Virus record (IMG/VR): IMGVR_UViG_2974553163_000001
Length of the DNA stretch: 64,000 nucleotides
Source: a virus
Strand: one strand, 5' to 3'
A program made the translations under genes and the position numbers. This document shows positions 1-64,000 of this stretch, piece after piece (positions within the stretch are counted from its first letter, which is position 1; every line of letters begins with the position of its first letter). The notes below the pieces were generated by a model that saw only the letters and a list, made by a program, of their open reading frames with translations, had not been told where the DNA came from and did not search any database.

Positions 1-2
1 AT

Positions 3-500
3 GTTCTGCAGCAAGAGTATATAACACGGATGGATTCTAAACCATTCATCAATATAGATGCTATTGGAGCAGAAACAGGATGGAAGATAAACAGAGGATG
101 GAACGCAGGAACAGAATCATACTTAACAGTATTTGATTCTACTGCAACATTCATGGAACTAGATGACTGTCGTGTAGAAGGTGGTGAATTAACATCATTC
201 CCAACATCTGCAACAATCACTGCATTTGATAAATCACAATTCAAAGGATCAAAAACACTTGTAACTATTGAGAGTGATGACAATAAAGTTCATATGCTTG
301 AGGTTACAGTTGTCTGTGCATCAAATGGAACCACTGCACATGCCACTGTTACAAACTCAATAACTTCTGACAATGATCTCATGGATGCAACTGTTGCTGT
401 TGTTGGTACTAACGTGAATATCTCACTAGCAAAATCTAGTGCTGCTACATCATCATCAAACTTCACTGGTAGATTTACAACTACCAAGGTCAAGGTATAA
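3..500 (+). CDS. Virion structural/tail-associated protein, 5'-truncated by the window edge
   Basis: The frame of the 30..500 ORF is open back to position 3 (VLQQEYITR precedes the annotated M). T/S/V-rich beta-type sequence at the start of the tail-fibre cluster. Confidence 0.6.
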   Translation, partial: VLQQEYITRMDSKPFINIDAIGAETGWKINRGWNAGTESYLTVFDSTATFMELDDCRVEGGELTSFPTSATITAFDKSQFKGSKTLVTIESDDNKVHMLEVTVVCASNGTTAHATVTNSITSDNDLMDATVAVVGTNVNISLAKSSAATSSSNFTGRFTTTKVKV

Positions 501-503
501 ATA
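496..503 (+). promoter_or_regulatory. T4-type late promoter (gp55 -10 box)
   Basis: Exact TATAAATA 22 nt upstream of the ATG at 525. Confidence 0.75.
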
Positions 504-524
504 ACCTCTAGGTAATCTAAGACA

Positions 525-1058
525 ATGCCCGTAAAGAATTTTTCATCAATAGGAGGATACTCAGTAGCATCTACTGAGGTAATGAATACTTCTAGAGCTC
601 TGAAAAATATCTCTGCAATGCACATGGTGAGTGATCACTTTACTGATGCAAACAAAGATATTTTTATTCTTAAAAGACAAACAGATGCTGCAAATAATAC
701 CATGCAGTTATCCTTAGATGGTACTACCCCTCTCGTTACCAATACACCTCCTTTAGCAAATGATTCAGTTGCATTTGCAAGTGGAACTATTTTTGGACAA
801 GAGACTTCAAACAATACATATGTTTATGCAGTCAAATTTGACATTGTAATTACTACTTCATCTAGTGGAACTCCTACTGTTGCTTCTGAAAGGAAAATAG
901 TTGTTAGGAACAATCCACCAGGTCAAGAAATTTGGAACGTGGTTCCTGCAGCAATCACAATTGGTGCTGCACCATACTTCACTTTTCAAGTATCAAGTGT
1001 GACAACCTCATCCACAGTTAAGTGGGTAGGTAATTTAGAATTAACCGTTGTTACATAA
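525..1058 (+). CDS. Putative virion structural protein
   Basis: 177-aa T/S/V-rich ORF behind a late promoter, between structural genes. Confidence 0.6.
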   Translation: MPVKNFSSIGGYSVASTEVMNTSRALKNISAMHMVSDHFTDANKDIFILKRQTDAANNTMQLSLDGTTPLVTNTPPLANDSVAFASGTIFGQETSNNTYVYAVKFDIVITTSSSGTPTVASERKIVVRNNPPGQEIWNVVPAAITIGAAPYFTFQVSSVTTSSTVKWVGNLELTVVT

Positions 1059-1073
1059 CCTTTTAGGAACGAA

Positions 1074-4000
1074 ATGAGTTTTCAGATTAATACTGACCAA
1101 CAGCGAATCACCGCTTCTGGGACAAAAGCGACAGGAAATTGGACGAATGCCACATACAGCAGAACAGCAGCTGGTGTAGGTAACATCGTTTCTGTTGCAC
1201 ATGGTATTATAGGGACGGAAAAATTATATATTGATTTTACTTCTGGTGGAGAAGTAGATGGTACTTTTACAGTAACGAAGGTAGATGACGATAATTTAAG
1301 TTTTACAGGTTCAGCAACTAGTGTAATTACAGCGGGTGCAACCCTAGCATATAAAAGAGTAAGATCATTAAGTATTCAAGGAGATGAGTCATTAGAGATC
1401 TCTGTAGGTACAGGTGCATTAGAAAAAGACGCAATATTCATAGGAAAAAACGCACAGGAAAACGTCAGAGTTGGTATCAATACTACCGATCCACAGTATG
1501 AACTAGACGTTGAAGGACAGATTAGAACGACTCGTTCTATCATTTCTGATACTGCACAGGTTACAAACCTTGATATTGATACAATCATCAACCCTGCGTT
1601 GAATCTTCGTGCTCCAAACTTAATTAACTTTGAAGATACAGACGTAACAAGTCCTACTTTTGGAACTACATTCTATCCAACTGCTGATACACCTCCTCTA
1701 AGTGATCAGTCCAGAAGAGTTGCTACGACTGACTTTGTATATCAAGTTGCTACTAATGACACTGGTGGTCGTGTATATGTATCACAAACTATTGGTAGTG
1801 ATTTAAACGATGGTCGTTCAGCTGCAAGACCAGTTAAAACAATCAAAAAAGCAGCACAGATTGCTTACGGATTACAGAAGGCAACTCCAGATCCTAGTGA
1901 TGAATATGTAACTATCATCGTATCTGGTGGTGAGTATCTAGAAGATAACCCAATTTCACTTCCTAGGAACTGTTCACTTGTTGGTGATAACTTAAGAAGA
2001 GTTATTGTTAGACCTCAAAACCAAGATCGTCACATGATCAAGGCGTCTAATGAAACATATATCTTCGGTGTTGTATTCAGAGACGCATTACAGAATGCAT
2101 CAAACCCACAAAGTACAGTAATTCATACTTGGAAGTATGCCTTTGTGTTTGATGACAAACAGAGATTATACTATGAACCAGAAGTTCAGCAGATTCCTGC
2201 TGCACCTGGTAATAAATTCCGTGGTGACAACATATTCAAAATTACATTTAACAACCACACAGGTAGTGAAACCACTCTTGTAGTTGGACGTTTTGTTCAA
2301 GGTGGATCATCAGGAACACTAGGTACAATTCAGTCTGTTAATTTTACAGGTCCTACTGCATCTCCAAACTCAACAGGTGACGTAACTATTCTTATTACAT
2401 CAGGTGTTGATGATGTATTCCAAGACGCTGAAACAGTTTTCTATGATGCTGTAGCAGCAAATATTATTACTGATATTAATAACGCCAGTGTATCAGATAG
2501 ATTTGACGTTGTAGATGCTGAGTCATTAAGACCAGAATTAGAGACAATATCTAACCAAATTTATCAGCATACTATTGATACTGAAGTAGAAACAGTATCA
2601 TTTAGAGGTAGTCTTAATTACATCGACACTACACTCGATAGAATTACCATTACTGCACACGGTTTATTAACTGGTCAGCAAGTTTTATATAGTCAGGATG
2701 AAAATACAACTCCATTACCAGGTCTTATTAATGGCATACGTTATTGGGTAAGAAAGGTAGATGATAATACTATTGAATTATATGATAATGAAGCAAATTC
2801 TCTTGCATCAACAAGCATAACTCAGGGTAGAAAAGATCTTACAGGTGTATCTTCGGATGATAAGCTCCATGAATTGACTACTGGAAATGTGATGCTCGAT
2901 GACAATCACATTTATATTAAGAAACATCAATTTGCAACTGGTGATGGTGTCGTCTATCGTCAAGGTAAGATGGGCGGTATCGGTGGTCTTGTTGATGGTA
3001 CTGCATATTTTGTATATAAAGAAAGTGACAACTGGTTTAGACTTGCATCATCTGCTGCTAACGCAACACAAAAAGATGCATCGGGTGCTGATAATCCAGT
3101 AACATTATCTTTAACATCTACAGGATTAGGATTCCAAAGATTTGAACTACAACCTCAAGTGTTATCAATCACTACGATTGACACATCATTGAATACAGTA
3201 GCTACTTACAATGGTCCTATATTCAATCTAGCAACTTCTTCTGTATCATCTGATTTCCATGATTATGAAGTTGGACAAGAAGTTAATGTTTATGGTTTCC
3301 AAAATAGTGCAATAGATTTTGGTTCATCTACCAATACTGCATATAGTATTAGTGGTGGATTAATTACAGTTCAAGTTACTGGTGTTGATAATACTAAAAC
3401 CAGTGCCTTCTTTGGCAACATGGCAACACTAGGACAAGCTGGTGTTACATTTAACTTCCCTACTGCTGACGCAAGATTTAGTAAGACATATCATATTGGA
3501 AATTGGAGTACAGGAACTGGAACTCCATCGTTACCTGGCAACTCTGATTTAGGTTTAGGTTACGCAAGATATAACAGTTCTAATACTACAATTACCTTTG
3601 TTCTAAAACAAGCAAATATTGATACTGCTAGTGATGTTTCTACATCATCTGGAACTGGTGTTTCTATTCTTAATAACTTAGAAGATCTTAACGGTAGAAA
3701 ATATATTACACATCGTATAGAACGTGCTGATGGTTACTCATTACAGTTTGTTGTAAGAGCAAATATATCTGAGATTAGCACAGGTTTAAATCCAACTGGT
3801 GACCAGTCTGTTGTTGGTTCTAACAACTATGTTCTAGCATCTCTACGTAACTCACCTTACGGTTTCTCTAAGATTAACATTAGCGATAGATTTAGAGATG
3901 GTGCTGAGAACATCAAAAACAACCAAGAATTTATTGCAGAGGAATCAGTCGGTTATGTCAAATACTATTATGAATCATCCGCTACTCGTGGTACTGCACT

Positions 4001-7000
4001 TACTATTGGTGGAACAAATTTCGGACAAGTAGCAGCAACAGTTGCAAGAGGAATTACATCATGGGCAGTCACTGGTGATAAGTGTAAGATTAAAGTACAG
4101 AAGGGACATAACTTATATCCTAGTTTCAGTCAGCACACTCCAAGCACTGCAACATATACAGCATCATCTGGTAACGTAGTAGTAACTATTAATGGTCATG
4201 GATTTGAAGTTGGTGATTTAATCAAGTTTGATCCTGGTGCATTGGTATTCAGATGTAGTATGGATAGTTATTCCACTCTACATGCTTATCCAAGACAGGG
4301 TGATCCTGCTGCTGATAAGTGGTTAAAGATTACTGCAAAAACAACCAATACATTTACAGTCAATGTTGGAACTTCACCAACTGTAAATCATCAAGTTTCT
4401 AACGCAACATATAATCCAACAACAGGTTTGATGGAACTAACCATCGGAAACCATACTTTAAAAGCTGGAACAAGCATCAAGATGCCTGTTGGTGCTGTAA
4501 CGTTTAGTTGTGCATTTGGTGGCGGTGGTCAAGTTAATAAGTCATATCCTAGAAGTGACTTTATCAATCCTGGCGGACAGGTAACTAACGCTGCATATAA
4601 TCCTACTACAGGTATTATGACAGTGACTACTACTTCTGCTCATGGATTGCAGAATGGTAATAAGATTCAATTAGAGGATGATTCTTTCTCATTCACATGT
4701 ACTCATGGTTCTGGAACTAAGACATATCCTAGATCCACTGACCCACTCTCAGGAAGAAATATCCCAGTATTCAATGTCACTACAAATACATTTGACATTC
4801 AAACATTAGACGTAGTTCCTTCTACAAACACAACAACTCATACATTTGTATCTGCAACTTCTACTGCAGTCAAGAAGAAGAAAGATGCTAAGATCTATGA
4901 TGAAGCAGTTAGAATTGAATCAGTAACAGCAACAACAATTACTGTTCAAACTCTAGAGAATACTCCTTCTACTAACACAGATGCACATACATTCATATCT
5001 GCAGCAACTAACGCAGTTGTATCTGGTGGTAACTACACACATGAATTTGCTAGTGCAGGAACTAACTCAGTCAAGAAAGCATTAACATCTGCTGTAACTA
5101 TTGCTAACTCTGGTAATGCTACAGTCAATGGAACTCATGGTATTTCAGACATCTATGATGACAGAGAATTTACTATAGATCTAACAGACAGTAGTGCTGA
5201 CACACAGACTGGTAGTGCAGGAACATTTACAGATAATCAGCAACCATTCAGAACTCCTAACAGTAAGGATCAAGGCAATAAGTATGGCGACGTTTCTGAA
5301 TTACTATTTGCTAACGCAGATATGATTGCAGAATATGCAGTCAATAAAATGCTTGCTGCAAATAGTGGTTATAATATTCCTACAGGAAGCACTGCATGTT
5401 ATGATGACCTTAGAGATTTCATACAGAAGTGTGTAGCACATAACCTTAAGTGGGGTGGTAACGATAGAGTATATGATCAGGCAAAATTCTATATTGATCC
5501 TGGCTTCTCATTAACAAGAGATCGTTATGTAGAAGCATTTAACTATGCAAAAGATGCTTGTATTTTAGCAGGAAGAAATCTACCTCTATACAGAAATCCA
5601 TATTCAACAAAATTACAATATTATCATCTTGCAACTCTTGATACAGGTGCAGGAACAGTTCGTCGTGACGCTGCAACTTTAATACAAAATAACTTAGACT
5701 TTATTGCAAACGAAGCAGTTCAAAGATATGAGTTTGATAATCCTGGTCATAGAATACCTGGTGCAAATCAGAACTGTGTTGATGATGCTTTAGATGTATT
5801 ACGTGCTGTTACTTACAACCTAGCATATGGTGGTAACGAGCAAGTTTATGATGCTGCAAATTTATATGTTGGATCTACATTCTTAGATGGTGAAGAGACA
5901 GAATCACGTGCAGTGTTTGCATTAGTAAGTTCAATAGCACAGCAAGTAGTAGAGAGTCAAACTGTTACTGTTGAAGGTAATCATGGATTTGCTCAGGTTA
6001 CTGATAATACAAACAAAGGAACTACTGTTGAGGCAAACTTAGTTGCAGGATTCTTCACAATTGTTGATACTGCTATTGCTAACGATAATATGTCACATGC
6101 CACTAGAACGGTTGCTACTGCACCTTCTTGTGCAAACGTTATCTCAGCAATTACAACCTTCTTCAGCACCCTTACAACAGCGTTAGGAAGCGGTTCTACT
6201 GCAGGATCTGTATCTGGTGTTACAAGAACATCTTCACCTGGCGATCAGCAGTGTATTGATGACGTGATGAAGATCACTAGAGCATTCCAGTATGACTTAC
6301 GTTATGGTGGTAACTCTAAGATTGTTGAAGCAGCAAACTTATACATCTCTGGAGCAAGTGGTGTTCAGCACGTTGCAACTGAGGTTACATATACTCGTGC
6401 AATATTTGCAGCTGCAAAAGAATTATGCATAGACGCAATAAGAAATAATTTAGAGACTGGTCAATTCTCACAGATACCAATACGTTCAAATGGTTCTATC
6501 ACAGTAGATTCATCTGCACCTGAGTGTGCTAACGTTGTATCTGCATTGACTACAAACTGGGGTATTCTTGACAACGTATTATCAAGTGGTAATGCATACA
6601 GTGGAACTACAACAAATCCTGATCCTCTTGTTGTAGAACAAGATCAATCAGAATTCTCATTCCCACTTGTAAATACATTCCTAGATCTTCCAGTTATTGA
6701 AGCATCACCTTACATTCAGAACTCTTCACTTATATCATTCCTTGGTGGTTCTGGTTGTGAAATTGATGGTGCTAAAGTTGCTACACCTAACGTTCCTAGA
6801 CCTGGCTTAAAACAGAATTCACAAGGTGCTACTGTTGCACAGTTTGACCCACAAGGTAAGTCGATGGTTGCAAACGCATTCACCATCATTTGTTTTGGTG
6901 GTACTGCGTACAACGTAAGTAATGATGGTTATACACAGTTAGTTTCTGTGTTTGCTATCTTCTGTCAAGATGGTATCTTAACTCAGTCTGGTGGATATTC

Positions 7001-10000
7001 TTCTGTTACTAACTCAGCATCTAACTTCGGAACCTATGCTTTAAGATCAACAGGATTTAGAGCAGAAGCATACTCATTTGATATTGGTGTTATTGATTCT
7101 ATTACAGATGATACCGATGGAAATGGAGTTCCAACAGGAAGACAAATCATTCAAGTATCTGGAACAACACTAACAGGTATACCAGTTGAAGATTATATTA
7201 TTAAAGTTGATGGTTATACATCTAGCGACCCTGCTGTTGAGCATATTATTCTAGAAACAGAACTTGTTTCTGGTTCTTCGGGAACACAGGTTGTTGCTAA
7301 GATTACAACCAACCGTGCGATGGACTTCTCACAAGGTGGTAATCGTTATCAATCAACAAATGATCCATCATTTGCTGCAGGAAGTTTGCCACTCAGTAAT
7401 CTTGTTGGTGCAGGAATCAGATTCCATAGACCATCTGTTACTAACTCATCATCACACACTTGGGAATACTCTGGATCAGGTAATACCTATGCTGCGTTAC
7501 CACAAAACGGTGGTGTTGGATTAGGTACTGCATACGAAGCAGCAGAAGAAAAATTTGGACAGGTTTATACATCAGGTACAAACGAATTTGGTGACTTCAA
7601 AGTTGGTAACTTTGTTACGATCTTCAACAGAACTGGTGCTATTAGTTTCGTTGGTACTGTTAGTATCTCTGAACTATCATCTATTAAGATTGTTGGTGGT
7701 GACATCACAATTACAGGATTCTCACAAGATGATAACTTAGGTGGAACATTCGCATCTGACTCCTTACTACCTACACAGGCATCTGTTAGAGATTATATTT
7801 CAAACAACTTAGGACCATATCTAAACCAACCTTATTCTACAAACGCAGTTCCATCTGCTCTTGTTCAATTAACATCATCTGGTAAGATTAACATTGACCA
7901 GATCCCTGCTTTACGTCCGTTCAATATTACATCTGTTACATCAACAGCAGAAAGACTCGCTATTGAAGATGCTAACGCGGGTGACATTGCGATTGAAACA
8001 ACAGCAACAACATTCAACGTTGCGACTGCATCATTTAACACAGCTAATGAGCAAATTACAATTGCATCTCATGGTATTAATACAGGTGACTTACTAACAT
8101 ACACAGAAGGCACAACTGCAATTGGTGGATTAGCAACTGGTAGTAACTACTATGCTATTAAGGTAGATGATAATACAATCAAACTTGCATCTACAGAATC
8201 TAATGCAAGTGCTAATAATCCAGTTGATTTGGGATCAGGTGGTGCAGGAACTCATCAAATTAAGACACAGGGTGTTGCGATATCATACATTCTTGAGAAT
8301 GATCTTGAGAGTCAGTTCTTAGCATTCACACCTAACAGTGCATACACATTCAGTGTAGGTAATATTATTGTTGGTAGTTCTACAACTGCTCGTGGTACTG
8401 TAAGTTCATATAACGATGGTCAAATATTCAACTTTGTTATCAGTACAGCTGGTGATAGTTACTCTGGAGATTTTGCTCTAACAATATCTGCACCTGATGA
8501 TACATCTAACGGTGTTCAAGCAGCTGCTACAGCGAACGTTGTGAATGGATCAGTAACTAAAGTTACTATCACAAATGGTGGTAAAGGTTACTACACACAA
8601 CCAACTGTTCAAGCACAGGTATCATCTGGAACTACAGCAGTAATTGCTGCACAGATTGAAGGTCGTGTAAGTATCAACATTGCAAACAATATTAAGTTTG
8701 ACGCGGGTGACTTTATACTTGATCAAGGTTTAGTTAATGAAGCAACAGGTACATACGCTCAGAGTGGCACTACCATTACTGTCACAGAGAGTACAAGTCA
8801 TAACTTATCAAATGCTGATCTAGTATATCTTGATTTTACAAGTGGTGGTTCATCAGATGGTTTCTACACAATATCATTAATTAACTCTACTCAGTATTCT
8901 GTAACATCTCCAAACAGCGGAACTCAAAGTGGTAACATGGCAAGAAAGAGGATCATTGACCTCTCCAGAGTTATCAATACATCTGCATCAAATGCTGCAA
9001 ACTGGACACAATTAACATCAACAAATATTGATGCTTCTAACATTGTTGCGGGTACAATTGACCCAGAAAGATTAGCAGGAAAAGGAACTGCTAACTCTTA
9101 CACATTCTTACGTGGTGATTCATCATGGGAGTATGCACTACAGTCTATTAGACCTACTACACAAGATGCTCTTGTTGTTGGTGGTTCTCTACAAGATAGT
9201 AGTTACATTCAATCCATCACTATTACAAACGGTGGTACAGGATATACAAACGGAACTTATCAGAATATCCCACTAGGCGGTGGTAATGTTTCTATCAGTA
9301 GCGATAGTGTTGCTCGTGGTACTTATATTGTATCTGGTGGAACAATTACATCTGCTACTGTTACTGACTCAGGAACAGGATATACAGGTGACTTCTCAGT
9401 AACAATACCAAGCGAACTTGGTGGTGGTAACGGTGCAATACTTGGAGCTGTTAAAGGAACAATCAACCGTGCTTTTGGTAACATTGAGATTGATATTAGA
9501 AAAGGTAATAACCTTACTGCTAGTTCAATTGTTTATGGTAACTACGGTGTATTCAGATTTAGAAAAGATGTAACAAACCAAGCAGTTGGTAACCAAGATC
9601 AAGGTGGTTTCATTATTGGTAATGATGGTAGTGTTTCTATTGATCAAGGTCAAGGATCAGAACTTAATGCTGACTTACTAGATGGTAGTGAAGGTTCATT
9701 CTATCAAACAGCAGATAATATAATATTTGGAACATTAGATCCTGCAAGACTTGCAAACGTAACATATAGTATATCAATATCTGGTACTGCTGATACTGCA
9801 AACAGAATCTTTAACGAGACTGCATCTCTAACTTCTAACCCTGCTCCTGCACAGGCAGCAAACGGTGTTGGTGCTGCACTTAGAAATAACAATGCTGATG
9901 GTCTAAGTGATGGTGGAACTACACACGGTGTTGTAACATACAGAAGAGAGGCAACAGGAAGTGCTGCTACTCAATTAGGATTTACTGCTAACAATAACTT

Positions 10001-12107
10001 ATACATTAGAGGTAACTCAACTGGTCTTGCAGTTTATTCTAACTGGTTTAAAATTTGGTCAGAAAATAATCAGGGTGCATCCAGTGGTATGGATTCTGAC
10101 AAGTTAGATGCAAAACAAGGTCTATGGTATCAAACAGGTTATAACATAGGTGATACACGTGGTGGTATCACATCACCTATTGGTGATATGTTCTTACCAG
10201 AGGTTCTTGGTAAAGACAAGATGGTCTTTGAGAACTTCTATGTTAATGACACAGGTAATAAATTTACATTATACATTCCAGACTTCCATTGTAATAGTGG
10301 TGTTGGTGGTAACATCAATAATGGTGGAACATACACTATCTACTCTGATGTAGGTGCAACAAACAACATTGGTTCTATCGTAGTTGATAGTTCTGGTGGT
10401 GTTCAAGAAAAGACACACACAACTGGTGAGATTTATTCACTTGTAACTGGAACAATTGCATTCGTTGGTAATAACACTAACGCAAACGTATATGTCTTCG
10501 GTCCTAATCCTGGCACAAAATGGACAGTATCATCATCTAACAAAGTCTCTAGTGGATCTACAACAATCTTTGGATTACGTGATAATGCAAATGGTGCTAA
10601 ATTACAGATTGGTAAATCAGCAGTATCTACTACACCAACAATAGACTTTAGATCATCTGGTCAGGCACCAAACTATGACGTTCAAATGATCGTCTCTGGT
10701 GGTAATGGCACAGATGGAAATGGTGCTATTAGATTCAATGCTTCGGACTTCACTGTAAATGGTAATACAGTATGGCATGCAGGAAATGATGGTAGTTCAT
10801 CTCAGCTAGACGCCCATTACTTAGATGGTTATACACAGAACACTGCTGCAGTTGCTAATACAATCGCACGTAGGGACGCATCAGGACACTTAACAGTTAA
10901 TGACTTAACAGGTGACCAAGGTATCTTTACCAACAACGGAACAGGAACATTAAGTCTTGCAGATGGTAATGGTATTACTATTGGTAAGGCAACAACTAAT
11001 ACTGCAGTAATCAAAGGTAAGAATAATTCTAGTGTTGGTTATCTAAGATTTGGTAGCGATAGTAATTCACTTGGATACAACGGAACATATCTCAACTACA
11101 ATAACATCACATTCCGTAGCGGTAGAATAGGTATTGGTGATACAAATCCTGGCTCACCTCTTGAGATTGTTGCTGAGGGTAATGCTAGTTCTGCTACTGC
11201 ATTTGCTGACTTTAGAGACGGTAGATCAGGTTATGGTAGAATAACATTTGGTGCTGATAGTTCATCAGCCTTCATGACATTCACTGACACTGACAACGAC
11301 ACAGGTTGGCAGATGGGTTCTGATGATAATGATCAGTCATGGTTTGCTATCAGAGGATTTACTACTGCATCTGGTGCGTTAAACACAGCATTCCAGTTAA
11401 ATGCTAAACAAAACGCAGCGTTAGCAATTTACTCTGCAACTGGTAGAGTATTCATTAACAAAGGATCTAGTGTTAGTACTGGTGGTGGATCACAACTAAC
11501 GGTTGGTGGATCAATTGAAGCTAGCAGTCAACTTGTATCTACTGTTGCAACTGGTACTGCACCATTATCAGTATCATCAACCACTATGATCAATAACTTG
11601 AACGCAGACATGCTTGATGGTTATGAAGCACTTAACTTACCATACTTACAGGGTACAGTTAACCAGTGGATTTTAGATGCGGGTGGTCAGGCAAGATTCT
11701 ACTTCTCTAACAACAGTCACACTTACTTTAGAACAGGTGACGACTTCTTCTTTAGAAATGACAGTGACCAGACATTTGCATCATGGGATCAAGGTGGTAG
11801 AACACACTTCCATGAACCTGGCAGCAACAGCATTCAGTCAACATACAGAATGCAAGTTACAGGTGATAATGGATTGAACGTTAATGCATCTGAAGGACTA
11901 TCTTCTGGACAGAAGAGCACAGTTCTAAGAGCAACAGGTGACAAACAATGGATAGATAGTTATGGAATATTTAAACGTAACAGACAGGCAATCAGTGAGA
12001 GTGTCACAATATCAAGTAGTGATAACTGTATGACCGCTGGTCCTATCACTATAAATAATGGCAGCACAGTTACTGTAAGTAACGGTGGAGCATGGGCAAT
12101 CGTATAG
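1074..12107 (+). CDS. Giant multidomain tail fibre / virion structural protein (3677 aa)
   Basis: G/S/T/N-rich. Has a beta-helix-like entry (GRSAARPVKTIKKA...GEYLEDNPISLPRNCSLVGDNLRRV), repeated HG(L/F)xxGD modules, NGGxGY modules and fibre-type (N/D)ADxLDG repeats. Ends in a GPITINNGSTVTVSNGGAWAIV-type C-terminus typical of marine phage fibres. Confidence 0.8.
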   Translation: MSFQINTDQQRITASGTKATGNWTNATYSRTAAGVGNIVSVAHGIIGTEKLYIDFTSGGEVDGTFTVTKVDDDNLSFTGSATSVITAGATLAYKRVRSLSIQGDESLEISVGTGALEKDAIFIGKNAQENVRVGINTTDPQYELDVEGQIRTTRSIISDTAQVTNLDIDTIINPALNLRAPNLINFEDTDVTSPTFGTTFYPTADTPPLSDQSRRVATTDFVYQVATNDTGGRVYVSQTIGSDLNDGRSAARPVKTIKKAAQIAYGLQKATPDPSDEYVTIIVSGGEYLEDNPISLPRNCSLVGDNLRRVIVRPQNQDRHMIKASNETYIFGVVFRDALQNASNPQSTVIHTWKYAFVFDDKQRLYYEPEVQQIPAAPGNKFRGDNIFKITFNNHTGSETTLVVGRFVQGGSSGTLGTIQSVNFTGPTASPNSTGDVTILITSGVDDVFQDAETVFYDAVAANIITDINNASVSDRFDVVDAESLRPELETISNQIYQHTIDTEVETVSFRGSLNYIDTTLDRITITAHGLLTGQQVLYSQDENTTPLPGLINGIRYWVRKVDDNTIELYDNEANSLASTSITQGRKDLTGVSSDDKLHELTTGNVMLDDNHIYIKKHQFATGDGVVYRQGKMGGIGGLVDGTAYFVYKESDNWFRLASSAANATQKDASGADNPVTLSLTSTGLGFQRFELQPQVLSITTIDTSLNTVATYNGPIFNLATSSVSSDFHDYEVGQEVNVYGFQNSAIDFGSSTNTAYSISGGLITVQVTGVDNTKTSAFFGNMATLGQAGVTFNFPTADARFSKTYHIGNWSTGTGTPSLPGNSDLGLGYARYNSSNTTITFVLKQANIDTASDVSTSSGTGVSILNNLEDLNGRKYITHRIERADGYSLQFVVRANISEISTGLNPTGDQSVVGSNNYVLASLRNSPYGFSKINISDRFRDGAENIKNNQEFIAEESVGYVKYYYESSATRGTALTIGGTNFGQVAATVARGITSWAVTGDKCKIKVQKGHNLYPSFSQHTPSTATYTASSGNVVVTINGHGFEVGDLIKFDPGALVFRCSMDSYSTLHAYPRQGDPAADKWLKITAKTTNTFTVNVGTSPTVNHQVSNATYNPTTGLMELTIGNHTLKAGTSIKMPVGAVTFSCAFGGGGQVNKSYPRSDFINPGGQVTNAAYNPTTGIMTVTTTSAHGLQNGNKIQLEDDSFSFTCTHGSGTKTYPRSTDPLSGRNIPVFNVTTNTFDIQTLDVVPSTNTTTHTFVSATSTAVKKKKDAKIYDEAVRIESVTATTITVQTLENTPSTNTDAHTFISAATNAVVSGGNYTHEFASAGTNSVKKALTSAVTIANSGNATVNGTHGISDIYDDREFTIDLTDSSADTQTGSAGTFTDNQQPFRTPNSKDQGNKYGDVSELLFANADMIAEYAVNKMLAANSGYNIPTGSTACYDDLRDFIQKCVAHNLKWGGNDRVYDQAKFYIDPGFSLTRDRYVEAFNYAKDACILAGRNLPLYRNPYSTKLQYYHLATLDTGAGTVRRDAATLIQNNLDFIANEAVQRYEFDNPGHRIPGANQNCVDDALDVLRAVTYNLAYGGNEQVYDAANLYVGSTFLDGEETESRAVFALVSSIAQQVVESQTVTVEGNHGFAQVTDNTNKGTTVEANLVAGFFTIVDTAIANDNMSHATRTVATAPSCANVISAITTFFSTLTTALGSGSTAGSVSGVTRTSSPGDQQCIDDVMKITRAFQYDLRYGGNSKIVEAANLYISGASGVQHVATEVTYTRAIFAAAKELCIDAIRNNLETGQFSQIPIRSNGSITVDSSAPECANVVSALTTNWGILDNVLSSGNAYSGTTTNPDPLVVEQDQSEFSFPLVNTFLDLPVIEASPYIQNSSLISFLGGSGCEIDGAKVATPNVPRPGLKQNSQGATVAQFDPQGKSMVANAFTIICFGGTAYNVSNDGYTQLVSVFAIFCQDGILTQSGGYSSVTNSASNFGTYALRSTGFRAEAYSFDIGVIDSITDDTDGNGVPTGRQIIQVSGTTLTGIPVEDYIIKVDGYTSSDPAVEHIILETELVSGSSGTQVVAKITTNRAMDFSQGGNRYQSTNDPSFAAGSLPLSNLVGAGIRFHRPSVTNSSSHTWEYSGSGNTYAALPQNGGVGLGTAYEAAEEKFGQVYTSGTNEFGDFKVGNFVTIFNRTGAISFVGTVSISELSSIKIVGGDITITGFSQDDNLGGTFASDSLLPTQASVRDYISNNLGPYLNQPYSTNAVPSALVQLTSSGKINIDQIPALRPFNITSVTSTAERLAIEDANAGDIAIETTATTFNVATASFNTANEQITIASHGINTGDLLTYTEGTTAIGGLATGSNYYAIKVDDNTIKLASTESNASANNPVDLGSGGAGTHQIKTQGVAISYILENDLESQFLAFTPNSAYTFSVGNIIVGSSTTARGTVSSYNDGQIFNFVISTAGDSYSGDFALTISAPDDTSNGVQAAATANVVNGSVTKVTITNGGKGYYTQPTVQAQVSSGTTAVIAAQIEGRVSINIANNIKFDAGDFILDQGLVNEATGTYAQSGTTITVTESTSHNLSNADLVYLDFTSGGSSDGFYTISLINSTQYSVTSPNSGTQSGNMARKRIIDLSRVINTSASNAANWTQLTSTNIDASNIVAGTIDPERLAGKGTANSYTFLRGDSSWEYALQSIRPTTQDALVVGGSLQDSSYIQSITITNGGTGYTNGTYQNIPLGGGNVSISSDSVARGTYIVSGGTITSATVTDSGTGYTGDFSVTIPSELGGGNGAILGAVKGTINRAFGNIEIDIRKGNNLTASSIVYGNYGVFRFRKDVTNQAVGNQDQGGFIIGNDGSVSIDQGQGSELNADLLDGSEGSFYQTADNIIFGTLDPARLANVTYSISISGTADTANRIFNETASLTSNPAPAQAANGVGAALRNNNADGLSDGGTTHGVVTYRREATGSAATQLGFTANNNLYIRGNSTGLAVYSNWFKIWSENNQGASSGMDSDKLDAKQGLWYQTGYNIGDTRGGITSPIGDMFLPEVLGKDKMVFENFYVNDTGNKFTLYIPDFHCNSGVGGNINNGGTYTIYSDVGATNNIGSIVVDSSGGVQEKTHTTGEIYSLVTGTIAFVGNNTNANVYVFGPNPGTKWTVSSSNKVSSGSTTIFGLRDNANGAKLQIGKSAVSTTPTIDFRSSGQAPNYDVQMIVSGGNGTDGNGAIRFNASDFTVNGNTVWHAGNDGSSSQLDAHYLDGYTQNTAAVANTIARRDASGHLTVNDLTGDQGIFTNNGTGTLSLADGNGITIGKATTNTAVIKGKNNSSVGYLRFGSDSNSLGYNGTYLNYNNITFRSGRIGIGDTNPGSPLEIVAEGNASSATAFADFRDGRSGYGRITFGADSSSAFMTFTDTDNDTGWQMGSDDNDQSWFAIRGFTTASGALNTAFQLNAKQNAALAIYSATGRVFINKGSSVSTGGGSQLTVGGSIEASSQLVSTVATGTAPLSVSSTTMINNLNADMLDGYEALNLPYLQGTVNQWILDAGGQARFYFSNNSHTYFRTGDDFFFRNDSDQTFASWDQGGRTHFHEPGSNSIQSTYRMQVTGDNGLNVNASEGLSSGQKSTVLRATGDKQWIDSYGIFKRNRQAISESVTISSSDNCMTAGPITINNGSTVTVSNGGAWAIV
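4135..5100 (+). repeat. Internal tandem domain repeats in the giant fibre
   Basis: Three related units: TATYTASSGNVVVTINGHGF / NATYNPTTGLMELTIGNHTL / NAAYNPTTGIMTVTTTSAHGL. Similarity persists at DNA level (aacgcaacatataatccaacaacaggt ~4401 vs aacgctgcatataatcctactacaggt ~4588). Confidence 0.75.
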
Positions 12108-12110
12108 AAA

Positions 12111-13073
12111 ATGAGCACATTATCAGTTCACAATTTACAAGGAATATCAACTTATAGTAATAAGATTGAGATTCCATCTGGGCACAAATTATCTGGTGCT
12201 GCAGGACAATTTCGCTTACCTAATTATGCATCTAATGCAAAACCTAGTAATCCAGAATTAGGTGATTTGATTCTTAATTCCACAACTGCAACTTTAGAAG
12301 TTTGGACAGGCGATAGATGGGCAGTTTGTGGTGGAGGAAATAGAGGTGGATCTCAAAGTAATCCTGCAGAGTCTGGAGGAGATGCTTATGATAATGGACA
12401 ACAAACATCTGGAAATGTTTGGGTTACAATACCTGGTAGTGGAGCATTTAACTTTGAATATGATGCGGGTGATAGATATGGAACTGGAGACAGAGGTTGG
12501 ATTAAATATGACTCTGCGTTTTTTGGAGCAAACAATGCTGCGATAACACACGTAGAATATGGAAGTCCTGGTTCAATTACTCCTGCATGGAATACTAACA
12601 GCACTTCATCAACAAGTAATGATACTATCAACCAAGGAAGGTTGAGAATTGGTAGAGAGCAATCACATAGTGGTGGTAACTCATTATCAACTATTAGATG
12701 TTCATTACCTAAATTGACAAAGGCACGTTATCAGATGTCTGCAAACTCAGGTGGTGCTGATACTGCTGACTTTGGATCTTTTACACAGAACTTTAGTGGC
12801 ATCGTAAACAACTCACCTTATCAGAACAATGGATCTGGTTATTGGTGTGTTATATGGGATGGTAATCCCTCTGGTAACTTCAGCAGTAATATGCTGATCC
12901 TTGATCCAGGCAACCTCAGAAGTGGTAATGGTTCTTATAGTCAAACTATAGGTCCTCTATCATTCGGTACTGAAAGAGGTTCATCTAGTCAGGTTCCACA
13001 AATTATCTGGGGAACAACTGATGCTTATAGAGAGTACAGTTACATTAACTCTTGGGAACTTTGGTTACATTAA
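12111..13073 (+). CDS. Short tail-fibre-tip-like virion protein
   Basis: N-terminus MSTLSVHNLQG, then PxxGDLILNSTTATLEVWTGDRW fibre motif, then a G/S/N-rich globular C-terminal region. Architecture shared with 17567..18472. Confidence 0.6.
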   Translation: MSTLSVHNLQGISTYSNKIEIPSGHKLSGAAGQFRLPNYASNAKPSNPELGDLILNSTTATLEVWTGDRWAVCGGGNRGGSQSNPAESGGDAYDNGQQTSGNVWVTIPGSGAFNFEYDAGDRYGTGDRGWIKYDSAFFGANNAAITHVEYGSPGSITPAWNTNSTSSTSNDTINQGRLRIGREQSHSGGNSLSTIRCSLPKLTKARYQMSANSGGADTADFGSFTQNFSGIVNNSPYQNNGSGYWCVIWDGNPSGNFSSNMLILDPGNLRSGNGSYSQTIGPLSFGTERGSSSQVPQIIWGTTDAYREYSYINSWELWLH

Positions 13074-13079
13074 AGAATT

Positions 13080-14249
13080 ATGGCATCTAGAATTAAAGTT
13101 GATGAAGTAACAAACGTAGCGGAATCGGGATCGGTTTCGTTTCCAGCTGGTGGTGCCAGTTTTACTGGAACCGTTAATGTTAGTGGTAATATTGACTTTA
13201 CTGGACAACTACTACAAAATGGATCTCCATTCGTAACACTACCTACACAAGACGCAAGTAACTTAGGTTCTGTTCTTAGATCTGGTGGTAATACTGGACA
13301 AGCATATTGGGATACTACAGGTGGTACAGGAACTGCAGAAGGTGCTGACCAAGCAAGATATAAAGCAGGATTTAATATAACAAAAGGTTTTAGTTGTTGT
13401 GGATATAGAGGAGGAACATCATATAGAAACGTTAATGTATTAACACACGCTACATTCTCACAGTCAAACTTAGGAGATTTGACTAACTGGTCTGGTGCAT
13501 ATATTGATGGAAAACCAAGTCTAAACTTTACTGGATTTGTATTTGCAACTGGTAACGGATGGAACACAACTACCAGTCAGGTATCTAAAATTAACATGAA
13601 CACTAGCAGTAATGCGGGTGCTGCCACATCAATGGCAGGAACAAAACACAGAGCTACTGCAATGGCAAAAGATTTTAACTTTGCTTATGTACATGGTGGT
13701 GGTAACTCTAGTCAGATGGTGAAGTATAATCTTAATACAGAAGCAAATGCTTTTAGTACAACTCACCCTGATGGTACGCAAAACAACCCTGCATCTAGTC
13801 AAGCTTCTACTGTTGGACATATAAAAACAGGATCTGCTAGAACATATAACTTCTCAACAGAATCATTTACATCATGGCCTAACGGACCTGGTACAGACGG
13901 AACTAACAAAACTCTATCAAGTAGAGATGGTTTTGCATACTGGAATACTGGTGGTGGTTATCGAACATCTAGTGACTGGCATTTAAGAAGCACATACACT
14001 GGTGGATACTTAGCAAACGTCAGTAAGAACGGACTAACAACTGGTGAGGAAACCATGCACACAGGTAATGACTATGGATTTATTTGTGGTCAGTATGATG
14101 GATCTCAGAATAACAACGGATATCTCTTTACATATGCAAGTCATAGTTTCACAAGAGATAGTAGAATGGACAGGTCAGGACCTCCTGGCACAGCGTCTGC
14201 TGCGGGTATAGAGTTCGGAACTCTAATGTATGGATACACAGGATTCTAA
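13080..14249 (+). CDS. Virion protein with a fibre-type N-terminus and a predicted beta-propeller (kelch-like) C-terminus
   Basis: MASRIKVDEV N-terminus. Repeated G-rich blades (GFSCCGY, YVHGGG, YWNTGGG, GFICGQY). Confidence 0.55.
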   Translation: MASRIKVDEVTNVAESGSVSFPAGGASFTGTVNVSGNIDFTGQLLQNGSPFVTLPTQDASNLGSVLRSGGNTGQAYWDTTGGTGTAEGADQARYKAGFNITKGFSCCGYRGGTSYRNVNVLTHATFSQSNLGDLTNWSGAYIDGKPSLNFTGFVFATGNGWNTTTSQVSKINMNTSSNAGAATSMAGTKHRATAMAKDFNFAYVHGGGNSSQMVKYNLNTEANAFSTTHPDGTQNNPASSQASTVGHIKTGSARTYNFSTESFTSWPNGPGTDGTNKTLSSRDGFAYWNTGGGYRTSSDWHLRSTYTGGYLANVSKNGLTTGEETMHTGNDYGFICGQYDGSQNNNGYLFTYASHSFTRDSRMDRSGPPGTASAAGIEFGTLMYGYTGF

Positions 14250-14251
14250 TC

Positions 14252-14998
14252 ATGACAAAGAAGTATTACATAGCAAGACATGACCCTCGTATCACAGAGA
14301 TACTTACTGCTGAATTAACTTTTAATCAGTATGGTGTTACTGTATTTTCTATTGATGAAGCTTGGGTAAGAGATCTCCATAAGTTACATGGTTCATATGA
14401 AGAGGTAACAGAAGATATAGGTGAATGGGGTGTAAAACACTTTGGTGAAGTTCGTACTGAAGTTAAGGTTACTTCAGAAGATCCACTATCATCTGAAAAT
14501 ATTATGGGAGATGTCTCAACAGAAGGAAAGACTGTTGTTACATTACCTCAAGAAAGAATTGATGCTGCTATTGCCTTTATGAAAGTTGCAGCAAAACTAA
14601 TCATTGAAGATGAGTATGATAGAAAGTTCTTGACATTAAAAGCAGAAGAGTCTAAAATAGAACAGTATCTTTGGGATGCCCAGATAACCGAAGCTAATAA
14701 TTTAGAGGGTGAAACACCCTTACTAAATAGTATTGCTACCGCCAAAGGCATTGCGGTATCTGACGTGGCAACTGCTGTCTTGGCAGGAAACAAAACTTTT
14801 AATGATAAAGTAAAAGCATTGTATGACTCAATGTTAGTGCTTAAGCAAGAATTTAAAAGTTGTGCTACAATAAAAGAACTTAATGTTCTATGGCAAAAAT
14901 ATATGGGTGTGCCTATGCCATTCAGTCAAATGGAGGAAGAGGGTCTTATCGGTGAAGATGGAATCCCACCTGTAGTGCCAACTGGTTTACAATTCTAA
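14252..14998 (+). CDS. Putative tail-fibre assembly chaperone-like protein
   Basis: Segment YLWDAQITEA...ETPLLNSIATAKGIAVSDVATAVL resembles the W-x-x-Q-x-x-EA...TPLL-x-x-IA-x-x-(R/K)G pattern of phage fibre-assembly proteins. Lies directly after a fibre-type gene. Confidence 0.5.
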   Translation: MTKKYYIARHDPRITEILTAELTFNQYGVTVFSIDEAWVRDLHKLHGSYEEVTEDIGEWGVKHFGEVRTEVKVTSEDPLSSENIMGDVSTEGKTVVTLPQERIDAAIAFMKVAAKLIIEDEYDRKFLTLKAEESKIEQYLWDAQITEANNLEGETPLLNSIATAKGIAVSDVATAVLAGNKTFNDKVKALYDSMLVLKQEFKSCATIKELNVLWQKYMGVPMPFSQMEEEGLIGEDGIPPVVPTGLQF

Positions 14999-15011
14999 AT
15001 TAACTTTTTTT

Positions 15012-15779
15012 ATGTACAATATATCAGGTGATGCGATTGAAGCTTTCGTAGAAAGCAGCATGGACTATGGAATGACACATGAACAAATTAAGAATTTTGT
15101 TGTCAATTCCCACGTAACGGATAAGAGAAAACTCCGTCAAGTATTAGTAGAGATAGAAAGAAGAAATCACGATAGAAAAAAATGCGTCTTGGATCGTAAG
15201 AGAAAAGAAGTAGAAATCGCACGTCTTAAAGATAGATTACAAATTACTGAAGATCCCTATGAACGTCAACTCATGGAGTTTGACATAGAGGAATTTGAGT
15301 TAGATAGAAATAAGTATAACGTAACTCTTCATCAATATGATAATGAGTTAGCAGCGTTTCTGGATTGGATCAATAAAAACTGGGGAAGTATTGAAGAAGT
15401 TGAGAAGGCAGCAGAATATACTGAAGAAGATGAAAGAAAATATTGGATTGCTAGAATGGGTAAGCAAGCAGCAATGGATGTATATACAACAGGTAAGATT
15501 GGAACTGGTAACTTAGACTCTATCGCTATGATGAGAGAGGATGATCAGTTTGCAACTCTCAATGTTGCAATGCAATACTCTGGTTTGCTCAATGTGGGTA
15601 TCGCTAAGATACAAAATGAATTGAAACCTCACCTAGATAAACTAATGATGGATGGAACTTCCACTCGTGTCCCTACTATGGAAGGGATTGAGGATAGTCT
15701 CAACCTCAAACTATATGATCAATTAGCTGGTAATGAACAAAAGAGTCTTCTCTCTCCCGATCAATCCGAAACTGAGTGA
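15012..15779 (+). CDS. Hypothetical coiled-coil protein
   Basis: 255 aa, charge-rich helical stretch (KRKLRQVLVEIERR...). Overlaps the next gene by 47 nt. Confidence 0.7.
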   Translation: MYNISGDAIEAFVESSMDYGMTHEQIKNFVVNSHVTDKRKLRQVLVEIERRNHDRKKCVLDRKRKEVEIARLKDRLQITEDPYERQLMEFDIEEFELDRNKYNVTLHQYDNELAAFLDWINKNWGSIEEVEKAAEYTEEDERKYWIARMGKQAAMDVYTTGKIGTGNLDSIAMMREDDQFATLNVAMQYSGLLNVGIAKIQNELKPHLDKLMMDGTSTRVPTMEGIEDSLNLKLYDQLAGNEQKSLLSPDQSETE

Positions 15780-17472
15780 AGAGTTTGTAACTAATACATT
15801 CCTTCCATTTCTTAAAAAGTATCGCGAATACATATTAGATCTATATTTTACATGTAGAATACCTCCGTTTGATCAAGACGCTATGGGAGATACTTTCCTG
15901 TCTCCAGAAGCATTAACAGAATCAGCAATATACATTTCTAACGAATCAAATATACCACTGTCAGCGACGTTTAATAATATATGGGTTAGACCAGATCAAA
16001 AGAATCTAGACTTATGGATAAAGGAGTTTGCTCCCATCTATAATTCTGGAGTCAGAGTGGTAACTTTACCTCATACATCATGGGTTTCTACAGGACAAAT
16101 AAGATCAGTATTTCCAGAGTTGTTTGTTAAAAATACTATTCTTAGAGAGGTTACAAAACCTAATGATATAGTGCAGTTAGCAGAAGCAGGATTTAATTAT
16201 ATAAACTTAGACCGTGATCTCATGAGAGATCGTGATCAACTCTTACGTATTAGAAAAGCAAAGGACTATTGTAAGTATCTTGGCAAACCCGTTATGCTCT
16301 CAATGCTTGTCAATGAAACATGTTGGGGTGGTTGTCCTATCATGCCAGAGCATTATCAATACAATGCAACTAGAACAGAGAATGATCCTATATTTTTTGC
16401 TAGTCCTATCAGTAGAGTGTCTTGTTCTACATGGGATGTAGAGCATCCTGAGTTTGATCTCAAGCAAGCAAACTTACCTCCATGGAGAGAAGATTGGATA
16501 GAGATGCAAGAACTTGGTATTGATACATTTAAACTTCATGGTAGAGAGAGTATGATGAGACTCCAAGAAAGTATGGATCTCATTAAGAGGTGGGCAGATC
16601 AAGATGAATACATGTTTCCTGAGTATAAAAAATATACTAAAGCATTAAAAATAAAGGATTCTCCTATTAGTAAATGGAGAGAGAAGATCAAGACATGTAA
16701 GTTTGACTGTTGGGACTGTAACTATTGTGAGGCAGTGGTGCAATCACATATGAAAAAACAAGACTTAATTGTGCACCCACAGGTAGAAACATGTATTGAA
16801 GGATTTACAAACTCTGGTAAGTATCTCTCTAATCATAGAACTTATGATCCTAATGACCCTAGTGCATATTATAATGTGCCAGGTCTAACATCTGCTAGAG
16901 TCAGACATTTTCTAAACAACCTCTGCTCTCAAGAAGGAGCAGTATATCTTGAGGTTGGTGTATATGCAGGAGCAACATTTTGTGCTGCAGTACAAAACAA
17001 TGACATGGTTGCTGCATATGCAAATGATAACTGGTCACAACAAAACTTACAGCCAGCAAGAGAAGATATAAATTTAGATATTCAAGATGTAACTGTAGAT
17101 ACTTTTGTACAAAACTTACAGGAAAATATAACAACAGACTCATTAGACTTTGATATACAAGTATTGAATGGAGACTCTTCTGAGTTGGGTAAGAAAGATT
17201 TTAAACATGATGTTAATATAATATTCTATGATGGAGATAATTCTGAAAAGAAAATGAAAGAGTTCTTTGTCAATATGATTGACTTCACAGAAGATGTATT
17301 TACATTAGTTGTGGATGATGCAAATATAGAAAACAATGTTAGGATAACTAAAAGGTACATTGAGGACTTAGGACTTAAGGTTTTATATGAAAGAGAATTG
17401 TTAAATGATCAAGAAGATCCTGAGATGTGGTGGAATGGTTTGTATGTGACTGTTCTTCAAAAACAAATTTGA
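15733..17472 (+). CDS. Peptidase-U32-like (Fe-S) domain fused to a class I SAM-dependent methyltransferase
   Basis: N-terminal region has NETCWGGC...C and TFKLHGRE (U32 KIEGR-like) plus CKFDCWDCNYC. C-terminal region has motif I YLEVGVYAG, IFYDGD and LVVDD (Methyltransf_24-like). Confidence 0.65.
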   Translation: MNKRVFSLPINPKLSEEFVTNTFLPFLKKYREYILDLYFTCRIPPFDQDAMGDTFLSPEALTESAIYISNESNIPLSATFNNIWVRPDQKNLDLWIKEFAPIYNSGVRVVTLPHTSWVSTGQIRSVFPELFVKNTILREVTKPNDIVQLAEAGFNYINLDRDLMRDRDQLLRIRKAKDYCKYLGKPVMLSMLVNETCWGGCPIMPEHYQYNATRTENDPIFFASPISRVSCSTWDVEHPEFDLKQANLPPWREDWIEMQELGIDTFKLHGRESMMRLQESMDLIKRWADQDEYMFPEYKKYTKALKIKDSPISKWREKIKTCKFDCWDCNYCEAVVQSHMKKQDLIVHPQVETCIEGFTNSGKYLSNHRTYDPNDPSAYYNVPGLTSARVRHFLNNLCSQEGAVYLEVGVYAGATFCAAVQNNDMVAAYANDNWSQQNLQPAREDINLDIQDVTVDTFVQNLQENITTDSLDFDIQVLNGDSSELGKKDFKHDVNIIFYDGDNSEKKMKEFFVNMIDFTEDVFTLVVDDANIENNVRITKRYIEDLGLKVLYERELLNDQEDPEMWWNGLYVTVLQKQI

Positions 17473-17535
17473 CTTTTAAATTACAAATAAACAGAAAAAA
17501 TTTTTTGGGTAATTTTTCCCTTAAAGGTTTTTCGT

Positions 17536-17542
17536 CTAAATA
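17536..17542 (+). promoter_or_regulatory. Late promoter variant CTAAATA
   Basis: CTAAATA about 25 nt upstream of ATG 17567. The same variant recurs before several late genes. Confidence 0.6.
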
Positions 17543-17566
17543 TAGTAGGACTTATTACAGGATATA

Positions 17567-18472
17567 ATGGGAACGCTTAATGTAGGAACTGTAAATGCCA
17601 GTACTTTAGATGCTGCAGCAGCTCTAAACTTTCCAACATATAGCACTGGTTCTAGACCTAGTAGTGGAATAGATACAGGTGCTACAATTTATAATAGCAC
17701 TACCGAGAAGTTACAGACATGGAATGGATCTGAATGGATGGATATCGGTGGTGGTTCAGAACCAGATGGATCTTCTTCTGATAAAGCAGCAGCAAGTGCA
17801 GCAGCTATATTACAAGTTAATCCTCAAGCAACAGATGGTGTCTATTGGATTTTACTCCCAAGTGTAGGAGCAAAGCAAGTATATTGTATGATGGATACAA
17901 ACCACTTGGGTGGTGGAGGTTGGATGTTAGCATGGAAATGTACTAGAGGAAGTACATTCCACTATGACACTAGTTACTGGACATCTACTAACACATATAA
18001 TGAAACATCTCAGTTGAATAGAAACGATGGTGATCATAAGAACCACGTATTTAATTACTTTGTTGCAGGAACACTCGGTGCTGTATTTCCAGACTTGAAC
18101 AATGGTGGACAATCATCAGTTGGTTATAATGGTTGGACTTGGAAACAAGGTGGTGTAGGACAGACATGCTTACAAAGATTCCAAAGTAACTATCGGATAT
18201 CAAGTAACCCACGTGGAGAAAGTATGTGGCAGGGATCTGGATTCTCTGGTCAAGGTGGATTCCAATGGTATGGATTTAACTATACTGGATCAAGTAACAA
18301 TGCTATGCGTTGGGGATTTGGTTGGAACAACGAGGGTGGAGAAAGTTCTAATGACGTTTGTAGTGGTATCGGTCATCGTAGAACAGACTCATCTGCAGGA
18401 GATCATATCTACTGCTGTCAATCCACTACTGGTGTAAATAGAAGCTGTCGTGCGGAGATCTGGGTACAATGA
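17567..18472 (+). CDS. Tail-fibre-tip-like protein with fibrinogen C-terminal-like domain
   Basis: GATIYNSTTEKLQTWNGSEW fibre motif followed by DGVYWI...QVYCMMD...GGGWML, the entry signature of fibrinogen-C-like domains. Confidence 0.7.
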   Translation: MGTLNVGTVNASTLDAAAALNFPTYSTGSRPSSGIDTGATIYNSTTEKLQTWNGSEWMDIGGGSEPDGSSSDKAAASAAAILQVNPQATDGVYWILLPSVGAKQVYCMMDTNHLGGGGWMLAWKCTRGSTFHYDTSYWTSTNTYNETSQLNRNDGDHKNHVFNYFVAGTLGAVFPDLNNGGQSSVGYNGWTWKQGGVGQTCLQRFQSNYRISSNPRGESMWQGSGFSGQGGFQWYGFNYTGSSNNAMRWGFGWNNEGGESSNDVCSGIGHRRTDSSAGDHIYCCQSTTGVNRSCRAEIWVQ

Positions 18473-18915
18473 AACTATCTGCTACTGAATATCTACTCAT
18501 CTTACAGATGCGTAATGATAGTTCACTAACTCTGACAACAGCAGAGGAAGACTACATCAAGGGTCTTAGACTAGAGGGTAAAACATCAGAACCTGTATTA
18601 AAAGCAAAGCGAGAGAAGTGGCACACCTATGTTAATTACATTCAAAAAGTAAAAAAAGATGCTATAGCATCTAGTGCAGGAGGAACTTTAATATCTGATG
18701 CAACGTCAGCATATGAAAGTGCAAAGAAATTAAAGCAAGGAATAATTGATCTAGCAACATATCAAAGTGAGATTGCAGCATTGAATCTTTCTGATACAGA
18801 TACTAGTCATTTAAAGTATATGACAACCACTCTTGCTGCTCAATATCAATTATCAATAGCAAGTGAAGATACGGTTTTAACCCTAAATGGAGAAGTATTG
18901 CCAGATTTAGAGTAA
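18469..18915 (+). CDS. Hypothetical protein
   Basis: 148-aa ORF with ATGA overlap to the upstream gene. Confidence 0.65.
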   Translation: MKLSATEYLLILQMRNDSSLTLTTAEEDYIKGLRLEGKTSEPVLKAKREKWHTYVNYIQKVKKDAIASSAGGTLISDATSAYESAKKLKQGIIDLATYQSEIAALNLSDTDTSHLKYMTTTLAAQYQLSIASEDTVLTLNGEVLPDLE

Positions 18916-18925
18916 CTGTGCTATA

Positions 18926-18932
18926 CTAAATA
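18926..18932 (+). promoter_or_regulatory. Late promoter variant CTAAATA
   Basis: CTAAATA about 22 nt upstream of ATG 18954. Confidence 0.55.
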
Positions 18933-18953
18933 ATATACTTATGATTATAAAGC

Positions 18954-19142
18954 ATGGACATTGAAGGAATGGTCAAGGAATTTACTGACCAACTGAAAGA
19001 TCAAAAAGCAACAATCGTCGAACTGGAAAAACAACTTAGCACTCGTAAAGAACAAGTGTTGAGATTGGAAGGTGCAATAGAAGCACTTAATATGACACTT
19101 AAGAAACCAGAAGAAACAGATGGCACTGAAGAAGTCAAGTGA
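18954..19142 (+). CDS. Small coiled-coil hypothetical protein
   Basis: 62 aa with heptad pattern, behind a late promoter. Confidence 0.65.
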   Translation: MDIEGMVKEFTDQLKDQKATIVELEKQLSTRKEQVLRLEGAIEALNMTLKKPEETDGTEEVK

Positions 19143-19455
19143 GCAAAGACAACAAGAACATGTAAATTCTAGGCAGTTCCATATTAAATTTGATGGAACT
19201 GCAGAGACATGCCCTTATAAAACAGGAGGTCTATACGATGGTAGAGAGATTGTAGCAGTAGGATTCTCCTCAAATTTGTATGGGCACTCATACCATTTGA
19301 TAGTAGAAAGAGATAAGACACATCTAAGAACTAAGTTTGTGTTTGATGAAAAACACGACATAAAATTTTGCAAACCTGTAGAAAGAATGGGAAAACAGGT
19401 AAGCGAAGGAGAGATTCAGAAACTATTAGCAAAGGCGGGCGACGGAACTTCATAA
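19120..19455 (+). CDS. Hypothetical protein
   Basis: 111-aa ORF overlapping the previous gene, with phage-like codon usage. Confidence 0.6.
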   Translation: MALKKSSEQRQQEHVNSRQFHIKFDGTAETCPYKTGGLYDGREIVAVGFSSNLYGHSYHLIVERDKTHLRTKFVFDEKHDIKFCKPVERMGKQVSEGEIQKLLAKAGDGTS

Positions 19456-19458
19456 ATA
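19452..19458 (+). promoter_or_regulatory. Late promoter ATAAATA
   Basis: cATAAATA about 28 nt upstream of ATG 19486. Confidence 0.55.
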
Positions 19459-19485
19459 TATCTGAAGGACTTATTGTACCACAGA

Positions 19486-22400
19486 ATGAAGAAGGTAATA
19501 GTAAGGATCAACGATAACTATAGCATAGATCAAGCTTGTGCAGGGATCTTGAGTTTATATGGTTACTTATCCTTTGTAGAATCATTTAGATCATTTCAAA
19601 TAGTTACTTTCGATTGCCCTGCAATATATGAAAGCAATTTATTAACAAAATTAAAAGCATTAAATGTAGTTAAGAATGCTACATGGGATGCTCAGGTTTA
19701 TGCAGGAGATCCAATGCCAGGAGAGGCAACTCTTAATGTCGATACTTCTGGATCTGCTTCTCTCAATACTGATGGTGAAACAACAGCAACAAGTAATACT
19801 AGAAGTTTAACAACAAGTGGTTCTGGTACAATGTATGTCAAGGTACAGAACATAGGTGGTAATGACTTCTTCACATTCTCACAAACTTCTGGCGGTACAT
19901 ATAGCAGATTTTATAATCAATCGGGTTTCATGCAAGGTGGAACTTATACGTTTGATCAGAGTGATTCATCTAATAACGGACATCCATTTAGATTTTCAGC
20001 AACACAAGATGGAACTCACACTGTAGGAGGTACAGGAGAATTAACAGCAGGAGTAAGCGTTACAGGAACGCCAGGTACAAATGGAACAACAGTCTTAACT
20101 GTTAGTTCATCTACACCATCTATCCTATACTATTATTGTGCAACTCATCCTGGTATGGGACGATACACTGCAACACCAGACAGATATGGAACTGTTAATA
20201 TTTTTGACTACTGGCACTTAGATAGAATTACAAAGCAAGACAGGCAATATTTAAACGGACAATTTAGTCAAACATCAAATGGATCAGGAGACGGTGTAGA
20301 TATTTACATCATAGACTCTGGTGTTCGTGGTGCGTCTAGACCTACAGGTAACAACGCAGCACTACATCCTGATCTTTATGACCCAGACTTTGTTACTGAC
20401 CTTAACGGTTCTGCAGAACAACAGAACTATAGAGTATTTCAGTTGGGTCATTATAGTGGTGCTTATGGAACTAATAATGAAGATGATCAAGGACACGGAA
20501 CTAAGTGTGCTCTTTTATCAGCTGGAAGGACAGCTGGAATAGCAAGACAGGCAAAAATATATTCATTAAAGGCATTTGATAGTAATGTAAGTGGTTCTTA
20601 TAGTGGAATACTAGCAGCATATCAAGCAGTCATAGATCACAATGACAGCGGTAATGCTAATTACAAGGGCAATAATCGTCCTGCTGTTATCAACGCATCG
20701 TTCGGACCTACAATTCCTACACAGAACTCACCTAACATAGAACTTAATGATAGTGGAGATGATACTGGAACTGATGAAGAGATGTTAGATGACATCGAAG
20801 GAACTATAGCAACAGCTGATAAAATAATTATTGTTAGATCTGCGGGTAATGGATTTAGGAATAGTAGTGATGTAACTGCAGGACCTTTGCAAACTAAGTG
20901 TGTAGCGGGTGCAAGAACAGCAGGATATCCTGATAACAGTAATGGTGGTATCAATAATATAGATACAAACCAAGACAAAATTACAGTTGGTGCTACATCA
21001 TACAATGACAGATGGGCATTCTTCTCTAACTATGGATCAGGTTGCACTACAGTGGCACCAGGTGAAAAAGTTATTACTCCTGCATATGACTGGACTGCTA
21101 ATACACCATATACAAGCACAACAAACTATGATTGTATAGATGGCACATCATTCTCAGGACCTATCGTTGCGGGCATCATAGCATCATGGTGTGGTAAGAA
21201 TGGATATACTTTAACTACAAACAACCTAACAGGTTTAGCAAAACAATTCATTAGAACTACGGGATCAGCTGGTGATATTAGAACTGGTACTCACGCTAAC
21301 TATCCGATCAACAGCATAATAGATAAGAAACTTATAGACAATCCATATGTCACTTTTGCGGGAAGCGACTTTGTAGAAGTTAAGTTCAATCCAGCTGATG
21401 CTTCACATTTCTTAAATAACGTGGGTAAAAAAGTTCAATTAAGAACTACAGGATCTACAGCAGGAGCAGGAAGTTCTACACCTACAAACTTTACATTAAC
21501 TACAACATCACCTGGCTTCTTTTATAATGTCTCTGGTACAGATAGGAATGGTAGTGTTTCTGGAACTCACCCAACTGTTACATGTTATGTTGGAGATACA
21601 GTAACTTTCCAATTATCAAACGTTGCAAGTAACCATCCACTGTATATTAGAGATTCATCTGGTTCAAGTAATGTAACAACTCCAACCGCTACTGGTCAAG
21701 GTTCTACAGGTAATGGTACAGTCGCTTGGACACCAAATACAACTGGAACATATTCTTATATTTGTGGCATACACAGCAGTATGAAAGGAACTATCACAGT
21801 GCAGTCTGCACCTGGCGGTAGTGGAAGTGTTGTGGTTGGTGGTATAAATTTATCAACACTATCACAATCTGGTTGGTTAAACATAGCATCAGAGAGTGCA
21901 GTTAATAATAGTATTACTATACAAGCACCAAATAATGCTACAGCTGGTACAACAGGTGGTGGAACAAATAATTATTTGGCACTGATTAACTCAGAAGGAA
22001 AAACACATGAGAGTTATGATGGTGTAGTATCTACATCAACATCTTTGACATCTTCTACTGATGTACAGGAAGGACTTGGGCAAAGTTCTGCTGTTACATA
22101 TTATCCTGTAGATAGTGGTGTTGATTTCAACTACAATGGTAGTGGTGCAAGTCTTACTACACAAAGAGGTGCATTCTATCCGTTTGTCGATACTAATGTA
22201 ACTTGGCAAACTTCATCTGGAACTTTCATGGGAAGTCCATATACTAATGGTGCTAGTGTTAGTTTAGATCTAGGTTTGCAAGGAACTACCTTTGCCAACG
22301 AACCAACCTTTGAAGCATACACTCTAAGTGGGGATTCCATCGGTGCTACTGGTTTAACCTTTGATACAGCAACAGGTTCTTTATCTGGAACGGTAACATC

Positions 22401-24969
22401 AAATTATCAAGACACAACTTATAATTTTACAGTAACTGAAAACGTAACAGGTAATGCACAGTCATATGGATTTACTACAACTGGAACTGGTGTTCTAGTT
22501 ACGGTCACACAACAACCAAGTTCAGCAAGTTTAGAAGCAGGGTCTGGTAATACAACTACGTTTGGACCTGTAGCAGGTATTAGTGATGATGGATCAACAA
22601 TTTTATTCCAATGGGAGTTCTCAGTTAATGGTGGAGTAGGTTGGGCAACAGTATCTAATGGTGGTGGATATAGTGGAGCAACTACTAATACACTAACTGT
22701 AGATGATGACTTTGCTAAAAACAACTTCCAGTATCGTTGTAAGTTAGAGACTAGCACATCAGTTCAACCATCATATACTAACGCAGTTACATTAACAGTA
22801 TTCAGAACAATAACTGTCAATACACAACCAGTAAATTCTACACCGATTGCTCCTGCTGCAGGATCATTTACAACTAGTGGTACAACTTTAGATGCTGCTA
22901 CTATAAGTTATCAATGGCAAAAGTCTGAGAACGGTGATGGTTCAAACTGGGCTGATCTAAGTGGTGCTACTACTACAACATATACAACTGGTTCTACAAC
23001 TTACGATGACAGTTACGGTGACTTCTACCGATGCAAACTAAATGCAATAGGTGCAAGTGAGGTTATCACATCTTCTGCAAGACTGTTTGTACAAAGAACA
23101 ATTAATATTACATCTCAACCAGTTAATATAACTGGTGCAGTAGGTGGTACATCATCATTTGGTGTCGCTGCAACTACATCTGATAATGATGCAGGAGACA
23201 TTACATTCCAGTGGCAAGTATCTATTACAAATGGATCTACATGGTCTGATGTATCCGAAGGAACTGGTGGTACTACATCAACATATACAACACCTACATT
23301 GACCGCAGCATACGACACATATCAGTATCGTTGTTTACTTTCATGTGCGGGTGCTACAACAACACCATCTAACGCTGCAACATTACAAGTAGAAACAGTC
23401 ACAGTAGTTGTATCATCTCAACCATCTGCTGCCAATGTAAATGAAGGACAGACTGCAACATTCACTTGTTTAGGTGGAGTGACAATGGCACCTATTGGTG
23501 GTAACGCTGCATCATCTTCATTCGAGGTAGATCAGTTTGATACTCCTAGTGGTGGTGGTGGCGGTGAAGCAGGAGGTTTCTCATCACACGAACCTAGTGT
23601 TACATACCAGTGGGAAAGATCGGATAATAATGGAGCAGTCTGGAATACAGTGGCTGGTGCAACCTCTGCGTCATATACAACAGGACTTACAACATATGCA
23701 GATGATCATAATGACCAATATCGTTGTGTGATTTCTGCTGTTGGTGCAGCTGCTGATGCAACTACAAACGCAGTGGCACTAGGAGTTTATAGAACATTTT
23801 CTATTACTGCACAGCCTTCAAACGCAACTGCAAATGAAGGTGCAACTGCCACATTCGCAGTTACTACAAGTTCAAGCAGTGGAACGGTAACATACCAGTG
23901 GGAGAGATCTGACGATGGTGGAGCAAACTATGCAAGTGTAGGTGGAGCAACCAGTGCATCATACACAACACCAACTCTAGTATTTGCTGATGACAATGCA
24001 GATCGTTACAGAGCAGTTGCTTCTCTTGTAGGTGCTCAAGCAAATATTACATCTTCTCATGGAGAACTAACAGTTCTACGTGTTATATCAATTAGTTCGC
24101 AACCAACATCTACTGCTGTTATTGAAGGACAGACTGCTACCTTTGCTGTTGCTGCTACTATAACAAGTGGTTCTATATCTTATCAATGGCAGATATCAAC
24201 AAATGGAGGAGGATCTTGGGTTGCAATTAATGGTGCAAACTCATCAACATATACTACTCCTGCCACAACTTATCCTACATCACCATCAGAACAATTCCGT
24301 TGCGTATTAACAAATGCTAATGCAACTACATTAACATCTAGTGCAGCAACGCTGACTGTTAATGAATCAGAATTTGTATCAGGTCCTGCAACTGTAACTC
24401 CAGTAATTGACCCAGATACTACTAGAACATTCTCTAGACAACCTGTTATTAACACAACACCATTCATTGTTGAGTATGCAGGATCTACACACTTCTCTAG
24501 TTTCTGGAGAATTAGAAGAGTCGTAGATAACGTGACAGTGTATGATACATCTCAAACATTTACTAATGGTGATACTGGTAACTTAACATCACTGACTGTT
24601 CCTGTATCAACTCTTGCATTTGATACTGCATATGCAGTTCAAGTTAAGTTTAGAGACAATGCAGGATTGGAGAGTGCATACTCTGCTGCTGTTAATTTTA
24701 CAACTCCTTTAGTTGATCAACCAGAGATACAAACTATTACTCCTGCATTCAACCCAACAATTAATGTTGATGCTATTGCAATGAAAGCAGGATATCAACA
24801 TACGTCTAGTGATTGGCAGTTCTCTCCTGCAAATACATTTGCAAGTATTGTACATCAATCTCTTGGTAACTCAACAAACCTAAGTTCTTACACATTGCCT
24901 GGTGCAGTAAACTTAAGTGCAAATACTACATACTATGTAAGAATTAGATTCAATATCAATCCTACTTAA
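19486..24969 (+). CDS. Virion-associated subtilisin-like (S8) peptidase with two cupredoxin-like domains and Ig-like repeats
   Basis: Catalytic motifs IIDSG, GHGT and GTSFSGP, with oxyanion SAGN. Two H...CxxHxxM sites. About six QP...ATF...YQW...YRC Ig-type repeats. ATG 19486 is preferred over TTG 19474. Confidence 0.8.
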   Translation: MKKVIVRINDNYSIDQACAGILSLYGYLSFVESFRSFQIVTFDCPAIYESNLLTKLKALNVVKNATWDAQVYAGDPMPGEATLNVDTSGSASLNTDGETTATSNTRSLTTSGSGTMYVKVQNIGGNDFFTFSQTSGGTYSRFYNQSGFMQGGTYTFDQSDSSNNGHPFRFSATQDGTHTVGGTGELTAGVSVTGTPGTNGTTVLTVSSSTPSILYYYCATHPGMGRYTATPDRYGTVNIFDYWHLDRITKQDRQYLNGQFSQTSNGSGDGVDIYIIDSGVRGASRPTGNNAALHPDLYDPDFVTDLNGSAEQQNYRVFQLGHYSGAYGTNNEDDQGHGTKCALLSAGRTAGIARQAKIYSLKAFDSNVSGSYSGILAAYQAVIDHNDSGNANYKGNNRPAVINASFGPTIPTQNSPNIELNDSGDDTGTDEEMLDDIEGTIATADKIIIVRSAGNGFRNSSDVTAGPLQTKCVAGARTAGYPDNSNGGINNIDTNQDKITVGATSYNDRWAFFSNYGSGCTTVAPGEKVITPAYDWTANTPYTSTTNYDCIDGTSFSGPIVAGIIASWCGKNGYTLTTNNLTGLAKQFIRTTGSAGDIRTGTHANYPINSIIDKKLIDNPYVTFAGSDFVEVKFNPADASHFLNNVGKKVQLRTTGSTAGAGSSTPTNFTLTTTSPGFFYNVSGTDRNGSVSGTHPTVTCYVGDTVTFQLSNVASNHPLYIRDSSGSSNVTTPTATGQGSTGNGTVAWTPNTTGTYSYICGIHSSMKGTITVQSAPGGSGSVVVGGINLSTLSQSGWLNIASESAVNNSITIQAPNNATAGTTGGGTNNYLALINSEGKTHESYDGVVSTSTSLTSSTDVQEGLGQSSAVTYYPVDSGVDFNYNGSGASLTTQRGAFYPFVDTNVTWQTSSGTFMGSPYTNGASVSLDLGLQGTTFANEPTFEAYTLSGDSIGATGLTFDTATGSLSGTVTSNYQDTTYNFTVTENVTGNAQSYGFTTTGTGVLVTVTQQPSSASLEAGSGNTTTFGPVAGISDDGSTILFQWEFSVNGGVGWATVSNGGGYSGATTNTLTVDDDFAKNNFQYRCKLETSTSVQPSYTNAVTLTVFRTITVNTQPVNSTPIAPAAGSFTTSGTTLDAATISYQWQKSENGDGSNWADLSGATTTTYTTGSTTYDDSYGDFYRCKLNAIGASEVITSSARLFVQRTINITSQPVNITGAVGGTSSFGVAATTSDNDAGDITFQWQVSITNGSTWSDVSEGTGGTTSTYTTPTLTAAYDTYQYRCLLSCAGATTTPSNAATLQVETVTVVVSSQPSAANVNEGQTATFTCLGGVTMAPIGGNAASSSFEVDQFDTPSGGGGGEAGGFSSHEPSVTYQWERSDNNGAVWNTVAGATSASYTTGLTTYADDHNDQYRCVISAVGAAADATTNAVALGVYRTFSITAQPSNATANEGATATFAVTTSSSSGTVTYQWERSDDGGANYASVGGATSASYTTPTLVFADDNADRYRAVASLVGAQANITSSHGELTVLRVISISSQPTSTAVIEGQTATFAVAATITSGSISYQWQISTNGGGSWVAINGANSSTYTTPATTYPTSPSEQFRCVLTNANATTLTSSAATLTVNESEFVSGPATVTPVIDPDTTRTFSRQPVINTTPFIVEYAGSTHFSSFWRIRRVVDNVTVYDTSQTFTNGDTGNLTSLTVPVSTLAFDTAYAVQVKFRDNAGLESAYSAAVNFTTPLVDQPEIQTITPAFNPTINVDAIAMKAGYQHTSSDWQFSPANTFASIVHQSLGNSTNLSSYTLPGAVNLSANTTYYVRIRFNINPT
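22500..24360 (+). repeat. Tandem immunoglobulin-like domain repeats
   Basis: Recurring I(T/S)xQP...T(A)TF...YQW...S...G..W...GAT..TYTT...YRC units in the S8 protein. Confidence 0.75.
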
Positions 24970-24970
24970 A

Positions 24971-25786
24971 ATGGCTTCACCCAATAGCAGACAAGGACTT
25001 ATCGACTACGCATTGCGTCAGAACGGTGCTCCAGTCTTAGAAATAAACATAGAAGATGATCAGATAAGTGATCTAGTAGATGATGCTGTCCAGTTTTATA
25101 ACGAGAGACATATGGATGGATATATCAGAACTCATCTAAAAGTTCAGTACAGTCAGTTAATGTTAGATGCTATGACAACAGACACTGATACTACTGTTGC
25201 ATCAGGTACATCTAATAATCAAACTCTTACATTTAAAGAACAGAACAACTATATCAAAATGCCACCATACGTAACCACTGTGGTCAAGGTATTTGATTTT
25301 GTATCTAAGAATGTCACAAACTTATTTGACGTTAGGTATCAGTGGAGATTGAATGACCTCTGGGATCTTACACAGACAGAGATACTTACATATGAAATGG
25401 TTAATAGAAGATTAGAAGATATCTACTATCTGTTAGAAGGACAGAAACAGATTAGATATCAAATGCGTGGTGACAGACTATATCTTGATTTAGATTTTAA
25501 AACTGACGTTCCCGAAGATCAGTTCTTAGTTCTAGAATGTTATCGTGCAGTTGATCCTACACAATTTACAGATGTATATAATGACATTTGGTTAAAGAGA
25601 TATGTATCTGCATTAATACAAAGACAGTGGGGTGCTAACTTAATCAAGTTCCAAGGAGCACAGTTGCCAGGTGGAATTACAATGAATGGTGAGTTTATAT
25701 ACAACGAAGGTAAAGAGAAAGTAGCAAAGTTAGAAGAAGAGATGTTATCACAGTATGAGACACCACCACTAGACATGATTGGATAA
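24971..25786 (+). CDS. g13: Neck protein gp13
   Basis: SRQGLIDYALRQNGAPVLEINI and QWGANLIKF...LPGGITMNG motifs; position before g14. Confidence 0.92.
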   Translation: MASPNSRQGLIDYALRQNGAPVLEINIEDDQISDLVDDAVQFYNERHMDGYIRTHLKVQYSQLMLDAMTTDTDTTVASGTSNNQTLTFKEQNNYIKMPPYVTTVVKVFDFVSKNVTNLFDVRYQWRLNDLWDLTQTEILTYEMVNRRLEDIYYLLEGQKQIRYQMRGDRLYLDLDFKTDVPEDQFLVLECYRAVDPTQFTDVYNDIWLKRYVSALIQRQWGANLIKFQGAQLPGGITMNGEFIYNEGKEKVAKLEEEMLSQYETPPLDMIG

Positions 25787-27114
25787 TGGCAAGAACCACT
25801 TACTTCACACATGGCACTAGGAACGAACAGTTTCTATTGCAAAACTTAGTAGAAGAACATCTCAAAATGTTTGGGATGGATGTTCTATACTGCCCTAGAG
25901 AAATTATGCTCAAGGATGGTGTGTTCAATGAGGAAGTAATTGGTGAGTTTAATGATGCATATATTATAGAAGCATACATGGAAAACTTTGATGGTTTCCA
26001 AGGTGGTGGAGATCTATTAACAAAGTTTGGTGTAGCACAGACTGATGAAATAACTATGGTTATATCTCAGCAAAGATTCTCGGATCTTATATCACAATTC
26101 CTTCTACTTGATAAAGATTATCAAGTTGCAGAAAGACCACAAGAAGGAGATCTGATATACCTTCCACTAACAAGTAATTACTTTGAGATAAAATTTGTAG
26201 AGCATGAAGAACCTTTCTACCAGTTAGGTAAGGGTTATGTTTATAAACTAAAAGCTGAACTATTCGAGTACAGTGACGAGCAAGGAGATCTATTTGATAG
26301 TGATGAGGAACTAGTTGATTACGGTTACACTGTTAAACATTACTATCTTACATCTGCAGGAACCAATGCAACTGGAACTCCTGTAGTATCTAATGGTGCA
26401 CTTACAAATATATTCATCAGTGACAATGGCAGCAAATATAATGAGACACCTTTGATTACAATTAGTGGTGATGGTACAGGTGCAACTGCAGAAGCATTCA
26501 TGGTTAATATAACTATTAGCAGTGGATCACCAACATCATCTGCTGTTATCAGAGCAGTTGTAAAAGAAGGTCAGATAAGATCTATTAACATAGTTGATGG
26601 TGGATCTGGATATGATGAAGATAGAGCAACCTTAAATGTATCAGCACCTGATAGTGGTGGTATAGCAGCAACATTAGTTCCTACTTTTACCAACGGAACA
26701 TTGACTGCAATCAATATATTAAGTGGTGGATCAGGTTATAAGAGTGTAAGACTTATAGATATTACTAACGCGGGTAGTGGATATACATCTGCAACTGCTG
26801 CGTTTACTGCTGCTCCTGCAGGAATCACAGGTGCCTTTACAGTTCCAGAAACTGTCACAGGTGCTACAACTGGTGCAACTGCAAACCTAGTTGAGTGGGA
26901 TGCACAAGAAGGATGGATCAAACTTAAGACACCAACTGGTACATTTGCTATAGGTGAATTAATTATAGGATCAGAGTCTGGAGCACAGATAGTTCTCGAT
27001 AGTAGGAATGAGCAAGCAACTGCTGATCCTAAATATTCAGAGAGCGTAACCTTTGAGAGTTTCGGTGACGACATCATTGACTTCAGTGAAGGCAACCCAT
27101 TTGGATTGGTTTAA
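25786..27114 (+). CDS. g14: Neck protein gp14 with an inserted G/S/T-rich domain
   Basis: EHLKMFGMDVLYCPR, RPQEGDLIYLPL and EIKFVEHEEPFYQLG motifs. Central NGGSGY-type insertion. Confidence 0.92.
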   Translation: MARTTYFTHGTRNEQFLLQNLVEEHLKMFGMDVLYCPREIMLKDGVFNEEVIGEFNDAYIIEAYMENFDGFQGGGDLLTKFGVAQTDEITMVISQQRFSDLISQFLLLDKDYQVAERPQEGDLIYLPLTSNYFEIKFVEHEEPFYQLGKGYVYKLKAELFEYSDEQGDLFDSDEELVDYGYTVKHYYLTSAGTNATGTPVVSNGALTNIFISDNGSKYNETPLITISGDGTGATAEAFMVNITISSGSPTSSAVIRAVVKEGQIRSINIVDGGSGYDEDRATLNVSAPDSGGIAATLVPTFTNGTLTAINILSGGSGYKSVRLIDITNAGSGYTSATAAFTAAPAGITGAFTVPETVTGATTGATANLVEWDAQEGWIKLKTPTGTFAIGELIIGSESGAQIVLDSRNEQATADPKYSESVTFESFGDDIIDFSEGNPFGLV

Positions 27115-27120
27115 AAAATT

Positions 27121-28125
27121 ATGTTAGGATCATACACGTATAACAAAATTCTTAGAAAGTGTGTCATTGGATTTGGTACACTCTTTAATAATATAGAATG
27201 TAGGAAAGAAAATAAAGACGGGTCAGTATATAGTAGGATGAAAGTACCACTAGCGTACGGTCCTAGACAAAAATTCTTAGCAAGATTAGAACAACAGGCA
27301 GATCTTAACCAGAAGGTTGCGATCACAGTTCCCCGTTTATCTTTTGAGATGACAGGGATATCATATGATAGTGCTAGAAAACTTGCACCAACAACACTAA
27401 CACTCAAAGCAAACACAGCAAATGCAGTTAAGAAACAATTTACACCTGTCCCTTATAACATTGACTTTGAGCTTAATGTTATATCAAAAACAAATGACGA
27501 AGCATTAGAAATATTAGAACAGATAGTTCCTATCTTCCAACCTTCATATCAAATGACTATTAAGTTGGTTGATGAGATGCAAGACTTTAGAGACATTCCT
27601 ATCATATTGAATAGTATCAATTATAGTGATGACTATGAAGGATCTTTTGATGATAAGAAGATTACTTTGATTACGATGAACTTCACAGTCAAAGCATACA
27701 TCTTCGGACCTGTAGGAACTCAAGCACCAATCAAGAAAGCAAAGGCAGACATATACACAGATATGAAAGACGTTGCTACTACAAGACAGGTTGCTTATCA
27801 AGTACAACCAAAAGCACTTACAGATCAAAACCAAGATGGAACTACAGAATTGTCAGGAGCAATTACTGCAAGGAATCTTACTATCGAAGTTCTTGATTAC
27901 ACCAACATACCAACACAATCTTATATTGAAATTGGTAATGAGGTGATGTATGTAAAAGGTAAAGTTACTCCAAACAAATTGCAAGTTCGTAGAGCACAGA
28001 ATGGAACTACAGCTGCATCAGCAACTTCGGGTACACCTATTGATCTTATAGATGCAACAGATGATGCACTACTAACAGGTGGTGACGACTTTGGATTTAG
28101 CGAGACGGTATCTTATTATGAGTAA
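27121..28125 (+). CDS. g15: Tail terminator / sheath stabiliser gp15
   Basis: IGFGTLFNNI, KVPLAYGPRQKF, PRLSFEMTG and PVPYNIDFEL motifs. Confidence 0.92.
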   Translation: MLGSYTYNKILRKCVIGFGTLFNNIECRKENKDGSVYSRMKVPLAYGPRQKFLARLEQQADLNQKVAITVPRLSFEMTGISYDSARKLAPTTLTLKANTANAVKKQFTPVPYNIDFELNVISKTNDEALEILEQIVPIFQPSYQMTIKLVDEMQDFRDIPIILNSINYSDDYEGSFDDKKITLITMNFTVKAYIFGPVGTQAPIKKAKADIYTDMKDVATTRQVAYQVQPKALTDQNQDGTTELSGAITARNLTIEVLDYTNIPTQSYIEIGNEVMYVKGKVTPNKLQVRRAQNGTTAASATSGTPIDLIDATDDALLTGGDDFGFSETVSYYE

Positions 28126-28528
28126 CTTAGAAGAAAATTGGTTTGATGATGCAAGTAATGCTGCAGAAACAGAAGTCGTGCCTGAGAAAAACAAACTTCA
28201 TCTAAAGAAAACAGGTGATGATGTTGATAAAGACTACGAATACACTAGAGGTAATTTGTATTCTTTAATTGATAAAGGACAAGAAGCAGTCAATGGTGCT
28301 CTTGATCTTGCCATGTCATCTGACCATCCACGTGCTTATGAAGTTGCAGGACAACTAATTAAAAACGTAGGTGATGTTGCAGACAAACTGATGGCATTAC
28401 AAAAGGACAAAAAATCTATCAAAGAAGAAAGTCCTAAGAGTGTAGTTACTAACAACTCTTTGTTTGTTGGTAGCACTGCTGACCTACAAAAAATGTTAAA
28501 ACAAGCAAGCAAGAAAAAGGATAAATAA
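28118..28528 (+). CDS. g16: Terminase small subunit gp16
   Basis: DYEYTRGNLYSL...HPRAYEVAGQLIKNV...NNSLFVGSTADLQKML. In-frame ATG 28118 overlaps the g15 stop. Confidence 0.9.
   Translation: MSNLEENWFDDASNAAETEVVPEKNKLHLKKTGDDVDKDYEYTRGNLYSLIDKGQEAVNGALDLAMSSDHPRAYEVAGQLIKNVGDVADKLMALQKDKKSIKEESPKSVVTNNSLFVGSTADLQKMLKQASKKKDK
28521..28527 (+). promoter_or_regulatory. Late promoter ATAAATA
   Basis: gATAAATA at the g16 stop, only 5 nt before ATG 28533, so it may serve downstream genes. Confidence 0.45.
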
Positions 28529-28532
28529 GTTT

Positions 28533-28790
28533 ATGGCATACAAAAGACACGACAAAGATAATAACGAAGTCAGTCCTCAACCAGGCAAGACTACGGTAAA
28601 TTATCTCTCAGGCAATGAGGGTTGGAGCACAGTCACATATGAAAATTTCAATGCTGACTATCAAGCTCGTAACGCAGATAGAAGTGCTAGAACACCTGGC
28701 ACATTTCAAGCACGTGACAAAGATAACAATGCAAGAACTCCTGCTGCGTATCAACGTCATGACAAAGACAATAACCCAGTGACAGGATAA
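28533..28790 (+). CDS. Small hypothetical protein with internal HDKDNN repeats
   Basis: 85 aa containing YKRHDKDNN, YQARNADRS, FQARDKDNN and YQRHDKDNN. Confidence 0.7.
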   Translation: MAYKRHDKDNNEVSPQPGKTTVNYLSGNEGWSTVTYENFNADYQARNADRSARTPGTFQARDKDNNARTPAAYQRHDKDNNPVTG

Positions 28791-29683
28791 TGGCAACTCG
28801 CATACCAACTATGTACGGAAGATATTATGTTATCTCTCTTATATGGAGAGGTAGGCAATTTACTTTCACTGCATACAGAGCAACTCTTTCTAAGATGCAA
28901 AGACCACAGGCACAGAAACTGTGTGATAAGATGTATCCTGGTTGTAGAGTTATATCATTCCATGAGTCAGATGCAACTGACGGACCTGTAGTTCTCACAA
29001 CAGAGGAAGCACCTAAAGGTGCAAAGTATGATAGAATGATAAAGCATATAAAGAAATCATATTCTAAGGATGGTAACTTGACAAAGGGTGAGGAAGGTAT
29101 AGCATACGCTACAGCATGGAAGCATAAGAATAAAAAGAAGAACGAAGAATACGATAAGTCAAAGAACTGTGGTTGTGGTAAAGATCCATGTATCACATAT
29201 GGAAAACAGATTGATCCAGATTGTCAGGTTGATGAAGGTAAAAAATTAAAGAAGAAAGAAAAGTCAGTTCAACATGCAACTGATGTTCCTAACTTTCCAC
29301 AAGATCAAGTAAGCGAATCTAAGTGTGGTAAGGGAGAGTACTTCTGTAATGATGAGCAGAAATGCAAACCAATACCAAAAGGTTATCATGTAATGCCAGA
29401 TGGTATGTTAATGAAAGGTAAAAAGCATAGTGTTAGTGAAGAAGCATGGCAAAGAAAGGAAGGTAAAAATAAATCTGGTGGTTTAAATGAGAAAGGGAGA
29501 AAGTCTTATGAGAGAGCAAATCCTGGTTCTGACTTAAAAGCACCAAGCAAGAAGAAAGGTAATAAGCGAAGAGCAAGTTTCTGTGCTAGAATGAAAGGTA
29601 TGAAGAAGAAGTTGACAAGTGCGAAGACTGCTAGGGATCCCGACAGTCGTATAAACAAGTCACTTCGTGCTTGGAACTGTTAA
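28790..29683 (+). CDS. Basic modular hypothetical protein, possible internal head protein (C-terminal DUF6321-like region)
   Basis: K-rich modules separated by EE/xE motifs. C-terminal AWQRKEGK...GGLNEKGR...RRASFCARMKG...SRINKSLRAWNC is recognised as a recurrent marine-phage domain. Confidence 0.65.
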   Translation: MATRIPTMYGRYYVISLIWRGRQFTFTAYRATLSKMQRPQAQKLCDKMYPGCRVISFHESDATDGPVVLTTEEAPKGAKYDRMIKHIKKSYSKDGNLTKGEEGIAYATAWKHKNKKKNEEYDKSKNCGCGKDPCITYGKQIDPDCQVDEGKKLKKKEKSVQHATDVPNFPQDQVSESKCGKGEYFCNDEQKCKPIPKGYHVMPDGMLMKGKKHSVSEEAWQRKEGKNKSGGLNEKGRKSYERANPGSDLKAPSKKKGNKRRASFCARMKGMKKKLTSAKTARDPDSRINKSLRAWNC

Positions 29684-29699
29684 TTATAGGAGACTAAAT

Positions 29700-29855
29700 A
29701 TGTCTAGAGTTCAAGAATTGCAAGCAGAACTTAGAGTTCTGGAAGCATTCAATGACACAACTCGTGCAACTATTCTACGCTCTATGCTAGAATACGAAAT
29801 CAAAGCAGAGGAGAAGTCTCATGTCAATGGTATCGGAAGATCTTCTAGATCTTGA
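29700..29855 (+). CDS. Small hypothetical protein
   Basis: 51 aa from ATG 29700, preceded by AGGAG. Confidence 0.55.
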   Translation: MSRVQELQAELRVLEAFNDTTRATILRSMLEYEIKAEEKSHVNGIGRSSRS

Positions 29856-29988
29856 TTGGAAAGATTACGAAGGTGTGATAGGACAAGATCCTATTTCACA
29901 TAAGTACGAAGTGCAATTAAATAGACGACTGCACTGGTTTGATACGAGAGAAGAAGCTGAGCATTACTTGAAGATGAATAAAGTATGA
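29821..29988 (+). CDS. Small hypothetical protein (not in the ORF track)
   Basis: Manual translation MSMVSEDLLDLDWKDYEGVIGQDPISHKYEVQLNRRLHWFDTREEAEHYLKMNKV (55 aa). Fills the gap and ends with an ATGA overlap onto g17. Confidence 0.6.
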   Translation: MSMVSEDLLDLDWKDYEGVIGQDPISHKYEVQLNRRLHWFDTREEAEHYLKMNKV

Positions 29989-31667
29989 GTCAAGACTTTT
30001 ATTTGGGCAACCCTAACCTTAAGAAGGTAGGGACTGAGATACAATTTACTAAACATCAAATACAGGAATACCTCAAATGTAAAGAGGATCCTGTATATTT
30101 TGCTATGAACTATATTAAGATCATCTCTTTGGATGAGGGTATAGTTCCATTTAAGATGTGGGATTTTCAGCAAGAACTTATAGAATCATTTCACGAACAT
30201 AGATTTAATATAGCAAAACTACCTCGACAGACTGGTAAGTCTACTACCTGTGTATCATACCTTTTACACTATATACTTTTTAATGACAATGTAAATGTTG
30301 GCATTCTAGCGAACAAACTGTCTACTGCAAGGGATTTGCTTAGTAGACTCCAACTGGCATATGAACAACTTCCCCTCTGGATACAACAAGGAATCGTCGT
30401 ATACAATAAAGGATCCATGGAATTGGAAAACGGATCCAAAATTCTCGCTGCTTCTACTTCAGCAAGTGCTGTCAGGGGTATGTCGTTTAATATCATATTC
30501 CTCGATGAGTTTGCTTTCATACCCAATCATATTGCGGAGCAGTTCTTTTCCTCTGTTTATCCTACTATTACATCTGGTACATCAACCAAAGTTATCATCA
30601 TATCGACCCCCAACGGAATGAACCACTTCTACAAGTTGTGGGTAGATGCACAGAAAGGTAGAAATGGATATGCTTGGAATGAGGTACACTGGTCAAAAGT
30701 ACCTGGCAGAGATGCAAAGTGGAAAGAACAAACTATTGCTAACACATCTGAAAGGCAGTTCACTCAAGAGTTTGATTGTGAGTTCCTTGGATCTGTTGAT
30801 ACATTAATTACTGCATCTAAACTTAGAGTCCTAACATATGATGATGTTATGACAACTAATGGATCTCTTGACATATATGAAAAACCCATAGACAAACATG
30901 AGTATATTATTACTGTTGACGTATCCCGTGGTCTTGCACAAGATTACTCTGCGTTTGTAGTTATTGATATTACTCATGCACCGTGGAGACTTGTAGCAAA
31001 GTACAGAGATAAAGATGTAAGACCAATGCTATTCCCTAATATTATTTTTAATGTAGCAACCAACTATAATAAAGCATACGTTCTAACTGAAGTAAATGAT
31101 ATAGGAGAAGCAGTCGCGGGAAGTTTATTTTATGATTTGGAATATGAAAATACTCTTATGTGTGCTATGCGTGGTAGAGCAGGGCAAATAGTCGGACAGG
31201 GATTCTCAGGTAATAAAACACAGATGGGTGTAAAAATGAGCAAGACTGTCAAAGCACAAGGATGCTCTAACCTCAAGACACTGATAGAAGATGATAAGTT
31301 ACTTGTTAAGGATTACAACATTGTATCAGAACTGACTACCTTCATACAAAACAAACAATCATTTGAAGCAGATGAGGGGTATAATGATGACCTTGTAATG
31401 TGTTTAGTCATCTTTGCATGGTTAGCACAGCAAGAATATTTCAAGGAAATGACTGATCAGGACATCAGAAGGAGGATATATGAAGAACAAAAGAATGCTA
31501 TTGAACAAGACATGGCACCTTTTGGTTTTATAGACGATGGACTAGAAGATACTACCATAATAGATGACACTGGTAACATCTGGACTGTTGATATGAATGA
31601 GAAAGATCCAGATAAATGGAAGATAGATGAGTATGGAGACAGGTCATTCATGTGGGACTATCGCTAA
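29985..31667 (+). CDS. g17: Terminase large subunit gp17
   Basis: YLGNPNLKK, Walker A PRQTGKST, Walker B IIFLDEFAF and nuclease DDLVM motifs. Confidence 0.97.
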   Translation: MSQDFYLGNPNLKKVGTEIQFTKHQIQEYLKCKEDPVYFAMNYIKIISLDEGIVPFKMWDFQQELIESFHEHRFNIAKLPRQTGKSTTCVSYLLHYILFNDNVNVGILANKLSTARDLLSRLQLAYEQLPLWIQQGIVVYNKGSMELENGSKILAASTSASAVRGMSFNIIFLDEFAFIPNHIAEQFFSSVYPTITSGTSTKVIIISTPNGMNHFYKLWVDAQKGRNGYAWNEVHWSKVPGRDAKWKEQTIANTSERQFTQEFDCEFLGSVDTLITASKLRVLTYDDVMTTNGSLDIYEKPIDKHEYIITVDVSRGLAQDYSAFVVIDITHAPWRLVAKYRDKDVRPMLFPNIIFNVATNYNKAYVLTEVNDIGEAVAGSLFYDLEYENTLMCAMRGRAGQIVGQGFSGNKTQMGVKMSKTVKAQGCSNLKTLIEDDKLLVKDYNIVSELTTFIQNKQSFEADEGYNDDLVMCLVIFAWLAQQEYFKEMTDQDIRRRIYEEQKNAIEQDMAPFGFIDDGLEDTTIIDDTGNIWTVDMNEKDPDKWKIDEYGDRSFMWDYR

Positions 31668-31680
31668 AACACGAGTTTTT

Positions 31681-31687
31681 CTAAATA
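31681..31687 (+). promoter_or_regulatory. Late promoter variant CTAAATA
   Basis: Intergenic, upstream of g18, followed by AGGAG RBS. Confidence 0.65.
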
Positions 31688-31727
31688 ATATTAGACAAAA
31701 ATTGTTATTACATCAGGAGTAAAATAC

Positions 31728-33737
31728 ATGGCTAGCACGCTTCTATCGCCAGGAGTCGAGATCCAAGAGAGAGATCTGACTATCGGGTCGATTGAGACGG
31801 TTGAAGTAAACGTAGGAGCAATAGCGGGTGCCTTCTCAAAAGGACCTGTTCTTAAACCAGTTCGTATAGCATCCGAATCTCAACTAATTGAACAATTCGG
31901 AGAACCATCCGACGGTAACGCAACTACTTGGTGGACTGCAGCAAGTTTTCTACAGTACGGTGGAGTCCTAGATGTTGTTCGTGTTTCAACAAGTGGGCAA
32001 TTAACTGCATCAGACGATAACGTAACATCTCCATATACTCTTTCTATTCCAACAATAGAAGTATATGAATCAACTTATGCTACTGCAACAGCGAACCCAT
32101 GGAAATGGGCAGCAAGAAATCCTGGTGTTGAAGCAAACGCAATCAAAGTTTCAATCATTGATAAAGGTGCTGACGTAACCTTAACTCTAGATGGTGCTCT
32201 CTCAACTGTTACTGTTGGAACAGCAGTTGCAACAGCAACCGCTTCACCTAACGGATCTAAATCTGGTTTCATCTACGCATGGGATGCGACAACAAATAAA
32301 GTTTCTCTAATTACTTCTGATACATGGGTTGCTACTGACATCATCGAAAACGGTGTTAGTGACGTTACTGTTACTGCAAAGTCTGACTGGTACGATTCAC
32401 AAACTGCATTCACAGGTGTAAGTTGGAATTCAATCGCTCCTAGACCTGGCACTTCACCTTACGTTGCAGAACGTGGTGGTGCTAATGATGAAATGCACGT
32501 TGTAGTATATGACTCAACAGGAGTTATTACTGGAAAACCAAATACTCTACTTGAGAAATTTACATTTGTTTCTAAAGCAAACAATGCTAAGACATCATCA
32601 GGTGCAGTAAATTACTATCCTACTGTTGTACAAGATAAGTCACAGTATGTGTATTGGGGTTCACACGAGAACGATGCATATGATGTAAGTGGTAACGCTG
32701 CAATTACTTCTGCTGCTAACTTCGGTGGAACAAACAATGCAGGAAATCCAAGTACAACTACATTCGATCTATTCTCCTCAGACGCTGCTAACAGAAGTTA
32801 TACTTTTGTAAAAGGTTCTGAGAGTTTATCCGCAACATCAGGTGAGATCATAACTGGTCTTAATGAGTTCGCAGATACTGAGACATTAGACATCGACTAT
32901 CTACTCATGGGTCCTGGCGATGCATCAAGTAAAACAAACACACAAGCAATCGCTGCTAAAGTTCTTTCAGTATGTTCTAGCAGAAAAGATGCTGTTGGTT
33001 TCCTCTCCCCTTACTATGGAGACGTTGTTGGAGTTACAAGTTCCGCAACACAAACACAAAATGTAGTAGACTTCTACGACACAATGCAAGCAACATCATT
33101 CGGTGTGTTTGATAATGGTTGGAAGTATATCTACGACAGATTTGCTGACAAGTATCGTTACGTTCCTCTTAACGGAGACGTTGCAGGATTATGTGCAAGT
33201 GTAACTGCAAACGGTACTCCATGGTTCTCTCCCGCAGGATTGAATCGTGGTGCAATCAGAGGTGCTGTAAAACTAGCATTCTCACCAACTAAATCCGAAA
33301 GAGATACATTGTATCAAAGAAGGATCAATCCTGTAACCAGTTTGCCTGGTCAAGGAATTGTTCTTTTCGGAGACAAAACTGCTCTCGCTTCACCATCTGC
33401 ATTTGATCGCATCAATGTCAGACGTCTTTTCAATGTGATAGAGAAGACTATCGGCAACGCTGCGAAGGGAGTCCTTTTTGAACTTAATGATGAGTTCACA
33501 CGTAACAACTTTAAGAATGTTGTTGAACCATTCCTTAGAGGCATTCAAGCTGAAAGAGGAATTACAGATTTCTTAGTTGTGTGTGATAGCACTAATAATA
33601 CTGGTGCGGTCATCGACGCGAATGAGTTTAAGGCAGATTTCTATATCAAGCCTGCTCGCTCAATCAACTTTATCACACTGACATTCATTGCTACACGTAC
33701 TGGTGTAAGTTTTGAAGAAGTCGTCCCACGCAGATAA
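31728..33737 (+). CDS. g18: Tail sheath protein gp18
   Basis: LSPGVEIQERDLT, WFSPAGLNRG and FDRINVRRLF motifs. Confidence 0.97.
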   Translation: MASTLLSPGVEIQERDLTIGSIETVEVNVGAIAGAFSKGPVLKPVRIASESQLIEQFGEPSDGNATTWWTAASFLQYGGVLDVVRVSTSGQLTASDDNVTSPYTLSIPTIEVYESTYATATANPWKWAARNPGVEANAIKVSIIDKGADVTLTLDGALSTVTVGTAVATATASPNGSKSGFIYAWDATTNKVSLITSDTWVATDIIENGVSDVTVTAKSDWYDSQTAFTGVSWNSIAPRPGTSPYVAERGGANDEMHVVVYDSTGVITGKPNTLLEKFTFVSKANNAKTSSGAVNYYPTVVQDKSQYVYWGSHENDAYDVSGNAAITSAANFGGTNNAGNPSTTTFDLFSSDAANRSYTFVKGSESLSATSGEIITGLNEFADTETLDIDYLLMGPGDASSKTNTQAIAAKVLSVCSSRKDAVGFLSPYYGDVVGVTSSATQTQNVVDFYDTMQATSFGVFDNGWKYIYDRFADKYRYVPLNGDVAGLCASVTANGTPWFSPAGLNRGAIRGAVKLAFSPTKSERDTLYQRRINPVTSLPGQGIVLFGDKTALASPSAFDRINVRRLFNVIEKTIGNAAKGVLFELNDEFTRNNFKNVVEPFLRGIQAERGITDFLVVCDSTNNTGAVIDANEFKADFYIKPARSINFITLTFIATRTGVSFEEVVPRR

Positions 33738-33756
33738 CTAACGGAGCACACTAACA

Positions 33757-34371
33757 ATGGCAGCTAAAGGATTAGGTTTACTAACTTTCCAATCGGCAAT
33801 TAAGGGCGGGGTTCGCCCTAACCTGTTCTCAGTAGAACATGGATTCCCAAGTGGAGTAGCAGAACCAAACATTGACGGAACTGGAAAACCAGAAGAGTCA
33901 GTAACATATATGTGTAAAGCAGCAGCACTTCCTGCAACTAGTGTAGGTACTGTTGAATTACCATTCAGAGGTCGTGTACTTAAAGTACCTGGCGACAGAA
34001 CTTATGAAACATGGACTGGAACATTCTATATGGATGACGCATTCGAGTTACGTGCAGCATATGAAAAATGGATCGAACTAACAAACGGTGTAGGTGCAAA
34101 CATTGCAACTGCAGGAATTAGTAGTGATGCTGATGGTATTCTTAAGAATATTAAAGTTGATCAACTAAGTAAGTTTGATGGAGACGGACAGAACCTTAAG
34201 GTAATTCGTCAGTACGAATTATTCTCCGCGTTCCCTGTATCTGTTTCTCAGGTATCAGTTGCATATGACAACAATGATTCATACGAAGAATTCGACGTAG
34301 AATTTGCATATCAATTCCACACATCTAAAGCAATGGATGCGGGTAATAGTTCTAACGATTCTCTCGTTTAG
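33757..34371 (+). CDS. g19: Tail tube protein gp19
   Basis: GGVRPNLF, CKAAALP and PFRGRVLKVPGDRTYETW motifs. Confidence 0.95.
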   Translation: MAAKGLGLLTFQSAIKGGVRPNLFSVEHGFPSGVAEPNIDGTGKPEESVTYMCKAAALPATSVGTVELPFRGRVLKVPGDRTYETWTGTFYMDDAFELRAAYEKWIELTNGVGANIATAGISSDADGILKNIKVDQLSKFDGDGQNLKVIRQYELFSAFPVSVSQVSVAYDNNDSYEEFDVEFAYQFHTSKAMDAGNSSNDSLV

Positions 34372-34379
34372 AAACCCGA

Positions 34380-34386
34380 CTAAATA
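34380..34386 (+). promoter_or_regulatory. Late promoter variant CTAAATA
   Basis: Intergenic between g19 and g20. Confidence 0.65.
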
Positions 34387-34411
34387 ATAAGGATAAGAAA
34401 CCACAAATATT

Positions 34412-36094
34412 ATGGCAGAGTTATTCGGTTTCTCGTTTAAGAAGAAGGAAGGTAAGAGTCGTGCTCCGTCTCCTATCCAACCTTCTTCTGACGATGGAGC
34501 TACTAGTTATATTGCAGGAGGTTACTATGGTCAGTATCTTGATCTAGACGGTAACTTCAAGACTGAGTATGACATGGTGAAAAAGTATCGTGAGATGGCG
34601 ATGCACCCAGAAGTGGATGAAGCTATCGAAGATATTATTCATGAAGCGATAGTTGCTGACCAGAACGATAGTCCTGTACAAGTCAACTTGGATAACCTTG
34701 AGGTGAGTGATAGTGTAAAAACTATGATCCGTGATGAGTTTGATTACATCAAAAACTTATTCGGATTTGATAGTAAAGCACATGAGATGTTTCGTAGATG
34801 GTACATTGATGGACGCATGTATTATCATAAGGTGATTGATTTAGATAATCCTGCTGAGGGTATTAAAGAATTAAGATACGTAGATCCACATAAGATTAAG
34901 AAAGTAAGACAGATAACAAAACCAAAAACTGCAGACGAGTTTATGAAGTATGACTTCGGTAAAGGCGAAGAGTATTTCTTATACAACCCTAAAGGTTTAA
35001 ATAACACTTCCGCAAATAGTGGAATCAGAATTGCAAAAGACGCAATCACATATTGTACATCAGGTTTGATGGATACGAATAGAAATATCGTACTGTCATA
35101 CTTACATAAAGGTATTAAAGTTCTCAATCAGTTACGTATGATCGAGGACTCTCTTGTTATCTACAGAATATCAAGAGCACCAGAAAGAAGAATATTCTAT
35201 ATTGATGTAGGAAACTTACCAAAACAAAAAGCGGAAACATATCTCCGTGAGGTAATGGGTCGCTATAGAAACAAATTAGTATATGATGCTAACACTGGAG
35301 AGATAAGAGACGACAGAAAATACATGTCAATGATGGAAGACTTCTGGTTACCACGTAGAGAAGGTGGCAGAGGAACTGAAATCACTACATTGCCAGGTGG
35401 TCAGAACCTTGGAGAATTGACAGACGTGCAATATTTCCAAACAAAACTTTACAAAGCGTTAAATGTTCCTGCAGGAAGACTAGATTCACAGCAGCAATTT
35501 AACATCGGAAGGTCTGCAGAGATCACAAGAGATGAGTTAAAGTTCACTAAATTTGTAGGAAAACTCCGCAAAAAGTTTAGTGACATATTCAATGACACCC
35601 TCAAGACACAATTAATTCTTAAAAGTGTAATCACCCCAGAAGATTGGGATGAGATGAAGGAGCATATACAATATGACTATCTTTATGACAATCACTTTAC
35701 AGAGCTTAAGAATCTAGAAATGATGACTGAAAAATTAAATGTCATTGCTGCTATGGATCCTTATGTTGGTAAGTACTTCTCTACTGATTACATACGTTCT
35801 GAGATCTTAGGTCAGACAGAGACACAGATGGAAGAATTAGATATCCAGATGAAGGATGATATTGATAGTGGAAGAGTCATAGATCCATTGAGTCAAACAG
35901 AATTGGATCAAGGAATGATAGATGCGGATATAGAAAACATACCGAAGGATCAAGAGATGAAGGATGTACAAATTGCACAGCAAAAAGCAGCAGCAAGAAA
36001 CGGGGAAGCTCCACCAAAAATGAATGGTAAAGAGGATCCTCGTAAGTCTGCAGCACGGACTTCCGCGTCTCAAAACGGGAACGGTAATAAATAA
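34412..36094 (+). CDS. g20: Portal vertex protein gp20
   Basis: IYRISRAPERRIFYIDVGNLPK and EDFWLPRREGGRGTEITTLPGG motifs. Confidence 0.97.
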   Translation: MAELFGFSFKKKEGKSRAPSPIQPSSDDGATSYIAGGYYGQYLDLDGNFKTEYDMVKKYREMAMHPEVDEAIEDIIHEAIVADQNDSPVQVNLDNLEVSDSVKTMIRDEFDYIKNLFGFDSKAHEMFRRWYIDGRMYYHKVIDLDNPAEGIKELRYVDPHKIKKVRQITKPKTADEFMKYDFGKGEEYFLYNPKGLNNTSANSGIRIAKDAITYCTSGLMDTNRNIVLSYLHKGIKVLNQLRMIEDSLVIYRISRAPERRIFYIDVGNLPKQKAETYLREVMGRYRNKLVYDANTGEIRDDRKYMSMMEDFWLPRREGGRGTEITTLPGGQNLGELTDVQYFQTKLYKALNVPAGRLDSQQQFNIGRSAEITRDELKFTKFVGKLRKKFSDIFNDTLKTQLILKSVITPEDWDEMKEHIQYDYLYDNHFTELKNLEMMTEKLNVIAAMDPYVGKYFSTDYIRSEILGQTETQMEELDIQMKDDIDSGRVIDPLSQTELDQGMIDADIENIPKDQEMKDVQIAQQKAAARNGEAPPKMNGKEDPRKSAARTSASQNGNGNK

Positions 36095-36113
36095 AAGTTA
36101 GGAAAGATTAATT

Positions 36114-36410
36114 ATGGCTACACAAGAACGAGAAATCGTAGACTTACTTTGGGATGGTGGACAGGCAGATGCCTTAGACAAACTCAAAGATATGCTGCAA
36201 GTGAAAGCTGCAGCATCAGTTGATGCGAGCAAACTAGACATTGCAAACAAAATGTTTCCGCACGTGCCTGATGAAGGCAATGTGAATTCTAGAGAGACAG
36301 GTCTTCCTCCAGAAGGCGAAGCATCTCCAGAAGAAACAGCGGAAGTCATCAATCGCAATGATGAAGTAAAACCAGAGGAAACCGATGAAACTGATCACGG
36401 AACAAATTGA
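36114..36410 (+). CDS. Small acidic prohead-core-like protein (position of T4 g67/g68)
   Basis: 98-aa acidic ORF between portal and protease. ATAAATA at 36087-36093 upstream. Confidence 0.6.
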   Translation: MATQEREIVDLLWDGGQADALDKLKDMLQVKAAASVDASKLDIANKMFPHVPDEGNVNSRETGLPPEGEASPEETAEVINRNDEVKPEETDETDHGTN

Positions 36411-37032
36411 ACCAGTAGAGATAATTACCGAAGACAAAGACGGTAAGAAATCAACCTACATTAGAGGTGTCTTTTTGCAAACTGAGATCACCAATCGTAA
36501 TGGTCGTATGTACAAGTACGATACTATGGAGCGTGAGGTAAGAAAGTACAACGAGGAATTTGTCAAACGTGGCAGAGCTCTCGGAGAACTTGGACACCCC
36601 GATGGTCCTGCGATTAATCTTGATCGCGTTTCTCATAAGATAATTGAGTTAATCCCAGAAGGTAAAAACTTTATGGGTAAGGCAAAATTATTAGAGACCC
36701 CTATGGGTAAGATCGCACAGAACTTACTTGCAGAGGGTGTGCAACTAGGTGTGTCATCTCGTGGACTTGGTTCTATTAAGAAAGAAGGCACCACATCAAT
36801 CGTTGCTGACGACTTTACTCTATCCACTGCTGCTGACATAGTAGCAGATCCTTCCGCACCTGATGCATTCGTTGAAGGTATCTACGAAGGAAAGGAATGG
36901 TGTTTAGTTGATGGTAAGATCAAAGAGGCACAATTGGAGGCAGTCAAGGAAGCTCTTGACACCGCACCTTCAAGTCAAGAATTAGCAGAGAGAAAGATTG
37001 CCGCGTTCAATTCTCTGTTAAGAAGTTTATGA
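36385..37032 (+). CDS. g21: Prohead core protease gp21
   Basis: MKLITE start, NRNGRMY, ALGELGHP, GVSSRGLGS and ADIVADPSAPDAFV motifs. Confidence 0.96.
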   Translation: MKLITEQIEPVEIITEDKDGKKSTYIRGVFLQTEITNRNGRMYKYDTMEREVRKYNEEFVKRGRALGELGHPDGPAINLDRVSHKIIELIPEGKNFMGKAKLLETPMGKIAQNLLAEGVQLGVSSRGLGSIKKEGTTSIVADDFTLSTAADIVADPSAPDAFVEGIYEGKEWCLVDGKIKEAQLEAVKEALDTAPSSQELAERKIAAFNSLLRSL

Positions 37033-37034
37033 TT

Positions 37035-37042
37035 TATAAATA
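37035..37042 (+). promoter_or_regulatory. T4-type late promoter
   Basis: Exact TATAAATA upstream of g22. Confidence 0.75.
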
Positions 37043-37092
37043 ATATTATTAAATCTTAACGCAATCTAATTTTATCCGTAAGGAGTACGTAA

Positions 37093-38145
37093 ATGTCAAG
37101 TATTGATGAAAAATTCAAAAAGGTGATCGCAGAGTCAGCGGCTCCTGAAGAAGTAAAAGAAGATGCTGCAACTGGCGATACCGCTATTAAGAAAGGTGCA
37201 GTTCCTCCACAACCTTCTCCACTGTCAAACAGTACAACAGAAGTAGGTGGATCAACAAAAGAGAAACCCGAAGGACCTGATAACGTAGGTGCTAAGGCTG
37301 CTGCTCCAGTAGCAACAACAGGAGATTCTACAATCAAGACTAAACCAAGTGGTGCGTCATCAGCAATGCCTGGTGCACTAAGTGGTAAGATCTTTGATGA
37401 TGTAGAAACAGAAGGTGAAGCAATCACCGAAGATCAAGTCTCAGAAGACATCGCAGCTATTCTAAGCGGTGCTGACTTAGACGAAGAATTCCAGAAGAAA
37501 GCAACAACAGTCTTTGAGGCTGCAGTATCTGCAAAGGTATCAAAGGAAGTTGCTAAACTAAAGGAAACTGCAGAAAGCAGGATCAGTGAAGAACTTGAAG
37601 CCGTAAAGGAAGAGTTCTCTGGTCGTATAGAGAATTTCCTCTCATATGCTTGTGAAGAGTGGATGACTGAGAATGAGCTTGCTATTGAAGCAGGACTCAA
37701 AGCTGAAGTCACCGAAGCATTTATGGGTGGATTAAAGAAATTGTTCATTGAAAGCAACATCAATGTCCCAACTGAAAGTTTGGATATTGTCGCTGATATG
37801 AGCGAGAAATTAGATGACATGGAGACCCGTCTTAACACTCAAGTTGAGAAGAATCTAGAACTTCATGAGGCAGTAGCATCCTATCGTAAAAATGAGATTT
37901 TGAATGAACTATCAAGAGGACTTGCAGAAGTCCAAAAGGATAAGTTCACTGGCCTTGCTGAAGCAGTTGAATTCAAGACTGAAGAGACGTATCGTGAGAA
38001 GTTGGAGCAAATCAAAGAATCTTACTTCGGTGCTAAAAAGCCAGAAGTGAAGGAAGAGATCTCCGATGAGCAACCAGCTACACCAAGCGAAGTCGTAAGC
38101 GAGAGTATGAACGCATATGTTCAGCAACTTGCTAAAAGACTCTAA
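37093..38145 (+). CDS. g22: Prohead scaffold protein gp22
   Basis: Acidic coiled coil with EEFQKKATTVFEAAV and EEWMTENELAIE motifs, between g21 and g23. Confidence 0.93.
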   Translation: MSSIDEKFKKVIAESAAPEEVKEDAATGDTAIKKGAVPPQPSPLSNSTTEVGGSTKEKPEGPDNVGAKAAAPVATTGDSTIKTKPSGASSAMPGALSGKIFDDVETEGEAITEDQVSEDIAAILSGADLDEEFQKKATTVFEAAVSAKVSKEVAKLKETAESRISEELEAVKEEFSGRIENFLSYACEEWMTENELAIEAGLKAEVTEAFMGGLKKLFIESNINVPTESLDIVADMSEKLDDMETRLNTQVEKNLELHEAVASYRKNEILNELSRGLAEVQKDKFTGLAEAVEFKTEETYREKLEQIKESYFGAKKPEVKEEISDEQPATPSEVVSESMNAYVQQLAKRL

Positions 38146-38187
38146 ACAAACTGTAAACCCAAACAAACAATTAGGAGTTTGATCCGC

Positions 38188-39555
38188 ATGTTTAATGCAG
38201 AAAGTCTCCAGAAGAAGTGGGCACCAGTACTTAGTCATGATGGTCTTCCTGAGATAAAGGATAACTATCGTAAATCTGTTACTGCAATTCTTCTTGAGAA
38301 CCAAGAAAAAGCACTACGTGAAGAGCGTGCAGTGCTAACAGAAGCACCAACAAACGTTGGTCCTATCAACACACAAACCACTTCAGCTGGTGCTGTAGAT
38401 GGTTTCGATCCAATCCTTATTAGTTTGATCCGTCGTGCTATGCCTAAGCTTATTGCTTATGACATCGCGGGCGTTCAACCTATGTCAGGACCTACTGGAC
38501 TTATCTTCGCGATGAGATCTCAGTATACAAACCAGTCTGGTAACGAAGCATTCTTCGACGAACCAGATGCTCAGTTCTCTGGAACAAAAGGTGGTACACC
38601 TCCAACAGCAACTACTGAGAAGAATCCTGGTTTGATCAACGATGCCACAGGTGGTGGTACAACTGAAGGTAACTATGATCTAGCATCATCTAAGTTTACA
38701 ACTTCAGAGCAAGAATCTCTAGGAGATTCAACATCTAATGCCTTCATGGAGATGGCATTCAGCATAGACCGTATTGCTGTTGAAGCAAAAGGTCGTGCCT
38801 TAAGAGCAGACTACTCAGTTGAACTTGCTCAAGACTTGAAAGCGATCCACGGATTAGATGCCGAGTCTGAGTTAGCAAACATTCTCTCAACAGAGATACT
38901 TGCTGAAATCAACAGAGAAGTTGTTAGAACCGTTTATAGAGGTGCCAAGCCTGGTGCTCAAGCAAACGTTGCTAACGCAGGTGTGTTCGACTTAGACGTT
39001 GACTCAAACGGAAGATGGTCAGTTGAGAAATTCAAAGGACTAATGTTCCAGATTGAGAGAGACGCAAACGCAATCGCACAGGAAACTCGTAGAGGGAAGG
39101 GTAATGTAATCATCACATCTGCTGATGTTGCTTCTGCTCTTGCTATGTCTGGTGTTCTTGACTATGACTCAGGAATCTCTGGTGCAGTTGGTGGAATCGG
39201 AGAGATCGACGACACAGGAAACACATTCGTTGGAACACTCAACGGACGTTTCAAGGTCTACATCGACCCATATTCAGCTAACGTATCTGATAATCAGTAC
39301 TACGTTGTAGGATACAAAGGATCTAATGCATACGATGCAGGATTATTCTACTGTCCTTACGTTCCGCTACAAATGTACAGAGCAATCGGTCAGGATACAT
39401 TCCAACCACGTATCGGGTTTAAGACTCGTTACGGAATGGTTCTTAACCCATTTGCTAAGGGACTAACAGCTCTATCTAATAGTGACCCACAGCATTCTAC
39501 AAACTTGAATGCTAACGCTTACTACAGAAGAGTTAGAGTTGCTAACCTAATGTAA
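38188..39555 (+). CDS. g23: Major capsid protein gp23
   Basis: AGVQPMSGPTGLIFAMR and ELAQDLKAIHGLDAE motifs. AGGAG precedes in-frame ATG 38188 (MFNAESLQKKW). Confidence 0.98.
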   Translation: MFNAESLQKKWAPVLSHDGLPEIKDNYRKSVTAILLENQEKALREERAVLTEAPTNVGPINTQTTSAGAVDGFDPILISLIRRAMPKLIAYDIAGVQPMSGPTGLIFAMRSQYTNQSGNEAFFDEPDAQFSGTKGGTPPTATTEKNPGLINDATGGGTTEGNYDLASSKFTTSEQESLGDSTSNAFMEMAFSIDRIAVEAKGRALRADYSVELAQDLKAIHGLDAESELANILSTEILAEINREVVRTVYRGAKPGAQANVANAGVFDLDVDSNGRWSVEKFKGLMFQIERDANAIAQETRRGKGNVIITSADVASALAMSGVLDYDSGISGAVGGIGEIDDTGNTFVGTLNGRFKVYIDPYSANVSDNQYYVVGYKGSNAYDAGLFYCPYVPLQMYRAIGQDTFQPRIGFKTRYGMVLNPFAKGLTALSNSDPQHSTNLNANAYYRRVRVANLM

Positions 39556-39575
39556 TCACGTTACATATCTTTTCA

Positions 39576-39603
39576 AGAGACTCCTTCGGGGGTCTCTTTT
39601 TTT
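39576..39603 (+). terminator. Rho-independent terminator after g23
   Basis: Stem AGAGACTCC / GGGGTCTCT with a C(UUCG)G tetraloop, followed by a T run. Confidence 0.9.
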
Positions 39604-39620
39604 GTGAGCACCTCCTAACA

Positions 39621-39627
39621 CTAAATA
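39621..39627 (+). promoter_or_regulatory. Late promoter variant CTAAATA
   Basis: Immediately after the g23 terminator and before AGGAGG and ATG 39649. Confidence 0.6.
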
Positions 39628-39648
39628 ATATTACAGGAGGCTAAGACG

Positions 39649-39816
39649 ATGAAGATAGAATTCACATGGGACGAATACGAAGTTCCAGAATACGATCCAG
39701 AAAAACATGATCCAGAGAGGGTCTTTGCTTTTCTGTGTTACCGTGGTGTTCATTATGCAAAGTGGGTAGTCCTAGATCCTTTTAAGATTAAGTCTTGGAG
39801 AGTCAATTGGGACTAG
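39649..39816 (+). CDS. 55-aa small protein with an LxYRGxxY motif (not in the ORF track)
   Basis: Manual translation MKIEFTWDEYEVPEYDPEKHDPERVFAFLCYRGVHYAKWVVLDPFKIKSWRVNWD. Strong AGGAGG RBS and its own late promoter. Confidence 0.75.
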   Translation: MKIEFTWDEYEVPEYDPEKHDPERVFAFLCYRGVHYAKWVVLDPFKIKSWRVNWD

Positions 39817-39924
39817 GCATTTCTTTTTGTTAAGTAAATGACCGACTAGGTATAAATTTTTTAGTAAATAATTATATAGAGTTCGGGGGAAAGGTCATGA
39901 ACCAATCCTTTATCATCACGATTC

Positions 39925-39949
39925 GGGGAGGGTAAAACCTCCCCTTTTT
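39925..39949 (+). terminator. Rho-independent terminator-like hairpin
   Basis: GGGGAGG-gtaaaa-CCTCCCC followed by TTTTT. Confidence 0.75.
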
Positions 39950-39956
39950 AATGCGA

Positions 39957-39963
39957 CTAAATA
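39957..39963 (+). promoter_or_regulatory. Late promoter variant CTAAATA
   Basis: About 23 nt upstream of ATG 39986, just after a terminator. Confidence 0.55.
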
Positions 39964-39985
39964 TAAACAGATATAATCTTTTATC

Positions 39986-40576
39986 ATGACACCGATAAAA
40001 TGGTTTGCTGCTACAATAGGAGTAGTAATAGGTGTATCACACATTGGTATGATTGGCATGATTGCCAACAGAAAGGATGGTAAGTTACCTGATCTAGACA
40101 TACCTGTAGGTCCTTATACTTCTTACGTAGTGTCAGCAGACAAAGAGGGATACAAGATCAGTTATACTGCTAACGATCCCAAGACAGCGTACATAACTAA
40201 GGACATCAAAGAGAAGGGTGGTTTCTTAGGACTTGCAAATGAAACTACTAAGGTAGTAGAAGAATACTTTATGGATGGACAGATCAACCAAGGTGCACCA
40301 GTATCTAATCAAAGATCATGGATTGCAGACCTTGACACATTTGTCAAGAATAACCCAGAACTGTCACAAAAAGACCTTGCCTGTATCAAGGCAGTTGGGA
40401 GTGCAGAAGGAACTGGGAGACTGGTTGGGACTAGCGTTGGTGCTGCTGCTGCTCCTACTCTTTCCTCTATTCCCTTTGTGGGTTGGGTTGCAGCTGGTTG
40501 GGTAGCAATGTTCGGTGGAGAACAGGGTGCTAACATCGGTGGTAACATGGCTGAAGATTTAAACAAGAACTGCTAA
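39986..40576 (+). CDS. Putative membrane protein with a C-terminal glycine-zipper-like region
   Basis: Hydrophobic N-terminus (WFAATIGVVIGVSHIGMIGMI) and GxxxG-rich C-terminus (GRLVGTSVGAAAA...GGEQGANIGG). Confidence 0.65.
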   Translation: MTPIKWFAATIGVVIGVSHIGMIGMIANRKDGKLPDLDIPVGPYTSYVVSADKEGYKISYTANDPKTAYITKDIKEKGGFLGLANETTKVVEEYFMDGQINQGAPVSNQRSWIADLDTFVKNNPELSQKDLACIKAVGSAEGTGRLVGTSVGAAAAPTLSSIPFVGWVAAGWVAMFGGEQGANIGGNMAEDLNKNC

Positions 40577-41121
40577 TGGCACAATTTGCACCAAAAAATA
40601 AAAACTTTTTATCCCCTGTTGGATTTAAGTTTATAATGAGTAGGACACCTAACGTGGACTACTTTTGTCAATCTGCCTCTATACCAGAGGTAAGTATTGG
40701 TGTAAGAGAAATTAGTACACCTGTCAAAGACTATACTGTGCCAGGTGATAAGATGACCTTTGGTGATCTTAACTTGAGATTCTTAGTTAATGAAGACCTA
40801 GACAACTACTTTGAGATATACAAATGGTTGAAGGGTCTTACTAACCCCATGAACACAGGAGATTTTCAGAAATATATTGACGCTGTAGATGAGAAAGGTA
40901 GGGATACTGACTTTACAAAAACCATGTCAGATGCTAGACTATTAGTATTGAACAGTAATTACAACAGTATTGCTACAGTTAATTTCTTTAACATATTTCC
41001 TACGAGTTTAACTACTCTAGAGTTTGATGCATCAGCAACAGACATTAATTACTTTACAGCAGAAGTTAATTTTAAATATACTATCTACGAGATTACGGAT
41101 AAAGATCAGATTAAAGTATGA
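40576..41121 (+). CDS. g3: Tail tube terminator / tail completion protein gp3
   Basis: NFLSPVGFKF...YFCQSASIP...PGDKMTFGDL...FLVNEDLDNY pattern; lies before uvsY as in T4-like cyanophages. Confidence 0.85.
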   Translation: MAQFAPKNKNFLSPVGFKFIMSRTPNVDYFCQSASIPEVSIGVREISTPVKDYTVPGDKMTFGDLNLRFLVNEDLDNYFEIYKWLKGLTNPMNTGDFQKYIDAVDEKGRDTDFTKTMSDARLLVLNSNYNSIATVNFFNIFPTSLTTLEFDASATDINYFTAEVNFKYTIYEITDKDQIKV

Positions 41122-41531
41122 ATCTAGAAACTTTGAATGATATGTGGGAGAAAGATTCTCCTTTAGATGATGAAAAACTAGACCACGACTCGTTATCCAT
41201 ACCCAAATTACATGCTAAATATTTAAGACTTTACAATAACTTTGTCACTCTCAGAGATCAGGCAGAGTTAGAAGTGAAGCGTACTTACCGTGACAGGTGG
41301 GAATACTATACAGGGAAATCGGAAAAACCTTTTCCAATGAAACTGATCAAGACAGATGTAGCAATATATCTGGAAGCAGATCAAGAATATCAAAAGAGTG
41401 TCCTTAAGGCAAAGTATTTAAACCAGATGGTCGAAGCAATCAAGACCATTCTCTCGGCAATTAACAACCGTTCTTTTCATATAAAGAATGCGGTTGAGTT
41501 CGCCAAGTTCCTTAAAGGATATGAAATCTAA
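41118..41531 (+). CDS. uvsY: Recombination mediator UvsY
   Basis: SLSIPKLHAKYL...YYTGK...YLEAD...INNRSFHIKNAVEF motifs. Confidence 0.9.
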   Translation: MNLETLNDMWEKDSPLDDEKLDHDSLSIPKLHAKYLRLYNNFVTLRDQAELEVKRTYRDRWEYYTGKSEKPFPMKLIKTDVAIYLEADQEYQKSVLKAKYLNQMVEAIKTILSAINNRSFHIKNAVEFAKFLKGYEI

Positions 41532-42999
41532 TGTATTCATTCAGAAAAAGAATGAAGTTTATTTGACAGTTCAATGCGAACCTCATGTACAGCATGAGTT
41601 AGCAGACCAATTTACCTTTGAGGTGCCAGCTGCGAAGTTCATGTCAGCTTACAAAAAGAGGTATTGGGATGGAAAAATCAAACTCTTCAGTCCTGCTACA
41701 GGTGAGATATATGTTGGTCTTCTACCTTACATTATTGCATTTTGCGAAGAGAAAGGATACGAGGTTATCCATAGAGACAATGAATACTATGGTCTTCCAT
41801 CAGAGATGGATGAATTCGTTACCCCTCAAGGAATAGGAGATTACATAGAGACTCTTAACCTACCGCATAAGGTCAGAGACTATCAGTACAAGGGAATATA
41901 CGAAGCACTCAGACACAAAAGAAAACTATTACTGTCTCCCACTGGTTCTGGTAAGTCCTTAATGATCTATGCACTCACTAGATTCTGGACACTCAAAAAT
42001 TTAAAAACACTTATAGTAGTTCCTACTACATCTCTGGTAGAACAGATGTACAAGGACTTCAAGGACTATGGATGGGATGTAAAGACTCATTGCCATAGAG
42101 TCCGTGGTGGTATAGAACCCGCTACTGACAAGGATGTGACAATAACCACATGGCAGTCAGTATACAAACTACCAAGACAGTTCTTTGAGGACTTCGGTGC
42201 TATCATAGGTGACGAAGCACATCTATTCAAAGCAAAGTCTTTGACCAGTATCATGAATAAATTGTATGACTGTAAATACCGCGTTGGTTTTACAGGTACG
42301 CTTGATGGTACAGAAACAAATCGCTTAGTGCTCGAAGGTGTATTTGGCACAGTCAATAAGGTTACTAAGACAGAAAAACTTATTAAGGATGGGCACCTTT
42401 CTAAATTTCAGATAAAAGTATTAATACTAAAGCATAAGATAAAACCATTTGATACCTACCAAGAGGAGATGGACTATCTTGTAGAGCATCAGCAAAGAAA
42501 TAAGTTCATACGTAACCTAGTTTGTGACCTATCTGGTAACACACTCGTCCTGTTCAACTACGTTGAACGGCATGGTATGCCACTTTTTGAGTTGATAAAT
42601 AGCAAGGTAGGGGATAACCGTAATGTCTTCCTCGTCCATGGTGGTATAGATACTGAGGATCGTGAGAAGGCAAGACAGATTGCCGAGACTACAACTGATT
42701 CAATTATAGTGGCGTCTTATGGGACTTTCAGCACTGGTATTAATATTAGGAATTTACATAATGTTGTCTTTGCATCGCCTAGTAAAAGCAAGATAAGAAA
42801 CTTACAATCAATTGGTAGGGTTCTTAGAACTAGCACAAACAAAACAAAAGCAACTCTTTATGACATAGCAGATGATATGTCTAAAGGTCGCAAGAACAAT
42901 TACACACTAAATCATCTAGTTGAAAGAGTTAAAATATATAATGAAGAAAACTTTGATTATGAATTCATTGATGTCCCAATCAGAGAGAACAATGGATAA
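41521..42999 (+). CDS. uvsW: SF2 RNA/DNA helicase UvsW
   Basis: SPTGSGKS, GDEAH, GFTGT, YGTFSTGINI and QSIGRVLR motifs. In-frame ATG 41521. Confidence 0.96.
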   Translation: MKSNVFIQKKNEVYLTVQCEPHVQHELADQFTFEVPAAKFMSAYKKRYWDGKIKLFSPATGEIYVGLLPYIIAFCEEKGYEVIHRDNEYYGLPSEMDEFVTPQGIGDYIETLNLPHKVRDYQYKGIYEALRHKRKLLLSPTGSGKSLMIYALTRFWTLKNLKTLIVVPTTSLVEQMYKDFKDYGWDVKTHCHRVRGGIEPATDKDVTITTWQSVYKLPRQFFEDFGAIIGDEAHLFKAKSLTSIMNKLYDCKYRVGFTGTLDGTETNRLVLEGVFGTVNKVTKTEKLIKDGHLSKFQIKVLILKHKIKPFDTYQEEMDYLVEHQQRNKFIRNLVCDLSGNTLVLFNYVERHGMPLFELINSKVGDNRNVFLVHGGIDTEDREKARQIAETTTDSIIVASYGTFSTGINIRNLHNVVFASPSKSKIRNLQSIGRVLRTSTNKTKATLYDIADDMSKGRKNNYTLNHLVERVKIYNEENFDYEFIDVPIRENNG

Positions 43000-43369
43000 A
43001 GTAGAATTTCTAGCAGCAATCAAACTGGTATCGGGAGAGGAACTACTCTCTATGGTGACATCTGTTCATGATGAGAACGGAGACTATATCATTGTAGAGA
43101 ACCCAATAGAAGTAGAAGAAGTTATAATGCCAAACAAACAGGCGGGTGCAAAAGTACAACCTTGGATGAAGTTCTCAAGAGAAGAACAGTTTGTTATTCC
43201 CAAAGAACATATCATTACAATCGTTGAAGTAACTGAAGAGGTGGCAATCTTTTACCACATGTCTCTAAGGAAATTGAACAGTGACTTTATAACTGACGCT
43301 AAGGGTAAAATCTCTACCGTTGATGAAGCTCGTATCAAACTTGATAAGATCTTTAAAAAAGGTTCTTAA
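42992..43369 (+). CDS. Hypothetical protein, possible Sm-like fold
   Basis: IKLVSGEELL...IIVENP...PWM pattern shared with three ORFs at 57.9-59.4 kb. Confidence 0.6.
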   Translation: MDKVEFLAAIKLVSGEELLSMVTSVHDENGDYIIVENPIEVEEVIMPNKQAGAKVQPWMKFSREEQFVIPKEHIITIVEVTEEVAIFYHMSLRKLNSDFITDAKGKISTVDEARIKLDKIFKKGS

Positions 43370-43394
43370 ATGTCCCTTGAATTCGCACACTCAT

Positions 43395-43423
43395 AGTGTA
43401 ATGCTTTTTTGACATCTTGTCAA
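43395..43423 (-). promoter_or_regulatory. Antisense sigma70-type promoter
   Basis: The minus strand reads TTGACA-N17-TACACT (reverse complement of 43418-43423 and 43395-43400). Confidence 0.6.
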
Positions 43424-43431
43424 CCCCCCGC

Positions 43432-43460
43432 TTGACAGCAGGGTTTTTTTGTTATAAAAT
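43432..43460 (+). promoter_or_regulatory. sigma70-type promoter for g55
   Basis: TTGACA (43432-37), 17-nt spacer, TAAAAT (43455-60), 22 nt before the g55 ATG. Confidence 0.8.
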
Positions 43461-43482
43461 ATAAACATAACGTACAAAATAC

Positions 43483-43953
43483 ATGAAACGTAAAAGAGTT
43501 GTATCGGAGCATTATGTAAACAATAAAGAATTCTTAGAAGCACTTGTTGTATTCAAAGCGAAATGTCTTGCTGCAAAGGAAGCGGGTGAACAGCGTCCGC
43601 AGATCAGCAATTACATTGGAGAATGTTTTTTAAAGATTGCTACACATCTATCATACAAACCAAACTTTGTCAATTACATGTTCCGAGAGGATATGATATG
43701 TGATGGCATTGAAAACTGTGTGCAATACATAGAAAACTTTAACCCAGAAAAATCTAAGAACCCCTTTGCTTATTTTACTCAGATAATATATTATGCGTTT
43801 CTACGTAGAATACAAAAAGAAAAACGTCAGTTGGAAATTAAGAATAAGATACTAGACAAGTCTGGTTACGAGGTTGCCTTCCATACAGATGACAAGTCAG
43901 GTTCCTCAGACTATAATACAATTAAGGAGAACGTGCAGATAAAAATTAAATGA
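43483..43953 (+). CDS. g55: Late-transcription sigma factor gp55
   Basis: HYVNNKEF, YIGECFLKIA, NFVNYMFREDMICDGIENC and NPFAYFTQIIYYAFLRRI motifs. Confidence 0.96.
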   Translation: MKRKRVVSEHYVNNKEFLEALVVFKAKCLAAKEAGEQRPQISNYIGECFLKIATHLSYKPNFVNYMFREDMICDGIENCVQYIENFNPEKSKNPFAYFTQIIYYAFLRRIQKEKRQLEIKNKILDKSGYEVAFHTDDKSGSSDYNTIKENVQIKIK

Positions 43954-44603
43954 CCTATCCTGTGACAATCGTTGATAATTTCTTTGACGATCCTGATGCT
44001 GTTGTAGAGATGGCAGAGGGTATGCAATATTATAATCCTAATACTGGTAACTGGCCAGGTACAAGAACTAAACAAATCTATGTTGAGAACTCAAGATTCT
44101 TTGATATGTTTGGTACTAAAATACATAATCTATTTTACGAGAGTCCTCCAGAGTATTGGAATTTACAATGCCACTTTCAAAAGATTATGCCATTCTGTGA
44201 GGAGAAATATTCTAACAGAAATCGTGGGTGGATACATCAAGATCATGATACGTGGTTTGGTGGTATAGTATATCTGACAAAAAATCCAGAGTCAGACACA
44301 GGAACATCTATTTACAAGACAAAGAATGGATGGTCTTTTCAAAAACAAGAAGAACTTAACATGAAAGAAAGACTTTACAAAAGTGAAATTGTAGATGATA
44401 ATGAATATGAAGAAGCATTTAGTGCAATGAGAGATCAGTATGAAGAGACAGTGAGTGTAGCAAATGTCTATAATAGATTTGTTTTATTCAATGGCACTAC
44501 TCATCATGGTGTTCAGACCTTTGGAACTACTCCTAGATTAACTTTAAACTTTTTTGGTATGGGACAGTATGGTAAATTACCACCACTATTGAGAGCAAGA
44601 TGA
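43950..44603 (+). CDS. 2OG-Fe(II) oxygenase superfamily protein
   Basis: IVDNFFDDPD start, WIHQD (HxD), GGIVYL and NRFVLFNGTTHHG distal His. Confidence 0.75.
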   Translation: MTYPVTIVDNFFDDPDAVVEMAEGMQYYNPNTGNWPGTRTKQIYVENSRFFDMFGTKIHNLFYESPPEYWNLQCHFQKIMPFCEEKYSNRNRGWIHQDHDTWFGGIVYLTKNPESDTGTSIYKTKNGWSFQKQEELNMKERLYKSEIVDDNEYEEAFSAMRDQYEETVSVANVYNRFVLFNGTTHHGVQTFGTTPRLTLNFFGMGQYGKLPPLLRAR

Positions 44604-45646
44604 AGATAGCAATAATAACAGATCAGCACTTTGGTGCAAGGAAATCTAGTCGTGTCTTCCATGACTTCTTTAATAAATTTTATAAGAATACATTCTTTCC
44701 TACCCTAAAAAAACGCGGGATCGACACAGTATTGGACTTAGGAGATACCTATGATAATCGTAGGACTCTAGATCTATGGGCAGCAAACTGGAGTAAGACA
44801 GAATACTTTGATAAGTTAAGAGACATGGGTATCACAGTTCATTCTCTTGTAGGTAATCACACAGCATATTTTAAAGATACCAATGACGTTAACACTCTTG
44901 ATGGTATTATTGGCGAGTATAATAATATTCATATCTACGATAAGGCAACAGAGGTAGAGATAGGTGGGTTGCCTATTCTATTCATACCATGGATCAATCA
45001 ACAAAACTCAGAAGAAACTTATAAAAAGATTGAAGATTCTAAATGTCCTGTAGCAATGGGTCATCTAGAACTCAATGGTTTTGAAGCACATCGTGGTTAT
45101 ATCATGGATCATGGTGACAGCACAGCACCATACAGACACTTTGAAAAAGTATTCTCAGGTCACTTCCATCGTAAGAGCACTAGAGGTAACATATCATACC
45201 TAGGTAATCCATACCAGATCTATTGGAATGACTATAGAGATCAACGTGGATTCCATATCTTTGACACTGAGACATTAGAACTAGAGTTTATAAAAAATCC
45301 ATATGAAATATATGAAAAGATATATTATCATGAGGACAATATACAATCAGGTATGTTTAAGTATCATGAATATACTCAGAAGTTTATTAAGATCATTGTA
45401 GAAAAGAAAACTGATACAGATAAGTTTGAAAGATTTATTAGTAAGTTGTATGCTGCAGGAGTTCATGAGATTAAAGTCATAGAAGATCCATCATTTGAAC
45501 AGGATCTAAGTGAGGAAATAGATATAGAGAAAGAAGATACTCTGACAATATTAGAGAGGTATGTTGATGACATGGAACATTCTGATAAGGATGCATTAAA
45601 AAATATACTCAAGTCATTATATGTTGAGGCACTAGAGTTAGTATGA
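44600..45646 (+). CDS. g47: Recombination nuclease gp47 (Mre11/SbcD-like)
   Basis: Metallophosphoesterase motifs TDQHFG, LGDTYD, VGNH, GHLE and SGHFH. Confidence 0.95.
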   Translation: MKIAIITDQHFGARKSSRVFHDFFNKFYKNTFFPTLKKRGIDTVLDLGDTYDNRRTLDLWAANWSKTEYFDKLRDMGITVHSLVGNHTAYFKDTNDVNTLDGIIGEYNNIHIYDKATEVEIGGLPILFIPWINQQNSEETYKKIEDSKCPVAMGHLELNGFEAHRGYIMDHGDSTAPYRHFEKVFSGHFHRKSTRGNISYLGNPYQIYWNDYRDQRGFHIFDTETLELEFIKNPYEIYEKIYYHEDNIQSGMFKYHEYTQKFIKIIVEKKTDTDKFERFISKLYAAGVHEIKVIEDPSFEQDLSEEIDIEKEDTLTILERYVDDMEHSDKDALKNILKSLYVEALELV

Positions 45647-45897
45647 TGTATATCCTTGCAGTTACAGGTAAAGAGAAGGAGGGTGCTTACGCTGTAGATG
45701 AGAATAATAAACGTAAAGTTTACATGTTCCTTGACAAAGACGACGCAGTACGCTATGCTGGCCTTCTGGAAGCTGATGACTTTCCAGATATGTCAGTTGT
45801 AGAAGTCAATGATCAAGAGATCATAGAAGCTTGTGTTAAACATGGACATGAATATTATGTTGTCACCCCTGACGATATAGTAATTCCTCCTAGGTAA
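45643..45897 (+). CDS. Hypothetical protein between g47 and g46
   Basis: 84-aa acidic ORF with ATGA overlap. Confidence 0.7.
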   Translation: MMYILAVTGKEKEGAYAVDENNKRKVYMFLDKDDAVRYAGLLEADDFPDMSVVEVNDQEIIEACVKHGHEYYVVTPDDIVIPPR

Positions 45898-45911
45898 TAA
45901 TTTTTGTCTGA

Positions 45912-47633
45912 ATGATTATTTTTAAATCTGTACGTTGGAAGAATTTTCTTTCAACTGGTAATGTCTTTAGTGAAATACAGTTAGATACAAGTCCTGCTAC
46001 ATTGATAGTCGGAGCAAATGGTGCGGGTAAATCCACATTCTTGGATGCCATGTGCTATGCGTTATTCGACAAACCTTTTCGTAAGATAACCAAAGGGCAA
46101 TTGGTTAATGCTGTGAATGAAAAGGATTTATTAGTTGAGTTAGAATTTGCTATTGGTTCACGTGAATACATGGTACGCAGAGGGCGAAAACCTAATCTGT
46201 TTGAAATCTATCTCAATGGTGAAAAAACTAAGGAAGAAGCATCTACCTTAGAACAGCAAAAATATCTGGAACAAAGTATTCTGGGGTTGAATTATAAATC
46301 ATTTACTCAGGTGGTGGTCTTAGGATCATCTTGCTTTGTTCCATTTATGCAACTCACTCCTCCCAACAGGAGAGAAGTTATAGAAGATCTTCTAGACATT
46401 CGTATCTTCTCCACTATGAATGGTATTCTAAAAGAACGTTGTAAAGGTATCAGGGAGAATATTAGAGAGGTAGAATATCAGTTTGAACTAGCAAAGAATA
46501 AGGTTGAGACACAACAAGCATTGATTGAACATCTTAAAGAACAATCAAATGCAAACACTACAAGACGTAAGGCAGAGATTAAGAATATTGAGAAAGAGAT
46601 ACAAGATATTACAATTCTTGTAGATAAAGATCTTGACTTGTCTAAATCATATGAAGAGTCCCTAGTGGAATATCAAACGGTTGATACTGATTTGTCACAA
46701 CTCCGTATCTATGAAAGTAGATTTAAAGACAAACAAAAATCATTTAAGAAAGAGTACAAATTTTTTGAGTCCAATGAACATTGTCCGACTTGTCAGCAAA
46801 CAATCACAGAAGAACTTAGAACTAATAAGAAATCTGGAATTACTGATCAACTCAAGGAAGTTGAAGAAGCAACAGAAAAACTCAGAGGAGAGTTAGATAG
46901 TATCTTAGTAAAGATAGAAGAGAAGAATGATATTGCAAAAGAGTTGTCACGTTGTCAGCAAGCAATCTCAGAATCACAAAGAGAGATACAGTATCGTAAG
47001 CGTCAGATAAAAGCAATTGAAAAGAAGATAGACGAAGCAACTGGTAGTGGTAGTAGTCTAAAGAAAGAGAAAGACAAACTTAAACAACTAGCAAAGGATG
47101 GATTAAAGGTAGAGGAATCCCTACTTGACGAGAAAAGAGTGCGTGACAACTATAATACTGTCACAAACATGTTGAAAGATACTGGAATTAAGAGTACTAT
47201 AATAAGGAAGTACCTACCAATTATGAATCAACTCATAAATAGGTATCTAAAGGAACTAGACTTCTATGTCTCTTTTGAACTCGATGAGAATTTCATGGAG
47301 ACTATCAAATCTAGATTCAGAGATGAGTTCTCATACGCATCCTTCTCAGAAGGAGAGAAGATGAGAATAGACTTAGCACTTCTCTTTACATGGAGAACAA
47401 TTGCTAAGATGAAGAACAGTGCCAATACTAATCTTCTTATCTTAGATGAAATCTTTGATAGTAGTTTAGATACATCTGGAACTGATGACTTCCTTAAGAT
47501 TCTACACACTGTGTCAGACAAAACTAATGTGTTTGTGATCTCACACAAGACAGAATCATTACAAGATAAATTTGCATCTACTTTAAAGGTAGAGAAAAAA
47601 CAAAACTTCTCAGTCATATCAAAGGAGGAATAA
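45912..47633 (+). CDS. g46: Recombination ATPase gp46 (Rad50/SbcC-like)
   Basis: Walker A GANGAGKST, Zn-hook CPTC, signature FSEGE and Walker B LILDE. Confidence 0.96.
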   Translation: MIIFKSVRWKNFLSTGNVFSEIQLDTSPATLIVGANGAGKSTFLDAMCYALFDKPFRKITKGQLVNAVNEKDLLVELEFAIGSREYMVRRGRKPNLFEIYLNGEKTKEEASTLEQQKYLEQSILGLNYKSFTQVVVLGSSCFVPFMQLTPPNRREVIEDLLDIRIFSTMNGILKERCKGIRENIREVEYQFELAKNKVETQQALIEHLKEQSNANTTRRKAEIKNIEKEIQDITILVDKDLDLSKSYEESLVEYQTVDTDLSQLRIYESRFKDKQKSFKKEYKFFESNEHCPTCQQTITEELRTNKKSGITDQLKEVEEATEKLRGELDSILVKIEEKNDIAKELSRCQQAISESQREIQYRKRQIKAIEKKIDEATGSGSSLKKEKDKLKQLAKDGLKVEESLLDEKRVRDNYNTVTNMLKDTGIKSTIIRKYLPIMNQLINRYLKELDFYVSFELDENFMETIKSRFRDEFSYASFSEGEKMRIDLALLFTWRTIAKMKNSANTNLLILDEIFDSSLDTSGTDDFLKILHTVSDKTNVFVISHKTESLQDKFASTLKVEKKQNFSVISKEE

Positions 47634-47833
47634 TGAGAGTCCCTAATTGGCAGCATCATTCCAAGAAGGAACAGAAACGCCACCTTAAACCACAAGCAAT
47701 GCGACAGGCACGTGCCAGAGTAAGACAGTTAAAAAAGTGTCACATCAACCCTCCCAAGCGGAGGGTTTCTTTGTATACTAGTATTATACAACAAAGCAAA
47801 AATCATGAACATCGTCAAAGAATCACTTGCTAA
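47633..47833 (+). CDS. Small basic hypothetical protein
   Basis: MRVPNWQHHSKKEQKRHLKPQAMRQAR. The 3' half overlaps the downstream promoter and is less certain. Confidence 0.55.
   Translation: MRVPNWQHHSKKEQKRHLKPQAMRQARARVRQLKKCHINPPKRRVSLYTSIIQQSKNHEHRQRITC
47724..47779 (+). promoter_or_regulatory. Putative early promoter, copy 1 (GACAGT-N7-GTGTCACA box, inverted repeat, TATACT)
   Basis: Box at 47724-47744, AACCCTCC/GGAGGGTT at 47747-47767, TATACT at 47774-79, then an A/C-rich leader to ATG 47805. Confidence 0.6.
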
Positions 47834-50030
47834 ACTACTTGCCACAGAGAATCTTATTGTAGAGCATCGTCCTGTAGAGACAGCACAGTTTGAAGTAATC
47901 AGCAGAGTCCTAACTCTTCCTACATGGGAGCACGAGTGCAACGATGTTATTGACATGTTCATCGCACATGAGGTAGGTCACGCACTATACACACCAGAAG
48001 ATAGTGACTGGTTAGAAGAAGTTCCTCAGTTATTCCTAAACGTAACAGAAGATATCCGTATCGAGAAACTTATCAAGCGTAGATATGAAGGTCTTCCTAA
48101 GACATTCTTCAAAGGTTATCAAGCACTTGACATTGACGAGTTCTTCGGTCTTAACAACAAAGATATTTCACAACTCAATCTTGCTGACAAGATCAATCTT
48201 CAATACAAGATCGGCAACTACAGAGACATCCCATTCACAACAGAGGAAGCAGCATTCCTTCCTAAGTGTGATGCTCTAGAAACATTTGACGATGCAGTTG
48301 CACTTGCTAAAGAGATCTTTATATTCTGCCAAGAGCAACTTGACAAGCAACAGAAAGAAGAAGCACCTCAGCAAGATGACGCTCTAGATTCAAACAATCC
48401 TCTAGAAGATCTATCTACAGGTAAGTCAGAAAACAACAATCCTGTAGAGTCATCTAATGCTCCTACAGAAGCAGGAGAAGAAGAAGGTCAGGAAGAAGCA
48501 ACAGACTTACAACCAATTGACATTCTTAAGGACAGAGATGCACAACCTACTGATGAGCAAGAAGAGTGGCATGGCAATCCAACTACACAAGCAGGACGTC
48601 AGAACGGTCCTACTGATGTTACTCCACAAGTATCTACTGCACAGGCAGCAACAGAGTCACAAAATAAATTTGTTAATAAGGAAGCAGGAGAGAACATCTA
48701 TATTGAGGTTCCTAAGATTCCTATCAAGTACAATGTTTCTAACCAAGAGATCTCAGACTATCTTTCAGATCACTATGCAAATGCAGATGCACTTAGACGT
48801 AGAACAGACTTTGCTGATGAGTATGATCTAGCACAAGCAAAATACAGAGTCCAAGATCTTGATAACTCAGATGCAGCATACAAAGCATTCAAGACATCTG
48901 CTAACAAAGAAGTTAATTATCTTGTAAAAGAGTTTGAGATGAAGAAAGCAGCAGATGGTTATGCACGTGCTACTACATCCAGAACTGGTGTTCTTGATAC
49001 TGCTAATCTTCACACATACAAATACAATGATGATCTATTCAAGAAGATCACAACAATCCCTGATGCTAAGAGTCACGGTCTAATCTTCAACGTTGATTGG
49101 TCTGGTTCTATGCATCATCAGATTCTTGATACTATCAAGCAAACATTGACACTTGTATCATTCTGTCGCAAGGTTGGTATTGACTATGATGTATATCTTT
49201 TCACTGATGCATATGAGTATCATGGAAGTTACCATGATGTTGCAAAAGAATCTTTGATTGACGGTAAAGTTATCCTTGACAACTTCAACATGCTCAATGT
49301 TTTATCAAGCAAAACAAACAAGAGAGTTGCAGACAGACAGCAACAGAATCTATTCCGTCTTGCATCATCCATCGTTCATTATGGTGGTGCTGCTGTTCCT
49401 ACAAAAGTAAGACTAGGTGGCACTCCACTTAACGAGTCTCTACTTGCTATGAATGACATCATCCCTGAGTTCAAGGCAAGAACAGGAGCACAGAAAGTTC
49501 ATGTTGTATGTCTAACTGATGGCGATGGCAATCCATTACGTGCGGGTAAGAAGTATGTTGATAGAGAAGGAACAGAGTCACTCTTCGCATCACACATGGG
49601 TGCAGGATACATCCTACGTGACCGCAAGACAGGTAGAATGTATAAGTTCTCATCTGACTACTACTCAGGACAGACAAGACAGTTTGTATCTTACTTACGT
49701 GACAGATTCCCTGAGTGCTCTTTCATGAACATCAGGTTACTAGGATCAGGTGAGTGGCACAGATTCAAAGTAGATTGTTTCGGTGACGAATACACAGAAG
49801 AGAATGTAGCACGTGCAAATGCAGAGTGGAAGAAAACAAAATCATTCATCTGTGCATCTTCATACTGGACAGTTCAGTATGGTCTAGCAGCATCAGCACT
49901 AAACACCGACGCTGAGTTTGAACCTAAGTCAGATTCAAAAGCAGATATCAAGAGAGCATTCGTTAAGTCTCTAAAAGGAAAGAAGATGAACAAGAAGATC
50001 TTATCTTCCTTCATCGAACAGATTGCATAG
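47805..50030 (+). CDS. HExxH metallopeptidase-like + von Willebrand A domain protein (partner of the AAA ATPase)
   Basis: AHEVGHAL near the N-terminus, an acidic linker, MIDAS VDWSGSM, GGTPL and LTDG. Confidence 0.8.
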   Translation: MNIVKESLAKLLATENLIVEHRPVETAQFEVISRVLTLPTWEHECNDVIDMFIAHEVGHALYTPEDSDWLEEVPQLFLNVTEDIRIEKLIKRRYEGLPKTFFKGYQALDIDEFFGLNNKDISQLNLADKINLQYKIGNYRDIPFTTEEAAFLPKCDALETFDDAVALAKEIFIFCQEQLDKQQKEEAPQQDDALDSNNPLEDLSTGKSENNNPVESSNAPTEAGEEEGQEEATDLQPIDILKDRDAQPTDEQEEWHGNPTTQAGRQNGPTDVTPQVSTAQAATESQNKFVNKEAGENIYIEVPKIPIKYNVSNQEISDYLSDHYANADALRRRTDFADEYDLAQAKYRVQDLDNSDAAYKAFKTSANKEVNYLVKEFEMKKAADGYARATTSRTGVLDTANLHTYKYNDDLFKKITTIPDAKSHGLIFNVDWSGSMHHQILDTIKQTLTLVSFCRKVGIDYDVYLFTDAYEYHGSYHDVAKESLIDGKVILDNFNMLNVLSSKTNKRVADRQQQNLFRLASSIVHYGGAAVPTKVRLGGTPLNESLLAMNDIIPEFKARTGAQKVHVVCLTDGDGNPLRAGKKYVDREGTESLFASHMGAGYILRDRKTGRMYKFSSDYYSGQTRQFVSYLRDRFPECSFMNIRLLGSGEWHRFKVDCFGDEYTEENVARANAEWKKTKSFICASSYWTVQYGLAASALNTDAEFEPKSDSKADIKRAFVKSLKGKKMNKKILSSFIEQIA

Positions 50031-50094
50031 TGCCAATCAAATTAGTGTCACATCTTTTATAGACAAGTCATATAAGATGTGGCATTATTATAAT
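50031..50094 (+). promoter_or_regulatory. Putative early promoter, copy 2
   Basis: GCCAAT-N7-GTGTCACA box, 15-bp imperfect inverted repeat at 50046-50060/50070-50084, and overlapping CATTAT/TATTAT/TATAAT at 50083-94. Confidence 0.6.
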
Positions 50095-50119
50095 ATACAA
50101 AACAATTCAACTTTACATC

Positions 50120-51184
50120 ATGCCTTTTGAAAGAAAACTCCCAGTAAATTTCGTAGATGAACTACGTGATGAGTTTGGTAACAACATAGATGCTTCTCAC
50201 GTGAAGAAGTTCTCAACTAAGTATGACGTAGGTTATGCTACAGTTGCACGCAAACTAAAACAGTTCCAAACTAAGCGTGGATCATGGAATCTAACTATAC
50301 AAGAAGGCAGAGAGATTCTTACAAAAGCACTCTCAGCACCCTCTGTAATCCCCTCAGTTGAACAAAACCTTATCCCAGAGGTAGTTGATACCTTTGTTCC
50401 ATTCGGTAACTTCAGCGATGTCAAAAAAATTATTCAATCAGGTATCTTCTATCCTGCATTCATCACAGGTCTATCAGGCAATGGTAAGACATTCTCTGTA
50501 GAACAGGCATGTGCTAAAGCAAACAGAGAACTCATCAGAGTCAATATCTCTATCGAGACAGACGAAGACGATCTCATCGGTGGATTCAGACTTGTTGATG
50601 GCAACACAGTATGGCACAACGGTCCTGTAGTCGAAGCACTTGAAAGAGGTGCAGTTCTATTACTTGACGAGATCGACCTAGCATCTAACAAGATACTATG
50701 TTTGCAATCTATTCTTGAAGGCAAAGGTGTCTTCCTTAAGAAGATCGGTAAGTATGTAAAACCTTCAAAAGGTTTCACTGTTGTTGCTACTGCTAACACA
50801 AAAGGTAAAGGTTCTGAGGATGGCAGATTCGTAGGCACTAACGTTCTTAACGAAGCATTCCTTGAGAGATTCCCTGTTACCTTTGAGCAGAACTATCCTC
50901 ATCCTACTACAGAGCAGAAGATGCTTGATCTATTGTCAGCAGACAAAGAGTTCAACAAGAGACTTTGCGACTGGGCAGACATCATCCGTAAGACATTCTT
51001 TGACGGTGGTATCGACGAGGTTATCAGTACAAGAAGACTTGTGCATATCGTAAAAGCATATGAGATCTTTGGCAATCGTGCTAAGGCAATCACTGCTTGT
51101 ATCTCACGTTTTGACGAAGAGACTAAGGAAGCGTTTCAGCAACTTTACGATAAGGTTGACGCTGACGTATCCTTTGAGGTATAA
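50120..51184 (+). CDS. MoxR/CobS-like AAA+ ATPase
   Basis: Walker A GLSGNGKT, LIGGF, Walker B LLLDEID, ATANT, NEAFLERF and STRRL motifs. Confidence 0.9.
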   Translation: MPFERKLPVNFVDELRDEFGNNIDASHVKKFSTKYDVGYATVARKLKQFQTKRGSWNLTIQEGREILTKALSAPSVIPSVEQNLIPEVVDTFVPFGNFSDVKKIIQSGIFYPAFITGLSGNGKTFSVEQACAKANRELIRVNISIETDEDDLIGGFRLVDGNTVWHNGPVVEALERGAVLLLDEIDLASNKILCLQSILEGKGVFLKKIGKYVKPSKGFTVVATANTKGKGSEDGRFVGTNVLNEAFLERFPVTFEQNYPHPTTEQKMLDLLSADKEFNKRLCDWADIIRKTFFDGGIDEVISTRRLVHIVKAYEIFGNRAKAITACISRFDEETKEAFQQLYDKVDADVSFEV

Positions 51185-51185
51185 T
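51156..51185 (+). promoter_or_regulatory. sigma70-type promoter at the end of the AAA gene
   Basis: TTGACG (51156-61), 18-nt spacer, TATAAT (51180-85). Confidence 0.55.
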
Positions 51186-51186
51186 A

Positions 51187-51597
51187 GTGGCATACTGGTT
51201 ACTCTATGACATTTTGGAAGAAGAAGGACTACTCGGAGAATATGGGTTCCCCTCATTGGGGGACGATGTTCCATACTACTCTCCCCCAGAAATTACTGGC
51301 AACATTGAGATCAATACAGAACAACCCCAATTCAAGTTTGATGAGGACGTGGTTCTTAGTCTCATGAAAGACTACATTGGTGAGACTTACACCAAACACT
51401 ATGTGAGTGGAAACAAATTCCAAACTCTAGATTTTATTCAAGCACTCGGTGATGCCAAAGGGTTCTGCCGAGGTAATGCTATGAAATACTTAAGTCGTTA
51501 TGACAAGAAAGGGACACCTACACTTGACATAAAGAAAGCAATGCACTATTGTGTATTATTATATTACTTCTATACTATGGAGGAAGCAAGTAAATGA
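51187..51597 (+). CDS. DUF3310-like hypothetical protein
   Basis: TYTKHY...QTLDFI...GFCRGNAMKYLSRYDKK...DIKKAMHY pattern. The GTG start is uncertain. Confidence 0.65.
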   Translation: MAYWLLYDILEEEGLLGEYGFPSLGDDVPYYSPPEITGNIEINTEQPQFKFDEDVVLSLMKDYIGETYTKHYVSGNKFQTLDFIQALGDAKGFCRGNAMKYLSRYDKKGTPTLDIKKAMHYCVLLYYFYTMEEASK

Positions 51598-52262
51598 AAC
51601 TGTCTAAAGGGACACTTGACATACTGAAGAACTTTTCCAATATTAATCCGTCAATTACCTTTAAGGAAGGACAGGAATTATCTACACTATCAATCCAGAG
51701 AAACATTCTTTCTCGTGCAGTTGTAGAAGAAAAGTTTCCAAAAGCATTTGCAATATATGACCTAGGAGAATTCCTATCTGGTCTATCATTGTTTGACAAT
51801 CCTGATTTTGATTTTCAGAATGACAACTACGTAGTCATCAAAGATAAAAAATGTCAATCAAGATATTTCTTTGCTGACCCATCAACAATCACAGCACCTC
51901 CAGAAAACAGAGCAGAGATCCCTAGTAAGGATGTGTGTTTTATTGTTCCATGGAATGATCTAAACAATTTGATTAGAGCAGCATCTATCTATAGTGTTGC
52001 TGATCTTGCAGTTATTGGTGATGGTTCAGAAATTAATCTTGTTGTGCGTGACAAAAAGAATGATACATCAAACAACTATTCCGTAAGAGTAGGAACTACT
52101 GATGCTACATTCACATTTAATTTTAAGGTAGAATATTTAAAACTTCTTCCTGCAGATTATGAAGTTACTATCAGCAAACATAATGCAGCATTGTTCAGAG
52201 ATCCGAACAAAGATTTAGAATATCTTATTGCATTAGAACCAGACTCTGTGTATAATGGGTAA
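51594..52262 (+). CDS. g45: Sliding clamp gp45
   Basis: MKLSKGTLDILKNFSNINPSI, FAIYDLGEFL and YFFADPSTI motifs. Confidence 0.95.
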   Translation: MKLSKGTLDILKNFSNINPSITFKEGQELSTLSIQRNILSRAVVEEKFPKAFAIYDLGEFLSGLSLFDNPDFDFQNDNYVVIKDKKCQSRYFFADPSTITAPPENRAEIPSKDVCFIVPWNDLNNLIRAASIYSVADLAVIGDGSEINLVVRDKKNDTSNNYSVRVGTTDATFTFNFKVEYLKLLPADYEVTISKHNAALFRDPNKDLEYLIALEPDSVYNG

Positions 52263-52276
52263 TATACCATTGTGCC

Positions 52277-52777
52277 ATGAATATATTTGTTACCGACCCT
52301 GACCCTGTTGCTTCTGCACAGGTGCTACCTGACAAACACATTGTCAAGATGCCACTAGAAACATGTCAAATGTTATCTATCGTTGCGTCTTCCAAGTGGG
52401 GTCATGGTTTTGGCACATTGCCTAAACTCAATGGCGAACCATACAAAACAGACAAGGGTGCATTCCGTAATCATCCTTGCACTATCTGGGCACAAGATAA
52501 TTACACGTGGTTAATACTACATGGTCTTGCCCTGTGTGCAGAATACACTCATCGTTACAGCAAAGTACATAGTTGCCAACCAACTATCGAGTATGCTAAG
52601 ATGATATTCCCAGACTGGTTACCTCAACCAAAGTCTTTTACACGTGCTATGCCTGATGAGTTTAAATATGACACAAGCATTGACACTTTTACTGCTTACA
52701 AGAATTACATTAGCAGCAAACCTTGGGTTGCATCTAATTATTTACGTGACCCATCCAGAAAACCGTATTGGTTATGA
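52277..52777 (+). CDS. Pyrimidine-dimer DNA glycosylase (DenV/Pyr_excise)-like protein
   Basis: MNIF...DKHIVKMPLETCQMLS...NHPCTIW...EYTHRYSKVH pattern. Confidence 0.75.
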   Translation: MNIFVTDPDPVASAQVLPDKHIVKMPLETCQMLSIVASSKWGHGFGTLPKLNGEPYKTDKGAFRNHPCTIWAQDNYTWLILHGLALCAEYTHRYSKVHSCQPTIEYAKMIFPDWLPQPKSFTRAMPDEFKYDTSIDTFTAYKNYISSKPWVASNYLRDPSRKPYWL

Positions 52778-52784
52778 TTAAATT

Positions 52785-53726
52785 ATGAATGAATTTCTTT
52801 GGGTAGAAAAGTATCGACCTAAGAATATTGAACATTGTATCCTTCCTGATGATTTGAAGAAAACCTTCAAGTCTTTTGTTGATGCAGGAGAAGTTCCTAA
52901 TCTTCTCTTGTGTGGCACAGCAGGGATCGGTAAGACTACAGTTGCAAAAGCATTGTGTCATGAACTGGGTGTGGATTCTATTGTTATCAATGGATCTGAT
53001 GAAGGTAGATTTCTTGACACAGTAAGGAACAATGCAAAACAATTTGCATCTACTGTTTCTCTTACGTCTAGTGCAAAACATAAAGTTATTATTATAGATG
53101 AAGCGGACAACACTACACATGATGTGCAGTTGTTATTGCGTGCATCTATAGAAGAGTTTCAAAGTAATTGCAGATTTATTTTTACCTGTAATTTTAAAAA
53201 TAAAATTATACAACCTCTTCATTCAAGAACAACTGTTATTGATTGCAACACTCGTGGAAAACAGAAACAACAGATTGCTACACAATTTTTTGAGAGGTGT
53301 CGTGGAATACTTACTGCAGAGAATATACAATTTACTGATGCTGTGGTCGCTGAGGTCGTCCAGAAGTTCTTCCCAGACTTCAGACGCACCCTCAACGAAT
53401 TGCAAAGGTATGCAGCGTCAGGGGTCATCGACACTGGCATTCTGGCACAGATAAGTCAAGTTCGATTAGAAAAACTTGTAGGTGCATTGAAGGCAAAAGA
53501 CTTCGGTGCTGCTCGCAAATGGATCGTTGCTAATTTAGATAATGATCCTAATGCTATACTGAGGACAGTGTATGATAATCTTTATGAATCTCTTACACCA
53601 ACTAGCATACCTCAAGCGGTATTGATTATTGCCAAGTATCAATACCAATCAGCATTTGTTGCTGATCAGGAAATAAATCTCTTGGCAGCATTAACTGAAA
53701 TTATGGTGGAGTGTCAATTCAAATGA
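52785..53726 (+). CDS. g44: Clamp loader large subunit gp44
   Basis: LWVEKYRP, GTAGIGKTT, IIIDEAD, SRT and PDFRR motifs. Confidence 0.96.
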   Translation: MNEFLWVEKYRPKNIEHCILPDDLKKTFKSFVDAGEVPNLLLCGTAGIGKTTVAKALCHELGVDSIVINGSDEGRFLDTVRNNAKQFASTVSLTSSAKHKVIIIDEADNTTHDVQLLLRASIEEFQSNCRFIFTCNFKNKIIQPLHSRTTVIDCNTRGKQKQQIATQFFERCRGILTAENIQFTDAVVAEVVQKFFPDFRRTLNELQRYAASGVIDTGILAQISQVRLEKLVGALKAKDFGAARKWIVANLDNDPNAILRTVYDNLYESLTPTSIPQAVLIIAKYQYQSAFVADQEINLLAALTEIMVECQFK

Positions 53727-53989
53727 CTAACAAACGTGAAAAAATTAGAGCACAAATGAAATCTAGATTTTATTATATGTTCTGGGGTGCAGCAACCGTT
53801 GCTGTTGTAAGCGGACAACTTTATGTCGGCACATCTTATCGTATTATGGCAAGATCAATGAACAGATGGTTTGAAGAAACTATTGATATCATGACTGACC
53901 CAATAAAAAGAAGAACTGCACCACAACCTGATGGATACTATATGCCTGTTCCAACTCCAGAAGATTATGGAATGACAATAGTACAATGA
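53723..53989 (+). CDS. Small hypothetical membrane protein
   Basis: ATGA overlap with g44; hydrophobic segment FYYMFWGAATVAVVSGQLYVG. Confidence 0.6.
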   Translation: MTNKREKIRAQMKSRFYYMFWGAATVAVVSGQLYVGTSYRIMARSMNRWFEETIDIMTDPIKRRTAPQPDGYYMPVPTPEDYGMTIVQ

Positions 53990-54153
53990 AAAAGTCTGAA
54001 CTAATACATTGGAGATTACAGGCAATGCTAAGAGAGCATACCTTTAGTGACCTAGCATACCTAGGCATAAGAGAAGATCAGCATTGGTATAGTATAGATG
54101 GTAATGAAATACCAGTAGATGCAATAGAAGAACTAGAGTCTGTCGAAGAATGA
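53986..54153 (+). CDS. Small hypothetical protein (not in the ORF track)
   Basis: Manual translation MKKSELIHWRLQAMLREHTFSDLAYLGIREDQHWYSIDGNEIPVDAIEELESVEE (55 aa). ATGA overlaps at both ends. Confidence 0.65.
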   Translation: MKKSELIHWRLQAMLREHTFSDLAYLGIREDQHWYSIDGNEIPVDAIEELESVEE

Positions 54154-54983
54154 AAACACCACTACGATATCCTGGCGGTAAGTCAAGAGCAGTTCCTAAG
54201 TTATGTCAGTGGTTGCCTGAGAACATTACAGAGTATCGTGAATCATTTTTAGGTGGTGGTAGCATGGCAATCGAGATGACAAAACGTTATCCTGATTTAC
54301 CTATCTGGGTCAATGATCTATACAAACCATTATATAATTTCTGGTTAGTATTGAGAGACGATGGAGACTACCTGTATGATCAACTCATACAATTAAAACA
54401 AAGACATCCTGATCAAGGATCTGCTAGACAATTATTTTTAGATGCTAAGGAGAAAGTAAATGAATTGGATATTGGATACAAAGATAAAGCGGTTGCTTTT
54501 TATATCATTAACAAGTGTAGTTTCTCTGGTCTTACTGAAAGTTCTTCCTTCTCACCACAAGCAAGTGATTCCAACTTCTCCATACGTGGTATTGAGAATC
54601 TCAAATACTATTCTAGGTTAATAAAGAATTGGAAGATTACATGTCTAGATTACAGTAAGTTACAATCTGATGAGAGTGATGTATTCTTATATGCAGATCC
54701 ACCTTATAATGTAAAAGATAACCTCTATGGTTATAAAGGTCAAATGCATAAAGGTTTTGACCATGGATTATTTGCTGATATCATGGATGCACATTTGTGC
54801 AATGTTATGATATCTTATAATAACCATCCCGATATCATTCACAGATTTGAGGAGTGGTATCAGTATGACTTTGCTCATACATATACAATGAGATCTACAG
54901 GTACATACATGATAGATCAAACAAAACGTCGTGAACTAATTTGTCTTAATTATGGAAAATATAGGAGTCAGAGTGTTGCCTAG
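54150..54983 (+). CDS. dam: DNA adenine methyltransferase (Dam/D12-like, alpha class)
   Basis: LRYPGGKS, ESFLGGGS and YADPPY motifs. Target sequence cannot be determined from this. Confidence 0.88.
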   Translation: MKTPLRYPGGKSRAVPKLCQWLPENITEYRESFLGGGSMAIEMTKRYPDLPIWVNDLYKPLYNFWLVLRDDGDYLYDQLIQLKQRHPDQGSARQLFLDAKEKVNELDIGYKDKAVAFYIINKCSFSGLTESSSFSPQASDSNFSIRGIENLKYYSRLIKNWKITCLDYSKLQSDESDVFLYADPPYNVKDNLYGYKGQMHKGFDHGLFADIMDAHLCNVMISYNNHPDIIHRFEEWYQYDFAHTYTMRSTGTYMIDQTKRRELICLNYGKYRSQSVA

Positions 54984-55161
54984 TGGATACTGCCAACTCT
55001 ACAATACACGTAGAGGAGGTTTATCTACATTCGCACCTCATTCAAAATCAGCAATCATCATGGGTGAAGAAGTCCATGTTCAAAGTATCGAGGGTAGCAC
55101 ACACATATATCGTGTGAATAATTCTAGAACTGGTGTCGTAGGTCCTATTAGATCGTTCTAA
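54952..55161 (+). CDS. Small hypothetical protein
   Basis: 69-aa ORF filling the gap between dam and g62. Confidence 0.55.
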   Translation: MENIGVRVLPSGYCQLYNTRRGGLSTFAPHSKSAIIMGEEVHVQSIEGSTHIYRVNNSRTGVVGPIRSF

Positions 55162-55544
55162 TGAAGCATGAACTAAAGGACTGGTTAAACTCTATCAACT
55201 TCACTAAAGAGAACTTGATAGAAGATCCAGATATGATATCATCCTATCCTCCATACATTGTCAATAGGTGTTTGTCAGGACATCTAGACACTGTACTGTT
55301 TGCAAATGAAATGAACAAGTACAGTAACCTTGATAAGGATATGCAGTATTCTTTCTTCCTATATACTTTGAGGAAAAGGAAAAGATTTTCTCCTTGGTTG
55401 AAGAAAGAACAAGTCGATGACTTGGATCTAGTAAAAAAACACTATGGATATAGTAATGAGAAAGCGAAGATCGCAGTAGCTCTTCTAACCAAAACCCAAA
55501 TTGAATACATTCGTAACAAACATGACATGGGAGGACTACGATGA
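55161..55544 (+). CDS. g62: Clamp loader small subunit gp62
   Basis: DWLNSIN, YPPYIVNRCLS and RKRKRFSPW motifs; lies before regA. Confidence 0.92.
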   Translation: MKHELKDWLNSINFTKENLIEDPDMISSYPPYIVNRCLSGHLDTVLFANEMNKYSNLDKDMQYSFFLYTLRKRKRFSPWLKKEQVDDLDLVKKHYGYSNEKAKIAVALLTKTQIEYIRNKHDMGGLR

Positions 55545-55963
55545 CTGCGATCACTGAGGAAGTTCAATGGACTACCGATAGTATGATAGAGGTAGGTCTA
55601 AGAGAACCAGACGACTTTTTAAAGGTTCGTGAAACACTGACGAGAATTGGAGTAGCATCCAGAAAAGAAAAGAAACTATATCAATCTTGTCACATACTGC
55701 ATAAGCAAGGAAAGTATTACATAGTGCATTTTAAAGAATTGTTTGCACTCGATGGAAAGAAAGCAAACCTGAGTCTTAATGATGTACAACGTAGGAATCG
55801 CATAGTACAGTTACTAGGTGATTGGGGTTTGGTATCAATCAATAACAAAGAGAGTATTACTGACGTAGCACCTCTGAGTCAGATCAAAGTTCTTGCCTAT
55901 AAAGAAAAGGGTGATTGGACTTTGGAAAGTAAATACAACATAGGAAAGAAGAAGGAGGAATAA
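55541..55963 (+). CDS. regA: Translational repressor RegA
   Basis: PDDFLKVRETLTRIGVAS...LYQSCHILHKQGKYYIVHFKELF. Confidence 0.97.
   Translation: MTAITEEVQWTTDSMIEVGLREPDDFLKVRETLTRIGVASRKEKKLYQSCHILHKQGKYYIVHFKELFALDGKKANLSLNDVQRRNRIVQLLGDWGLVSINNKESITDVAPLSQIKVLAYKEKGDWTLESKYNIGKKKEE

Positions 55964-64000: not shown

What the first reader, a model, noticed from the sequence alone, without database searches (positions are those of the whole stretch)
13080..17472. Tightly coupled four-gene module: propeller tip, chaperone-like protein, coiled-coil protein, U32-methyltransferase
The four ORFs are packed with gaps of 2 and 13 nt and a 47-nt overlap. I saw no internal late promoter, and the block ends at an AT-rich boundary (17462-17535). 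An enzyme co-transcribed with a fibre tip and its putative chaperone suggests a dedicated assembly-and-modification unit rather than a stray metabolic gene. This is my best candidate for an uncharacterised system in the window.
Basis: inference. Interest (0 to 1): 0.7.

Follow-up and report, generated by a model that had tools for sequence, protein, structure and literature searches.

The report
Fibre-tip propeller cassette with U32-methyltransferase enzyme
In the tail-fibre region of a T4-like cyanophage, four tightly packed genes (a Kelch-type propeller, two helical proteins of no known family, and an iron-sulfur-enzyme-like domain fused to an O-methyltransferase) form a cassette that travels together in many marine phages and even a Ralstonia jumbo phage, which suggests that phages chemically tailor or mature a host-recognition protein, although the enzyme's target is not shown.

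Summary
ORFs 13080-14249, 14252-14998, 15012-15779 and 15733-17472 exist with gaps of 2 and 13 nt and a 47-nt overlap, and they end at a 23% GC spacer.

- **ORF1:** a six-bladed Kelch-type propeller (Z 29.8).
- **ORF4:** a TIM barrel whose best solved match is the U32 protein Mk0906 (Z 16.9), fused to an O-methyltransferase fold (Z about 15). It fails the Pfam U32 model and has its own set of seven invariant cysteines.
- **ORF2 and ORF3:** no known family. The "chaperone" label for ORF2 rests only on an embedding lead.

Of 108 related viral loci with enough flank, 107 carry the ORF3 family, 107 the ORF1 family and 101 the ORF2 family upstream on the same strand. This holds despite swapped gene order, fission of ORF4 into two genes, and added radical SAM, 2OG-oxygenase and halogenase genes. 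A phiKZ-like Ralstonia phage keeps Kelch, ORF3-like and U32-like genes in the same order.

My best reading (about 45%) is a fibre-tip maturation or tailoring cassette. The substrate is unknown.

This scan had already followed up the same module on other genomes and reached the same reading. It is a new variant of known kinds, not yet a demonstrated system.

The parts
12052..12057 (+). Late-promoter-like TAAATA (context aTAAATAa), 59 nt before gene 12111. Candidate start of the transcription unit that contains the module.
   Evidence: RNA-library contigs begin near 11849-11909 and run through to 15258.
12111..13073 (+). 320-aa fibre-like gene (phrog_4831), packed 6 nt before ORF1. Its N-terminus is weakly similar to those of ORF1 and gene 17567.
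13080..14249 (+). ORF1, 389 aa (T4-GC351 'sericin-like', phrog_1417). Residues about 97-384 form a six-bladed Kelch-type beta-propeller. Residues 1-95 are a low-confidence N-terminal stalk or adaptor.
   Evidence: AF2 model with pLDDT 78. VIA Z 29.8, rmsd 2.5, 273 aligned to the KLHL17 Kelch domain 6hrl_B. Family invariants are G108, Y109, Y141, G322, E323, G337, G370 and S373.
14252..14998 (+). ORF2, 248 aa (T4-GC352, phrog_1604). Variable protein of no known family with no invariant column. Possible assembly factor (lead only).
   Evidence: The Atlas feature lead to HI1402_helical/Caudo_TAP clusters scores 0.92.
14723..14729 (+). Internal CTAAATA inside ORF2, 288 nt before ORF3. Possible internal late promoter or a chance match.
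15012..15779 (+). ORF3, 255 aa (T4-GC353, phrog_1409). Charged N-terminal half plus a strongly conserved core at residues 138-182 (nt 15423-15557). It is the most constant neighbour of the U32-like gene.
   Evidence: Invariants are Q43, E47, E112, W145, R148, Q152, D156, G161 and G166. Adjacent to the U32-like gene in RP12, L012 and 107 of 108 loci.
15733..16752 (+). ORF4 N-domain (residues 1-340): divergent U32-like (beta/alpha)8 barrel. Motifs are NETCWGGCP (16312-16338), C231 (16423-16425), FKLHGRE (16528-16548) and CKFDCWDCNYC (16696-16728).
   Evidence: AF2 pLDDT 85. VIA Z 16.9 to Mk0906 5d88_A. Seven invariant Cys. Motif positions.
16894..17472 (+). ORF4 C-domain (residues 388-579): class I SAM-dependent O-methyltransferase-like Rossmann fold. 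Motifs are LEVGVYAGAT (16948-16977), YDGDNS (17227-17244) and VVDDAN (17308-17325). GC is 32.5%.
   Evidence: Pfam Methyltransf_24 E 1e-4, below cut-off. VIA Z 14-15 to O-methyltransferases 8c9v, 6g7d, 4cdz and 5zw3. It is a separate gene in about 40 related loci.
17473..17566 (+). AT-rich spacer (23% GC) that ends the block. Holds CTAAATA at 17536-17542, 30 nt before the next gene.
17567..18472 (+). Next fibre-like gene (301 aa, phrog_1325), with an N-terminus like that of gene 12111. Shows that the module is embedded among fibre-tip genes.

Best explanation
The four genes are the core of a conserved virion-tip cassette in the tail-fibre (host-recognition) island of large myoviruses.

**Proposed roles.**
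- ORF1 is a Kelch-type propeller head on a short stalk, most likely a fibre-tip or accessory binding protein.
- ORF4 is a two-step enzyme. A U32-like iron-sulfur TIM barrel would introduce a hydroxyl group on a carbon, and the fused metal-dependent-type O-methyltransferase would methylate it.
- ORF3 is the enzyme's constant partner, either a subunit or a targeting factor.
- ORF2 is a variable assembly or adaptor protein.

Together they would mature or covalently tailor the propeller protein, or a neighbouring fibre protein, late in infection.

**Shown here:** the folds, the invariant cysteines, the gene linkage and the late-gene setting.

**Inferred:** iron-sulfur binding, the hydroxylate-then-methylate chemistry, the ORF3-ORF4 contact, the virion location of ORF1, and the identity of the substrate.
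For: **Linkage**
- ORF1, ORF3 and ORF4 relatives each occur in 121 cyanophage records with the same organism and host breakdown; ORF2 relatives occur in 110.
- Of 108 U32-like genes in viral contigs with at least 4.5 kb upstream, 107 have the ORF3 family, 107 the ORF1 family and 101 the ORF2 family on the same strand within 8 kb. Counted by sequence cluster, that is 19, 19 and 18 of 20.
- The link survives several rearrangements: ORF2/ORF3 order swaps; ORF4 split into two overlapping genes; 1-3 ORF1 paralogues; and inserted radical SAM (44 loci), 2OG-Fe(II) oxygenase and Trp-halogenase genes.
- The phiKZ-like Ralstonia phage RP12 has, in the same order:
  - a collagen-like fibre gene, ORF143;
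  - a Kelch-like ORF142 (HMM E 7e-8, hhalign 82%, Foldseek E 5e-10);
  - ORF141;
  - ORF140, in phrog_1409 (E 9e-69);
  - a U32-like ORF139.
- The RP31 orthologue of ORF143 was found in virions by mass spectrometry (PMC5468394, supplement).
- A more distant U32-like relative sits between a glycine-rich fibre-type protein and a halogenase.

**Folds**
- ORF1 is a Kelch propeller, Z 29.8.
- The ORF4 N-domain has the U32 protein Mk0906 as best match among 48,161 chains: Z 16.9, 227 of 247 residues aligned.
- The ORF4 C-domain matches O-methyltransferases including TrmR, Z 14-15.
- The U32-type motifs N-x-x-C-x3-C and K-x-x-G-R are present.

**Setting**
- The genes are packed with flanking fibre-like genes, with late-promoter-like motifs only at 12052, 14724 and 17537.
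- Contigs from RNA libraries bridge all four junctions.

**Known chemistry**
- U32 enzymes hydroxylate aromatic ring carbons and are followed by O-methylation: TrhP then TrmR, and UbiU/V followed by O-methylation (PMC6599085; bioRxiv 10.1101/587956).
Against: - No modification, interaction or virion location was measured.
- ORF1's Kelch-like orthologue and the enzyme orthologues are not among the 32 RP31 virion proteins listed.
- ORF4's N-domain does not reach the Pfam U32 model: only 1 of 55 relatives matches, at E 0.033. It also lacks the CX6C half of the U32 cysteine motif.
- The profile-profile match to E. coli U32 proteins is only 62% probability, so hydroxylase chemistry is an analogy.
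- ORF2 matches no chaperone family.
- A few U32-like relatives stand without the partners (L010, L013-L015). In S-ShM2-type phages 12 genes separate ORF3 from ORF4.
- The conserved residues of ORF1 are the usual structural Kelch positions, and no obvious target residue stands out.
- Tail-fibre islands are known to collect unrelated genes (PMC7029224).
- The loci analysed are the best 80 matches of each of two scans, so they are not an unbiased sample.
Confidence: 0.45

Rival explanations
1. Small-molecule tailoring island. ORF4, together with the radical SAM, 2OG-oxygenase and halogenase genes found in other phages, makes or alters a metabolite or peptide-derived compound during infection. The propeller and helical proteins are then pathway parts or simply neighbours.
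For: - The extras in related loci (radical SAM, several 2OG-Fe(II) oxygenases, a flavin Trp-halogenase, a methyltransferase) are the typical toolkit of natural-product clusters.
- Iyer et al. 2010 read the cyanophage arrays of dioxygenases and halogenases this way (PMC2938197).
- The best methyltransferase fold matches are small-molecule and sugar O-methyltransferases: 8c9v, MeT1, SpnH.
Against: - No precursor-peptide gene, synthetase or transporter is conserved in the cassette.
- The constant partners are a Kelch propeller with a fibre-like N-terminus and two non-enzymatic proteins.
- The cassette always follows a giant fibre gene and is on the late-gene strand.
- The window itself has none of the extra enzymes.
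Confidence: 0.22
2. Nucleic-acid modification. ORF4 works like TrhP plus TrmR (or like RlhA), putting a 5-hydroxy and then a 5-methoxy group on a pyrimidine in tRNA, rRNA or phage DNA.
For: - The only characterised U32 enzymes acting on macromolecules hydroxylate C5 of U34 in tRNA and C2501 in rRNA (PMC6599085, PMC5727448).
- B. subtilis TrmR is among the fold matches of the C-domain, at Z 14.3.
- A one-protein hydroxylase plus methylase is chemically neat.
Against: - There is no RNA-binding domain. The TrhP-type Peptidase_U32_C domain is absent, and the barrel is followed directly by the methyltransferase.
- The TrmR match is not better than those to sugar and catechol methyltransferases.
- This reading does not explain the near-constant linkage to a Kelch propeller and to ORF3 in T4-like and phiKZ-like phages.
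- RP12 keeps the U32-like gene without any methyltransferase.
Confidence: 0.12
3. No functional link. The four genes are neighbours only by common descent within a hypervariable fibre island that collects unrelated genes.
For: - The host-recognition cluster of T4-like marine phages is known to hold many genes unrelated to fibres, including radical SAM cassettes (PMC7029224).
- In S-ShM2, L080 and L093 ORF4 is separated from ORF1-3 by 2-6 kb.
Against: - Linkage persists at 20-40% protein identity, through changes of gene order, fission and fusion of ORF4 and added genes.
- It also persists in a phiKZ-like phage of a different lineage.
- Start and stop codons overlap between ORF3 and ORF4 in most loci.
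Confidence: 0.08
4. Processing protease. The U32-like domain is a true peptidase, as the family was first named, and trims or releases the propeller or fibre protein during assembly.
For: - The family was founded on reported collagenase activity (my own knowledge of MEROPS U32/PrtC).
- RP12 has a collagen-like fibre gene three genes upstream.
- ORF1-type proteins have subtype-specific C-terminal tails.
Against: - All well-characterised U32 proteins are Fe-S hydroxylases.
- The seven invariant cysteines and the fused or adjacent methyltransferase fit redox chemistry better.
Confidence: 0.06

Closest known systems
U32-family O2-independent Fe-S hydroxylases: TrhP/YegQ, RlhA, UbiU-UbiV; solved fold Mk0906 (PDB 5d88)
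   Same: - The TIM-barrel fold matches: Z 16.9, 227 of 247 residues aligned.
- The N-x-x-C-x3-C and K-x-x-G-R motifs lie at matching places in the barrel.
- Cysteines are invariant.
- Hydroxylation is followed by O-methylation in the known pathways: TrhP then TrmR, and UbiU/V followed by O-methylation.
   Different: - It does not reach the Pfam PF01136 model.
- It lacks the CX6C half of the CX6CX15CX3/4C motif.
- It has an extra invariant C231 and a C-terminal CX3CX2CX2C box.
- It has no Peptidase_U32_C domain and no second U32 partner.
- It is fused to, or adjacent to, its own methyltransferase.
- It is virus-borne and linked to a Kelch propeller and to phrog_1409.
Metal-dependent class I O-methyltransferases (Methyltransf_24/TylF and COMT-like: MeT1, SpnH, TrmR)
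   Same: The Rossmann fold matches at Z 14-15. There is a glycine-rich SAM motif and acidic DGD and DD-x-N motifs. Some relatives pass Pfam PF13578 (best E 1.1e-8).
   Different: The window's own copy is below the Pfam cut-off (23.6 against 26.3 bits). The substrate is unknown. It is fused to a U32-like barrel.
Hydroxylase (plus sulfotransferase or methyltransferase) operons with tail-collar or collagen-like substrate proteins, and cyanophage dioxygenase/halogenase arrays (Iyer et al. 2010, PMC2938197)
   Same: Modifying enzymes are encoded next to a fibre-type non-enzymatic protein that is the presumed substrate. 2OG oxygenases and halogenases join the cassette in related phages.
   Different: Here the core enzyme is a U32-like Fe-S protein, not a 2OG dioxygenase. 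The linked protein is a Kelch propeller. Two further conserved proteins of unknown family belong to the set.
Host recognition cluster (HRC) of T4-like cyano- and pelagimyophages (PMC7029224)
   Same: The genomic place matches: the variable island with giant fibre genes in the structural region. That paper already notes non-fibre genes and radical SAM cassettes there.
   Different: The HRC is a region, not a system. The present cassette is a defined, conserved four-family unit inside it, and it also occurs outside T4-like phages.
Tail fibre plus assembly-chaperone gene pairs (T4 gp37/gp38, Mu/P2/lambda Tfa); from my own knowledge
   Same: A small variable gene (ORF2) directly follows a fibre-tip gene with a 2-nt gap.
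   Different: ORF2 matches none of these families by Pfam, PDB or NCBIfam. There is only an embedding-based lead.
Kelch-type propeller proteins of jumbo phages (CBB, PhiPA3, Noxifer, BcepSaruman)
   Same: These are six-bladed Kelch folds. Several are named virion structural proteins in their records.
   Different: Sequence identity is only 10-17%. The virion location of ORF1 has not been tested.

Membership tests
Peptidase U32 / U32 Fe-S hydroxylases (PF01136) | TIM-barrel catalytic domain like Mk0906 | tested here: met
   VIA-align top hit of 48,161 chains is 5d88_A: Z 16.9, rmsd 3.2, 227 aligned, model residues 1-277. Atlas bacterial U32 clusters give TM 0.49/0.58.
Peptidase U32 / U32 Fe-S hydroxylases (PF01136) | Sequence match to the Pfam model above its cut-off | tested here: not met
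   No hit for ORF4 at E up to 0.1. One of 55 family members hits, at E 0.033. Ten relatives gave none at 0.01.
Peptidase U32 / U32 Fe-S hydroxylases (PF01136) | Profile-profile homology to bona fide U32 proteins | tested here: inconclusive
   hhalign of the family profile against TrhP, RlhA, UbiU and UbiV of E. coli gives probability 62% and E 7.5e-5 for residues 59-179. A greedy alignment extends to residues 5-302 and pairs KLHGR with KIEGR. The U32 profile had only 4 sequences.
Peptidase U32 / U32 Fe-S hydroxylases (PF01136) | Four-cysteine motif CX6CX15CX3/4C that binds a 4Fe-4S cluster (bioRxiv 10.1101/587956) | tested here: not met
   Only a CX3C (C197, C201) is present at the matching place, and the CX6C pair is absent. 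Other invariant cysteines are C231 and C322/C326/C329/C332.
Peptidase U32 / U32 Fe-S hydroxylases (PF01136) | Fe-S binding and prephenate-dependent hydroxylation | not testable with these tools
   Needs anaerobic purification, spectroscopy and an activity assay.
Class I SAM-dependent O-methyltransferase (Methyltransf_24) | Rossmann methyltransferase fold with SAM-binding glycine-rich motif | tested here: met
   VIA Z 14-15.4 to 8c9v, 6g7d, 4cdz, 1o54 and 5zw3 over residues about 365-579. Motif LEVGVYAGAT at residues 406-415.
Class I SAM-dependent O-methyltransferase (Methyltransf_24) | Pfam PF13578 above its cut-off | tested here: inconclusive
   ORF4 scores 23.6 bits against a cut-off of 26.3, E 1e-4. 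Nine of 55 relatives match, best E 1.1e-8.
Kelch-repeat beta-propeller | Six-bladed propeller of four-stranded blades | tested here: met
   Z 29.8, 29.3 and 28.9 to the KLHL17, Keap1 and KLHL12 Kelch domains, with 268-273 residues aligned at rmsd 2.4-2.5. The model's pLDDT is 85-97 over residues 100-380.
Kelch-repeat beta-propeller | Match to Pfam Kelch models | tested here: not met
   No Kelch family at E up to 0.1. There is only an Atlas lead: Kelch_1 in 12% of one cluster.
Tail fibre assembly protein (Caudo_TAP, HI1402_helical, DUF4376) | Sequence match of ORF2 or its relatives to these families | tested here: not met
   No Pfam hit for ORF2 or for any of 27 relatives at E up to 0.1. No PDB match. 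There is only a feature-similarity lead scoring 0.92.
Virion (fibre-tip) protein | Presence of ORF1 in purified particles | not testable with these tools
   No proteome was found for a phage with this gene. The RP31 virion list contains the collagen-like neighbour but not the Kelch-like orthologue.
Single late transcription unit | One transcript across the four genes | tested here: inconclusive
   Contigs of four RNA libraries, identical to the window, bridge 11849-15258 and 15351-16410. Contigs cannot prove a single transcript or exclude DNA carry-over.

The most novel reading that the evidence does not exclude
Large phages encode a dedicated enzymatic system that covalently tailors their own receptor-binding proteins. 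A virus-specific branch of U32-like Fe-S enzymes, with its partner phrog_1409 and an O-methyltransferase, would install methoxy groups on aromatic or other carbon positions of a Kelch-propeller fibre tip. In other lineages a radical SAM enzyme, 2OG oxygenases and a halogenase would add to this. Host recognition would then be tuned by chemistry rather than by sequence alone.
Probability: 0.3. Interest if true: 0.85.

Novelty: new variant of a known kind. Interest (0 to 1): 0.62.

Why it matters
Cyanomyoviruses are among the most abundant viruses in the sea, and their tail-fibre islands decide which Prochlorococcus and Synechococcus cells they kill. T4-GC 351-354 have stood as 'hypothetical' since 2010.

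This work shows three things about them:
- they form one conserved cassette;
- their enzyme belongs structurally with the O2-independent U32 hydroxylases;
- the same core occurs in non-cyanophage T4-like contigs and in a phiKZ-like phage.

That gives a concrete, testable lead: enzyme-made modifications on phage receptor-binding proteins. If true, it would add a new layer to host-range determination. It would also explain why cyanophages carry so many oxygenases and a halogenase whose natural substrates are not established. And it would assign a first protein substrate to the U32 superfamily. If the target is instead a metabolite or RNA, the cassette is still a new U32 branch with a fixed partner protein.

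Tried and rejected
- **Sequence searches of ORF4, ORF2 and ORF3 profiles against PDB chains:** only chance-level matches.
- **NCBIfam:** nothing.
- **Foldseek 'pdb' with the whole ORF4 model:** swamped by methyltransferases and TIM-plus-Rossmann proteins, so it says nothing about the N-domain.
- **PF01136 search of the nearest held virus record:** no match. The window's own assembly is not held.
- **The search for related loci with the broad alignment A1:** failed for lack of a conserved stretch. Narrower alignments worked.
- **ORF1 C-terminal tail as substrate.**
  - The idea was that subtype-specific tails (YGYTGF here, GHCGWR in the split-gene type) mark the substrate and track the radical SAM gene.
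  - It was rejected as evidence. Loci without radical SAM (L141, L142, L165) have the same tail. In the model the aligned segment is the last propeller strand.
- **N-terminal 235 residues of the fused relative P0137:** no relation to ORF1-3.
- **RNA contigs:** none covers about 16440-17490, the AT-rich 3' part of ORF4, in the four libraries. This is not evidence of anything.
- **Literature:** no paper links cyanophages with peptidase U32, or the 'sericin-like' protein with virions, in the searched library.
- **Sullivan et al. 2010:** the main text does not discuss T4-GC 351-354. Only the supplementary table lists them.

Full report
**What is in the sequence**

One search confirms four + strand ORFs:
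- ORF1, 13080-14249, 389 aa
- ORF2, 14252-14998, 248 aa
- ORF3, 15012-15779, 255 aa
- ORF4, 15733-17472, 579 aa

They are spaced by 2 nt, 13 nt and a 47-nt overlap. The spacer after ORF4 (17473-17566) has 23% GC against 38% for the window. It carries CTAAATA 30 nt before the next gene.

The block is not delimited upstream. A 320-aa gene (12111-13073) ends 6 nt before ORF1 and starts 3 nt after a 3677-aa gene. The nearest late-promoter-like motif lies at 12052. One further CTAAATA lies inside ORF2 at 14723-14729. The sigma-70 and terminator scans are at chance level.

**Source of the window**

The window is from a T4-like cyanomyovirus. All DNA and protein matches are to Kyanoviridae. The four gene lengths are identical to T4-GC 351, 352, 353 and 354 at 90401-94793 of one of the 16 cyanophages in the supplementary table of Sullivan et al. 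2010 (PMC3037559). There the clusters are listed only as 'similar to sericin 1 precursor' and hypothetical proteins.

**The four proteins**

*ORF1.* An AlphaFold2 model built on 30 relatives (pLDDT 78; 85-97 over residues 100-380) has a low-confidence N-terminus (residues 1-95). Residues 97-384 form a six-bladed Kelch-type propeller: VIA-align Z 29.8, rmsd 2.5, 273 residues aligned to the KLHL17 Kelch domain, with Keap1 and KLHL12 close behind. No Pfam Kelch model matches. The N-terminus is weakly alike in ORF1, gene 12111 and gene 17567. This fits a shared stalk or adaptor, but the evidence is thin. In the viral structure library the model matches Kelch-like proteins of jumbo phages, some named virion structural proteins in their records.

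*ORF2* (phrog_1604). It matches no Pfam, NCBIfam or PDB family, either alone or through 27 relatives, and its family has no invariant column. The only pointer to tail-fibre assembly proteins is a language-model similarity of 0.92 to clusters with HI1402_helical or Caudo_TAP. That is a lead, not a test.

*ORF3* (phrog_1409). It also has no known family. Its family has a sharply conserved core at residues 138-182, with W145, R148, Q152, D156, G161 and G166 invariant. That argues for a specific binding or catalytic site rather than a mere coiled coil.

*ORF4* (phrog_1458). The model has pLDDT 85 and pTM 0.72.
- Residues 1-340 are a (beta/alpha)8 barrel. Its best match among 48,161 solved chains is the U32 protein Mk0906: 5d88_A, Z 16.9, rmsd 3.2, 227 of 247 residues.
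- Predicted-structure clusters nearest to it include viral clusters in which 20% of members carry PF01136. They also include bacterial U32 clusters (TM 0.49/0.58) and, slightly weaker, a radical SAM cluster (TM 0.47).
- Residues about 365-579 are a class I methyltransferase fold. The nearest matches are O-methyltransferases (8c9v, MeT1, SpnH, TM0748, TrmR; Z 14-15.4). There is a weak Methyltransf_24 hit (E 1e-4, below cut-off), and 9 of 55 relatives match it more clearly.

**Is the N-domain a U32 member?**

By fold it is. By the family's sequence definition it is not.
- PF01136 does not match ORF4. It matches one of 55 relatives, at E 0.033.
- A profile-profile comparison with the four E. coli U32 proteins gives 62% probability (E 7.5e-5) over residues 59-179.
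- When that alignment is extended, it pairs ORF4's KLHGR with the U32 KIEGR. It also pairs N-E-T-C-x3-C with the N-x-G-x-C-x3-C of TrhP.
- Pelosi et al. describe the U32 cysteine motif as CX6CX15CX3/4C (bioRxiv 10.1101/587956). Only its CX3C half is represented here.
- The family instead has seven invariant cysteines: C197, C201, C231, and a CX3CX2CX2C box at 322-332.

I therefore file it as a divergent, virus-centred branch that works like a U32 enzyme at best by analogy. The family is large: 247 representatives at 50% clustering and 1900 proteins at 90% clustering. It has many stand-alone forms of 330-380 aa.

**Do the genes travel together?**

*Isolated phages.* ORF1, ORF3 and ORF4 relatives each occur in 121 cyanophage records with the same breakdown by organism and host. 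ORF2, the most divergent, occurs in 110. ORF4's N-domain also occurs in three Ralstonia jumbo phage records.

*Viral contigs.* I fetched 157 loci around U32-like genes, at 100% down to about 40% identity, and searched them with iterated profiles of the four families. Of 108 U32-like genes with at least 4.5 kb upstream:
- 107 have the ORF3 family, 107 the ORF1 family and 101 the ORF2 family on the same strand within 8 kb.
- 100 have all three.
- Grouped into 20 sequence clusters, the counts are 19, 19 and 18.

*The layout changes while the membership stays*:
- the window's order 1-2-3-4;
- 1-1-1-3-2-[radical SAM]-4N-4C, with ORF4 split into two overlapping genes (about 40 loci);
- 1-1-3-x-4-[Trp halogenase]-[2OG oxygenase];
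- 1-3-2-[2OG oxygenase x2]-4-[halogenase].

Four large contigs with the cassette (176-331 kb) encode a gp23-type capsid protein. They hold no psbA, including one estimated 93% complete. So the cassette is not confined to cyanophages.

**The Ralstonia case**

RP12 is a phiKZ-related jumbo phage (PMC5468394). It has, in this order:
- a collagen-like fibre gene, ORF143;
- ORF142, a 292-aa protein that matches the ORF1 family (HMM E 7e-8; hhalign 82% over 238 columns; Foldseek E 5e-10 to a 292-aa RP12 protein);
- ORF141;
- ORF140, a phrog_1409 member (E 9e-69);
- ORF139, the U32-like gene (38% identity);
- a DUF401-type membrane protein in place of the methyltransferase.

In the sister phage RP31, the orthologue of the collagen-like gene is among 32 virion proteins found by mass spectrometry. 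The Kelch-like and enzyme orthologues are not listed.

A still more distant U32-like relative (428 aa) sits between a glycine-rich fibre-type protein and a halogenase.

**Exceptions**
- A fused form lies in a bacterial-type assembly next to Maf/MptE-like and acetyltransferase genes (L010).
- A phage contig has no recognisable partners (L013-L015).
- In S-ShM2-type phages 12 genes, among them three 2OG oxygenases, petE and gnd, separate ORF3 from ORF4.

**Expression**

Four small RNA-seq libraries of one 2016 study hold contigs identical to the window. They bridge gene 12111, ORF1, ORF2 and the start of ORF3 (11849-15258), and the ORF3/ORF4 overlap (15351-16410). This is compatible with co-transcription but cannot prove a single transcript or exclude DNA carry-over.

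**Most likely mechanism**

The constant core is a Kelch propeller, phrog_1409 and the U32-like barrel. The methyltransferase is nearly always fused or adjacent, and further redox and halogenating enzymes join in some lineages. The cassette always lies behind a giant fibre gene on the late-gene strand.

Known U32 enzymes hydroxylate ring carbons without O2, and in their pathways an O-methyltransferase follows: TrhP then TrmR, and UbiU/V followed by O-methylation (PMC6599085; 10.1101/587956). The simplest reading is a hydroxylate-then-methylate enzyme whose partner is ORF3. Its target would be the propeller protein or a neighbouring fibre protein, with ORF2 as a variable assembly factor. I give this about 45%.

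The rivals:
- A small-molecule tailoring island, the reading Iyer et al. 2010 gave the cyanophage dioxygenase/halogenase arrays (PMC2938197): about 22%.
- tRNA, rRNA or DNA modification: about 12%.
- Mere co-location in the hypervariable host recognition cluster described for these phages (PMC7029224): about 8%.
- A true processing peptidase: about 6%.

None of the biochemical steps is shown.

**Novelty and earlier notes**

I found no paper on this cassette or on a phage U32-methyltransferase.

Within this scan, first readers flagged the same fusion in several other cyanophage genomes. Three follow-up reports on other genomes described the same Kelch, two-helical-protein and U32-methyltransferase cassette with the same open question. 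My analysis was done before I read them, and it agrees. It adds:
- the RP12/RP31 case with its virion proteome;
- the co-occurrence counts;
- the split-gene and swapped-order forms;
- the RNA-contig bridging for this phage.

I rate it a new variant of known kinds (a U32-like enzyme with a methyltransferase; a fibre gene with accessory genes). It is worth a bench test, but not yet a demonstrated new system.

Noticed in passing
window 19474-24969: An 1831-aa late protein lies directly downstream of the fibre-tip genes. I did not examine it.
   Followed up: no
window 12111-12440, 13080-13409, 17567-17896: The N-termini of gene 12111, ORF1 and gene 17567 align weakly (a shared M..., LP.Y, G..I.NST..L..W.G..W, GGG pattern, clearest between 12111 and 17567). 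This may be a common stalk or adaptor on different heads.
   Followed up: partly
window 16894-17472: The methyltransferase part of ORF4 is markedly AT-rich (32.5% GC; 30% in 300-nt windows) compared with 36-40% in the rest of the module.
   Followed up: no
L071:12121-16081 and L086: Two complete copies of the 1-2-3-4 cassette lie in tandem on one contig, about 1.0-1.4 kb apart. This is a duplication of the whole unit.
   Followed up: no
L155:1-3706: The ORF1 paralogues, and the ORF3 homologue after them, are broken into many short ORFs of 70-144 aa, while the radical SAM, U32-like and methyltransferase genes behind them are intact. This is either decay or sequencing errors.
   Followed up: no
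L004:7016-8056 (Ralstonia phage RP12 ORF138): A DUF401/CitMHS-like membrane protein overlaps the end of the U32-like gene by 8 nt, at the place where cyanophages have the methyltransferase.
   Followed up: partly
L010:1558-3297: A 579-aa protein in an NCBI assembly carries the U32-like domain at its C-terminus, behind an unrelated Cys-containing 231-aa domain. It lies near ribonucleotide reductase, a Maf/MptE-like gene and an acetyltransferase.
   Followed up: partly
window 11849 and 17492: In three of the four RNA libraries a contig starts at 11849 (11909 in the fourth), and in all four a contig starts at 17492-17501. This is some 200 nt and 45 nt upstream of the late-promoter-like motifs. 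Contigs cannot place transcript ends.
   Followed up: no
L129:10704-12212, L141, L102, L173:2692-4488: A full-length flavin Trp-halogenase gene directly follows the U32-methyltransferase gene in 14 loci. Such cyanophage halogenases have no established natural substrate, and this fixed neighbourhood may point to one.
   Followed up: partly
Prochlorococcus phage P-SSM3 (HQ337021.1 114207-115511): tblastn with ORF4 covers only residues 5-444. The methyltransferase part may be diverged, truncated or split there.
   Followed up: no

What the first reader, a model, noticed from the sequence alone, without database searches (positions are those of the whole stretch)
15733..17472. Phage U32-like Fe-S domain fused to a SAM methyltransferase: candidate hydroxylate-then-methylate enzyme
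Seen: CWGGC (~16321), CSTW (~16423), FKLHGRE (~16528), CKFDCWDCNYC (~16696), then LEVGVYAG (~16948) and FYDGD (~17224). Established: characterised U32 proteins (TrhP, RlhA, UbiU/UbiV) are Fe-S O2-independent hydroxylases rather than proteases, and in Bacillus TrhP hydroxylation is followed by TrmR O-methylation (mo5U). Inference: this fusion could install a methoxy-type modification on RNA, DNA, a virion protein or a glycan. Automatic annotation would probably call it a collagenase or hypothetical protein.
Basis: partly seen in the sequence, partly recalled or inferred. Interest (0 to 1): 0.8.

Follow-up and report, generated by a model that had tools for sequence, protein, structure and literature searches.

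The report
Phage U32-like Fe-S enzyme fused to O-methyltransferase
A marine cyanophage late gene encodes one protein that joins a very divergent relative of the oxygen-independent 'U32' iron-sulfur hydroxylases to a SAM-dependent O-methyltransferase; it always travels with a small helper gene among tail-fibre genes, has never been described, and its substrate is unknown.

Summary
The 579-aa ORF at 15733-17472(+) carries every quoted motif at the stated coordinates.

**N-terminal domain (aa 1-345).** It models with high confidence (pLDDT 92.6) as a TIM barrel. Its best solved match is the U32 protein Mk0906 (Z 16.6; generic barrels reach at most 12.2). Its best AlphaFold DB matches are MJ1657, TrhP, PrtC and UbiU. 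Profile-profile comparison gives modest sequence support (probability 74-86%, E about 1e-5). The family falls outside Pfam Peptidase_U32 and lacks the canonical C-x6-C-x15-C-x3/4-C motif. Instead, seven Cys are invariant across 45 homologues: C197-x3-C201, C231, and C322-x3-C326-x2-C329-x2-C332.

**C-terminal domain.** It is a class-I methyltransferase closest to cation-dependent O-methyltransferases (SpnH, MeT1; TrmR is close behind).

**Evidence that the two halves work together.** In other phages they are adjacent separate genes, often with a radical-SAM gene.

**Partners.** The upstream gene (phrog_1409) co-occurs with the enzyme in all 121 cyanophage records and lies adjacent to it in most contexts examined, including a Ralstonia jumbo phage.

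"Hydroxylate, then O-methylate" is a reasonable but unproven mechanism. The gene context argues against tRNA and favours a virion protein, peptide or glycan. First readers of this scan flagged the same fusion in five other genomes; none of those notes had been followed up.

The parts
15733..17472 (+). Whole gene: 579-aa fusion protein (PHROG 1458)
   Evidence: ORF. Full-length PHROG 1458 match, E 7e-242. 124 phage records carry a homologue, 119 of them at full length.
15733..16767 (+). N-terminal U32-like (beta/alpha) barrel domain, aa 1-345
   Evidence: AF2 model pLDDT 92.6, pTM 0.90. 5D88 U32 Mk0906 at Z 16.6, next best 12.2. MJ1657/TrhP/PrtC/UbiU top AFDB hits. HHalign to TrhP/U32 profiles: probability 74-86%, E 5e-6 to 3e-5.
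16207..16230 (+). LDRDLMRD motif (R161, R165 at least 93% conserved), aligned to U32 'LSRELS'
   Evidence: Lies within the confident HHalign segment. Conservation.
16315..16425 (+). E195-x-C197-x3-C201 ... C231: invariant Cys triad, candidate Fe-S ligands
   Evidence: Invariant in 45/45 sequences. A relaxed HHalign places C197/C201 on the TrhP C193-x3-C197 element (low confidence). C231 is positionally reminiscent of UbiU ligand C232 (PMC6747719).
16531..16545 (+). K267-L-H-G-R271 motif, counterpart of U32 'KIEGR'
   Evidence: K267, G270 and R271 conserved in at least 96% of 45 homologues. 'KIEGR' is invariant in E. coli TrhP/RlhA/UbiU. Aligned.
16696..16728 (+). C322-x3-C326-x2-C329-x2-C332: family-specific invariant four-Cys cluster, a second metal or Fe-S site
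   Evidence: Invariant in all 71 family members, including the most distant. No counterpart in the E. coli U32 proteins.
16768..17469 (+). C-terminal class-I SAM methyltransferase domain (Methyltransf_24-like, cation-dependent O-MTase type), aa 346-579
   Evidence: Pfam PF13578, E 1.7e-5, 26.1 bits against a 26.3-bit cut-off. Relatives reach 3e-9. AF2 pLDDT 86. SpnH Z 16.0, 8C9V OMT 15.8, MeT1 15.5, TrmR 14.5.
16948..17028 (+). SAM-binding motif I (L-E407-V-G409-V-Y-A-G413) and the acidic residue D432 at the end of beta-2
   Evidence: Invariant in the C-domain alignment A2.
17224..17325 (+). F-Y-D500-G-D and D528-D529-A-N531: candidate metal-binding or catalytic acidic motifs
   Evidence: Invariant or nearly invariant. 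Aligned to the 'FIDA' and 'DN' motifs of TrmR/YrrM (5ZW3) at E 0.035.
15012..15779 (+). Upstream partner gene (phrog_1409, 255 aa, helical), overlapping the enzyme gene by 47 nt
   Evidence: Adjacent homologues in S-H25, L013/L023, L015, L024 and Ralstonia phage RP12. 121 phage records with the same taxon breakdown as the enzyme.
14252..14998 (+). phrog_1604 gene, second recurrent small module member
   Evidence: Homologues in L002, L013, L015 (two copies), L023 and L024 (two copies).
12050..12057 (+). T4-type late promoter TATAAATA upstream of the packed gene run 12111-17472
   Evidence: No terminator above chance within the run. Co-transcription is inferred.

Best explanation
The gene encodes a two-domain tailoring enzyme of T4-like cyanophages. 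Domain 1 (aa 1-345) is a very divergent homologue of the U32 Fe-S proteins (TrhP, RlhA, UbiU/V). It is a TIM barrel that keeps the U32 'L-x-R-x-L' and 'K-x-x-G-R' motifs and the C-x3-C element. It has replaced the other cluster ligands with C231 and gained a family-specific C-x3-C-x2-C-x2-C site, so it probably binds two metal or Fe-S centres (inferred). Domain 2 (aa 346-579) is a SAM-dependent, probably cation-dependent, O-methyltransferase. The most likely mechanism (inferred) is that domain 1 performs an O2-independent, U32-type oxidation or hydroxylation and domain 2 methylates the new hydroxyl, giving a methoxy group. The enzyme is expressed late with fibre-like genes and works with the always-co-occurring phrog_1409 protein, which could be a partner, a carrier or the substrate. 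In some phages a radical-SAM enzyme and a DUF401 membrane protein are added. The target is unknown. My ranking is a virion protein or peptide side chain (about 35%), a sugar or glycan (about 25%), a membrane or small molecule (about 20%), then RNA or DNA (about 10%).
For: Architecture, shown: the fold searches put U32 proteins first and well above the background. Profile-profile homology covers the U32 core. Seven Cys are invariant. The C-domain has an O-MTase-type fold and motifs. Coupling of the two halves, shown: in L013/L014/L023 the U32-like gene and a Methyltransf_24 gene homologous to our C-domain (E 7e-23) are separate, overlapping genes preceded by a radical-SAM gene. Module, shown: phrog_1409 lies next to the U32-like gene in cyanophages, L013/L023, L015, L024 and the Ralstonia jumbo phage RP12, and its distribution over 50,697 phage records is identical for cyanophages. 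Late, structural context: neighbours are fibre-like genes and gp13/14/15, and a TATAAATA lies at 12050. Hydroxylate-then-methylate logic, from established knowledge: UbiU/V followed by UbiG, and TrhP followed by TrmR. U32 proteins are Fe-S proteins required for prephenate-dependent hydroxylation (PMC6747719, PMC10990095). Non-RNA target: there is no Peptidase_U32_C or RNA-binding domain. Distant homologues sit in a RiPP-like cluster (PqqD, two rSAM/SPASM genes, a 47-aa Cys/Tyr-rich ORF, an exporter) and in a sugar-tailoring cluster.
Against: No member reaches the Pfam U32 threshold. A family profile finds no U32 chain in PDB by sequence. The canonical four-Cys U32 motif is absent, and the mapping of C197/C201 onto the U32 C-x3-C rests on a low-confidence extension of the alignment. 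Direct hydroxylase activity has not been shown in vitro even for genuine U32 proteins. The O-MTase assignment is a near tie with RNA and other MTases (Z 16.0 against 14.5-14.8). I could not inspect model coordinates, so the number and geometry of metal sites is unverified. Substrate evidence is contextual only and points in several directions: peptide, sugar, and the DUF401 membrane protein.
Confidence: 0.45

Rival explanations
1. tRNA or rRNA modification enzyme: a one-protein TrhP + TrmR equivalent that makes a 5-methoxy-pyrimidine (mo5U-type) in host or phage RNA, or in DNA, to tune translation during infection.
For: The characterised U32 substrates include U34 of tRNA and C2501 of 23S rRNA. 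TrhP is the E. coli U32 that aligns best. TrmR/YrrM is the best, though non-significant, PDB sequence hit of the C-domain profile (E 0.035), with structural Z 14.5.
Against: There is no Peptidase_U32_C or other RNA-binding domain. The gene sits in a late fibre-gene run, not among early or nucleotide-metabolism genes. Its conserved partners are phrog_1409, phrog_1604, a DUF401 membrane protein and radical-SAM enzymes, none typical of RNA modification. Distant homologues lie in peptide or sugar clusters.
Confidence: 0.1
2. Sugar or glycan tailoring enzyme: the barrel oxidises or otherwise modifies a nucleotide-sugar or glycan, and the C-domain O-methylates a sugar hydroxyl. The product decorates virion fibres or the cell envelope.
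For: The top structural matches of the C-domain are the sugar O-MTases SpnH (Z 16.0) and MeT1 (Z 15.5). L013/L014/L023 carry Glf, GT2 and a TylF-like MTase within 5 kb. In L006 the homologue is embedded among four radical-SAM genes, GT2, epimerases, PIG-L, UDP-Glc dehydrogenase and transketolase. DUF401 could handle a lipid-linked or exported intermediate.
Against: Our window has no glycosyltransferase or sugar-nucleotide gene beside the module. Most of the 121 cyanophages carry the enzyme without DUF401. Known U32 substrates are aromatic rings, not sugars. The Z scores do not separate sugar OMTs from other OMTs.
Confidence: 0.25
3. The barrel is not a hydroxylase. It is a two-cluster Fe-S redox or radical enzyme (the C-x3-C-x2-C motif acting like a radical-SAM site, or an electron-transfer partner for the neighbouring radical-SAM enzymes), and the MTase acts on a different atom (C, N or S) or on a different step.
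For: C322-x3-C326-x2-C329 matches the radical-SAM spacing and is the most conserved feature of the family. Radical-SAM genes sit directly upstream in L013/L023 and L006 and nearby in L007. One bacterial Atlas cluster and one AFDB cluster fuse this fold to radical-SAM or HemW domains. U32 chemistry itself is unresolved.
Against: There is no Pfam Radical_SAM hit. The motif lies after the barrel, not after strand 1. No radical-SAM structure appears among the top 50 fold matches. Our phage window has no radical-SAM gene. The C-domain carries the acidic motifs typical of O-MTases.
Confidence: 0.2

Closest known systems
TrhP (YegQ; B. subtilis TrhP1/TrhP2) with TrmR (YrrM): the ho5U to mo5U pathway of tRNA
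   Same: U32-type barrel (AFDB Foldseek hits). Best sequence-profile match over the U32 core. The C-x3-C and K-x-x-G-R elements are shared. An O-MTase of the same superfamily follows the hydroxylase (TrmR Z 14.5; E 0.035).
   Different: Here the two activities are one polypeptide. There is no Peptidase_U32_C domain, the C-x6-C pair is missing, C231 and a C-terminal four-Cys cluster are added, and the gene is phage-encoded in a fibre-gene module. The substrate is probably not tRNA.
UbiU-UbiV (with UbiT and UbiG): O2-independent ubiquinone ring hydroxylation followed by O-methylation
   Same: Fe-S U32 proteins with variable ligand positions. The UbiV ligands are C39/C180/C193/C197 and the UbiU ligands are C169/C176/C193/C232; our C197-x3-C201 and C231 resemble this plasticity. 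They work with an accessory protein and are followed by an O-MTase. UbiU is a structural hit.
   Different: HHalign to UbiU or UbiV alone is not significant. There is no SCP2 (UbiT-like) partner; the partner here is phrog_1409. Nothing indicates a quinone substrate.
Minimal archaeal U32 proteins: Mk0906 (PDB 5D88) and MJ1657
   Same: Closest structures. 5D88: Z 16.6, rmsd 3.3 A, 228 of 247 residues aligned. MJ1657: TM 0.67/0.71 over residues 6-337, E 3e-12. Both are single-barrel proteins without the U32_C domain.
   Different: Only 11-18% identity. The function of both archaeal proteins is unknown. I could not obtain their sequences to compare Cys positions.
Cation-dependent class-I O-methyltransferases (SpnH/TylF family, MeT1, COMT/CCoAOMT; Pfam Methyltransf_24 and Methyltransf_3)
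   Same: Rossmann fold, motif I, an acidic beta-2 residue, and conserved D...DD-x-N acidic motifs.
   Different: The Pfam score sits at the threshold (26.1 against 26.3 bits). The domain is fused to an Fe-S barrel. Metal dependence and the acceptor atom are untested.

Membership tests
Peptidase U32 (Pfam PF01136 / U32 Fe-S hydroxylase family) | Match to the Pfam Peptidase_U32 HMM above the gathering cut-off | tested here: not met
   No hit for the query. None in 20 representatives. 1 of 71 members at E 0.033, below the cut-off. The Atlas reports PF01136 on 20% of one neighbouring cluster.
Peptidase U32 (Pfam PF01136 / U32 Fe-S hydroxylase family) | U32-type TIM-barrel fold, closer to U32 structures than to other barrels | tested here: met
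   5D88 at Z 16.6 against at most 12.2 for all other chains. It is also the top Foldseek PDB hit. U32 proteins fill 9 of the top 10 Swiss-Prot AFDB hits. U32-named clusters appear in afdb_clusters and the Atlas.
Peptidase U32 (Pfam PF01136 / U32 Fe-S hydroxylase family) | Detectable sequence homology to the U32 core (profile-profile) | tested here: inconclusive
   HHalign gave probability 86% (E 5e-6) against TrhP, 42% against four E. coli paralogues, and 74-81% (E 1-3e-5) against a broader profile, over about 90-110 co-linear columns. UbiU and UbiV alone were not significant.
Peptidase U32 (Pfam PF01136 / U32 Fe-S hydroxylase family) | Conserved four-Cys motif C-x6-C-x15-C-x3/4-C (4Fe-4S ligands) | tested here: not met
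   Only a C-x3-C (C197, C201) is present. The position equivalent to the upstream pair is not Cys (C180 is 11% conserved). The family has instead invariant C231 and C322/C326/C329/C332. UbiU and UbiV also deviate from the canonical motif.
Peptidase U32 (Pfam PF01136 / U32 Fe-S hydroxylase family) | Conserved 'KIEGR' and 'L-x-R-E-L' motifs | tested here: met
   K267-x-x-G270-R271 and L159-x-R161-x-L163 are at least 93% conserved and align with the U32 motifs. R161/L163 lie in the confident HHalign segment; KLHGR lies in the relaxed extension.
Peptidase U32 (Pfam PF01136 / U32 Fe-S hydroxylase family) | Binds a [4Fe-4S] cluster; required for prephenate-dependent O2-independent hydroxylation | not testable with these tools
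   Needs anaerobic biochemistry and genetics.
Class-I SAM methyltransferase, Methyltransf_24 / cation-dependent O-MTase type | Pfam Methyltransf_24 match | tested here: inconclusive
   26.1 bits against a 26.3-bit cut-off for the isolated domain. 5 of 71 relatives match, best E 3e-9. The split-gene homologue in L013 is marked Methyltransf_24 (weak).
Class-I SAM methyltransferase, Methyltransf_24 / cation-dependent O-MTase type | Rossmann-like MTase fold with motif I and an acidic residue after beta-2 | tested here: met
   AF2 pLDDT 86. More than 50 MTase structures at Z of at least 12.5. E407, G409, G413 and D432 are invariant.
Class-I SAM methyltransferase, Methyltransf_24 / cation-dependent O-MTase type | Metal-binding Asp/Asp/Asn triad and O-methylation of a hydroxyl | tested here: inconclusive
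   D500, D528, D529 and N531 are conserved and align to the TrmR motifs only at E 0.035. The top four structural matches are O-MTases, but they lead RNA MTases by only about 1 Z unit.
Radical SAM superfamily | C-x3-C-x2-C motif after strand 1 of a partial barrel; Pfam PF04055 match | tested here: not met
   The spacing is present (C322-C329), but it lies C-terminal to the barrel. There is no PF04055 hit. No radical-SAM structure is among the top fold matches.

The most novel reading that the evidence does not exclude
U32-like Fe-S enzymes may form an unrecognised class of protein and peptide tailoring enzymes. In phages, the U32-like/O-MTase fusion, helped by phrog_1409, would install an O2-independent hydroxy-then-methoxy modification on aromatic side chains of tail-fibre proteins, changing receptor binding or stability. 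In bacteria, standalone relatives would do the same on RiPP precursors alongside radical-SAM/SPASM enzymes.
Probability: 0.2. Interest if true: 0.85.

Novelty: new variant of a known kind. Interest (0 to 1): 0.62.

Why it matters
- U32 proteins are a large, poorly understood family. Only three substrates are known, no in-vitro activity has been shown, and PMC10990095 describes the family as almost exclusively bacterial and archaeal.
- This would be a distinct, virus-dominated branch with its own seven-Cys signature.
- The covalent fusion to an O-methyltransferase, and the split form in other phages, is a Rosetta-stone argument that hydroxylation followed by O-methylation is a general U32 logic.
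- It offers a compact, soluble, single-polypeptide system for finally reconstituting U32 chemistry.
- The gene is maintained in at least 121 sequenced marine cyanophage records despite an iron-rich cofactor load in iron-poor oceans, and it sits among host-recognition genes. Its product may therefore matter for virion function or host range.
- The strictly co-occurring phrog_1409 protein gains a first functional lead.

Tried and rejected
- **Direct U32 sequence searches.** Pfam, NCBIfam and PDB sequence searches for a direct U32 match found nothing.
- **Genome access.** The search for related loci with the 45-sequence alignment failed because no stretch was conserved enough. The window's own genome is not held, so I could not check whether DUF401 or a radical-SAM gene lies elsewhere in this phage. 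Neither is in the 64-kb window.
- **phrog_1409 as a prephenate-binding protein.** Its profile's best PDB hit was prephenate dehydrogenase 2F1K (E 0.033), across the invariant G-K/R-I-G-x-G-N motif. It scored no better than coiled-coil noise and was not reproduced with E. coli TyrA or PheA (probability below 1%). I rejected it as probable chance.
- **Literature.** No paper links U32 to cyanophages or to RiPPs, and none names PSSM4_035. The 'hypothetical T4-GC cassette' of Sullivan et al. 2010 is a different gene set. The DUF401 search returned only unrelated DUF40xx hits.
- **Small ORF next to the halogenase-linked homologue.** It does not look like a RiPP core, so that context carries little weight.
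- **Cys mapping.** Mapping the Cys onto the 3-D model was not possible because model coordinates are not exposed.
Full report
**1. Observation**

The window is part of a T4-like cyanomyovirus (about 37-38% GC). Neck and sheath-stabiliser genes gp13, gp14 and gp15 lie downstream. The closest public relatives are Synechococcus and Prochlorococcus myoviruses.

The ORF listing gives a single 579-aa ORF at 15733-17472 (+). The start is supported by homologues that align from residue 1-5. The gene overlaps the upstream gene by 47 nt.

**2. What the N-terminal half is**

Sequence libraries do not name it:
- Pfam and NCBIfam give nothing for residues 1-345.
- PHROG 1458 (full length, E 7e-242) and PHROG 36869 (residues 5-339) are both 'unknown function'.
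- An exhaustive phmmer search with residues 1-360 found 248 cluster representatives. They include fusions, standalone proteins of about 340 aa, and more distant proteins of 400-550 aa.
- None of 71 members reaches the Pfam Peptidase_U32 cut-off; the single weak hit has E 0.033.
- A family HMM finds no PDB chain.

An AlphaFold2 model built from 45 diverse homologues is confident (pLDDT 92.6, pTM 0.90) and is a (beta/alpha) barrel followed by helices. Fold searches agree on what it resembles:

| Search | Result |
|---|---|
| Foldseek, PDB | U32 protein Mk0906 (5D88) ranks first |
| VIA-align, 48,161 chains (independent of Foldseek) | 5D88 at Z 16.6 (228 of 247 residues, rmsd 3.3 A); next are generic barrels at Z 12.2 or less |
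| Swiss-Prot AlphaFold DB | MJ1657 (TM 0.67/0.71, residues 6-337, E 3e-12), then TrhP of three species, B. subtilis TrhP2 and TrhP1, PrtC, MJ0090 and UbiU |
| AFDB fold clusters and ESM Atlas | 'Peptidase U32' clusters (TM 0.58-0.70); the nearest non-fusion Atlas cluster carries PF01136 on 20% of its members |

At sequence level, HHalign of the family profile gives:
- probability 86%, E 5e-6 against E. coli TrhP;
- 42% against four E. coli U32 paralogues;
- 74-81%, E 1-3e-5 against a profile of 80 TrhP orthologues plus RlhA, UbiU and UbiV.

The same co-linear segment always aligns (our residues 83-180 to TrhP 66-156). It includes our L-D-R161-D-L opposite U32 L-S-R-E-L.

I conclude that the domain is a genuine but very distant U32 relative. 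It forms a separate family outside the Pfam model.

**3. The cysteines**

In 45 homologues (24-61% identity), C197, C201, C231, C322, C326, C329 and C332 are invariant. C41 (31%) and C180 (11%) are not. With the most distant members added (71 sequences), the four C-terminal Cys remain invariant and the other three stay at 90% or more.

Genuine U32 proteins have C-x6-C-x15-C-x3/4-C. UbiV uses C39/C180/C193/C197 and UbiU uses C169/C176/C193/C232 (PMC6747719; E. coli alignment).

A relaxed HHalign places our C197-x3-C201 on TrhP C193-x3-C197 and our K267-L-H-G-R271 on U32 K-I-E-G-R. This extension of the alignment has low confidence.

The family therefore keeps one half of the U32 motif and lacks the C-x6-C pair. 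It has a downstream Cys (C231) that recalls UbiU C232, and it adds a C-x3-C-x2-C-x2-C cluster that the E. coli U32 proteins lack. Seven invariant Cys suggest two metal sites. This is an inference, because I could not inspect model coordinates.

**4. The C-terminal half**

- Pfam Methyltransf_24 scores 26.1 bits against a cut-off of 26.3 for the isolated domain. Relatives reach E 3e-9.
- The AF2 model (pLDDT 86) is a class-I Rossmann methyltransferase.
- The VIA-align ranking is SpnH rhamnosyl 4'-O-MTase (Z 16.0), an O-MTase from Desulfuromonas (15.8), the sugar 1-O-MTase MeT1 (15.5) and an M. tuberculosis O-MTase (15.3). A near-tied field follows, including tRNA m1A58 MTases (14.8) and B. subtilis TrmR (14.5).
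- Invariant residues are motif I (E407, G409, G413), D432, F498-Y499-D500 and D528-D529; N531 is nearly invariant.
- The only PDB sequence hit of the C-domain profile is TrmR/YrrM. It is weak (E 0.035), and it aligns FYDG with FIDA and DDAN with DN.

The domain is best described as a probable cation-dependent O-methyltransferase. The acceptor is unknown.

**5. Evidence that the two halves work together, and with what**

- **Split form of the fusion.** In metagenomic phage contigs L013/L014 and L023, a standalone homologue (43% identical to our N-domain) is followed by a separate, overlapping gene homologous to our C-domain (31% identity, E 7e-23). It is preceded by a radical-SAM gene.
- **phrog_1409 (15012-15779).** Homologues lie next to the U32-like gene in S-H25, L013/L023, L015, L024 and the Ralstonia jumbo phage RP12, where gp281 is immediately upstream of the homologue gp282. 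Across 50,697 phage records, the U32-like gene occurs in 124 (77 Synechococcus, 38 'Cyanophage', 6 Prochlorococcus, 3 Ralstonia). phrog_1409 occurs in 121 with the identical cyanophage breakdown. The Ralstonia homologues are too divergent for that tblastn search but were found directly.
- **phrog_1604 (14252-14998).** It recurs in five of these contexts.
- **DUF401.** A polytopic DUF401 membrane protein follows the U32-like gene in RP12 (8-nt overlap). It lies nearby in S-H25, L013/L023 and L024. It is present in only 12 phage records and not in our window.
- **Late expression.** A canonical T4 late promoter (TATAAATA, 12050-12057) precedes the packed gene run 12111-17472. No terminator-like site exceeds chance. 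Late co-transcription with the fibre-like genes (phrog_4831, phrog_1417, phrog_1325) is likely but inferred.

**6. Clues to the substrate**

Distant standalone homologues occur in several settings:
- A bacterial RiPP-like cluster. It holds PqqD, two radical-SAM/SPASM enzymes, the homologue, a 47-aa Cys/Tyr/Ser-rich ORF, peptidases and an ABC exporter, with a LytTR two-component system upstream.
- A virus-like contig, where the homologue is embedded among four radical-SAM genes, GT2, epimerases, PIG-L, UDP-Glc dehydrogenase and transketolase.
- A position beside a flavin Trp-halogenase. The adjacent 75-aa ORF is not an obvious precursor peptide.
- One uninformative bacterial locus.

Other architectures fuse the barrel to DUF7483 or, in bacteria, to radical-SAM or HemW domains.

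Nothing points to RNA. There is no Peptidase_U32_C or other RNA-binding domain, and the neighbours are not RNA-related.

Known U32 chemistry is hydroxylation of aromatic rings next to an existing oxygen substituent, with prephenate as the O donor. In both characterised pathways an O-methylation follows: UbiG for ubiquinone, and TrmR or CmoB for tRNA (PMC10990095; the pathway details are established knowledge).

A catechol-type or enol-type product is also what cation-dependent O-MTases prefer. I therefore favour hydroxylation followed by O-methylation. My ranking of targets is an aromatic side chain of a virion protein or peptide, then a glycan, then a membrane-associated small molecule, then a nucleic acid. 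This ranking is inference.

**7. Comparison with what is known, and novelty**

- The protein works most like TrhP + TrmR or UbiU/V + UbiG, but it is not a canonical member of Pfam U32. It fails the HMM threshold and the four-Cys motif, and passes on fold and two motifs.
- I found no publication on phage U32-like proteins. Public annotations are 'hypothetical protein' or 'methyltransferase'.
- First readers of this scan flagged the same fusion in five other genomes, without follow-up.
- I rate it a new variant of a known kind. It is a virus-dominated U32-like family with its own Cys signature, fused to or adjacent to an O-MTase, within a conserved module whose other members are uncharacterised.

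**8. Limits**

- All functional statements are inferred from fold, motifs and context.
- Fe-S and SAM binding, the number of clusters, the chemistry and the substrate are untested.
- The complex test was unavailable.
- The phage's full genome was not held.

Noticed in passing
L001:7016-8056 (RP12 gp283), L002:8185-9207 (S-H25), L013:8743-9642, L023:9655-10659, L024:4490-5551: A polytopic DUF401 (PF04165) membrane protein lies next to or near the U32-like gene in four phage lineages. In RP12 it overlaps the U32-like stop by 8 nt. Only 12 phage records carry it, all from lineages that carry the U32-like gene, and none is in our window.
   Followed up: partly
L007:4148-9215 (bacterial metagenome contig): A RiPP-like cluster: PqqD, two radical-SAM/SPASM genes, a 312-aa unknown, a U32-like homologue and a 47-aa Cys/Tyr/Ser-rich ORF, followed by an S24 peptidase and an ABC exporter. 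It suggests U32-like enzymes may tailor peptides.
   Followed up: partly
L006:5588-16719: On a 109-kb virus-like contig (Volactin, DHFR), a U32-like homologue is embedded among four radical-SAM genes, split transketolase, GT2, epimerases, PIG-L and UDP-glucose dehydrogenase. This looks like an elaborate sugar-tailoring island.
   Followed up: no
L019:1961-5486, L020, L021: The distant 424-aa clade of the family sits two genes after a flavin-dependent Trp-halogenase and before a conserved 75-aa acidic ORF, in marine contigs.
   Followed up: partly
L017:4038-5652 (Prochlorococcus phage P-SSM3): The P-SSM3 homologue matches only residues 5-444 and the stretch is left unannotated in the record, so it may be a truncated or frameshifted copy. 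P-SSM4, of the same genus, has an intact copy (PSSM4_035).
   Followed up: no
window 15012-15779: phrog_1409 has an invariant E-x2-Y-W-x2-R-x3-Q-A-x2-D-x4-G-x2-G-x-G-N-x2-S motif. Its weak resemblance to the substrate-binding segment of prephenate dehydrogenase 2F1K (E 0.033) was not reproduced with E. coli TyrA or PheA.
   Followed up: yes
P0126 (553 aa, 2-kb ENA contig): In this protein the U32-like barrel is fused to the C-terminal two-thirds of DUF7483 (E 1e-49) instead of a methyltransferase. P0127 and P0128 carry other unrecognised C-terminal domains.
   Followed up: partly
P0267, P0271 and L005:7570-9197: Some bacterial members have an N-terminal extension of about 230 aa that resembles a partial duplication of the first part of the barrel. 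In L005 this part is called as a separate 147-aa gene.
   Followed up: no
window 17473-17566: The 95-nt spacer after the gene is AT-rich and contains CTAAATA about 30 nt before the next fibre-like gene (17567). This may be a second late-promoter-like element.
   Followed up: no
window 12111-13073, 13080-14249, 17567-18472: Three fibre-like proteins with related N-termini flank the module. Paralogous sets also occur in S-H25 and L013/L023 (three copies each).
   Followed up: partly
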